From: Trichoplax adhaerens
Lineage: Eukaryota > Animalia > Placozoa
Assembly: GCF_000150275.1 (NCBI RefSeq)
Contig: NW_002060959.1
Location: forward strand, 1,175,283 to 1,239,282
Direction of reading: 5' to 3'
Length of the DNA: 64,000 bases
The notes below the pieces were generated by a model. That model was given only the letters and a program-made list of their open reading frames with translations, was not told where the DNA came from and did not search any database. Numbering within the stretch: the stretch's first letter is position 1; each line of letters starts with the position of its first letter. The position numbers and the translations under genes are program-made. Positions 1-64,000 of the stretch are shown one piece after another.

Positions 1-636
1 TAATAAAGACGACAGTGTTCGCGTTACTGCTGTTCCTCGTGTACGAATTAAAATCGCTGACAGGTACTATAGCATAAATTGCATCTTGATGTAGTGCATT
101 AAATAGATGATCACCTGTAAATGGTGTAATAACCTTTGACAGAATTGCTGAAGAAGAAAGGAAACACGAAGAAGTGGTAGATAACGTATTAGCATTGGAA
201 TCTGCCAGTAGCGTTGATAATACAAAAGTAAAGATTAACGATATTGAAGCTCAAGGTACGAGAACTTTGATTGTCATTTGTAAATTGAATTTATAGCTTT
301 AAATTCTCTGCATTAGTACAAAAACAAACCTGTGATAGCTATTCTTATTTTTTTAGATGTAACTCAATTAGTAACGAATAAAGATCTCGACTCTGATCAA
401 GATGTTATTCGGTTCGTTAATATAATCACAATTAATTAAAAGATGTTACTCTACATATCTGCAAATTTTCGTAAACATTGTGCAAGTGGTAATTAATACT
501 GCAGTTGAAGTGGTGACATAGTCTGTAAGTTAGATCGGCCAAATTAATTTAATTTTTTCTCTATCCTCAGCAAATCCGTGAAAAAGAATACCAAACCTAA
601 ACGTAATTAAACTATTTTCCTTGTAATTACTTTAAC
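1..636 (+). pseudogene. Truncated duplicate of internal exons of the HAUS8-like gene (copy of 8166-8801)
   Basis: 1-636 aligns to 8166-8801 at a constant offset of 8165, with about 4 substitutions seen by eye (near 13, 21, 117, 628). Identity stops inside an intron after 'ctttaac' at 636. Confidence 0.9.
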
Positions 637-1226
637 CAAGAAACACATCTGACGTATATACACATGTTACATACACAGAGACAGTGGAACAAACAGAACA
701 ACACGACGATGGTGGTGTTGTTAGAGAACCGATCATGGACATACACGAGCCGAACCATAGACACCTAACAACATACCCATATAAAGAATTACGCATCAAA
801 GAATTTGATTCATATACATCCAATGATATATATATGGGTTATATGCAAATTCAGGCTTTTCATGCGAATATACGAGCATTCAAGACCGCCACTAAAAGTA
901 AAAAGGACGTACTTAAATATAAACGAGAAAAGAAAAAGAAGAAAGAAATACAAGAACTACTTGATCATTATAATATCATATTAACATATGAATCGATGGA
1001 TTCTGCTAGAACTATTGTACAGGACGCTGAAGCTGGTTTAGAAACCTTGCAGACTAGTACAACTTATGATTTAAAAACTATAATGTCTAGTATTCTATCA
1101 CGATTTCAGAATCGGTTCGATCGAGAATTGCATCAAACCAAATTATTACGCTGGTTAAGCGTATTTGGTAAGTCGAAACATCAAAGAGACAATGACCGTA
1201 TACTTTCGTTTATTAAAAAACTGTAA
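636..1226 (+). CDS. ORF-A: C-terminal fragment (~196 aa) of an unknown protein with a basic NLS-like run (KYKREKKKKK)
   Basis: The frame of ORF 684..1226 stays open back to 636 (PRNTSDVYTHVTYTETV...). The preceding TAA at 633-635 lies in host-derived sequence. No family recognised. Confidence 0.6.
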   Translation, partial: PRNTSDVYTHVTYTETVEQTEQHDDGGVVREPIMDIHEPNHRHLTTYPYKELRIKEFDSYTSNDIYMGYMQIQAFHANIRAFKTATKSKKDVLKYKREKKKKKEIQELLDHYNIILTYESMDSARTIVQDAEAGLETLQTSTTYDLKTIMSSILSRFQNRFDRELHQTKLLRWLSVFGKSKHQRDNDRILSFIKKL

Positions 1227-1869
1227 CGTATTACATGTTCTTATATATGTTCCAATAAAAGTTGTTGTCAATGACATCATGTCGTGCAATGGTTGTTTCA
1301 TATGCATGCTTACATATAGGCAAGACGTTGCGTACGTCTATGATGTTATAATCACCACTAACAATTGTGAACGTAGATAGATTATCTGGGATAGAAAACG
1401 AGTATTGTTGATGTAACACATCAGCCAATTGCAAACACATAAAGCATTTATCTGATGTTATAAGATCTTTACTAATGAACGGAAATTGTTCAGAGGAATA
1501 TTGATGTAGATCACGGACATTAGATGTAAAGAAATACGGCATACTACTAAATTTAGGTAACGCAACCATACCATAACTAACTAGCGTACAATCATCACAT
1601 TGCGGTTTCATGTTGTCTATTGTCATAGCCAGTTCTACTTCATGTGCCCGGAGTTGTATGTGTAATTTATCTGCTATATATTTCATACCATTTTCATCTG
1701 GTTTCAGAAATATAATGTCTTCTTGCGTTATATTTAAACCACTGTTATTTATTAATGTTTTCAGGATTTCCGTACGTTCGCTCTTCAAACTCATCCCACC
1801 ATTTAAGCCATAATCTTTATCGATCGATAACAGCAATAGTGTCTGTACTATTCTACTCTTCTGTTCTAC
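637..1869. mobile_element. Foreign, virus-like intronless insert at a duplication junction (candidate endogenous viral element fragment)
   Basis: The segment is fully coding: two convergent ORFs, stops 4 bp apart, no introns, both open to the insert edges. Each has an AATAAA inside the opposite ORF (+ ~1254, - ~1210-1215). It is flanked by two truncated host genes. Viral origin is inferred from architecture only. Confidence 0.5.
1231..1869 (-). CDS. ORF-B: C-terminal fragment (~212 aa) of an unknown protein with CxxC pairs (CDDC, CFMC), in frame with the last CFAP46 exon
   Basis: ORF 1231..1836 extends upstream without a stop (VEQKSRIVQTL...) into CFAP46-like IKFLLELA. No family recognised. 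Confidence 0.6.
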   Translation of the reverse strand, partial: VEQKSRIVQTLLLLSIDKDYGLNGGMSLKSERTEILKTLINNSGLNITQEDIIFLKPDENGMKYIADKLHIQLRAHEVELAMTIDNMKPQCDDCTLVSYGMVALPKFSSMPYFFTSNVRDLHQYSSEQFPFISKDLITSDKCFMCLQLADVLHQQYSFSIPDNLSTFTIVSGDYNIIDVRNVLPICKHAYETTIARHDVIDNNFYWNIYKNM

Positions 1870-4525
1870 TGCAAGTTCTAGCAGAAATTTGATTCTAGGA
1901 GTGAAGATATAATCAAGATAAAAATTTTAAAATTTGGTTGGATGCGAGTATCGTGCGAATATTGTATGAATTTTAGGGATAGAATAATTTTTTAACGATA
2001 GAAGAACATTTCAATAAATCTTACTGTTCTTCTTGGGTCAGTGAACCTCCAGGGGTTACACTCTTTCGCCCACTTGGTGCACTACTGTCTTCTTCGCGTA
2101 AGATTCGCTTTATTAATCTGCCTAAATCAATATCAACTTGTTCCACCGGTGTCTTCCCTGCTTGTGGTACTTCTTTACCTTCAAATGTGCTGTTTATTAA
2201 AATCAATTATTTGATTACTTACGAAAGTGTTTGCAGAAACGATACTATTTACTTGCTTTTAAGAGTTATTATTAACGCTGTATCAAATAACTTTTGAATG
2301 AGGTGGAATAATAGTTAATATCTCATTTTACTCACAGTCTTAATCTCTTCATACGATATAGTATATTTAAATTTATAGCGAGTTTTGCATCTTTTACTAA
2401 TTTTTGAGGATCAGCCAATCTGTGCACAATCTGTAAAATCCAATTTAGAATAAAATAAGGCGGCGATGTAAGATTGAGTCGAATATTATTACATGAGAGT
2501 TTAAAAATTTAGGTTATACAGGATATATACCCGTATGTACAGAATTATAATGTTTTATGCGCGAAATGGTTATGAGTGTGTTTAAATGACATTAAAGTTG
2601 ATAATTCTTAAGCATGTGCTGTATATGCAAAAATAACCTGTAACTCGAAAATATCCTTAAATGTATCCGGAATATGCGATTTCGTGAAACTAGCAGCAAC
2701 TTGAGCAACATTGATCGCATCTTCTCTTCTTCCAGCATCAATGTGGCATTCAATTAAAGCACTGTTTTATAAGAAAGACGTAGAGTTTTTAATTTCTTTT
2801 TCTGGATATAGATATTTTGTACTATTAGCTGTTGATGACTTTATGGTGTTGTAGATCTTACATCAGAAGTTTAGTTCTCCATTCGTAATCTTTATCATCT
2901 ATATCATCTAAAGCTTTGACTATGTTATGTAGAGATTTTGATAAATGGTGTCTGTGGCCAGCTGTTAAAAATGGCCGACAAAACTTCCAATAAATAACTG
3001 AAGCGTTATAAACCAGAAAATGATACCTAAAAGAATATTTTAAAAAGCGATAAATAATAATTAGAATAAAAGGACAATATAGAAATGTTGACGCAATAGA
3101 ATAATATTGACCTAGTAGTCTTTCTAGCAAAATTGATTGCCCTAGTAATATACGATACTGCAACTTCCAAATTTTCCTTTAAGAGAATAAAAATTTCGTA
3201 TTATTATCTGTAGAAGATCAGCAATTTAATATATATAGCGAACGTAAATAGACAGTTGAGTTAAAATCAGAAATAAAAAGATTTACTAAATTAGTGTTTA
3301 CAGTGTCTTTCTTGGATACTGGCGCATTAAGCTGAGCTTGGCATAAATATCCCCTTCCAAGAAATTGGTCTTCGGGTGGAGATTTCCTGAAGAACATTTC
3401 CAAGCAGTCCTTGGCTAACGCTCGATAGCCTCTCTAGTATAAGCAGTTGAAGAAAGCTGTTATGACTTAATGCAAAATAGAAATTATCATGCGAATTGGT
3501 CATGATGTAAATACTATAATTTTCTGTACTTCAATCCCTTATATGGCAAATTAATCGTTTATCACTTAGTGATTAAATCTTCTTTATAGCATTTACTAGA
3601 CTAGTTTGCAAGCCTTGCATCCTTAGTATCCACTTAAATCGGTTATTATACAGTTTCTAATGCTAGTGTCTTGTCGATATAATGAATAACGATCGATAAT
3701 AATGTATATATGTAATGTTATGTGTCACTAATTACGATATAGGTATACGCGTATATGCAAGTAGAAGTAATTAGGACATATACAGTATCTCATATCATCC
3801 ATTATGGTGTATAATACTACATTGGAATATAGTAGTTCAGTTTTATGAAGATGCAGCACTGTAGCCTAATAAGGTATTATAGAGAGTAATACCTGTTTAC
3901 GTACAATGGATAGAAAACGTGTATTTATTGTATAGCTTCGTAGTTGGCTGCTACTCAGGCGTGAATTACTTACTTCATCGTTGTTAAAACTTAAGTTCAT
4001 AAAATTATACATCAAGTTGCATGTAGTCACCTTTTTTTGCGTAAGTGCACAACCACTATACGAATTAATTAATCATGAGACTATATATTGATATCTCGTA
4101 CTACAGCTATTTACATGACGAAATAATTGCCCTTCACGAGTGATTGAATTACTTTTTATAGTAGTCCATTATTGACATAGTTTGCAACTCTCTGATTAAT
4201 AGTATCAATTCAACATGAAAATTTTACAATTTAATCTCGACAGAAATAATCATCTATATAGCTGATTATTCTATAGATAAATTACGTACTTTAATCCATC
4301 ATTTTAAAAGGCTAGAGGTATTTCGTTTAAGCAAAGACGATATAATCTGTTACTGACCTCGAAAGCGACTTCCGCAGTTAAGACATACCAACTTGCTTGG
4401 ATAGCGTCCACAGAGTCATCGCGCACTTCGACACCATATTTCAGCAATTGGTAGACTTCATTTAAGAGTACTTTATCGTTTTCTTGATTAAGAGCGCCCA
4501 ATATAATTCGAATTTTATTATCCAT
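1870..4525 (-). CDS. CFAP46: Cilia- and flagella-associated protein 46 (TTC40), N-terminal ~300 aa only, 3'-truncated
   Basis: Spliced exons encode DQFLGRGYLCQAQLNAP, RAINFARK, YHFLVYNASVIYWKFCRPFL...HHLSKSL, EWRTKLLM, LIECHIDAGRREDA and EEQIKFLLELA, colinear with the CFAP46 N-terminus. Similarity stops at ~1870. Confidence 0.88.
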
Positions 4526-4999
4526 CGCTTGGCTACTATAATAGTTTAATTTATTTTGATTGAATCCTGTTCAAGATGATCACTTTGGACTTGGATATAC
4601 CCAATAATAATCACAAGGTGACCATTACAAATTGCCTTTCCCTCTAAATTGAGATGATAGTTTAATACTTGATATTGGCTATACCAATAAAATTGAGCTG
4701 CAATCAGATTATACTTGCAGATGGATTTATATCTCGATATATAGATGGATTTGCTTCCCAAAATGTTAGTCGTTTAGCCTCTTGACGAATAAAGTTCTAG
4801 TCAAGTCATATTGAATAAATTGCATAAGCTACGCTATAGAAGTGTCAACATCCATTTCTTACATAATTTTGTTGTCGAGTGATTTTTCTATGTCATTCTA
4901 TTTAATGCGATTACGTGTTTAAGTAAGTATATTACATGTCGTCGATGTGTTTTGTGCAGTCTATTTATGCCATGAAAGCATTCGATGGTTGACAAGTCA

Positions 5000-5013
5000 G
5001 TTGGCATGGCGAC
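5000..5013. promoter_or_regulatory. RFX X-box upstream of CFAP46
   Basis: GTTGGCATGGCGAC closely matches GTTGCCATGGCAAC, with X-box-like sites also near 5064 and 5125. This fits a ciliary gene. Confidence 0.55.
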
Positions 5014-5544
5014 AAGATTGAAATTACTGATCATGCGCATCGATTGAAAAGTGCATCTAATCAGTTGGCCTGGCAAATCCTAAACGCTTTAAACATGCAA
5101 AATATATGTCACCTACGGCGATTGATTCCTAGTGACATACATACAACTCATGCCAGGTCATAGTGACATCATTTCGTACGCAACTCACAGTACCAGTATA
5201 CGATACATTCACTCAGTCATCGTTTTACGTTCGTATATCGTGTATGAGAACTACTAAGAAGAAGGAAAGTCTCAGTCTTTCTTTTAGTAATCCCCTTTGT
5301 CGTAGACATTGACTACTATAGATTACTACTGTAGTAATTTCTAGAACTCCATGTCCCCGGGATAAGAATCGTGCAGTTTTTCGCAAATTAGTCTCTCTGC
5401 CCTAGTATCATTGTTACTGTGTATGGATGAGCCATTAAGAATCGCTTGCAAAACTTATGTCATGATTACCATAGCCAGAGCAGTACTGTCACTAGCAAGT
5501 GAATCACGATGGGTGACATTATTTTTGTGGAGACAGTAGTCACA

Positions 5545-5630
5545 ATGTACAGTACTGTACAGTACAGCACAGTAAAGTACTGTACCACATTGCACTGTAC
5601 ACTGTAATAGACTGCTCTCATACTGTAGAC
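5545..5630. repeat. TACAG/CTGTA self-complementary low-complexity array in the CFAP46/HAUS8 divergent promoter
   Basis: tgtacagtactgtacagtacagcacagtaaagtactgtacc... Confidence 0.75.
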
Positions 5631-5653
5631 AGTTACACTCGCAGTATGACTCA

Positions 5654-5669
5654 CCCGCCAAAGTTCGAA
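5654..5669 (+). promoter_or_regulatory. E2F site plus CHR-like element upstream of the HAUS8-like ATG
   Basis: CCCGCCAAA (TTTGGCGGG on minus) is followed by TTCGAA, ending about 20 bp before the ATG at 5691. Confidence 0.45.
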
Positions 5670-5690
5670 TCGCTGTTGCCATGAGAAAAA

Positions 5691-8600
5691 ATGGCTGATC
5701 AAGCTCGGAAGAAACAATTATATCGCCCTGCTGTTCTACATCAGCATATACCCAGCAGCCCAACAAGGTAACGCATGAAGACTGCAGTAATATCATGGAT
5801 TCATTGATCCCTTTGGTTAAAAGAGAATTTTTTTCTTTTTATTTCAATTTCAATGTATAGGAAAACGTTAAGCCAAGGCTATTTGATCGCTCAGATCAGG
5901 TTGGAATGGACTGTATACGAGTGTATACAACAACGACTAGATTACTTACAGCTATCGATTAATCATAATTATTACTAAACGATTGACCACGTTATAACTT
6001 ATTATTGACTCTAATACAACCAAAATTGTATTATATACTCAGTCTTTTCCATACTTGTAGCTCGATAAATTAGACAATTACTATCATCATCCATTTTCAT
6101 GATCGATTATGTTGTTGATTTACACGTATACAGTAATGGCGACAATGCTTTCCCAGAAGATCAGAATAAAACGGAGACGAAGCGGTCCTTATTTCAATCT
6201 GTTAATACGAGGTAACTTATGCAGTGATTTAATAGTTATTGAATGGATGATGTTCTATGTAGTGGATGGCCACAATGACTTTAAAGTGGATGCAAAGTAA
6301 TAATAATGTAGAACGACACCCTTGCAGATAATGGACACTAGGCTTAATTTGTGTCTATCACTGAAGTTCACTTTTAGACGTAGAATTTATTCTATAACCG
6401 ATTATAAAGAAGCAGCTGATTAGGATTATCATTGTAAGGTAGTAGTTTGTTAGTCGTAGATTAGCTTAGTAGCCTGATGACGCTCAAATATTGCGATTTA
6501 GTACTGTGTTAACTGTAAATTATACATTAAACTTCAATGCCTTCTGGTAGTTTTTTAGTTGTAGACTAGTCTACTAGTCTAATGATATTGACAAATATTT
6601 ACGTATTGCGATTTGATCTTACATCGTATAGGTAGTGCCATTAAGCTTGAATGTCATGCTGTAGCTTGTTAATTATGGACTAGCCAAATAGTCTGATGGC
6701 ATTCACATATTGCGATTTGATCGCATGGACTATATGCAATCAATGTAGTAATTATGCATTTATCATGAGATCATAGATATCATATAGTAGTTTATTAGTT
6801 GTAGATTGTCTTCATAGTCTGATCGCTATGACGATTCGATCATACGTAGTATATAAAGTGCCATGATTATGGATAATATTAAAGGTCATGTAGCAGTTTA
6901 TTAATTGTTGACTAGTTTGATACTTTGATCACATTCACGTATGCGATTTCATCAAATGTAGTATACGTACAGTATATGGTGCCACGATCATACATTTGTC
7001 TTAAACGATATGTAGTGGTTTGTTAGTTGCAAACTAGCTTACTAATCAGATGTCATTCAAGCTCTGGGATAGGATTATAATTTGTACAGTATAGATCATC
7101 ACAATCCTATTAACTATTATATATGCTAGGTAAGACTTATTCAATAGATAAAATAATTTCCAACATAATTTGATAGGCCTGGCTATCTTCCGCTATATTG
7201 GAATGTAATTTTAGTAATTAGTGCTATCTTAAATACTATCATACAATGTCAGTCATTTCGTATAACTGGCCGTAATAGTGATTCTTATCTTAATGTAATA
7301 AAGGTCAGCGTAGAGTACTGTCGATATATAAATCTAAATAACAAGGATTTGATATTGCTGTAATAATTAACAATTTAAAAGCTCATATACAATCTTAAAA
7401 GTTATGAGCATGCACTACAGCAATTATTCATATATCATGCTACATACCATTCTCATGCTTGTTCATAGTGTACAGTACATATGAACAACGACAATGTACT
7501 GTTGACCTCATACAATTTTTAATAATTCGAACTTGTTATTAACTCATAACAAACTTAATTAGATAAATATAGACTTCTAATATCACTTGGCTTACACGCA
7601 TAGTTTACCAATTTTCTTCGCGTTTCTTTATGAATTACTTAGCGTTCAACCGATAGTAAAGGGAAATGATAATTATCAAGACGATGTCTCCCTTTTTTCT
7701 GATGAAGAAGAAAGTCAACAAGATCCAAAGGACCTTACTGTCATTGAAGGAACAGCACTATCTAAAGATGCAATGAGATCAAATATACAGAGTAACATAA
7801 TGGCAAATCAAAATGCAAATGATGAAAGATATCGCGATACCAGTAGCGATGATGCCAATTTTTCTAAGCAAACAAGAGCTGCATTGTCATCGTTAATGGT
7901 ACTTCATTTAATTGTGGCATGGCCATATTTATCGTATATTAGCTTAATATTATCAACTCGTAGTTGGATGCTGCATCTTAATAAACACTTGATTGACTTT
8001 CAATCAGGCAAATTCTCCAACGCCTAAAGTTGGCAACTCTCCTGTTCTAATTGTTGATGCCCTTGGTCGTACTGCCGATCCACAGGCAACGGAAGTTGCC
8101 GTTGTAACTACCGTAGCGAAATCAGCTGCTAAGGTTGTCTGCCATTCTCCTTCTGAAAAAAATTCTAATAAAGACGATAGTGTTCACGTTACTGCTGTTC
8201 CTCGTGTACGAATTAAAATCGCTGACAGGTACTATAGCATAAATTGCATCTTGATGTAGTGCATTAAATAGATGATCACCTATAAATGGTGTAATAACCT
8301 TTGACAGAATTGCTGAAGAAGAAAGGAAACACGAAGAAGTGGTAGATAACGTATTAGCATTGGAATCTGCCAGTAGCGTTGATAATACAAAAGTAAAGAT
8401 TAACGATATTGAAGCTCAAGGTACGAGAACTTTGATTGTCATTTGTAAATTGAATTTATAGCTTTAAATTCTCTGCATTAGTACAAAAACAAACCTGTGA
8501 TAGCTATTCTTATTTTTTTAGATGTAACTCAATTAGTAACGAATAAAGATCTCGACTCTGATCAAGATGTTATTCGGTTCGTTAATATAATCACAATTAA

Positions 8601-10831
8601 TTAAAAGATGTTACTCTACATATCTGCAAATTTTCGTAAACATTGTGCAAGTGGTAATTAATACTGCAGTTGAAGTGGTGACATAGTCTGTAAGTTAGAT
8701 CGGCCAAATTAATTTAATTTTTTCTCTATCCTCAGCAAATCCGTGAAAAAGAATACCAAACCTAAACGTAATTAAACTATTTTCCTTGTAATAACTTTAA
8801 CTTTTAATAATACCGTACTTCAATTGTTTGCTCTCATACTGTTATATTAACAAAATAGCCCGATATGTTGCTTCCCGTTATCTGAGCGGAATATCTACGA
8901 ATAGAACAAAAACAACTACGGTAAATTATTCACTTTAGTTGGTGTCCTTCACCATTCTGTCTTAATTATTAAAGTAACTTTACTCTAGGTTGGTAAATCT
9001 CATTCGAAAGCTGAAAAGGGACCTATGATTGGTCGCCATGATCTACATGCTACTAGGACTACTCCAAAAACTTCAAATACCGGTATTACAGCAAAATCTT
9101 TTTCGCGACTAGGAAAGAAGCAAGGTACATACTCATGTCAATTAAAGTGTTCAGAATTCCCATATAAATGTTATCCTCGTATCAATTTTTTATTCCAGAT
9201 GTCATGGCTTCTACCCCTAGCGATCGACAACAGGCCAGTAAACTGCGAACTGTCAGAACACCGCAAGACTTCAGTATTAGGAGGAGCCGCAATACAAAAA
9301 CTCCAATTGCTTCTGCCAGTAAGCGAAAACCACCCATAAAGGTCTTGCCTACGGATAAAAAGGAAACAGCTAATACCACAGTTGACAACAAAGGTAATAA
9401 CTTTATATCTGCCGCATTCCATAAATTTACGTTTGTCTGGTTAATAACTATTTACGTTTGCTTTATAGCGGAAACGAGAATACAAATGGAAAAGGTAATC
9501 TTGCAAGCCAGACTCTGTTATGCTCGCCTTGATAATTAAAAAGTGTGCGTACTTTTTTCCTATCGTGTTGATTAATAGAAGAAAGGATCTATTGAAGTGA
9601 CACAATCTGAACTGGACTTAGTTTACGCTCGTTTGATGCAGTGGGTATTTGCCTATCAAAAGGTAATTTTCATTTTTTGTGTATTATGCCATGCGTGTTC
9701 CGTGTTATTGATAGGGTTTTGTATTATAACTTTAACACTGAGCTCTATGTGTATAGCTGAAGCACACAGTCAATACCCAAGAAAAAGAAGCCATGGTAAG
9801 ATTCATAATTCAGAACTTTCTTAGCTATGATTTACTACACCATTGAACATATACAAGGCGCACATATATTTTTAACAACATTATTTATCTTTTTTCTCTA
9901 TAGAACCAAATTTTTTCCATGTGGAAGTATCTTCATCAGCAAAATAGGAAACTGACTCAATTAAAGTTAGAACTTCAACTAGCCAAGCATACGTCTCTAC
10001 TAGATGATGTCCTAGACATGCAGGTATTAATGTGATGTAAAGGTGGACGTTGTAACATACGAAAGTAACGCGAAAGTAATAGTCGAATAAAGGATTTGTG
10101 TTACTTATAAGACGTTTATTACGTACTTCACAGAAATCTGAACTTCAAGTTATTGGAGATCTATTACCGAGAGTTAAGTCGGATTATAGCAATCTTGCGA
10201 AAGGCCTAGATGCTGTCAGCCATGTTTTACGTACAAAAGGCATACTATACATGGACGATCATGGTAGTGATTGCCTGAGTCATTTGATACTGGTAAAGCA
10301 TAATAGCAATTCTGATCAGAGCAATTACGTTACTACTTTCAGATGAAGTAATAAGTGCGTTAGGAGAAAGTGAAGAATTATTGGGAGAAATTATAAGTAT
10401 TACCCGACATAATCAAGAAAATGTATGTGTAAAATCACTAACGACATATACTATTAGCTAGAGAATTAATTTTTTTATAGTCAAAGTAACTCGTTAAATC
10501 AATTTTTTCCTTATCGAATGCAGGTAACAGCAGTTTCCCAGTCAATGTGTGGTTTAGCTGATAAAGCAACTGTCGAAGGCAAAGAGTTGCATAGGTAACT
10601 TATCTGTAATATTCTGAATAATTGTGTCGTATAATTACGAATTTACAGTACATACATATATAATACCTTTATTAATAGAGTTCAATCTTATCAAATAGGT
10701 GTGAGGAGTTACTTGGTGCGCTTTCTACTCTAGTAGTCCAGGAAAGCAGTTTAAGAGTGCAGGAAATTGAAGAAAGTCGAGCTGATTCTAACGAAATTGA
10801 TAATCTATCTTTGCATTCCATGCATTTTTGA
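5691..10831 (+). CDS. HAUS8: HAUS augmin-like complex subunit 8 (HICE1) homolog with a long low-complexity N-terminal extension; multi-exon
   Basis: Phase-consistent exons run from MADQARKKQL (5691-5767) through 5861-5899 and 7643 onward. Motifs: YVASRYL, ELDLVYARLMQW, LDDVLDMQ, YSNLAKGLDAVSHVL, LVVQESSL. Stop TGA at 10829-10831. Confidence 0.72.
6439..7070. repeat. Degenerate tandem repeat (~6 units of ~105-125 bp) in HAUS8 intron 2
   Basis: The core gtagtagttt(a/g)ttagttgtagactag...tagtctgat...attgcgatttgatc recurs near 6439, 6547, 6661, 6785, 6890 and 7012. Confidence 0.65.
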
Positions 10832-12828
10832 ATTTAATTTTCTAAGATATAAATTATGTAAATAGTTTGATCGATTTACTACATTAGAAGCAAACGAGAT
10901 TCAATTCTGGCCAAGAGTAAACTCATACTACAATTGTAATCCAGCTCAGGTCAATGTTGCTTAATTTAATTTATAGTTAAATTTATAACTGGGTAGCTGC
11001 TCTTGTAAATGTAGATATTTTTGTACTTATAAATTGTAAATAATATACGACATGGTAATAACTTGAGGATGTTTATAAATCGGTTATTCGAATGTAAAGG
11101 TAAATTTGGTAGTCATCTCATTGAAAAATTTTTTACGTAACATTTCTGTTCTGTATTAATTATAATTATCAATGAAAGACTAATGATAATTATTTCAAAT
11201 AGAGATATCTGCTGCAATGTTGAATTCTTATATATGTTTATGCTATTTACTTTAACGGTATCTCTCTTGTAAACTACGTAATTAAAATCCGCATTGCAAA
11301 TTATTGAACATAGCCTTATAGGGCTATCGAATGTACTGTTCGTCTGCTAAAATATAATGCTAAATTAATTATAGGATATAATGATGATAATAACTAATCG
11401 TAATTAATTTGTTTTCATGTATCTGGAAAGATTTATTTTGTAAAATTAATAAAAATATTTGCTTTAGGAAGGACACTAATTATATGCGATTAACTTAAAT
11501 GTTACTCAATTTTACTTGTCGCTCACTCATGTAAGTGATACATTGTACTTTACATCGTAATTAATTTTATATTTGTTGATTTGCATATTGTACTTAGTCG
11601 GTAAGTAACTTTAATATCGATATGTTTAATTGTACAGTAAAACAAAAATCTCTGTTAATTATGTGGCTTCTGTACGTAGGCTTCCTTTTACGTACCTTTG
11701 AGAGGACATCTTCAGAGATAGTAAAGTTCAATTCAAATTCGCATCAATACATATTAGAATTCACGATATCAGTAAAGGTAGATTTTAACTCAATGCTCTT
11801 ATTAATGCCTTATATTAATTGATCACGACACAAGTTAATTCGTGACTGTAACTACCGATTAGAAACTACGATATATTCTAGTAGTAGACTTCTACCATAA
11901 GAACATATTTTATTTGCTTATTAGTTTTAGCCCGTTACCGCTCTTAATACTCGTATTGAGGAGGTAATTATCTTGAAACGCTAGAATAGATACTTACGAA
12001 TAGTAATAAAATCAGAAGAGCTTATAATGTATCAGTCATAATCTGCTCTCTAAGGTAACTGATAATTGCGGCATACTGATATTTTAGTTTAAATAACTAT
12101 GAATGCTTGTATTATTTATCCTAAATGTCTGCGCTTTATGACATTTACGTTACATTCTACCCTCAACTCTGAAGTATAGAACTTAGAATCTGTAACCGAC
12201 AAGGCAATCATTTTATAGAGAAAATAATTTATCGAATGTTAGAAGGTACAAAACAAGTTAAAAGGAAATTAACAATTAGATTTTATTCGCTTACACGGTA
12301 CCAGCAGTGAGCGCCGATTTATTTCTAATTAATGTAATGTATTCTATAGATTATAGGTTCTGTACATTAATGCTTAAAATACGGACACTGCGGATAATTA
12401 ATGCTAGTAACAAACGATACTTAATGTTACTGTCTGTAGACGCGATACAGATATTAACCATGTTAAACAAAATTTGAACCTCAAACAAAGCTTACGAGAA
12501 ACATAGCAAGCTCAGACATTCAGTACGTATGTATCATGATATCTTACTGAAAACTAAATTATAGTCGACAACCGATAGAATTTATATCACAGATAGTGAC
12601 ACTAATATGATGATAATGTAAATTATATCTTTATAAGTAGCATTTTGTTCATAATGCTAAAGCTGCACAGATACATGTTACAGCAATGCACAAACATCGA
12701 TTTCGAATCTTAGGGTAACTAAACGAAGGGACTGCATTAGCAAATACATGTAAGTAGTAGGATAAAATTATAAAAAAATTATGTCGTTTACTAAAATTGT
12801 TTATTTTCAGGTGATGAGTTCAACTTTA

Positions 12829-15800
12829 TTACTGATCCTGAGTAATTAACAAGTCAGCCATTGATTCATTACCGGTAATTTGAAGATTCTATTCATGCGA
12901 TAACAAAGCCAAAAAGATAAAATATATAATTAGACTCCCTAAATTATCGTATTATCTATAATAACAAATCGTAGAAACATGTTATATAAAATAATCTAGA
13001 TCAATTAAAGTGGGCACAATCTATAAATTACATCCATGTTAAAAAATTAACTATTACACTAGTCTGTGTTACATAAGCAAAATCTTATAGTATACATCGC
13101 CCATACTAGCTTATAATTTGACAATTTCTGAATTAACAGTAAATGCCTATGGCTTAAAACATTTTTGCTCACCTTTTCATTTGCTAAATGAAGTAAGCAA
13201 ACGAAACAGATAGGCACCGAAAGATTTTTTGCCGTTGAACCTGATATCTTTTTAGGGATATTGTGATAAACTTCTTTAAATGACTGTTCAGTAGTAAGTT
13301 TTTCTAATAACTTCGTCTCCTGTTGTGATATTTCTGGATTAATGTTCTCATTGAAGTTTTCTTTATTATCCTGTTGAAATAAAACCAAAACAACTTAATG
13401 TCATTAACGCCCCTCCAACAAAGCTTAGGTTAGCTTAGAAAGATGATTATTTCTGTGATTTAATAGATACCGCATCTTCGGTCGGTTTACAAAGAGCATC
13501 CCACATTGCAGTTTTTAATTTTCTTACATCCACTTTTTTCGCCGTTTTCGCATAATTTATTTCAATTTTATTTACCTGAAAATTGATTGATGATATCGTA
13601 TTATTAACTATCCATCTTAATTAATCAACGCACACTATATAAGCATAACGGCATATATCTGAAATTACAGTCAGTTACCTTCCTCGGTTCTGTAACTAAT
13701 TGTGTATCGTCTAACATGTCTAAATTAAAACCACTTTGAGCCATATTCGATTGAACACTTTGAAGTTGATCTGCTTCAAAGTTATCTCTATCGTCATCGT
13801 CATCATCATCGTAGTCGACCTATTTTTAGAAGTAATGTTAATTATTATAAGCAATTCAGAACCGGATAGCTACATCATACAGGTATAGGTAGTCGTAAAT
13901 CCTTCATAAATAAAAAATTGTTCTTACCGCGACATTGGGACAGTAATTTTGGCGATCATTTGGATTATTATAATCATACCAATTGCTATCATCTTCTATT
14001 GTATCGCTTTGATTTCCTTGATGCCACTTTACCTGTCAATCAAAAAGTAAAATTTATTTTCTATTATAAAAACATTAGCAAAATAAATTTTAAAGTTTTT
14101 TCATTTCGTGTATAACAATATCGTACCATCATTTTTGGCTTTGTGAATAATAAAAACAGTGTATCTGCTTCGTAATGCAGGTCCTCCGGTAGCGTAGTCT
14201 GCTCTGATGAACGACCCTTAAGGGTAGCTTTTGACAACGTTATAGCACTCTGTAACATATTCAGTACAGTCAATGTCAAAAAGTCTTTTCGATTTACTTT
14301 TTAGAATAATCAGATGATATATAATAATTACAACCTTTCCTTTCGAGAAACATTTTTCAAAATCGACATCAGCGGAGAAATCAACTTTGAATGGCACTCG
14401 CTTTTGACTTGTTGGTCTACTATGCTTATCGGTAGATTTTAATTCACGAGAAATTGGCTGCAATTTCCAATGTTTAGGACCAGCCCAGGTAGCCAAGACG
14501 GCATTATTGAAGTAAGAGTACTCTGATAGTTTCAATGCAGACTCTAGAAATAATTTCGGATCCTTCGTTGGGCGAAACATTGCCCCACTACAAAGATGAT
14601 AAACCATCATATCAAAATTACTAGATAATTTCTTATTCTTGCTGGTATCAGTAGTGAACATACATAGGATTATTTTCATCCAAATGTGCGGCTTCTTGAT
14701 CATGAGTAAAATCTATCTGAGCTCGAACATCATCAATTGTTTTATTCGGAATATCGTTGCCATCATCGTCATCGTCAGAATCGATATAATCATAATGTTG
14801 CAGACTGTTATCTACATTTAAAAGAATAAAAAACACATTTTAAAAAGACTGTATACGGATGAATGAATCTTAATCGCAAATGAATATTAAGGTTAAATTG
14901 TATACGCAACCGTACCGGATGGATTAGCCGTAAAGGAGTGATTCATAATTTGATTAGAAGTTACAGCATTCTGTTGATAGAAAGAGATATGGAATTAACC
15001 ACTGATAACATATTCCATAAGAAAAACAACAGTCTACAAAAGTAGTACCTGATTTGAATCGTGAGTCGCTTTCGAAGATAAATAATCGATCTTAGGACAT
15101 ATGCTTAAATCTTCCGTACATAAGCACCTTAAACATCCTAGTTTACGTGAAATTTTAATTGATGATATTGTCACTATTTATTCAATAGCGCGTAATGCAT
15201 TAGTCACAAATATATGATACGATAATAATTACAATATTCTTACCCTTCCATTCGCTGATATCAACAGTCATCTCATCAGAAACTTCTTCTTTGTTTTCAT
15301 CTTTAAAATAGCACCTAGTCGTGTTGGCTATAACGTTTGAATTAATGCTAATTTCATCCATACTGTCGTCATTAAAAAACAGCGTATGTAAGAGTAGTCC
15401 CGCAGTCCCAGATTCGTCAAAGGCTGCGCTATTCTTTTGGAATAGCGGGTCAACCTGTAAAGAATTTAAACATAGTAAGAATTAAGTTATATGAAAAGAA
15501 TGAAAATAAACTTTCTCAAAGAGATGCTTATAATATTGTAGTAACTTACTTCAAACTGTAAATCGATGTGTTCCGTATTTAAAGAAGCAACATTTTCTTC
15601 GATAGTCTGAACTTTTCGGGCAAGATTCTATTACACAATTTGTATGGTAGTTTTTTGTTACTCAGATGCATAAAAAAATATCCTGGCTAAAAATAAGCGA
15701 GATAACTATTTAAATAGTAACTATTTCTTGATAACCAGATATACGTGCATTAATGGAATTCTTATTGCATATACTGTATGACAAGTACAGTAAGCGGCAG

Positions 15801-17475
15801 CTAGCATAAAATAGCTGAGATTGACTTTAGATAACAAGTTCTCTTGTAACATCATCATAGGCATTAATTTGGCGTATAAATTTACTTCATTAAAGAAGGT
15901 CAAATTGTCAGATAGTTTGTAACCTTTCTGCGTGCTTTATCACTATCTTCGGTATCATTCTGATCTTGATTTTTTTCTTTATCTATTTGACATAGAATTC
16001 ATCGACGATTATATACAAATAGTAGCAGAAATGAAATGACATCTAGCAGCTTACCTTCCGATCTTCCTAACCCTCCTAATACTTTATAAGCCTCACTATG
16101 TACACTATCGATACGTCCAGCATAAATTTTAGCACTAGCATCCAGCGTGCAACTTGCAATCTTTATCCAGTTTCGATAAAATATAAAAAATTAATACTCT
16201 ACTGACTACATGATATCTCTACTGAATGAGTTAGGATTCAATTTATTAGTGCTTTTTTCTAACCCTAATTGTAAAATTAAGACTATCATACGTGCTGTAT
16301 TTAATCAATCTCAAAATGAATTTTAACAACAGCAGTCATTGAATTGTTAAGAAATAGAAGGCGATAAATATTGTATTTGTTGCATGCACAAGATTAGAAT
16401 CCGACCTGAAAATTAGTTGCTCCATTTTGATTCTTAATAACGTCAGCCATGTAGTCAATTAAATGCAAGGCGAAAGCATTTTTTGATGTGATTTTCTAGT
16501 TCATTCATTTTGTAGATGAAGAGATCAAGGCAAAATGATAAAAATGGATTACTTAATTGGCTATGGTGCAAAATGGATACGAGAGTAGGAGCCAGATAAA
16601 GCAGATCTTTGTATTGCATGTACATTAAGGTTAATATACCGTATAGTATTGCATCATAATTAATCATTTCGATGGTGTACGCGTATTTCAAACTAACAAC
16701 TCTTTTGGTAAGGTATAACACTGTCAGTTAGCCAAGAACAAGACAACTAAATATCTACGTACATTTTCCGTGGATAATTTAATGCAATTGGAATAATGTT
16801 CTTTGAGTTGGGCATTGGTCAATCCGTCAGATGCGTCCACTACCGCGGACCTATTTACAATTGAATTCGATATTAATAATCAATCAAAAACGAGTATGTA
16901 GGTCTGAAATGGTTCTGATTTGATTACGTTATTAGTACAAGTTTATTTGATAATTATAAATAAGCATTGTAATGATGATGACAGTAATAATAGTTAATGT
17001 ACGAGTCATACTGTAGGTATGGTGAAAATTGACTGGTGACTGTTGGTTGAATGTAAGCTACAGTAGCACACTTGGAGTCGATATGAATCATCTGCAGTAA
17101 AGCTAGTAGAATTGGCCAATTTTAGATTTGGAAGCATAACTGATGTATTTTCAATAGGTACTGTAGTTGAAGAGTCCTATGAAATTTTTTGTTGTCTTAA
17201 AGCTAAGGTGATATGACGAATGTGAACACTACTGCTAAACATGTTATCCTTTCTACTTGAAGATACCGTTTTTTGGTATGATCCTTAGTTAAAGGACTTT
17301 CAACACCACTCAAGCGACTACGACGGCGTTGACGTCGTTCTCGGCTATCATCATTATCGATGATATGTGGACTGCTGGAACCATAGCCACTTTGACGACG
17401 TTTTTGACCTTGCAATGACGGAGAAAATAACGGACTCAATCCAGTAGCCGAGTTGAAGCTTTCATTTTTAGCCAT
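12829..17475 (-). CDS. NCAPH: Condensin complex subunit 2 (barren / CAP-H kleisin); multi-exon
   Basis: Motifs: [100 protein letters not shown]. Stop at 12829-12831. Confidence 0.95.
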
Positions 17476-18247
17476 GTCCTTTCAAAATAACATGAAGAAT
17501 AAACTTCCAATTTGTATTATTTTACGTAGACAATCATTTCCTGTGGTGAGAAAATAGGATCAATTGGATTTCACAAGCACACCAGCATAGCCCATGTATA
17601 GCCGGTGGATCTGTCAAATCGGCTTGAACCGAAAGAGTCAAGTAACTGATTGGATAGAGTGTCTACTAACATTTGACATGGCGATATGTACAGTAGAGTA
17701 GTAGTTTTTTTTTTTTCAATTAGTTTATTGATCAATATTGAAAGTCCTGGACGACCTAGCGCTTGTATACTCAATTTTGAACAGGATTGAATAGAATCCT
17801 ACTATCAAAGGCTGTAACGCTTGTCGTCTTCCAATGACTAACAGTATCATGAATTCATTGGCAAAAGACCGTAAACTAGTTATTCCATCCTAGCTAGAAT
17901 GAATTGACGTCAGTGAAAAAATAGACAAGAACGAACAGTGAATCGACTCACTTCCTTCTTCTTATGCTTTCTTTCTTCTGAACGTTGTAATCACTCAATT
18001 TAAAATGTGCCCAAAATTCAATATGGCTGTCAAGAAGATGCTGGATATGATAGCAGTCAATTACAGTGGTGACAACAAATGGGTCAGATACAGTTATGAA
18101 CTGAATTTATGAATTCAAATTTGGGGGGGCATGATTGACTGTCTTGATGGAATAGCGATGCGCATATCCCACTGTTGTTCCTCTACTGTATGCACTATTT
18201 GCCAGCAAGTTGTGTGGCCAGAGCGAGAGAATCAACCTGTGACGTTG

Positions 18248-18286
18248 TTCCCGCTTGGGTTTGAATTTGAAAGTCATGTCACGTGA
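18248..18286. promoter_or_regulatory. NCAPH promoter cluster: E2F (TTCCCGC), two CHR (TTTGAA) and an E-box (TCACGTGA)
   Basis: Motifs at 18248-54, 18260-65, 18266-71 and 18279-86, upstream of a likely non-coding first exon (donor near 17950). Confidence 0.5.
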
Positions 18287-18295
18287 GCGTGTCAG

Positions 18296-18770
18296 CGATC
18301 TGATTTGTTTACACGGGCTAACGCATTGCGCAGTAGAACGTTGTTGTTTTTCATTCTTTTGACCTGTACAAGTGTACAGTACAGTACAGTACTGTACAGT
18401 ACAGTAGTCATCCGAACCCTGGCGCTTTGTACTGTACACTGTACACTGTACTGTACTGTACAGTACAGTGTACAGTACAGTTAATGTCATAATCGTGGAT
18501 CTGATTTGTTTACACGGGCTAACACATTGCGCAGTAGAGCGTTGTTGTTTTTCAGTCTTTTGACCTGTACAGTGTACAGTACAGTAGTCATCCGAACCTT
18601 GGCGCTTTGTACTGTACACTGTACACTGTACATGTCATAATGGTGGATCTGATTTGTTTACACGGCTAACGAATTGCGCAGTAGAACCTTGTTGTTTTTC
18701 AGTCTTTTGACCTGTACTGTAGAGTGTACAGTCATCCGAACCCTCACGCTTTGTACTGTACACGGTACAG
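18296..18770. repeat. Three direct copies of a ~150-200 bp unit in the NCAPH/LETM1 divergent promoter
   Basis: gatctgatttgtttacacgg...ttgcgcagtaga...ttttgacctgtac...gtcatccgaacc...gctttgtactgtacac starts at ~18297, ~18498 and ~18646. Confidence 0.9.
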
Positions 18771-18924
18771 GATATACAGTACAGTACTGTAGGTGGAGTC
18801 TGCGTACTGTTGTACTGTGCAACACTGTACTTTGCACGGCATGCGCACACGCAGTACAGTCGATGAAGGGACACTGGTCAAAACGCAATATTGAGTCATT
18901 TTATATCATCTTTGATGGTCATGC

Positions 18925-19240
18925 TTGTACTGTACTGTTCTGTCTGTACACGTACAGTACTGTACTGTACTGTACAGTACATTCTAATACGATACTGTAC
19001 TGTACAGTGTACAGTGTGAGCCAGTTCTCTAGTACAGTACAGTACTGTACTGTACACTACAGTACACACAGTGTACAGTATGGTCACTACAGTACACTGT
19101 ACTGTACTGTAACCCATGCTAATCGCACGACTTTCTTCTATACTCTCACGTGCTGACTCATAAGCAATTAAGCATGCCTGACTCACGGACTATACAGTAT
19201 ACTGTACTGTACAGTACAGTATGGTACATACAAAGTACAG
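18925..19240. repeat. TACAG/CTGTA/TGTACA low-complexity array
   Basis: Dense tgtactgtac and tacagtacag blocks in both orientations. These generate the spurious C/T/V/Y-rich ORFs in the track. Confidence 0.85.
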
Positions 19241-19266
19241 CGTACCGTTGAATGATAGCATCCAAC

Positions 19267-19430
19267 AAAATGGCGTTGTGGTGATGCAACGTCACAGAAG
19301 TGACATTACCAGTTCAACCACTCAACTGGGATGACGTGCGTACGTAGGACGTAGCGACAGTCGACTCACCTGACTGACCTGACCGCAACGAGTATAAAAG
19401 GGCAAGCCTCTCTATTGCACTCGCTCAGTA
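19267..19430 (+). promoter_or_regulatory. LETM1 core promoter: YY1-like AAAATGGCG, CRE-like TGACGT, TATA box, Inr-like site
   Basis: TATAAAAG at 19393-19400 with CTCAGT ~30 bp downstream, ~175 bp before the ATG. Confidence 0.55.
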
Positions 19431-19569
19431 AGCCTCAGTTGACGTTGGGCAAGTGGCAAAAGTTCTATTGCTGACAACCGTAAGGTCTGACTGTCTACTC
19501 TTCCACTGTAAAGACGTACAGTAGGCAGTGCCAGCGCACTCAATAAACAGTGTACAACACCATCCAAGG

Positions 19570-24631
<5,062 letters not shown>

Positions 24632-26003
24632 CTTATTAATTTTTTATATTCACATGATATCATTTATTCGTTGTAAATTCATATCCTAGTATATTGCATT
24701 GATGGCGTATCAATACGTTGTCTTTCAATATTGCCTATCGAGCGCTCTGCCTAAAAATCATTTTATTATTTTACAATTACTTCAAATTTTAGCTACATGA
24801 TCTATGGCTTGCTATAGTAATCGTCACAGTATGTACTCGAATTGTATCATACAAGCTTTGTGCCAAATCTTTAACTTGACATATTAACATGCAGACTGAT
24901 ATTGGTAAACGTGTTTCAATGAATCGCATGATATCTTTACATTGCTATGAAGAATTCCGAGATAATTTGAAATAATGGATTGGTAGTTGAACTTAACTAT
25001 ATTGTAGGTATTTTGTTTACATGGTGTGATCGGCTGTGCATACTCTCAGTACTGTACTGAGATTTAGTGCAATTGGCTATGTTTTAGCGATATTGTATCA
25101 GTAAACAAATAGTGGTTAGCTAAATTTGGTGATGAATTAGTCTGTAGATGAGATAAAATTACGATACTATTTTCTACTTAACGCGTCAACTCCAGGTTTA
25201 TTATTTAATTCTATGAAATTTATTACAATCAAATAGTATATTTGTTTGTTTCTATAAAACGATAAAGGTGCTTTGAGAGTCGGTAATCCAAATCAGATTA
25301 AATAAATCAATTTTACTGCTGAATGGATTAGTGAATTTAATCTGCGTAGTAAAATGTTTGCCATAGGATGATTGATAGCTCCCAGCTACTACGCGCAATG
25401 GATAAAAATTGAATTATTTATGGAGTTTTGGAAAGCTAAAAGCTGAAAGATTGGCTATTGCAATCGAATATTTGCCAGGATAATCTCCAGCTTGCTGTGA
25501 GGCCGTGACCCTACGATTAGCTATGTTAAGGTTCAAAATCGGTTATGTTACTGATTTCTGCACCCAAGCGTCGTTGAGTACTGCCGACTGATTCTGAAGT
25601 ACGCGTACAGTACAGTATGTTTGACAAGAAATATTAAAATGCTGGTTACAAATGATGACGATAGCGGGATTGTGTAAGAATCAGAGAGATCAATTTTGAA
25701 CTATTTGAATTTCAGTCTCACTGGAGCTCGCTAGCTATTAACGATATGCTACATAGAAATGCAAGCTTGCACTAGCAGTCATCAATGGGTTAGTGTTTTA
25801 ACTAAAATATGAATTAATTCACGACAGCCCCAAAAATAGACGTGGGTTCGGATTGATCGAAAGTTTTCGAGTTTTTGCAGAATCATTGACGTACCGGCAT
25901 CGCGTTGTTGATTTTAAATCAAGCCCTGATGAAACAGTTAACTTCAACACTACTGTACAAGTGTATATCAAGCAGCAATGCTGATATCACTATTAGCCCC
26001 ATT

Positions 26004-26079
26004 CAGAATGCATCGAGCTCGTTGTGTACTTGGGTGAATCATGTGCAAGTATACGTATGAACGAGTTCGATGCATTCTG
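26004..26079 (+). other. 76-nt long-stem hairpin (inverted repeat)
   Basis: 20-bp outer stem and 9-bp inner stem, each with one G:U pair, plus a 5-nt bulge and a 13-nt loop. Confidence 0.7.
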
Positions 26080-26314
26080 TCTGGTTGTATGCATAGACTA
26101 CTGTAATGTACTAAAAGAAGACCTGGACTGATGACTCCTTGGACTAAGATTTCGCTTGGAAACAGTTAAATACGATCGTCGACGTTATTTAAATTAGTAC
26201 TCGTGATTTAGAAAGCAGACACGGAAGATGCAAACTTAGTAGCCACTTTTCCGATATTGACGGCCACATTTGGTAAGAAGAGTGCGTCTGTCTCAACGTC
26301 TGTCTCAGGCACTC

Positions 26315-26402
26315 ACTGTACAGTGTACAGTGTACAGTGAGTATACTGTACAGTACAACATAGTACTGTAAAGTATACTGTACACTGTACAGTACTGTAC
26401 TG
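26315..26402. repeat. TACAG/CTGTA array upstream of the presumed non-coding first exon of the GPCR gene
   Basis: actgtacagtgtacagtgtacagtgagtatactgtacagtac... followed by TATAAAA (~26418) and a splice donor near 26563. Confidence 0.7.
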
Positions 26403-28700
26403 AGAGTAGTGACTACGCTATAAAATCTTTTTTGGGCAAATCGGTGAACAAAGGCAAAATAAAACTGGCAAGTGGCAACTGATCAGTGTGCTGTGCCGCC
26501 GCATCGATTTTGGTATTGCTAAAAAGGAGAGAAAGAATTCTCTGGTTCATCGAAAGTTTACGGTAAGGTAAATCACTTTGCTTTCATTTCAACTTTAGGT
26601 TGAAATTGTAATATCAATCGCGTATAGCTTGCTGGCACATAAAAATACTTGAAGGTTGTCGGCTATCTTACGAGGGACGATAAAGTGTAGAAGCGTTCCT
26701 TTTTTTTTGGAAAACCCATATTCCAGTGGTATATTTTAATTAACCAACTGTACACTTATGAACTCGTACGAATTATATTGTTGTACCATATACCCGTGGA
26801 GATAAATACAATTAATTCAATTTCCTAATAGCTAAAATAGGTTTTTCTCAAGTGATTGCATTCCATGACGATCAACTGTTGGATATTGATAGGACCAAAG
26901 TCATGATTTTTATATTGTGATTACATCACCTCTTGTTGTATTTTTACGTATACGGGTATGCGTATTGAATGAAGGGTTAAGCAATTCATGCAACGGCTGC
27001 ACGCTAATCGCTCGAAATTTGTACTGGACGAGTGTACAAATTGCAGTTTACACACACTATACTGTAGAATGGAGTTAAAATAGGCATCGGCTACTAAAAA
27101 TGAACTTGACTCTGAATGCCCGTTTTACCAACTGATAGTCTTATCCAGTAAGCTGTTGTTTGTTAACAACAATTATATTACAATTATAATTTGAGTGGAT
27201 ATTTTTCGTATTATGAAGTTGTCAACATGACACTATATTCTGTAATAATGAAGTTTCCCTTACCAACAAACCGACCGTAATCCTCGCGCACTGATCGTCT
27301 CTTCTTGGATTTTCTACCAGGACGTACTACATTATCGACGTTGTGTGAGAAATGTTATGATACTGTACTCCATGTTTGTCTAACATAATTATATAATCGA
27401 GCATTTCTTCTATGGCTGTAAATTTGACTTGCTACGTAGACCGCATATAAGATGAGCTTGGCTAAAAATATACCCTTACGACAGCGAAAATTGGAGTAAT
27501 TAACCTAATGATTACTAGTTAATCAATGATCAATCATGACATTCACTACTGAATGATCCAAGCCACCCGTCATATCTTTGCCAAGGTATATTTATCGTGC
27601 GTGCTCTTAATCTCATGGTCTCATGACAGTGTACTTAAAAAGCGTTGAATAGAGTAAGTAGCAGTTTCAACAAACTGAACTACTGTAAAAGTAAATACTC
27701 TTACTCTCCAGTAGTCGTCATATGTTTGTTGGCACCATTTTGTTATCCATCCCATCAAGTCAACCCACTTGTACACTTTACAGCGTACGTGAAATATTTC
27801 CATCCGCTGGAAAATTGGAGTACTGAGTATGCAATGTAGTCCATGTTTTTTACTGCATACGCTATGATTCCCTAATGGAGTCACGCTTCAGTATACAGTA
27901 CTGTGCAGTAGCATTGCAAATATTTCTGGTTTTTTTTCCCCTTACAGCACTGGCTCAATATTTCGATCCGCTAGACTAGTGTACTTAGTGCCGAAGGCAA
28001 ATCTTGACAACACTGCTAGAAAAGCTATTGAATAGCTTTTTCTTTTACCTCTATGGCCTAAATTGAAAAGTTATTGACTATAAAACACGACAACTGCTGC
28101 ATTACTCTAACTCAGTCCCTGCTTTCGCCATGGCGATTTTAGCACCTGCACAACTCGTGCGCAGTGGATAATCGCCCTAAAAGGGAGCTACAGTATTTAT
28201 CCAGTGATCTACAGTGCTGTACTCTAGACTTGTAGGACTGTAGTGCATGACAGTATCGTGCCTCAAACAATACGTTACAGTCAATAGAAAGAAAAGGAAG
28301 TTGGCGACCGATGGTATGCTAACCACGTGTCAGCAATAACCAACCGTACAGTACTGTACAGTCGCCACTGGTCAACCTTTCGTCTTGGATCATCGTCTTG
28401 CCATCTGTCAGTACTAGTCCAAATTTGTCTCTCATCACTAAATCAACTCGGATTAAGTGCGGCTACTATCGAAGGCTATATAAACAGACATTGATTTTTC
28501 GACTGTAGACCATTGAAACTTGTATAACTTGTGTAACGAATGACTGTTGTTTTTCCTCATTTATTAATAAAATCATTTTTTTGCTGTGGATTACAGGACT
28601 TAAGTTGAAAGATTGCTTTTTAAATGAAGCGATAACTGGTCAAGACCAGCGCAGTGTCGCAATAATAGGGCCAAATTGAAAGTGTCAATCGCAATACAAG

Positions 28701-30437
28701 ATGGACGCCAATGATAGTAGTGCAACTTTACTGCCAACGACGATAACACATGGCGATAACAACCAACATACGATTAGCGCGGACGATCTGGAAAATGCTA
28801 CGAAAGCTGTCTACATCGCAGTCATAATTCCTATATCCTTGTTCCTCAATTTAACTTTAATTCGTGCTCACTATCGTCTAAAATCAGTGGAAGTATCAGT
28901 ATTTGGACAGTTTACAATAAATCTAATAATGGCTTGCCTTGTACCCACGGTATTACTATTGCCATTTTTATTCGCTGTCCAAATGAACGCCGGTTCATGG
29001 CCCCTTCAGTGGATAGGTTGTAGGTATGCCACATTTATCCTGAACGTAAGTAATCATGCAATCTATATAACGCTGGCGTTCATGCATATGGATCGCTACT
29101 TGATTTATTCATTTCCTGATCAGTACCACCTAAGAATGCCTCGAGATCGTGGAGTATTTCTGTGTATTGTAAGTTGGGTAGTTAGCATAGCTTTTACTAT
29201 ACCTTATGCGTTGACCAATTTCGACTGGGCTCATATTACTCCCTCAAAGAACTTGTCAACAAATGCTACCAATTCATCATTATTTTGCAATCAGACTACT
29301 ACTAAAAGTTGCCATGCCAAGCGCTTAGTGTGTGTCCCTTGGCCTGAAGGTCAAAGTAATTATTTAACATTTGCTATAATTCAAGGACTAATCTTGTACG
29401 GGTTACCTTTGATACTTTTCATTTTCTGTCAAGTTAAAATCGTTCGACATTCTAAAAAGAAATTGAAAAAATCTCAAGGTCGCGGTCATCTCAATTCGTT
29501 TACAATTCGTCGTCCTTCAAGTCGTCCTAAATTAGAGTCGCCAGTAACAGTGGGCAGGTCGTTTCATGTCTTGACTACTATCGAAGGGTCGTATTTCATA
29601 TTCTGCTTACCTTACGTCATTATAAGCTTTATTGGCAATTGGATAGCGCCAATACGCGGTCTTCATTCCATTGATGGCTTTATCATTCTGTTAAATAGCA
29701 CCTTTTACATCATTACACCTTTATGTATTATTGCGCGCGATCGTTTAATGAGACGTAGATTTAAGCGTGTCCATAAATGCTTATTTGAGCACATGCAATA
29801 CAATAAAGCAGTTAAATGGCATCATCATCACAGTCATCATCATCATCATCAGACACAACATCATACTGAAGCGGTTACTTCCGAGACTCCTCTACAAGCA
29901 ATGCCAGCGCCAAGTACGGTATATCCTGAAGTAAACCTTACCCAATTAACATCAGTCAATTTGAACCCAGCAGATGAGACACCTGATATTGCCACTACTG
30001 GAGCGATTATTGTACAAGGCGACGACATTTGTGAGGTTAACCATAGAGATATTCAAGAAACGATTACCGAAAAAAATCTTCCCACAGCTTCAACAAGTAA
30101 ACAAACATCTGGTCGTGGATTTTTTAGTACGATCTCGCCATTAAAAAACTACCTTTCTTTCCGTTCTAATGAACGACGTGCTCATGCCGCAGCAGAAGGT
30201 AACGACACTAACAAAGATGCTACTTATATACCTAAAGGATCAATGTTTTTCCATGGACTTCCACCTCCGAAACTTTTTGGTGGTTCAGTCGGTATTCGAT
30301 TGCAAGTTGACTCTGCTAGCGTAAAGACTGTAGAGCGTTGGAGAACTACACAAAAACAAACTGCTGCCGATGGTGACGATTATAGTATTGCTAGTAGTCA
30401 GCACTCGGAAGCACCTCATTCAGCACAACATGTCTAA
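28701..30437 (+). CDS. Rhodopsin-like (class A) orphan GPCR; intronless CDS, long C-tail with a His-rich run
   Basis: Seven hydrophobic segments, N-terminal N-glycosylation sequons, ECL1 WPL..GC, DRY (MDRYLIY), TM4 W...P, TM5 YGLP, TM6 FCLPY. A 5'-UTR intron acceptor lies near 28597. Confidence 0.92.
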   Translation: MDANDSSATLLPTTITHGDNNQHTISADDLENATKAVYIAVIIPISLFLNLTLIRAHYRLKSVEVSVFGQFTINLIMACLVPTVLLLPFLFAVQMNAGSWPLQWIGCRYATFILNVSNHAIYITLAFMHMDRYLIYSFPDQYHLRMPRDRGVFLCIVSWVVSIAFTIPYALTNFDWAHITPSKNLSTNATNSSLFCNQTTTKSCHAKRLVCVPWPEGQSNYLTFAIIQGLILYGLPLILFIFCQVKIVRHSKKKLKKSQGRGHLNSFTIRRPSSRPKLESPVTVGRSFHVLTTIEGSYFIFCLPYVIISFIGNWIAPIRGLHSIDGFIILLNSTFYIITPLCIIARDRLMRRRFKRVHKCLFEHMQYNKAVKWHHHHSHHHHHQTQHHTEAVTSETPLQAMPAPSTVYPEVNLTQLTSVNLNPADETPDIATTGAIIVQGDDICEVNHRDIQETITEKNLPTASTSKQTSGRGFFSTISPLKNYLSFRSNERRAHAAAEGNDTNKDATYIPKGSMFFHGLPPPKLFGGSVGIRLQVDSASVKTVERWRTTQKQTAADGDDYSIASSQHSEAPHSAQHV

Positions 30438-32794
30438 TCAACTGATACACGGCTGATAATTTAGATTGATATCACCCATTGTGTTATATACCGGCTATTA
30501 GATGTATATTGGCTGTGTTAGGAATATTAGTGATGTTTTCACTATAGAATGCGTATCTATTGATACCGTACTTGTAGTAACATTCGCTTATCCGTATATG
30601 ATACGCCCTGATTATGTACGTAAATAACGACAAACACTGTTCTTAAAGAACGTATAAGGTTATAACTATAATCTACTACCGTTGGTTACTAATTTGTTAC
30701 CTACTATCCAAATTGGCGCAAGTTAGATGCGCTTTCTTCAAATTTTATTAAATGGATTTGTATCAATACTTGTGTATCCGTTCGTATTTAAACTATGCAT
30801 ATATTTGCACCTTTTTACCATGATACTTAAAATTGAACTCTTTGTGTATAATACTACGAATATGATATTACAAGTTTATGTTATGTTATAAAACTTCATA
30901 GCGTTTCCTGATCCTTTTGTTCGTAAATCTTGTACAGTGCTTTAATTCATCATACTAAAGATTGCTCTGTGACAGTGCTCACAGTTATGTTCATGTTATG
31001 AACATATCAGACTGGTATTGGTATTATTGTGTAAGTTAATTATATGAAGTAAAACCTATCTCCGAAATTGGACCTGTACTATCTTCCACAGCATTACATT
31101 TACTCTATATAACCGTACATGTTTACGAATATGAAAAATTTCATCGCTATGTTGGTTCAAGAAGTTAAATAAGAGTCTTGTCAATGTAATATATACTCTT
31201 TTGTCATTTATTTCAGGCATGTCTAGATGCACTATGGCTTCGTATATTTGCCTGATAATGGTTTACTAAAGTTAACGCTTTGATGACAACTAAAATATTT
31301 GCGCTTGCTTTTGAACTACTGTATCATAAAATTGATTGGATAATACTGTATAAGCCTATTGTAATATTAATCATGGTATTTCTATTTGGATTACGATAAT
31401 AATACAGTGTATATCATAGAAGAAATCTATTGTAATACAGTACGCTATATTTTAAGGTTATATAGGCATCCATTATGTCTTTTAATTTACCAATTTACTT
31501 ATATTCCTACTCCGCTTCGCCGCCATTTCGTTCTATATCGAATACTTTATTCTTTGCTGCTGCTGGCAAGGATTCGAAATACGAGCATATTCCAATGATT
31601 GACACATTATGTGTTTTATTTTATAACCATCACATCTTTGAGAATCATTACGATTAAATAAAACTTAAGGTGAAATTTATTCGAAAATTCCGTACGAACC
31701 TTCTGATAAAACAACGGACTCCTGAGATGATCGATTTCTTAAATAATTGTCAAAAATTCGATTTTAGACAACTGTTCACAGTTGCGAAATTAGAAAACTA
31801 AAATAAAGAAATTGCATGATCGTACGCTGGCTTAATGAATACTACATATAACCTTCGAGAAGATTATTTTATTAGCTAAGTATCAAATGATATTCTTTCT
31901 TTAAAGGTAGGTTACTAGGATAACGACCATTACAATGTTTTATAAAAGAATACTTTCATCAGATTACTTGCTAACAAAAACTGCGTAAGTAAATCATACG
32001 TTATCCGTGGCAGACAATGATAGTTGATACAAGTATCAATACAAATGACGGAATATTACAATTGAAAATCTTGAAAATTCTTCAAAACTATGTCATAGCT
32101 TACACTTTCGCTCTTAATAAAAATAGCTATTAACAGGCAGATAAGATTAAATGTTGAAAAACAATATCATCACTTTTCAAAGTAATTTTTCTCTATAAAA
32201 TTGTCCTGACCACATTGTAATGTGATTAATAATATTGACAGTTGACAACATAGGCGTATTAGTTGTGTTAACTTTTACAGTGATACCTAGTATTATAGCT
32301 AACAAAGGTGAAAGAATTTTAGGTAGCAATTTAAATTTTTAGTAACAGGAAATTATGTGGCTTTTTCATATAAATTCTCACAGTTATACGTGGGCAGATT
32401 GACAAATCAGAAATAAAATACTGGTTATAAGTTCATCGAAATTAATTACATATAGGGGCAGATTTAAGCAACTCTCCTACTGGCATTATAAAATATATTA
32501 TATTAATTTAGTACAAATTAAATATAGGAACTTACATCACTATAGCCTGCATAAGAACACGCCAGCATAGAATCTATTCTTTCTTATTATAGAAGATTAT
32601 AGAGTCTTGATTAATTATATACGATTATACGTTATATTAATAATACAATAATGCTATTGCTATTAACAATGTTATTGTTTTATTGCTGTTTTAAAATATT
32701 TTTAAATTATCTAATTTAATTGTTAGGCTAAACAAATGATTGATTTATACAGTTTATCACAAGATTGCTGATACTTTAGAGAGGATCCAATTTA

Positions 32795-35700
32795 TTAACC
32801 ACAATCTTGCTCTTGGACAGGATTAATATCCTCATTCGAGGATGACTCAGCGGTATGCGAAATTGTTGCCCAAGATTTTCTTCGTTGATTGAGTGTATCT
32901 CGATCAGCCTCAGATAGTTTGGACCTAACTTCATCCAATTCTAATTGCAATTTTAGTGAATTAGCCTTTTCCAGACTCAAAGACTTCTTTAACTTTACAT
33001 TTTCCATATATAATTGATTAACTTCTGTACGCTCCTTAGCTTGATGATTTGCCGTTTTTTTCTTACAGTTAGCATCTGATTTCAGTTGCCAACTTGAATG
33101 TAGTGCTTCTAATTTTTTCTCCGTCCGCTCGCGGGATCGTTCGATTATCCCATTACATTTTGACGATCGTAGTGTTTTAAAGTAATGACTCGCCACCTTC
33201 GTTAATGCAGCTTTTAGTTTTTTTAGTTGCTCAGCCGGTATATTGTTAGTACCAAAATGATCCTATTTAATTGTTGTAGGGATCAATTGCAATTAGCAAC
33301 ACAGAATCGTAAACTACCATGAGGCCGTTGATTAAGAATGGGTTACTCGTAGCATGAAGTAAATGTTATAATAAGCAATATCAGCTACTATTTAGTACCT
33401 CCATATATTTTGCGTGTTTTTCATAGTCCATAACAACCGAATCTAATCCATATTCACATAATGTTTTGACAATTCCCTAACGAAATTATTACGAAGATTT
33501 ACTCAAGGTTACCAGCAATAAATTCAAGACGGTAATACTGAATTACTGATAAGACTAGTTATTAAATCGATATTACTAAGTTATTACTACTGTACCTCAT
33601 ATAGTAACTCTGGCGTTGGCAGTTTCCCACTTTGAAATAAATTAGCCATAACCTATCGAAAGAATTTTGCAATCGTTAAACTTATCGACAAATTGAAATT
33701 CATACCCATTAATTGCTAGATTGGTATATTTAACCTTAATATCTCATCGTTAAATGAATAATGAAAACCATTTAAGTCAAATTTTATAGCTACGATGAGA
33801 ATAAAGAGAGTATTTTAATGAATTAATTTTACCTTGATAATATCAGCCAACTGATAACAATTTATTTTTATTCGGAAAAACGATTTTTGAATAAAATTTT
33901 CAGGGGCAAGAAAAGTAGAGCAAAACTCGTCTATAGATATGGCGAACGGGTGATTTTCGTCTGAACGCAGCATAATAAAGTCGAGTATCAGCCGTACAAT
34001 TGGAATATAGAAATCAAATAGCAAAATAGTTCCAATACCTAAGACTTTCACCGCACTGATTGGAGTTAACCGACGACCAGCCGTAGGATGTGGGAAAAGA
34101 TATGACTGAACTTTGCAGTAATGAGAATTGAGAACCGGCATCATAACTTGAGAATTCTATTGAAGATACGTAATGTTAAATTCATAATCTACCTTGTTTA
34201 TCGTTTTCTATATTATTAGATCAAAATTTTAAGCGAAAAGTTTTCGAATTAACTACAGAATTGTCATAGAGTGATTTTTAACTGTTAAGATAAGCAGAAG
34301 CTATCAAGCTATGGTACAGTAGTATTACAAAGTTATCGAAGGTAATAGAACATTTAATAGAATTAATTAATAAATACAAGTATTACTTGATCAAAGTGGT
34401 GCATTTGATAATTTTCTACTTGGCCTAATTCTTTTTTCTTCACTTTTGCGTCTCGAATAATTACAGCAACGTCCTAGTAAGTCAAAACAAATGGTTCTTG
34501 TAAACAACAGTTTCCTCCAATAACTTTACAATAGCGAGATTTAAAAATCTCACTAGCTTACTTGTAATAATTTGGTATGACTTTTATCCGTTGCATAATT
34601 TAGATATTCTTCCAACACCTAGTTATTACAACGATAAGATGGTGATCACATAAAGTTGTCTGTTGTGTAAATATAATGCAAAACTGCTAGAATAGTAGTA
34701 AATTTAATAAGATTAAAACAATCTTGAAATCTTTAAGGGAAAGTTTGTTACTATGACTGCTACATTTCGACAGTAGGATCATTAATCATAAACTGGAATA
34801 TACAAAATTACCTTCAGCATTCTTATTTCATCATCTTGACATTCCGTGCGAAAATTTAAAATCTATAGAAAAAAAGTATAGAACTGAAGACGTGGTAAAG
34901 AACTGTATATGTATACTATTATTTATTGTTCATATTTTGAACGAATCGGCTTACTACAAATTATGACTAATTGTAACTGTGATAATGAAGGTTATTACGA
35001 CTTGAGTCTCTAAGCAAAAATATTGCAACAGGTAATAACCTGTCATCATTAACTAGGCTAAATGACAGTAATCAAATAAATTCAATCTTGAATTAGAACC
35101 TAATCTAAGGTAATCACACAATACCATTATTGTTATTTAAAGACAAATTATTTTTAAATTTAAACTCTTGTAAAGTTATTAGACTAGGCAAAGTAAGTGG
35201 ATATATATGTATCAAAGTTTGGCAGTATTTTATTATAACTGGCCATTTTACGATGCGTACGAGTTACACTAGAGTAAAAAGCGTTTTATCGAACCTGCTT
35301 CGACGATAAAATGGATGTTAGGATATATATGATATTGTCATAGTTAAATTCTCCAGCTATGGAGCCATCTGTATCTAACAAGACAACAGCAACCTATAAT
35401 TTGCAAAAAATTTCATCCAAGAATTAATTAATTTATGAAATCATAACGGGCTTATTGGATGTTTGTTGCTCCTTCTAGATTCTAAGCATAATGACTAGGA
35501 AGATAAGAAATTCAGTATGGTGTGAAAATATGAGTAGAAGTAAAATTTCAATTCCTACTTTAATACTGTATTTTCGTTTAATTGTCTAGTTATATAGTGA
35601 TACAGTATTAACTTGATGCGATAGATTTATAGATTGCAGTCTATAAAATTTTCTATAGATAGCTCATTCTTTTTACCTTTTGACCTTTCGCATTTTGACA

Positions 35701-37575
35701 CAATATGGGCTCTCTTAAAGTATATATACCTTTGGTGTCACTTAAGTCAGAATGATACCAGCCAAATTGGCTCTGTATATTGCGAAAATTGGCGGCAGTT
35801 AACCAGCGAGGCTCAGAGCTGAGAAATTGTAATAATTTACCAATAGTACTGAGCTCTTGCATTTTCTTTACCTATCGAATTTTATGTAACAATGATGTTA
35901 ATAATAACCTTAAGGAATCTTTACGGTTGGAATGAAATCATATATTTGTTTTTATATAAATTAAAAACTACAATAGATGAAAAATATGTACAGCACTGTC
36001 GTGAACAAACACAAAACATCAAGAATAAAGTATCCAATTTTAAGAATAGTCTTATTATTAATTGATTCCCAACTATGTTCCAATACCATCGAATATTTAG
36101 TCTAAATTGATTGAAAGTAAGCGATCAGAAATAAGGTAAGATCTCCATTACTATGTGATAGCGGTGAGATAGAGTATGGCTACACAATGTTATTCTCTTA
36201 TAACTTTTCAGAATGATCACAATAAGTAAAAGTTTCAGTAAAATTGTATCATCTGACTAAACAGAACTCATTAGCAACAGTATAAAAGCGAAATATAAGT
36301 TATTGCCTCTGCTACTAGACTTTAATAGCTATAGTATTACTAAAAGTAATTGTATTATAGCTTTTTAGTATAACTAGGCTATAAAGTTATAATAAATAGT
36401 ACAACGTGGCTCAAAGAACGAAAGATTAGAAATAAATAATTGCTTGCATTATTGGAGTAGAATATCTTTTAAATTGTTCTCACTCTTTTCAATATGACTG
36501 CAGTATTCAAGATTGTAGTTAAATTATGTAACTGAGTAGAGTATAGAATTAGGGAGTTGAGATCCTTCTGGAAGGAATGAAAGATTAATAAAGAAATTTC
36601 TATCTTCATTACTAAACTTCGGTATAATATTCTTTTATCATTCTGTATTTATAATTTACCTTTTCTAATAGATATAATCGTATTACATTCATTAAGAATG
36701 ATTTGCCAGCACGATGTTGGCCAAGTATTCCAATAACCACGACATGGGTATTTTTGAATTCTGGTCTTTTCAAGACATGATCGATATTTTTCTCGTGCAC
36801 CTTAACTTGACCTGTTTTCCGTTCGACCGTTATTAATGGTACGGCTAGATGGAAGTAAAAAGAAATTATATTCTATTCAATAAATCAGCTGCGCTACAAA
36901 TCTATTTTTAATCGTAAAATCTTTTCAACAAAATATTGCTATACATCTATTTTTGCTCATTTATCAGCAATTTGTTTCTCAATGACCTCTTATAAAGTGA
37001 TAAAAGTGCTCAAGGTAATCAAAACTGTATCAACAGGGGCTAATGTTAGTGTTGGTTTGATCAGCAGACGCTGACGTCCTTAGATAGAAAGTAATATCGT
37101 TTTAATAGACCTTTAATTGATTCTATACACGTATATACGTATGCTACAGCTAAAGTCTTCATTCTAGTTATTATACATCATAGCCGGCTAATATGCTTTA
37201 ATATAAGTATAGGAGATTGATTGATTATATTGCGAAAGAGGTGATACGAAGAATGAATGGATCGATGCTCTGATTATTTAATAATCATGTCTTCCTTGAG
37301 CGATATCATCTATTCCGAGATCTTTTGGATAACAGAATGTGCAATTTCATTTATTAAGAAGGCAGCCTAAAAAAGATTATGTGCTCCTAACACTCTGGCA
37401 AACCATCTATATGGAATGAATAGAACATGGTAGGAAAGCTGAAGGGAATTGAAATTGTGGTCAAGTAGAGTTCTAGTATTCGCTTAGCAAAGTATATGTT
37501 CTTTGCTAGTATGTAATGCCACTTCTATAGACGTTTGTTTACAGTCGATACTTTACCATGGTATTGGATGTCCAT
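32795..37575 (-). CDS. Atlastin/guanylate-binding-protein (GB1/RHD3) family large GTPase A; coiled-coil C-terminus, no TM hairpin
   Basis: Spliced start MDIQYH-AVPLITVE. G1 GQHRAGKS, G2 DTKGI, G3 LLDTDG, G4 IIRD, YLFPHP, FLAPENF, GKLPTP. Final exon ends QEQDCG*. Confidence 0.85.
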
Positions 37576-38076
37576 TGATGTTGGACAAACATTTTCTGTA
37601 GGACCGTTTTATTTTAATGGTATGACTAATCGCAAATTTAAGTTTAAAAAATTATCGTTTAATAATTATATATAATCAACTTGCACCATAGCTACATTAT
37701 TATCGGTTATTGGATTAAATTAATGTTTAATATTCATTTCTGCAAGACTGTAATCACTGATTTCATGCCTTTTAAAATCAATGGTGGCTCGAATGAGTAG
37801 CCGTTTGGATGGTAATGAAAAAAGCTCAAGGGAGCTAGAAATGGTATCGCTCGCTGTAAAGTACGGTCAGTTCCTAGTATTCTATATTCGATTATAGGCC
37901 GGCATTTCCCACTGTATTACAGGTAATTTTATATTATTAACTAGACAGCTCAAATCGGGATTGGTCAAGATCAGTATTCAAAAATATAGCTATTTACAGC
38001 ACATAAACAGGCATGGTTTTTGTAGGATACGGTACTAATGGTTGTTTAGATGTAGTTATAGATCTTCTGTTACTAT

Positions 38077-39062
38077 GGAGGACGTTGAACAAGCTCGAGA
38101 TTGATTTTGTTTCGTGTTTTCTTCTTTATATGTATTTTGGTATAGACATAGAAATAATTTTGCTTTCTTCCCCATTAGATAACTATTGCTAATTAAGGGC
38201 ACCTGGAGACAAGGGCACCTGGAGAACGTTGAATAAGCTCGAGATTGATTTTATTTCGTATTTTCTTCTTTATATGCATTTTGGTATAGATGTTATGTTG
38301 ACATAGAAATAATTTTGCTTTCTCCCCCACTAGATAACTATTGTTAATTAAGGGCACCTGGAGACAAGGGTACCTGGAGAACGTTGAATAAGCTCGAGAT
38401 TGATTTTGTTTCGTGTTTTCTTCTTTATATGCATTTTGGTAAATACATGTAACTAATTTTGCATTCTTTCCCACTAGATAACTATTGCTAATTAAGGGTA
38501 CCTGGAGAACGTTGAATAGCTCGAGATTGATTTTATTTCTTCTTTTCTTCTTTATATGCATTTTGGTATAGACATGGAACTAATTTTGCATTCTTTCCCA
38601 CTAGATAACTATTGCTAATTAAGGGTACCTGGAGAACGTTGAATAAGCTCGAGATTGATTTTACTTCGCATTTTCTTCTTTATATGCATTTTGGTATAGA
38701 CATGGAACTAATTTTGCATTCTTTCCCACTAGATAACTATTATTAATTAATAAGGGGTACCTGGAGAACGTTGAATAAGCTCGAGATTGATTTTATTTCG
38801 CGGTTTTCTTCTTTATATGTATTTTAGTATAGACATGGAACTAATTTTACATTCTTTCCCACTGGATAACTATTGCTAATTAATAAGGGTACCTGGAGAA
38901 CGTTGAATAAGCTCGAGATTGATTTTACTTCGTTTTTTCTTCTTCATATGTATTTTGGTATAGACATGGAACTAATTTTGCATTCTTTCCTACTGGATTA
39001 CTATTTCAAATGAAGGGTATATGAAGAATGTTAAATAAGCTGGAGATTGATTTTATTTCGCA
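38077..39062. repeat. Tandem minisatellite, ~8 units of ~127-155 bp
   Basis: Unit ggagaacgttgaataagctcgagattgatttt...actagataactattgctaattaagggtacct starts at ~38077, 38221, 38376, 38503, 38631, 38763, 38895 and 39023. Confidence 0.95.
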
Positions 39063-39699
39063 TTTTCAGCAAGAAGAGAGAGAGTACACTAACATTCTTC
39101 CAGGCCATTGCTTCTATAGGGTCTGTATGGAAATAGCAATTTAATACAGATGATGCAGTAGGGTCGCATGGATTCGATGACGTCATAAAAGAAGGTGACA
39201 GGAAATGAAACCAATAGACTATACTGTACATCGATCGTACTGCAGTCACTGTCATGATGACTGACGCGTTTCTACGCAACGCTAGAAGGGGAGGTTGCAT
39301 GATGGAAAGTTGCGAAATGATTAAGCGACCATAAAATGTCCAAGGTCGGAAGGATTTGATTCTAATCGAATTGAAACTATTTCTGGACTAAATGATCAAT
39401 AATTTTCTTGCGATACACTCCATGTTGCAATAGGAAAGTTATGATGGAGTTGCGGTTGGGTTGACTAGCCCAGACGTATCGGCATTGACTTAGGTAGGTG
39501 CCTCGATTGATGGAGGTGGTCGTTGAGAGTGTAATGATAGTGTACAACACCAATGATCACATGAATTTGGCGAGGGAAGAGAAGAATTTTATTTACAAGA
39601 GAAAGGAGAAATAACGGCATTCGAATGTCTGTCGAGTGCAGAGAGAATGGAAAATGTTCTAGCGATGAAGATATGATAAAAGGATAACTGGAAGAGGTA

Positions 39700-42600
39700 G
39701 AATAGGGGGCCAATACGCGATGAAACAGCGATACGGTGTAGGTTACAGATTGATCAAATCGCAGATACTCTCTTGCATAAAGTAAAAAAGCTCAACAAAG
39801 TTGTTTGAACATGAAGTGTAGTAATCTCCCCATAGCAGAAATACGCTTAATATAGATATCGCGAATTGCTTCAAAGGAGCTATTTACTCTAATCATGCTA
39901 CTTATACCAAGTTTTGTCACAAGCAATTAAATCAGTCCAAACTAAATAGATCATTCGGATTGTGTTACCGTTTGAAGTCCACAGGACGCGGATAATATTA
40001 GCCATTCGGAAGTATTAAAACTAGTCATTTGAAATTGATCTAGGATGTATTTGATTGCTACTTGAGGAGATAGGATGAAAAGAATCTTAATGAAGAAGTC
40101 AAAATAGATGGAAGAAAGTTAAAAATACTTTTTGACAGGATGAACTCATTTTTATTTTATCACGGAGTTAATCTACTCTAGTTGAGAAGACGTCACTCAT
40201 GCTCGGCTAATTTGAGTGTACAAAAAGCAATATGGCTTAAGTTGGCTCAAGATTCTGGTATACTTATGTGCAGTTTCCAACAGTAAGCTATAAATAATTG
40301 GTTGCAAATTGCATTCGAGATGTGCATCTTTGATAGTCCCTTTTTGAAAGCGGGTAGAAAGGACCATTGGCACTTTTTGCTTGTCCCCCGCAAAAGGACT
40401 CCATGAACACAACTACGAAGGATGAAATACTATGCTCCTGTCCAGACATTGAATAATATTGATAAGTTACCGTTAGGACTACGGCGGAATTTTTACCTAA
40501 GAACATACATGTTTGAAATGACAACTTGATCTTACAGTATTTTCTTCGCGTTAAATATAACTAATGGTTCCACCTTGATGCTACTTTCAAGCAATAAGCA
40601 GCATTTCATGAGCAAGGGCGTGCAATGCATATTAATTCAAGATGCACTGCATTGCAATATTGCACAAAATCGACTTCGTTCTTTCAAAACTACAAGAAAC
40701 ACTGGCCTGTACATCAAGCACATACGTATTGTATCTTGTTGTTAGATTTATAAATTTTGCAAAAACAAGCGATTTATAATGATACCTGCGCAGGACCCAT
40801 GCAGGTTAACAGAATAGGGCTAAGTTGGTAAAACAGTTTCTAGAAGATCCCCCATTGTTTGGTATCAATATAGTTGCAATAAGTAAGCAATATAGGCTTG
40901 AGATCTGATGATTGCGGCAAGAGTTGTTTGCATTCGAGAGACATTGAGGAATCATTTTCTTAGAATAGCCTGTCATAGGCATTCGATCGTGATTGCTATT
41001 TTTAAAGTATAGTAATTAAAGCTGCTACGGGCAAGTTGAATTGCTACCTAGACGGAGTCCAAAGGTTTATTTAATAGCAAGTTTTCGCGATGTGATCATA
41101 TTTGATTTAGCTTCATTTAAAACACCGCTGTGTAAACAGACGTTTTAATGATGAGAATAAGGTAGTCTAGAATAATGTATGTTCAGACTAAGTATTTTAC
41201 ACATCATTACCGGTCCTAGAACATTCAATTATCCCATCAAAGAGGGATATCAGACGTAACTCACAGTGTTAGTTGGAGAAAGTTAATCTACTATGATAAA
41301 ATGAACTTGTCTACTACTATGATAAAATTAGTTTTATTAGTAAGCCTACTTTAGAAGAATAAAACGGTAAAAGGACTAAATAAGGCAAAAATTACAACCC
41401 AAATAGACTGTTTAATAGATAATAAAAAGTTAAGCTTTGGCTTTTGTCATTAATGTTTCCGCAACATCAATTCTATAGCTTGGAGATTAATCAAAGTAGG
41501 TAAAAAGGAAGTGCGACTACAAATCCCCCCGATAGATGGAATGAAACAAGGTAAAGTAGCTTTATTCACTGGACGCTAATTCAGCTAGCAGAGTGGACGA
41601 ATTGCCTTACTAGGTAGTGACATCCATCTGACCAAAAGTATGTTAGAGAGAAAATATTGCAACCGTAAAAGGATTTGTGTCATAGGCACACATTAATAGA
41701 ATTATTATCGCTAACTTTATCCTCTACTAGTCAAATCAATGTGAATCATTACGCGATAAAATGATCATTGCCGCCAAAATCATAAAAGAACAGGAGGTAG
41801 TTTGGATGGTTGTAAAATATCGTGATTAATATTTATTATCTTCCATGTAAATCAGAGTTTTTGTCATCATATCCTCTTTTCCTTACTCTATGTATTTTAT
41901 CTCGGCTGAAAGAAGATTGGTAAACTTTCCATCTTGCACTTGGCTGTTTTGTTTATTGTAACGATTGAGTTGAATCATCAGTAACATTTTCCATTTCTCT
42001 ATCATCGCTTGACTAACTCGACCACTTTACAAGCGTGCACTTACAACTTTGTCGAATAAAATAAAGTATACGTTATGTTGATATGCGTCGCTTGAAGAGT
42101 GGGAACCAGCAAAATAATCAACATTATTTCATGAATAGTTTAATCATTGAAATCAATCGGATACACTGGTTTAAAGGAGGATAACGAACAATTGTTTCGT
42201 AGGCGTTAAGGTATTAAAATAGTTATAATTTGATTGAAAAAATCTGCCATAAATGTCCATGTTGGAGTAATTGTCTCTACGTGATAGTAGAAAGTATAAG
42301 GAAAAAATACATCATAACTTAAGATATTGATAGCAACTGGACCCAAATAAAACAGAGCTGCTCATTGCCTCTAGCTTAAGAAGGGGGAAAAAAAATTGAG
42401 ACCCTAGCGTATTTTAAATTGCTGAATGTAATACGCTTCTTAATAAAGATCGCAAAATCAGAAGAATAAAATAGCTTGTTTATTGAAGTGATGAGATCTT
42501 ATTTTTCTAACCTTCCGTTTCTGGTGTTGGCCATATCATACATTTATTAAACCATTCCATAGCTATCTGCCGTTCCCTTTCTTGGCCTGGAGTGAAATTA

Positions 42601-42970
42601 GCTCTACACGCTAGCTTGGTGTTGATTATAAAATTATCACAAGTTAAGAGTTATTTTTCTTCAAAACAATAGTTGGGCTACAATTTCAACTTGGTCTTTG
42701 TTATTTCCTTTTCGTAGAACTGAATGATAGAATTGTTGATCTAAATTGTCGTCATCATCGCGTCTTGTCACACATTTTCAACCATCAATGTAATAGAGAT
42801 TGATGTAATTAAAATGCTAACGCTAACTTTGTATGGACTACTGTTGATATAATTTTAGACAACGGAGGGTGTTGACTATGTGGCCATCATCTTTGTCATG
42901 TTAATGAAGTTGGTTGAGAAGGAAGGCTTGATGCCGAGATGGCATGGCATTAATATTTAGAAAAACAATA
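39700..42970 (-). mobile_element. Highly decayed non-LTR retrotransposon (CR1/L2-like; APE endonuclease + RT) remnant
   Basis: Degenerate motifs in the expected order on minus: LNINA (~42950), IDG...RRD (~42770), TWKIIN (~41835), PTN..SY/RLISL like NYRPISL (~41255), LHGSCAG like PQGS.LG (~40795), KLSFQT (~40520), SWSPF (~40400). Many stops and frameshifts. Boundaries are approximate. Confidence 0.5.
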
Positions 42971-43499
42971 CACTGACTATTTCCGTGTATGATTTAACAA
43001 GTCCGCGCGAGACAATAATACTTTAATGGTAGAAAAAACCAATCAGAATGTCCGTATAAAATGGACGTACTTAGAAAGGCTATTTGTCTGCCATCATTCG
43101 ATCATTTTCATTGTTTTATCATCGTTGGATATCATTACCTCTTCATGTCTATATTAAATAACATTCTTTACTTTTTCAGGCTGATTACTTGGTATTACGT
43201 AATAGTTGCCACTCGATAGATTGAAATAGCTTCAAAATACAGAAATAACAACTTCAAAATTACTTTTAATACTAGTTAGCATCGGATCGCCATCAGTGGC
43301 AAATTTGTTTGTACGTATACGAGTACAATTCTGCATGTGTGATCAAGTACAGTACATACAGGGTATAGAAAATGGAACAGCCATTGCTCCATTTTCTAAT
43401 TTAGGAATCTATCAAGGCTAACTGATACAGTACGGTATATATTAATGTATTACCAGTCGATTACAAGCTGGTACTATAGTTAATAATAATTATGTAATC

Positions 43500-44630
43500 C
43501 TTCTAGCAAAGTTAGTGTAATAAAGAACACCAGATGTGAGGTAAACTTTACGATGGAGATGATCAACACAGAAATTGAAACAATTGTCTCCTCAGCACAC
43601 CAATTATATAACTGCGGAAAGAAATGTAAATAGTACATATCAATTCCATAGCTGTATCAACGGTAGACAGGACACCTTATTATTCTTAATAACCCTAACT
43701 CCAATCATGCATGCATTATTGATACAGTTGCAAAAATCACATTTTTCTCCTAATGTATCGGTATGTTTTTTGGAATTCATTTCTTCCTCTTTTATGGATT
43801 TTGTTATCATTTCCAATCGTAAAATTCTTTGCCAAACAAAGAAGCCAAACAATTGCCTCATTTGATTAGGACTCCTAGTTGCCCAAATGTTCGCTTTCCT
43901 ATGCTATCGTAAAATTAAAGTCGTAGATTCTATTTCACTTTACTAACTATATGTTGATAAAATGATGATCCTTTCATCCATATTTAATCGTACTATTTAT
44001 AGATGTTGAAATAAGTTATGGATCTTTGTATTAAAAGTAAACCCATTCTGATATCAATTGCGCCTAGAATTGAAGCTCGGACAATGCTATCATTTATTAG
44101 CATGTGCTCACTGTTTAATGTAATATGGCAATTGATTACATTTAACTAAAAGGTTGACTTTTCAAATATCTATTACAAGATACTCCGCTAACTCAAAGAT
44201 CATTTGGTAGATTGCTTATCCTTGTATTGATCGTGCTGTAATCCATGAAAACTGCAGCATGAATTTTAAAGCAAGTTGTTTCCGTCAAATGATCAAAATA
44301 AATGAGCATGGAAAGATTAAAATTGTTCAATACTAGAATTGTTTCGTAAACTCTAATACAGTACCATTCTATCGATAAATGATTAACGATATCTGTTATG
44401 CTTTGCTTTGTAGATTTTGTTGAAAAGAGCAGGTGATCAAGAATCTTATGTTAAAAATGATGCTAAGTGTTTCCTTTCCTAATGGGTAATTAATGCTGTA
44501 ATAAAGGGCATTCAGTCCAAAGCTGGTGCAATTGGAACTATCGTGTTACCTTGATGTTGTAATAAAGTTACTCCACAATCATATAAAATGACCTCAATTT
44601 GAGTTATGCTTAGTCGGTCGAGATTTGCAG
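43500..44630 (-). pseudogene. Possible decayed leucine-rich-repeat (LGR-like receptor) gene
   Basis: Interrupted fragments GNTIVPIAP, GNNL..IHAA.FHGLQ (needs frameshifts), RISNLPNDL and VSCLPL resemble extracellular LRRs. No continuous frame. Confidence 0.25.
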
Positions 44631-46169
44631 CTATAACAAGATATATTTGTTATAAGTAATAGTAAATGTAGTCAATGTTAATGGACCAATTAATTACTAT
44701 ACAGCTACAGCATGGTGTGTAATTTTGAATGATGCGAAGGTGTGAACAATATAAATCCTTTTATCTACCGAGATGACAGTAAATATAATAGGACAAAGTA
44801 AAATCAAGAAATTCCCTGTGATTATGATCTGGTAGTAATATAATCGTTTATTAACCGGTTGTTGTGTGATTATGTGGATTGTAAAGTCTTTAGGAGACTT
44901 CAATTATTTTACCATACACACTATGTCCTATATGGATAACGATAAAGTTCATAACCATCAATTATTATCTATTAATTGTCTGCCTTAAAATTACCTTATC
45001 TAAGATTTAACAATATGATTTCTAAGAATGAACTAATCTACAGTACAATTAAGGTTACGATTTAGCAGTTATATATTGGCTTAGTAATTATTTGTATGCC
45101 TTAGATAAAATGCAATAAAGGTTATTAACTCTTCATATTTATGACTTGGGTACGAAAATAAATAAGATTGTATCGCAGTAGTAGTAATCTATTCTAGCAT
45201 TCTGTTAATACGTATATGTATTCACTGTCAGTTGGTGTTAGATAATTAGACGATAATCAATTTAACATTATTATAGTTCTAAATCAGACACAAGTAGAAC
45301 CATAGCAAAATAACTCTTAGCTCTAATCAGTGTTAAAAATATTTATTATAGCATGATTAATTTACAACTATAAACGATGATGTCGAAAATTCGATATCAT
45401 TCTTAAGTTAAAATTCTTCTTTTCATACTATACAGCCACAGATATCGTACTGTACTAATTATTGCTTTGTCTAGAATCATGTTAATATCATACTAGTAGT
45501 AAGACTGTAGTTACGCAAAATAAGATAACTTAAGTATTTAATGACAAAGCTATGATAATTATGATATAAGTATATGAACTTAAAAATAGTTTTAATCAAG
45601 ATAAATAATTTAAGTTATAAATTAAATAAAAATTAACATTTCTTTACCAAAAATAAACCCAAGACTTTAAGAAAAAATTGAATCTATATCTTCTAGGCGA
45701 TAATAGTGTCGTTTTCCCTTTTCAGTGACTACTAGATATAATGTTGCATTATGCCGCTATACTAATCGTTACTATTCTTTAAGATATTCCTTAGACAAGT
45801 CTTATTATTTGAGAAATACGATATAGCAGTAAATTAGGATTTATTGCACTAATACGGTTGCTGCTACTAAGAACGCAGTCAGCACTGATATGTACGTCAA
45901 TTTTAATTATTCATTGCTATATACATAATCTTTAGCAGGGTTTTAAATAAATAGAGAACGTTAACCATTGTAGCTTTCACATAAAGCGTAGATCTCAAAA
46001 CTAGCGATTGTATTAATTACTGTTTAATTCATTCATTTCCGCCTTGCGTTACAATCGAAATTTTTTCTTCTTGTTTTGTAGTTTGGGAATTGCAAATTAT
46101 ACAACTTTTATTTTCTTCCTGAGGTATCTAGTACCTAGCGTTGGTAACAATCTTTTTGCAAACTATTAA

Positions 46170-49100
46170 TTAGGTTGCATCTTCCTGAGGTAACGTTTCG
46201 ATTCCTTCCCTGATCTGCTTCTCATTTTGAATCTCCTCATTTCCCTCCTTGATTTCGGCTTCTTTTGAGTGAGCACCTGTAGCTTGCAATTCCTTACTTT
46301 CCATTTGATTTATTGCTTGCATGGTTTCTTCTAGCTCTTTTTGCAATTTGACATTATCAAAATCCTTTTCTTTCAATACCTTGATTGTCATATGTAATGT
46401 CTCTTCAAGCAGTATTCGTTTGTTTTTTTCTTCTTGTATGCTCTCCTTTAAAGCTCTTTCTGTTACATCTACCTTTTCAATGCTTTCAGGGGTTGGTTTT
46501 TCTTCGTTGTCAAATTCTTCTTTTTCTTTCTTAACTACAGTTCTAGGGGAGACAGGTAATCTTTCTATTTTCAATTCATTTAATAATTGCATGGTATCTT
46601 CCAATTCCTTTTCTAACTCTTCCACCTCCGACTTCTCATATTCTAATTCTTTGGTTGTCAGATCCAATTTTTCTTCCGCTGATAATCGTTTATCTGTTTC
46701 TTTTTGTAAATTATCCAATAAAATTTTATTTTCTTGAGTTAAGTTTTTAATTTCTTCATTAGCTCGCTTCTTTTCACTCTGAAGTTTTTCATTCTGTGCT
46801 TGTATTAAGACTGCTTTTGATTCTGCATGAATAACCAGTAAATCTTTATATGCTTTATCTATATAACATTCAACAACTTCTGCACATCCCGCGATTTTAA
46901 AACTGTCCATAAATTTTAGTGTTTTTCGAAGAACTATGATTTTGACTTCCTCTAGTTTATCTTCTGGTACCACATTACCGACTTCTGACTAAATTATTAA
47001 GTTAAGGTTAAAATTCTCTTATGCACAAATACTAATTATTTCGACGGTTACTTAATTAATTTTCGCATACCTGTACAACTTTGACGTATTGTTTATAATC
47101 TTTCTTTAGAGATTGAATTCCCTCATCGCACATCGACATAACTATTCCCTGCAATATGATAACAAGTGATGAAGTATTGGCTCGATATCGAAAACGGTAA
47201 TAATTTAGTATATTATTAAATAGTACGAGCTTATGATACCCGTTAACCTAACGGGCCTTCCTTCTATCTGTAGTAATAGGGTATTAAAGTAAAATCTGTA
47301 AACGTTGTTGCATACGATTCTTAGAATTTATGATTACTGTTCTATTTCAAGGCCGGTTGGAATAATATAATACACAAGAATATTGCAATTGTAAAAATAA
47401 CCTCGTGGAGTCGTTCTGCACTTGGCAAAGTTGCCCGATGCGACACAGCATCCGTCTTGGGGTCGCACTGGAAAAGGCGACATATTTTCTACGATTAGAG
47501 AAAACAAAGATATTTACTGGACTGCTCTTCATTTACATCACATCAACGATAGCTTTACTCTAGTATAATTACGTTGATATGACGTAATACTTCGGGGAAA
47601 ATCATGACATGGTTAAATACACTTTTAACTTCCAGCTTTTCAGGATTACAAAAGTCTTTACAAAAATTAATCAGCTGTCGCTTCATTTCATCTTTGTCGC
47701 CTAAATTAGAAAGGGATATTTATCACATTGTTAATTGCAATAACGTTTATTAAACTAGCGAACTATTTTAGACAATGATTATGTTAAGTGTATGGGGATG
47801 AGATGTATACTACAAGCAGGAATGTTATGTAAGATTATAGAATAGAATACATACTTAATAAAATATCAACACCAACAGCTGAGTTTTCGTTGCCGTCTTT
47901 AACAGGTGATGTTGTCGGGAAAAGGTACCATTTCACATCTCGATAATGTTTACTTAAAATTCTATCAACTTTGTCCGCTCCCTAGTGATGTAGTTTATTT
48001 AGAGTTAGGTATAATCTCCTTGTACATAATTTTTCTAGCACTGATGCATGTTTCAACTAGCATTAGAATTACGGCTATATCGGAGTAACTGATAAAGTAT
48101 CGATATGAAATCCTAGTTTAAACGGATATACTGTACGTGCATATGATTAATTGAAATAACATATGTTATAATACACGATTAGCTTACCGTTACGACACGC
48201 ATTGCTGTAGTATTTTCGACTAAACCGAGTTGTTCATTATTTGCCAAAGAATCTCGAACAATCACGGTAGCTCTCTGTAGTAAAATAAAATTAGTAGTTA
48301 GTGATATAATACCCGTACTTTGTAATGTATTAAATATAACGAAGCGTCTGATTTTTAGATATATTATTGTATACAGCTAAAGTTTCTCATTTTAGATATA
48401 TTACAGTATTACTGTTTCGAAACTATAGTCATTTCTAACATACCGGAAAGAGTAGTTTTACGTCACACTTCTCACTTGCTCGATTGAAACAGTTTTCCAG
48501 TGTCTGTCAAATATTTTAAGTTAAACAAATAGATAAAACAGGCTTAGATGATAAATACAGTGCTAATCGACGGGTTCCACTATAAGGTTAACTTATAGTA
48601 GAAACAAATTAATGTAAGTAAGTTGATCAGGTAAAATGTCTTCTTGGACCTTAAATTTTAGTAAAGCGTTGTTACGAATCGTAATTTGCACCAAGGAAAA
48701 GTTAAAACTATTATGGAAATTATATACGAGTCTACTGTCAACTTTATCCTCCATGACATTAACCTACAGTACGACTCTAAATACTGACAATCTCCTATCG
48801 TCAGGAGGAACGGCAACACCACTAATCTCTCTTAGACATAACTGAACTCAAACTTTATTGAAAAGGTTAAGTCAATTTGTAGTAAATCAATATAAACATT
48901 AATTATCGATTTATAGATAGATAATATTATAAAACTATGCAGTTATCTCTTGAAAATATGTAAAACTTTATAGATAACGGTATGTAAATATATTCCTTGA
49001 TAAATTATCTTATGAAATCTATGTTACGACAGCTGTGTAAAAAGTTACTCCGTAACAATCGTTTACTCAATTCTATCATGCGAGCATGCTGTATTTCCTA

Positions 49101-50444
49101 ACTTAGCACTTACACTTAAAATAGCGAATTCAGTGTCATCGCAATGGGTTTGGACATTAATAATCTGTCAAGAAAGAGTAATATTGAGGAAAGAAATAGA
49201 TATTATACCCTTGTAACAATTATCAGCTTGAGATTAAATAAATGCTCAATTCTATCCAATTTATTACTACAACGGTTAAATTTAGGGCCAGGTACCGTTT
49301 ACGGATGTTAAAGAATATCAAAATGGTAGATTGATATTGATAATGTTATCTTTAGAGATTTTGGCGACAAGATTAAAGTGGCATACGCTTACATGATGTG
49401 AGCAGATTAGAGACATCAGAATGAAGATAGTTTTATCCAAGTGGAATTCGTTACCACAGAAACCGTTGGTATCGAGAAAAACAACTACGACCTAAATAGA
49501 AATGGAAGAATATGAATAAGGCTAATGATATTATTTCTATATCCACTGGATATAGGTATTTCTAAGCAGACACTATAGCTAGTATACTGCAATTTAAATT
49601 TTATAGCAAGATAGAATGTAATTAAATTATAATGAGTATTAAAATTCCGGCGCAGTATTGAAGTATAGCATAAGTAGTTCGTCACCTTATCATCATCATT
49701 TGTTTTACATAGTAAGGGTTGCTTATAAGCATAGATGCCTTTGGCATTCATAGCAGGTTGAAAGTTCATAAAGTGGGAAGCCTGCGATTTTTGCAATTTA
49801 TCGGCCGTTAACCATTCATTTTCACCAGCGATAAGTTTCCACGCTCGAGATGCAAGACCAGCTTCTTGAGCGTTAACAATCTACAATCCAAATGATGAAT
49901 GCTTGTTAAAATACAATAACATGTATCTTATGATTAATTGTGTCATTGCTGACTGATCTCACGGTAACTGTCAAAGCGCTACTTGATGAAAAAATTGAAT
50001 GTTATAAGTAGAATAACTATTTTACTAGCTATCTATTGACTTCACCTTTTCTTGTACAAAGAGCTTGATGATGTCCATAAGTAAAGATTTGCCAGATCGA
50101 CTCTTTCCACTAATGCCGATAATCACAACCTTGGTTTTATGCAATTGTTCTAAATCGAATAGTTGTTGTAGGTTTTCTTGATGGACTTGAATTGAAAAAT
50201 CATCTTTTTCTACGGTTATCAATGGAACAACTAGAGGATAAAATGGGGCAAGAATCAAATTCTGTCAACTAAACTGTTAGCTTCCTAGCAGATCGTCTTT
50301 TCAAGAAAGTGACAGCTTGTTTAATCCGTTTATTAATCAAAACTAGCCCAAATACCCTAGACTAAGGCAAAGTATCGAAGTTCTCTGGATCGTTCTTGTT
50401 CTAACAACTATCCTTACTATGACTCTTTATTTACTCGTATCCAT
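46170..50444 (-). CDS. Atlastin/GBP-family large GTPase B; long acidic coiled-coil C-terminus, no TM hairpin, G2 Thr replaced by Ala
   Basis: Spliced start MDT-IVPLITVE. G1 GKSRSGKS, G2 position NAKGI, G3 FLDTNG, G4 IVRD, WYLFP, FCNPEKL. Exon structure matches GTPase A and all exons read in phase to the stop at 46170. Confidence 0.85.
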
Positions 50445-51111
50445 TGATCATGATCATTTATTGTCACAGTTTTAATAATGGAATTAATGCTTATCTAGTC
50501 TAGGGCGTTAGATCCATGGGATTGCAATAGGTGATTACATTACTATCTGAAGATTAGTATTTGATCTATTCAACATCGTCTAAATCAATCCTTAAAGTGA
50601 TGAAAGGCTTGGAGACTGCATGACTGAAAATAAATGAACTATTGTGCAAGTTAATCGAGGTAACAACAGATGGAGAGCAATATCTGATTTCTTGTCATGA
50701 ACTCAATTGAATACGATCATCGTCTAAGGGGTAATGGGAAAAAGTGACTGGTTGAATTATCCAATGTTCTGAAATAGCAAAATTGAAAGAAGACTATCCC
50801 AACAACTGACCTTCTGGCGCTTTCTTGGGATTGAGCCATCTAGTAAAGAGCGCCATCTTCTCATCGACGACGTATGGCCTCCAACTTGAGTGAGAAAATG
50901 ATCAGTAGTGGCTACAATTAGATTACATTAAAATATGCGTCGGCGTGATGGAAACTTAGAGGGACGTTCCCGCACAGTCGAGACGTAGAGTGCTACAATA
51001 TGTGTCAGAGTACCCAATTCTGTTGTGTACAGGATTGCGTTATCTTATACTGTACTCTCTTACAGTCGAAAATTAGAGCGAGAACAATACACAACATGTA
51101 CTGAGTGCTCT

Positions 51112-51476
51112 ACCGATAGAAATCTTGTATGAAATCGATGCTGTAGATTGACTCCTAGACTTTCTACTGATGTCATTTGATTTATTGATTGATGGATGTT
51201 GTTGGATTGGATTGAATTTCCATCTAGCCAGTTGTGCTTCTGTTGAAGCGCTGTAAAGGTATCGCAAATACTTTTGCTGTGTGCACATTCTTACCGATAG
51301 AAATTTTGTATGAAATCGATACTGTAGATTGACTCCTACACTTTCTACTGATGTCATTTGATTTATTGATTGATGGATGTTGTTGGATTGGATTGAATTT
51401 CCATCTAGCCATTTGTGCTTCTGTTTAAGGCGCTGTAAAGGTATCGCAAATACTTTTGCTGTGTGCACATTCTTAC
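51112..51476. repeat. Two tandem copies of a ~182-bp unit
   Basis: accgatagaaat.ttgtatgaaatcgat...gctgtgtgcacattctt at ~51112 and ~51293. Confidence 0.9.
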
Positions 51477-52684
51477 TAACAAGAATCTCAAGACGGAAGG
51501 ATAAAAGCCTCGACTGCGAATGATGACGATCGATCTCAAGCGTCATCATGATTAGTCCATGTGTAGACCCTGCCAATTTATAAGAATAGACTGCTACAAG
51601 AACCAGTATAGAATATGAAAATCCTTCATTATAGAGTCGCAATGAGTTTCATCTATTATTACCATATTGTGGACTCGAATCGACACTGGTCAGACTGGTG
51701 TACAACTTCGAAACTACTGTACTGTACACTATATCGCACTGCTTGACGATATTATCGTCACTGCAAACGTATGCAAGACGAGCTGTAATTCTCCCCACCA
51801 ATACATTAAAAAGATGGAAAATGTTTCTACATTTCTGAACAGTTATTTATGATTCATTTGTGTTATACCATTTCCTATGTAAAATAGCATGGTCTCCAAC
51901 AGGGCCGTCCCAATGATTCACATTGAAAGTATAGTCTAGAGAATGATTTGTATATACTACTCAATAAAGTCTGGGATTTATTAAGTAATGACTTAGTAGT
52001 CCATGACATGACTGCACATATAACTTCGAAATTAAAGCCTAATTTCAGTACTTTAATCCACAACGAGATCATTTTACTTATGAACTCTTCATTATCTTAT
52101 TAAATACAGCGGAAAGTAATTAACTAAAGCTATAGCAAAATCGTCAAATGACTTTCTTCTTCATCCAATCTACAGTGTACAGTGTACAGTACTGTACGGA
52201 CAGTAGTCAAAATCCGTACTGTACACTCTGCCATGACTGTGATTCAGTGTGGTACTGGTACTGAACTAGGACCGTACTGGTACCTTCTTTCTGCCATTTG
52301 ACTGACATCCAAACACATCCACGCCCAAAACACTCGTCAGCGATAAGGAGTTAAAGCACTTGCTACGGTGTTGGAGCTCATGTAACATTGTTTACAGACT
52401 GGATTAACAAGTTGCTGCTGAGGTCTAATGAGACTGATCGGGATTCGAGCCAGCATAACAGCAGCAGTAGTTGGTCATCTGATTTGCCCTTCTACAGTTC
52501 TACTTGCAGCCTTTTGCTGTTTTATACTGGGCAGCAAGTAATTCTAGACCTGTTTTATTGGCAAGTGCATGCTCGTAAAGGTGAATGGTACACTTGTAGG
52601 TGAAGACTAGCTCGATTGTTTACCGACTGCAGGAAAATTATATTACAGTTCGACAGTAATCTCTCTCCAAAGCAAATTCTAACT

Positions 52685-53407
52685 ATGGCTCTTAAAATGA
52701 CAGTGGAAGAATTTCAAGAGCAGGAAGAATCTACTGCTGATGGTTGGCGAAATATGTGGGAAAATGGCCAGTTAGATCAATCTGCTGAAAAAGTTCAAGC
52801 ACAACTCGTTCAATTTCATGGTTTACTTCTAGCAGCACAGCGTACCAATCGAATTTTTGTGCCAATGTGTGGTAAAACTAAGGATTTATTGTGGTTGGCT
52901 GGTAAAGGAGCTACCGTTGTGGGGACTGAATTTGCTGCTTATGCATGTGAAAGCTTTTTCAAGGACAACAATGTTCCTTTTGATGTTGTAGATCTGGATG
53001 GCGTCAATGGGAAAGCGTACTTTAGTACCGATGATAAATTAAACATCACTATTTATCAATGTGATCATTATTTACTAACCTCATCTATGGTCGGTTTTAC
53101 CTTTGACGGTGTATGGGATAGAGGGTCTTTTAACTCTGTGCCAACCAAAGATCGCAACAAGTACGTTAATCATATGAAAACACTTTTAACCAGTACAGCA
53201 ACGATGCTCGTTGTTGTCGTGGAATACGAAATTATCAGCCAGTCGGATGAAAGGCATAATATCCCAAGTGCTGAGGAATGCCTTCTTTCAGCGTTTGCAC
53301 CGAGTGCAAACATTGAGAAAATCGATCGTTCAATCACTGAGTGGCAAGGTGATGACAATCAGGTCATCCAAATGCCAGAAATTTTATTCAAAATTCATTT
53401 CAAGTAA
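52685..53407 (+). CDS. TPMT: Thiopurine S-methyltransferase-family SAM-dependent methyltransferase, copy 1 (240 aa, intronless)
   Basis: WRNMWENG, RIFVPMCGK..DLLWLA..GATVVGTE, FDGVWDRGSF, DR..Y. True start is the ATG at 52685, after a 5'-UTR acceptor near 52632. Confidence 0.9.
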   Translation: MALKMTVEEFQEQEESTADGWRNMWENGQLDQSAEKVQAQLVQFHGLLLAAQRTNRIFVPMCGKTKDLLWLAGKGATVVGTEFAAYACESFFKDNNVPFDVVDLDGVNGKAYFSTDDKLNITIYQCDHYLLTSSMVGFTFDGVWDRGSFNSVPTKDRNKYVNHMKTLLTSTATMLVVVVEYEIISQSDERHNIPSAEECLLSAFAPSANIEKIDRSITEWQGDDNQVIQMPEILFKIHFK

Positions 53408-55501
53408 TTGTAATTGGCCTAAAAGTTACTACGATCATCATTAGAGATGTTCTTTTAATTGTTGCGTCTTTTATATTCGTAAGCACATATATCCGTTTGT
53501 TACGAGCAATATCTGAAATCAGTCATTATTATAGAACTTTAATATCCACGGCATCCATGACTGTAATACAGTAATCTATGTTTGGTTATATTATTCAACT
53601 GCACATAATATTTCGATTCTAGGGTTACAAATGTTATTTCTCCTTCTCGGCAGAATACTGCGCCTAATACTATACGATAATATTTCTCAAGCTAGCCATA
53701 GTAATGCTGATCGATTATGTTAAAAAAGCATTTTATGGGTAACTGATCAATGTAAGAATTAGAAAATACAGTAATTGGGGTTACTGATTGCATCTTTTTT
53801 CATTTCATTATTTTAAATATTAAATAGAAGCGCCTTATAATTTCAACGAACTGGGTAAATTATACAATGTGCTCAACGATATCGGGCCATGTTAGCCATA
53901 TCACGGAAATTACTATCTTGCTACATTGGCTACAGATTCAAGCCTTATAATGTATTATTGCGCCTATATTAAATGTATTTGTACAGCAACAAAAACAACC
54001 GATTTTAATCTCTTAGGGCTTGAGGTATGACTAGAATACTTTGGATATTAAAATTTAGGGCTGTACTCACGTTTTCATTATCGCAAATGTACGCAATCAC
54101 TTTACAAAAAGGATTCAAAATGAACATCTTTATGCTTCCAATTTTGGTCATCCATTGCTGTCATAACTATACTAACTCAAGCTATAGAGTATTTCGCGAT
54201 TGAAATATAGAGAAAATTTTTTCTGTAAAGTTGTCGATATTTTTAAATATTAATGATGACACGCATCAGGAAGTCATATCACATTTATTAACCCGTTGTA
54301 GTATAATTATGTGGATTGTAAAGTCTTTAGGAGACTCAAATTATTTTTCTACCAAACACAGCATGTACTATATGGATTACGATAAAGTTCATAACCACCA
54401 ATTATTATCTATTAACTATCTGCCTTTAAATTACGCTGTCTAAGAATGAATTAATCTATTGCACAATTAAGTTTACGATTTGGCAGTTATATATTGGCTT
54501 AGTAATTATTTGTATGTCTTAGATAAAATGCAATAAAGGTTACTAACCCATTATATTTATGACTTAGATACGAAAATAAACCACATTGTATTGCAGAAGT
54601 AGTAGTAATCTACTCTAGCATTCTGTTAATACAGTATGTATATGTATTCACTGTCAGTTAATGTTAGTTAATTAGACGATAATCAATTTAACATTATTAT
54701 AGTTCTAAATCAGACACAAGTAGAACCATGGCAAAATAACTCCTAGCTCTAATCAGTGTTGAAAATAGTTATTATAGTATGATTAATTTACAACTATAAA
54801 CGATGATTTCGAAAATTTGATATCATTCTTAAGTTAGAAATCTTCTTTTTATATTATATGGTACTAGATATCGTACTGTACTAATTATTGCTTTGTCTAT
54901 AATCATGGTGATCATACTTGTAGTAAGACTATAGTTATGCAGGATTGCACAACTTAAATTGATATGCATAACTTAAATAGATAATGATGAAAGTATGATA
55001 ATATGAACGTAAAAACAGTTTTAATCAAGAGAAATAACTTCAGTTATAAATAAAATAAAATTTAACATTTTTTTTTATCAAAAATAAGTCCAGGATTGCA
55101 AGAAAAAGATTGAATCTATATCTTCTAGGCGACAGCAGTGTCGCACTCCTTTTCACCGACTACTAGATATAGATTTGCATGATGAGGCTCTACTTATCGT
55201 TACTAATCTTTTAAGATAATAATAACAACATAGTCAGCACCGATATTCATTACTATGTTCATAATCTTTAACAGGATTTAAAATGAATAGGAAACATATA
55301 CTATACCCCTGCAATTTTAACACGAAGCATAAACCGCAGAACTAGCAATTGTATTAATTATTGTTTAGTTCGTTAATTTCGCTTCGCCTTGAAATTTTTT
55401 CTTCTTTTACAATTTGGGAATTACAAGCTATACAACTTTCGTTTTCATCCTGGTAGTATCTAGCACTTAGCGTTGGTATTACTCTTTCTGCAAACTATTC
55501 A

Positions 55502-57080
55502 TTAGCTTACATCTTGCTGAGGTAACCTTTCAATTCCTTCACTGACCTGCTTCTCATCTCGATTCTCTTCATTTTCCTCCTTGATCGCGGCTTCCTTGAA
55601 TATGCACCTTACTAAGCTAACCTTTCAATTCCTTCACTAATCTGCTTCTCATTTGAATCTCTTCATTTCTCTTCTTGATTGCGGCTTCTTTTGAGTGTGC
55701 ACATGTAGCTTGCAATTCCTTACTTTCCATTTCATTTATCACTTGTTTGATTTCTTCTAGCTTTCTTTGCAATTTGACATTATCAAAATATTTTTTTTTC
55801 AATAGCTTGATTATCATATCTAATATCCCTTCAAGTAGTATTCGTTTATTTTCTTGTATACTCTCCTTCAAAGTTCTATCTGTTATGTTTACCTTCTCAA
55901 TGCTTTCAGGATTGGTTTTTCTTCGTTGTCAAATTCTTCATTCTCTTTCTTAACTACAGTTCTATGGGAGACAGGTAATCTTTTATTTTCAATTCGTTTA
56001 ATAATTGCATGACATCTTTCGATTCCTTTTTTTAACTCGACCACCTCAAACTTCTCATGTTCTAATTCTTTGGTTGTCAGATCCAATTATTCTTCTGCTG
56101 ATAATCGCTTGTCTTTTTCTTTTTGTAAATTGTCCGATAAAATTTTCTTTTCTTGGGTTAATTTTTATTTCTTCATTAGCTCGCTTCTTTTCACTTTGGA
56201 CTTCTTCATTTTCTGCTTGTATTAAGACTGCTTCTGATTCTGCATGAAGAACCTGTAAATATTTAAATGCTTTGTCTTTATAATATTCGACTACTTCCGC
56301 ATAGCCCGCGATTTTTAAACTGTCTATATATTTTAGCGTTTTTCGAAGAACTCTATTTTTTACTTTCTCTAATTCATCTTCGAATGGTACCATCACACGT
56401 ACCACATTGTCGACTTTTGGCTAAATTATTAAGTTAAGGTTAAAATCCTCTTATGCACAAATACTAATTATTTCGACGGTTACACAATTAACTTTTCCAT
56501 ACCTTCACAGCTTCGAAGTCTAGTTCATAATCTTTCTTTAAAGAGCGAAGCCCCTCATCGCACATCGCCATAACAATTCCCTGCAATATGATAAAAAGTG
56601 ATAAAGTATTGGTTCGATACCGAAAACGATAATAATTTAGTTTATTATTAAATAGTACGAGTTTATAGTACCCGTTAACCTTATGGGCCTTCCTTCTATC
56701 TGTAGTAATAGGGTATTAAATAAATTAAAATCTGTAAACGTTTTTGCCTACGATTCTAAAAATTTATGATTACTGTTCTATTTCAAGGCCGGTTAGAATA
56801 ATATAATACGCATGAATATCATAATTGTAAAAATAACCTTGTGAAGTCGTTCTGCACTTGGTAAAGTTGCGTAATGCGATCTGTCATTCGTTTTATAATC
56901 ATACTGGAAAAGGCGACATCTTTTCTACGAATAGAGAATAATAATGATATTTTACACGACTGTTCTTCATTTACATCAAATCAACGATAGTTTATTTCTC
57001 ATCTAATTTACCTTAATGTAGCGTAATACTTCCGGACAAGTCATGACATGGTTAAATACGTTTTTAACTTCCAGCTTTTC
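55502..57080 (-). pseudogene. 5'-deleted, frameshifted paralog of GTPase B (last four exons only)
   Basis: Track ORFs 56055..56405, 55889..56086 and 55617..55871 are consecutive frameshifted pieces matching 46170..46973. Homology ends mid-exon at ~57080 and the P-loop exons are absent. Confidence 0.9.
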
Positions 57081-58488
57081 GGTGTTGCAGTCTAAGGTTA
57101 CAGTTATAGGTTCTAAGTTCTAATAATGAATCATAGACTATAAATTATCAGCATGTTATGTTATCAAAATGCTTGTCTGTATCGTGTCTAGCAATTGAGT
57201 CAACTTTAATATCTTTATCGGACAACGCTGCTAAGTAACAAAACGATTCGTTACTATTACAGGTAGAATCTTTTCAAAAAGGAAAGTCTTAAGACCTCTT
57301 CGGTTTTGCTTCACACGATCATTCAATTACTCGGCTAATGTATGTACAGGACAACCTTCAATAAAGTCAATGAAGTAATAGCGAAGTGCGAGCTGCATTT
57401 TATGGAAAGTATCACTAGTCAACCTCAAGATCCACCATAATAGTCACTGCAGGCATATGCAAAACAGGCTGCGATCATCCCACTCGTACAGTAGAATCAT
57501 AGAAAGTATTTTTGACTTTACTGAACAGTTCTTTATTTTTTTGTCTATAAAATTCCAGGGTCTACAGCAGCAGGGACCGTCCGAAGCAAGTACTGTATAA
57601 CACATCATGCCCATTTAAAACTAATTCTCCAGAATTTAAGGGGAAAAAGCTAAAAAATTGGCCTTTTTACTGGACAGTGGTCCGATATTTTCAGATTAAT
57701 CTCCAGGCTATAATTAGTACGGAAATATTTGTGTTGGAGTTTTGTTCAGAATATGTTGACAAATAAGATGGGCCAGGATCGTATAGAAGGGTGGGTTTAG
57801 GGCAGAGAGCGAGAGTAGCTTCTCAGATTTGCTAACATGAGGATTCCTAGAAGAATGTTCTACTATTAGCTATAGCCTTTTTATTGCTCATATTCTGTAA
57901 TCTTTTTATGGATGTAATGAAGTTATTCTTATCCTAAGGCACTCAGTCTCAGCATTACTGTGAACCAGTAGTTTGGAATAGTTTAGAAGTAACAATTATT
58001 ACAGGTCCAAATTGCAAAGCTACTCGCTGCCGATGACTTTATTTATTTGCACTCAGAAGTCCATAAATAAACTCGAAGGTTTCTACGAATGCTGTAACTA
58101 TGGTGTGCATAGAGCACAGTACACGCCCCAGGCGCACCCCAATCCTCAACTCGTTAAGGTAGGGCGCATTATTATTGACAAGCCCTTAAATAGACGGTCG
58201 AGGTTGCAGCTTGGAGACTGATCTTGCCAGTTTCCCAGCAGTAGGAGTGATTGGTTGGTCATCTTATTTCCCTTGTACAGTTCCACTTTCAGCCTTTTGC
58301 TATTTTATACTGGGCAATAGGCAGTCATTAATTATAGACCAGTTTTATGGGTAAGTTCGTGTTCGTGAGGAAAGAGTAATCTGTCTGGATCGTGGAACTA
58401 AAATTAGTCATCTGTACTCTACACTGGAAGACGAGCTTAATTATTTACCAATTGCAGGAAAATCATAATCACCCTTGATAGAAAGTGA

Positions 58489-59214
58489 ATGATGGCATTC
58501 AAAATGACAGTGGAAGAATTTCAAGAGCAGGAAGAATTTACTGCTGATGGTTGGCGAGATATATGGGAAAAGGGCCAGTTAGATCAATCTGCTGAAAAAG
58601 TTCAAGCACAACTCGTTCAATTTCATAGTTTACTTCTAGCACCACAGCGTACCAATCGAATTTTTGTGCCAATGTGTGGTAAAGCTAAGGATTTATTGTG
58701 GTTGGCTGGTAAAGGAGCTACCGTTGTGGGGACTGAATTTGCTGCTTATGCATGTGAAAGCTTTTTCAAGGACAACAATGTTCCTTTTGATGTTGTAGAT
58801 CTGGATGGCGTCAATGGGAAAGCGTACTTTAGTACCGATGATAAATTAAACATCACTATTTATCAATGTGATCATTATTTACTAACCTCATCTATGGTCG
58901 GTTTTACCTTTGACGGTGTATGGGATAGAGGGTCTTTTAACTCTGTGCCAACCAAAGATCGCAACAAGTACGTTAATCATATGAAAACACTTTTAACCAG
59001 TACAGCAACGATGCTCGTTGTTGTCGTGGAATACGAAATTATCAGTCAGTCGGATGAAAGGCATAATATCCCAAGTGCTGAGGAATGCCTTCTTTCAGCG
59101 TTTGCACCGAGTGCAAACATTGAGAAAATCGATCGTTCTATCACTGAGTGGCAAGGTGATAACAATCAGGTCATCCAAATGCCAGAAATTTTATTCAAAA
59201 TTCATTTCAAGTAA
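58489..59214 (+). CDS. TPMT: TPMT-family methyltransferase, copy 2 (intronless)
   Basis: Nearly identical protein to copy 1, with the same motifs. Confidence 0.9.
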   Translation: MMAFKMTVEEFQEQEEFTADGWRDIWEKGQLDQSAEKVQAQLVQFHSLLLAPQRTNRIFVPMCGKAKDLLWLAGKGATVVGTEFAAYACESFFKDNNVPFDVVDLDGVNGKAYFSTDDKLNITIYQCDHYLLTSSMVGFTFDGVWDRGSFNSVPTKDRNKYVNHMKTLLTSTATMLVVVVEYEIISQSDERHNIPSAEECLLSAFAPSANIEKIDRSITEWQGDNNQVIQMPEILFKIHFK

Positions 59215-60825
59215 TTGTAATTGGCCTAAGTGTTACTACAATCATCATCAGCGATCTTTTTATGATTGCATCTTTTCTACGCGTATACCTGCAATCCCTC
59301 ACTATTATTATCGAATTCTAATATCCACGGCATCCATGACTGTATTGCAGTAATCTATTTTGGAGAATGATTCAATTGCCCATGCTATGCCTATTCTAAA
59401 GTTACAAATGCTATTACTCCTTCTTTGCAGAATATTGTACTTGATACTAGATGATAATATTTCTCATGGTAGTCAAAATTATGATGAATCGTTTTTGTTC
59501 AATATTTCATGGGTCGTTAATAAATGTAAAAATTAGCAAATGCAGTAATTAAGATTACTGATTGCATCTTGTTTCATTTCATGACTTTAACTATTCAATT
59601 GGTGAGCCTTGTAATTTCAACAGTCTGAGTAAATTATATTTACTATACAAATAAATTAGATAATGTGCTTAACGATATCGGCCCATGTTCGCCATATCCC
59701 GAAAATTGCTCTCTTGCTACATTAACTACAGATTCTAGCCTTATAATGTCCCCTTGTGCCTATATTTTTTAAAGGCGTTTACAGAGCAACAAAAGCAACC
59801 ATTTTGAATCCGTTAAGGCTTGAGGTATGATTAGGATACCTTGGATGTTGAAACTTAGGACTGTACTCACGTTTTCATGGTCGCAAGCGTACAAAGCTAT
59901 AGTGTATTTCGTGATTAAAGCATTACGAAAAATTCTCCCCTGAAGTTGTCAATATTTATTTATAATTATCAATGATGCAATTTATCTACAAGTCATAGTA
60001 CAATTAACTCAACTACTGTATGACTTTAAAAGACCGATACAAGTATTGCATGCCATATATTGGAAAGTATTTTATTGCTGTTAACAGCTGCATGAAAATC
60101 AGTAACGAGAGACTTGTAACTTAATACCGTTGAATAATTGAGTGGATAAATATAGCCGTATGGGAGGCTTATTCAGTAAGTGTAGCTACTATTAACGAAA
60201 AATCGTAGGAATGAGACGTGTGCAACTCAAAGTAGGTAGAGAGACAGCAAAGTATTTTCCAATTATTGCTGTTAAAAGATCAAAATATTCTCTAGTAAAC
60301 TTGTTTAGGCGTCAAGGACATCGTAACAACTCAAATGATAGGAAATAGGTAGCAATACCGATCATAAAAATGATCCATTTTATGCGCATCACCATTCTAC
60401 AACTATAATTAGTAGAATGGATGCCATTGAATGATAATAGTACTGCACACTATCCGCCGCAACAAATATTAAGTTTGAGCCAAGATTATAATTGGTCAAT
60501 GTTAAGATACCAAAGTTGATATAGAACCTCATGTTATGATTATTACATTATTATTTTAGTTAGTCCTTAGAGGTACTCCTGAGTAATAAGATTATACAAT
60601 AAAAGCTATAAGAGACCATAGTAGAAAAAAATCTAGCAGCTCATACTGATACTGTACTTATTCGAATTAGAATATCTAGTAAAGTTTTGACAGACATTGA
60701 AAAGTGCCTTTCAAGTTCTATTAGTACCTGAATTAATTAAAACAAGCCCACTGCAGTCCATACGATAAATTAGAGAACACTGCAGTCAAATATGATCAAT
60801 TAGAGAAAATATACGAGCATTTGTT

Positions 60826-61548
60826 TTAATTAAATTTAACTTTGAATAAAATTTCGCCAACTTCCATGACTTGATTTTCAAATTCATGTCTTTCAGTAAT
60901 CGAGCGTTCAATGAGTTCGACACTTGCTAGAGGCTTAAAAGCGATATAAATACCCTCTTCAGCAGTAGGGATATCGTGATTTGCATCGCCTTCACTGACA
61001 ATCTCATATTCTGAAACTGCGACTAAAACAGTAGCCGAACTAGTCAATAAAGTGCTCATATGTTGCACATATTCAGCTCTGCGTTTCATGGGTACCGAAT
61101 TAAATGCTCCTCTGTCCCAAACGCTGTCCAATGGATAACCAACAATGCGTGGTGACAACTGGTAATGATCGCATTGAAATATTCTAATATCTAACTTTTC
61201 ATCTTTACTGCAATATACGTTGCCATCAATGCCATCTAGAGCACGTATCTCATAAGGTATTTGATTTTCGGTGAAAAAATTTTGGCAAGCAAAAGCGACA
61301 CATTCAGAGCCAACCACAGAGCATCCTTTTCGAGCAAGCCATAATAAATCCAACGAGTTACCACATAAAGGTACAAAAACACGATTATGGCGATCTGATT
61401 GAATAATCATCTCATGGAATTTAACCATCATGGGATGAAATTTGGACGTCATACTGCCTAATTGGCCATCATTCCACATCTTTTCCCAATCTTGAACTGT
61501 ATAACTATCGTATTCATTGAATTCATCAACAGTCATTGGTTGCGCCAT
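60826..61548 (-). CDS. TPMT: TPMT-family methyltransferase, copy 3 (divergent, intronless)
   Basis: WEKMWNDG, RVFVPLCGNSLDLLWLARKGCSVVGSE, LDSVWDRGAF. Colinear with copies 1 and 2. Confidence 0.9.
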   Translation of the reverse strand: MAQPMTVDEFNEYDSYTVQDWEKMWNDGQLGSMTSKFHPMMVKFHEMIIQSDRHNRVFVPLCGNSLDLLWLARKGCSVVGSECVAFACQNFFTENQIPYEIRALDGIDGNVYCSKDEKLDIRIFQCDHYQLSPRIVGYPLDSVWDRGAFNSVPMKRRAEYVQHMSTLLTSSATVLVAVSEYEIVSEGDANHDIPTAEEGIYIAFKPLASVELIERSITERHEFENQVMEVGEILFKVKFN

Positions 61549-62223
61549 GATGTCAATAATTTCGTGTGGATTCTATCGATTACTGTGAGACCAAAAAAGA
61601 GTGGAGATCGTTAAAACAGCTTTGGAATAGGTGTATTTATCCAATAATCTTCTACAATTTCAGCAATAAAATGATCTTTAGCAATTGCTTATGGATCTAT
61701 ATGCAATTTCTTCTTCGTCCTTGTACTAGCTGGTGGATAAATAATTCGTGCAAGCAGAGAGCTTCCTTCTGGACAGGATGGTAGAATACTTTTGAAAGGG
61801 GACAGACAGGACTGAAAGGACGGTGCTTGGTCGTGACAATTATTTTGCTTGTCGTTACTCAAATACAGATCACTGTTTGATGTTTTAGACCATTGTGACA
61901 ACCTCTTTGGCGATTGTACTACCAAAATTGATGTCACCTTATTCAGAGTACTGATACTGGACAGTCATTTTTGGATCAATATGTGCATGGAGGTGACATT
62001 ATTATTACACAGTCGCAGAATCTATCGATGGGTACACCCGTATACATTATCGAGTAGTTCATAGTATAGCATAATCTATTGCTAGTCGCCTCCAACACTG
62101 GGTCGATGACTGTGCAAAACTACGGTTAAAAGAAAACCTCTAGTCAATTACTCAAACATAGGCTGGAATAGAAGGTTGTGACCATGACTACCAAGTCCAT
62201 TCCTATAAGAAATCGATCAAATC

Positions 62224-62253
62224 CGTCAGCATTGCGCATACGCAATGCTGACG
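62224..62253. promoter_or_regulatory. Perfect 13-bp inverted repeat in the TPMT-3/GLRX3 divergent promoter
   Basis: CGTCAGCATTGCG-cata-CGCAATGCTGACG. Confidence 0.55.
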
Positions 62254-62327
62254 CATTCCATCACTTCCAATTTCACATCTTGCAAAAGAGCAAAAGGATC
62301 GCTGGAAGAGCAAGAAAATTCTTCGTC

Positions 62328-63893
62328 ATGCCTGTAGTCAGTGTCAGTACGCCAGAAGAATTCAATGATATTCTTCAGGAAGTCGGAAGGTAATGCTACA
62401 GCATATTGTAATCGTGTTGTTCTGCATGAAACGCATGTCTAGTGGGTCGACGAGCCATGCCAATCTCCAGTCTTGCTCTTAAGAATGGAGCAGTTAGAAG
62501 TACAACTTGCAAATGGCTGAGCAGTGTCATGCTTTATACTTTCCTATCTGGGCTATCATGATTCATAGTGAATATCAATACTATTCCAAGCTTATCGTTA
62601 TATACTTTACGCAATAATCACTTCCATTCATAGTCAACTACTTGGCAACTCTGATTGTGCCTGAGTGGAAAGTATATGTACAGTACACTGTACAGTATAG
62701 CAAATATCAATCATCTGTAACCTAGACAACGATCGCTAGCTTAAGAACTGGCATGGTAGCATAATGTATTAGCTGCTAGAAGGATGCAAAGACTATGCCA
62801 TGGCAGGATAAATATTGATGATGACATTATATTTATTATCTATCATAGTGCACTAACTGTGGTTCACTTTTGGGCGACATGGGCCGCGCAATGCTTGCAA
62901 ATGAATGTTGTCTTAGACGAACTTGCCAACAAATACCTCAATATCAAATTTGTCAAGGTTTGTCCATACAATAAGACGACCCTTCTACTTCTTAATATTC
63001 TCCTAGTATTTGTAAATGGAGATAGATAGTGCATTGCACTATAGATTATACTGATTAGCGTAGGCTGACTATGTTTACAATTGGGCAATTTCGATTTTAA
63101 GGATAAGACTGTTATAATGGACACGGGTTGTGGAATGATCCAACTTTCTATTGTAACATGCTATTTCAATCATAATTTATGTCTGCCTTCTTATTGCAAT
63201 CATAGATTGAAGCAGAATCTATGCCCGAAATATCACTTCAATATAATATTGCTGCTGTACCGACGTTCATCTTGATGAAGGTATAGTGCAAATAATTGGA
63301 CGAATAAATATAGAGATACTTGGCGATACCATTTGCACTGATATTTATTATATTATATATTACTACTGTACGGGGTATTAGGCTGCCAAAGAAATTGACA
63401 GAATTAATGGCGCTAATACCAGTTTACTAGTTACAAAAGTTGGACAACATACAAATACTACTGTGCCGGTATCCTTGGATTCTATCCAAACACCTCAAGA
63501 AACTAAAGAAGTAGGAAGAAATTGAACTTCATACCTCTAGCTTGATATCAAAAATGAACTTGCCTTATTCTTATGTTAAAATATCTACGACTATTTATGC
63601 AGGAAGTGAACTCTAGAATTAAAAAACTGCTAAACAGTCATAAATGCATGTTATTTATGAAAGGAGTCCCAGACGAGCCCAAATGTGGTAAGAAATACAT
63701 GAGTGCTGGATCACCATTACTTTTTGGAACAATCCTTTATAAATACTTTGGCAATGAAGATTTACTGTTTTATTTATCTCTGTTGATATTTTTAAACCTT
63801 TAGGATTTAGCCGTCAATTGATAAACATATTAAATGACCACAATGTCGATTATGGTTACTTTAATATCCTGAGTGACAATGAAATTAGGCAAG
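62328..63893 (+). CDS. GLRX3: Glutaredoxin-3 (PICOT), 5' portion; continues beyond the window
   Basis: Exons: [12 protein letters not shown]; [16 protein letters not shown]; [22 protein letters not shown]; EIDRINGAN; [18 protein letters not shown]; [12 protein letters not shown]. This is a Trx-like domain plus a monothiol CGFS Grx domain. Confidence 0.95.
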
Positions 63894-64000
63894 GTTTGTG
63901 TAAACGAGCCAACGGCCTTGTTATAATCTTCAAATATTTCTACGCATGTACACGAATCGTTTTAGTGCTGAGTGTGCCAAAAACTGAAGTAGTCTGTTAT

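What the first reader, a model, noticed from the sequence alone, without database searches (positions are those of the whole stretch)
1231..4525. CFAP46 N-terminus fused in frame to foreign ORF-B, a candidate new chimeric gene
Seen: the exon ending ...GSLTQEE-CA|gtaa (~2024) splices to the acceptor at 1895-96, giving QIKFLLELA, which matches CFAP46 EEKMLLLFELA. It then continues with no stop as VEQKSRIVQTLLLLSIDKDYG...YKNM* (1231), with a minus-strand AATAAA at ~1210-1215. The CFAP46 promoter and its X-boxes are intact. Inference: a roughly 500-aa host-foreign fusion protein could be expressed in ciliated cells. An in-frame join has a 1-in-3 chance probability, so function is unproven.
Basis: partly seen in the sequence, partly recalled or inferred. 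Interest (0 to 1): 0.8.

Follow-up and report, generated by a model that had tools for sequence, protein, structure and literature searches.

The report
Duplication traps orphan DNA, twin fusions
In the simple animal Trichoplax, a recent local DNA duplication trapped a 1.2-kb piece of unknown, likely foreign origin, so the front halves of a cilia gene and its neighbour each run in frame into it and appear in spliced RNA, while intact copies of both genes remain and the fusions are likely by-products without a job yet.

Summary
The CFAP46 N-terminus (314 aa) runs in frame into a 211-aa orphan frame. The spliced model equals Trichoplax adhaerens TRIADDRAFT_60792. It is no assembly artefact: 4 of 4 DNA runs laid show the junction, plus a second path holding the native CFAP46 continuation. 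The window shows why: 1-636 repeats at 8166-8801 (632/636). A 6.9-kb segment (CFAP46 5' half, shared promoter, 5' half of neighbour gene Y) was duplicated in tandem, with a unique 1230-bp insert (637-1866) at the join. The insert carries the 3' ends of two convergent, intron-less genes. Gene Y's truncated copy splices in frame into the second one, so one event made two fusion genes. One of 4 candidate RNA runs shows both spliced forms. The donor is unknown: no relative was found in any library searched. Function is doubtful: the event is young, intact parents remain, and 3 of 4 DNA runs carry a stop at codon 469. Verdict: a real pair of young chimeric genes of a known kind, with an unexplained donor.

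The parts
4358..4525 (-). CFAP46 copy, exon 1 from the ATG (RNA contig reaches at least 4700)
2025..3433 (-). CFAP46 copy, exons 2-7 (3433-3302, 3176-3112, 3026-2862, 2761-2638, 2430-2336, 2189-2025)
   Evidence: RNA joints; model equals P0012; Pfam PF25439 at residues 3-148; match to PDB 9ijj_A residues 11-260
1867..1894 (-). last host part of CFAP46 exon 8; left end of the duplicated segment
   Evidence: second path leaves at 1867 in 4 of 4 DNA runs
637..1866 (.). unique 1230-bp insert of unknown donor, GC 34%, no terminal repeats
   Evidence: 1290-bp unbranched contig 607-1896 in 4 of 4 DNA runs
1231..1866 (-). ORF-B: 211 codons, open from the break, fused directly to CFAP46; other genomes carry a stop at codon 469 of the fusion (position 1402)
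   Evidence: P0001 ends at 468 aa
637..1226 (+). ORF-A: 195 codons open from the break; entered through a cryptic acceptor at 678|679, in frame with gene Y
   Evidence: joint 602->679 in X17; frame check
1..636 (+). 3' end of the left copy of the duplicated segment: truncated gene Y (exons ..63, 143-255, 357-411, 571-602)
   Evidence: 632/636 identical to 8166-8801; joints
4526..5692 (.). head-to-head promoter region shared by CFAP46 and gene Y, inside the duplicated segment; X-box-like motif at 5000
   Evidence: promoter function inferred
5693..8801 (+). 5' part of intact gene Y (likely HAUS8-like, recalled); right end of the duplicated segment at 8801; native next exon starts at 8859
1209..1259 (.). 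overlapping 3' ends of the two insert frames (stops 4 bp apart); AATAAA on minus at 1214, ATTAAA at 1212 and AATAAA at 1254 on plus
   Evidence: use as poly(A) signals not shown

Best explanation
A 6.9-kb segment holding the 5' halves of CFAP46 and its head-to-head neighbour is present twice in tandem with a unique 1230-bp insert at the join, likely made by one recent repair or template-switch event that captured a piece of a gene-dense, likely non-host genome, and the two resulting in-frame fusion transcripts are likely neutral by-products. Shown: the repeat of 636 bp inside the window, both junctions, both native continuations, both reading frames and spliced RNA in one run. Inferred: the left copy extends about 6.3 kb beyond the window start and carries the intact CFAP46; the duplicated promoter drives both fusions; the insert holds the 3' ends of two convergent genes and so supplies stops and poly(A) signals for both truncated host genes. 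The predicted CFAP46 fusion keeps only the first 314 residues of a protein of about 2,600 aa (2,641 in PDB 9ijj_A). It would probably not build the C1d projection. It may be degraded or act as a weak competitor.
For: Window 1-636 = 8166-8801, offset 8165. 4 of 4 DNA runs from 4 studies show the insert contig plus native paths at 636 and 1867. Contig depths fit 2:1:1 in X1 (repeat 203 and 195, insert 106, unique 107 and 101) and roughly in X3 (88 and 68, 47, 43 and 38); the tool warns depth is no copy number. A published orthology table (PMC10580291, supplement 4) lists CFAP46 models 60790, 60791, 60792 in a row plus 62708 in T. adhaerens, 2 in Trichoplax H2, and 1 each in Hoilungia and the H23 placozoan; gene Y's group has 4, 4, 1 and 1. 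Young age: 4 differences in 636 bp between copies against about 1% SNP rate in these genomes (PMC6057997). Only 2 variable sites in the insert, one a K>E change in ORF-A and one a stop in ORF-B. Neither chimera model (60792, TrispH2_011606) appears in the co-expression module table, while TrispH2_005043 is in the H2 cilia module at 0.773.
Against: Both fusions are in frame (about 1 in 3 for the direct join; 3 of the first 5 AG sites in the insert are in frame) and the arrangement is kept in two lineages. In X17 the insert contig has depth 110 beside 153 for the shared CFAP46 exons, so the fusion RNAs are not rare there, though that figure pools both strands. Two variable sites cannot measure selection. 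Foreign origin has no positive hit, and the insert's GC and dinucleotide values lie inside the window's range.
Confidence: 0.65

Rival explanations
1. Same structure, but one or both fusions are translated and useful young genes: the CFAP46 TPR N-terminus would carry an orphan domain into cilia, or the gene Y N-terminus would carry ORF-A in dividing cells.
For: Both joins in frame and spliced; kept in two lineages; insert contig well covered in X17.
Against: Stop at codon 469 in 3 of 4 DNA runs and in the H2 protein record; the event is too young for open frames to imply selection; these lineages are clonal and share alleles by descent (PMC6057997); chimera models are missing from the co-expression modules.
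Confidence: 0.17
2. The insert is host DNA (the last exons of two convergent orphan Trichoplax genes) copied or moved here, and the donor site was lost or has diverged.
For: Host-like GC (34%) and codon-position GC; AATAAA-type signals on both strands; templated insertions from elsewhere in a genome are a described class (PMC7025897).
Against: No contig 85-99% alike was laid on 560-2260 in 4 DNA runs, and the insert contig is unbranched at single-copy depth; no protein relative among 1.84 billion representatives for ORF-B; two intron-less frames of about 200 codons with stops 4 bp apart are unlike the short-exon genes beside them, though the window does hold some long single exons.
Confidence: 0.12
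3. The unit exists as an unstable array or free circle, or the tandem order is two haplotypes stitched together by the assembler.
For: Short-read contigs cannot order the copies; depth ratios differ between runs (insert/unique 1.0-1.2 in X1 and X3, 0.58 in X8, 0.76 in X10); CFAP46 5' pieces also sit on small 7-9 kb scaffolds.
Against: The insert joins the right end of the segment to its left end, which needs a tandem or circular form whatever the phasing; the same junctions occur in runs from 2018 to 2025 and in two organism labels. A copy on one homolog only would explain the lower ratios.
Confidence: 0.06

Closest known systems
Chimeric genes at tandem-duplication junctions (Arabidopsis TDDOs, PMC7605254; Drosophila tandem duplications, PMC4069613, listing only)
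   Same: A truncated gene copy at the junction is transcribed and spliced into new sequence while intact parents remain at the edges.
   Different: The two broken genes face away from each other, so they cannot fuse with each other; a third piece of DNA with two convergent frames completes both, giving two fusions from one event.
'Cycle of templated insertion' (PMC7025897)
   Same: A host segment is re-replicated with an extra segment at the join.
   Different: There the template lies elsewhere in the same genome and gains a copy; here no second copy was seen in 4 DNA runs. That class was described in tumours, not as inherited variation.
Capture of extrachromosomal DNA at breaks (numts, filler DNA; PMC2567098 and PMC2686159, listings only) and endogenous viral elements (recalled)
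   Same: A short piece of outside DNA, cut inside genes at both ends, without terminal repeats.
   Different: No donor identified; flanked by a 6.9-kb duplication rather than a small target-site change.
CFAP46 / FAP46, C1d projection of the ciliary central apparatus (PMC11651342, listing and abstract start)
   Same: Residues 1-314 are the CFAP46 N-terminus.
   Different: Everything after residue 314 is unrelated; databases name the fusion CFAP46.

Membership tests
CFAP46 ortholog (full length) | N-terminal TPR region PF25439 | tested here: met
   E 1.5e-19, residues 3-148
CFAP46 ortholog (full length) | homology continues past the LLELA motif over about 2,000 more residues | tested here: not met
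   ORF-B scores -2.4 bits on a profile from 5 orthologs, below the best of 500 shuffles at 3.6; the native path exists separately
chimeric gene from tandem duplication | duplicated flank with breakpoints inside genes | tested here: met
chimeric gene from tandem duplication | intact parent genes retained | tested here: met
   native paths in 4 of 4 DNA runs; gene Y continues at 8859; the full CFAP46 frame lies outside the window and was not read
chimeric gene from tandem duplication | spliced transcript across the junction | tested here: met
   1 of 4 runs (X17); the crossing contig has 28 laid host letters plus 2 unlaid, just under the tool's 31-letter rule for bridging
chimeric gene from tandem duplication | translated and under purifying selection | not testable with these tools
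   no proteomics or population set; a nonsense allele exists
endogenous viral element / horizontally acquired DNA | homology to viral or microbial proteins | tested here: inconclusive
   no significant hit; models too poor for fold search
endogenous viral element / horizontally acquired DNA | compact intron-less genes and no host paralog | tested here: met
   suggestive only
DNA transposon insertion (Polinton, MULE, Helitron capture) | terminal repeats, short target-site duplication, multiple copies | tested here: not met
   ends are not inverted repeats and cut through open frames; single unbranched contig
RraA-like / HMG aldolase fold (ORF-B) | significant profile match | tested here: not met
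   455 of 2000 shuffles scored as well on a 13-sequence profile; hhalign probability 0.1%
HAUS8 / augmin subunit (gene Y) | family profile match | tested here: inconclusive
   single exons gave no Pfam or PDB hit; the name is recalled from motifs; one member of its orthogroup is in a cell-cycle module

The most novel reading that the evidence does not exclude
A fragment of an undescribed placozoan virus or symbiont, cut through two convergent genes, was captured in one duplication and completed two host genes at once. Both fusion proteins are made, so Trichoplax clones carry gene birth from foreign DNA caught in its first steps, with full-length and shortened alleles side by side.
Probability: 0.13. 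Interest if true: 0.8.

Novelty: new variant of a known kind. Interest (0 to 1): 0.48.

Why it matters
It is a well-resolved, very young case of gene birth in an early-branching animal: parents intact, breakpoints exact, RNA present, alleles differing. That makes translation and selection directly testable. The reciprocal layout (divergent gene pair completed by a convergent gene pair) yields two fusions from one event. The insert may be a trace of an unsampled virus or symbiont of placozoans. Practically, public records name this fusion 'CFAP46' in both Trichoplax genomes, which can mislead work on ciliary protein evolution.

Tried and rejected
Assembly error at 1867: rejected. CFAP46 destroyed by the insertion: rejected, native path present. 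ORF-B as diverged CFAP46, suggested by a forced MAFFT alignment: rejected. RNA editing at 894 (G in X17, A in X1 of the same sample): rejected, since DNA runs X8 and X10 also carry G. Homolog searches with no result: ORF-B in Pfam, PHROGs, NCBIfam, 5.8 billion proteins of 116-371 aa only, 1.84 billion representatives (20; this search also did not return the Trichoplax records themselves, so it can miss), ESM Atlas, viral, metagenome and GTDB contigs, phages, plasmids with the C-terminal 129 aa. ORF-A was searched among proteins of 318-2000 aa only, never at its own length or among the representatives, and in contigs. Weak leads not accepted: ORF-B to PDB 5ir2_A, E 0.058, tested as RraA-like and failed; ORF-A to PI3K p85 coiled coil, E 0.009, to Pth2, 18 bits against a cut-off of 126, and to retrotransposon gag clusters at 0.78-0.82. 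Single-sequence models had pLDDT 34 and 41, so fold searches say nothing. RNA runs X19 and X20 show no cover over ORF-B, though X19 covers CFAP46 exons 1-4; holes prove nothing. X16 is unspliced and looks like DNA (10). Bacterial promoter and terminator scan: at chance. No whole genome was held. No earlier scan notes. Papers: 'Trichoplax' + 'CFAP46' gave 0; searches listed nothing on this locus by title or abstract start. A proteome paper that I recall for T. adhaerens did not appear in one search.

Full report
Observation. The minus strand carries eight exons from the ATG at 4525 to the stop at 1231. RNA run X17 skips all 7 introns with GT..AG ends, including 2024-1895, and has no depth in most of the 924-bp first intron, so it is spliced RNA. 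Joining the exons at those joints gives 525 aa, identical to P0012, which is T. adhaerens TRIADDRAFT_60792. A 468-aa version is on record for Trichoplax sp. H2 under the name CFAP46. The N-terminus is CFAP46 (Pfam PF25439; PDB 9ijj_A, E 4e-55).

Where the host ends. I laid 4 of the 24 listed runs as DNA on 560-2260. All 4 give a 1290-bp contig over 607-1896 and two further contigs that share 30 letters with the window and then leave it, at 1867 and at 636. The path leaving at 1867 reads on as TCLEFDKIES. It scores +13 to +22 against the matching ten residues of 5 CFAP46 orthologs, where the window's path scores -10 to -14 (a sixth protein, P0009, lacked the anchor motif and was left out). So an intact CFAP46 continuation exists in the same runs, and the break is 1867|1866. 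ORF-B does not match a CFAP46 profile.

Why there are two versions. Window 1-636 recurs at 8166-8801 with 632 of 636 identities. The path leaving at 636 follows the window after 8801, and the RNA loose end at 602 maps to 8859, the next exon of the intact neighbour gene Y. The segment 1867-8801 (6935 bp: CFAP46 5' half, head-to-head promoter, gene Y 5' half) is therefore present twice, with 637-1866 between the copies. The left copy is inferred to start about 6.3 kb before the window. Contig depths fit two copies against one in X1 (203 and 195; insert 106; unique paths 107 and 101) and roughly in X3. In X8 and X10 (organism B) the insert is at 0.58 and 0.76 of the unique paths, which may mean one homolog only. 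The tool warns that depth is no copy number. Supplement 4 of PMC10580291 (rows seen; file cut when stored) agrees: CFAP46 has models 60790, 60791, 60792 and 62708 in T. adhaerens, 005043 and 011606 in H2, and one each in the two other placozoans; gene Y's group has 4, 4, 1 and 1 members, with H2 011605 and 011607 flanking 011606 by number. The duplication thus looks confined to Trichoplax.

The insert. It is 1230 bp, GC 34%, without terminal repeats. It holds two convergent frames, each open right up to its break: ORF-A 195 codons on plus and ORF-B 211 on minus, with stops 4 bp apart. None of 20,000 random sequences reached 190 codons. These are the 3' ends of two real genes cut from a compact source. 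No contig 85-99% alike was laid from the four runs, so no close second copy was seen. No relative was found in any protein, family or contig search, and three weak leads failed or stayed far below cut-off (see Tried and rejected). Composition does not separate it from the host. A viral or symbiont source is an inference from anatomy, not a hit.

A second chimera. In X17 the truncated gene Y exon ending at 602 splices to a cryptic acceptor at 679 (one contig, depth 96, 30 letters on the short side). This is in frame with ORF-A. One event thus produced two fusion genes whose 3' ends overlap in antisense. Gene Y resembles HAUS8 from recalled motifs. My exon-level searches did not confirm the name; one member of its orthogroup is in a cell-cycle module.

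Transcription. In X17, contig 12 (depth 153) ends 28 letters after the last splice, exactly at the break. Contig 11 (depth 110) begins with two unlaid letters, then runs 1894 to 679. Contigs give no strand, and depth 110 pools both fusions. This rests on 1 of 4 runs laid; X16 looks like DNA, and X19 and X20 do not show either fusion joint.

Function. The copies differ at 4 of 636 sites, below the roughly 1% SNP rate reported for these genomes; H1 and H2 share an allele at 80% of 30 phased loci and are clonal (PMC6057997, passages). Open frames and presence in both lineages therefore need no selection. The insert shows two variable sites: K>E in ORF-A (894) and a stop at codon 469 of the CFAP46 fusion (1402), seen in X3, X8 and X10 and matching the 468-aa H2 record. 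The letter combinations in organism A runs (X1, X3, X17) suggest both alleles are present there (inference). In supplement 3 of PMC10580291, H2 005043 is in the cilia module and T. adhaerens 60790 is in a module that the annotation sheet does not list; 60792 and 011606 are absent from the table. That is weak evidence, since many genes are in no module. I judge the fusions most likely neutral by-products, with a real but smaller chance of function.

Mechanism. The layout matches a tandem duplication with an inserted template at the join, called a cycle of templated insertion in PMC7025897 (passages). Junction chimeras with intact parents are described in PMC7605254 (passages). Whether it arose by template switching, by end-joining with captured DNA or by re-integration of a circle cannot be told without the donor. 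A transposon insertion is unlikely, as the ends cut through genes and the piece is single-copy.

Novelty. The class is known. The gene model is in databases but under the plain name CFAP46, and a full-text search for Trichoplax with CFAP46 returned 0 papers (subscription papers and bioRxiv supplements are not covered). New here are the chimeric nature, the reciprocal pair, the exact breakpoints, the nonsense allele and the orphan donor. Interest 0.48.

Noticed in passing
window 52470-54092, 58254-59892 and 60826-61572 (+): Three tandem copies of an intron-less methyltransferase-like frame (TPMT-like, recalled); the first two are 82.5% alike over 1.7 kb.
   Followed up: no
window 44827-47641 and 54265-57080: A second local duplication, 83-85% alike, including a coiled-coil frame at 46170-46988 on minus.
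   Followed up: no
window 38076-39067: Tandem array with units of about 130-150 bp.
   Followed up: no
window 18297-19056 and 5480-5640: Low-complexity TACAG/ACTGT repeats that create spurious open frames.
   Followed up: no
window 14218-14712 (-), 21218-22069 (+), 28680-30437 (+): Condensin subunit H exon (model 60794 is so named), a LETM1-like exon and a 585-codon single-exon GPCR-like frame (the last two names recalled).
   Followed up: no
P0011 (TRIADDRAFT_62708, 7.3-kb scaffold): A further CFAP46 5' model with V7 and H93 where the window has I7 and N93; probably the other allele or copy left unmerged.
   Followed up: partly
window 679-1894: The two fusion RNAs would overlap in antisense at their 3' ends and could form double-stranded RNA; strand and ends were not visible in contigs.
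   Followed up: no
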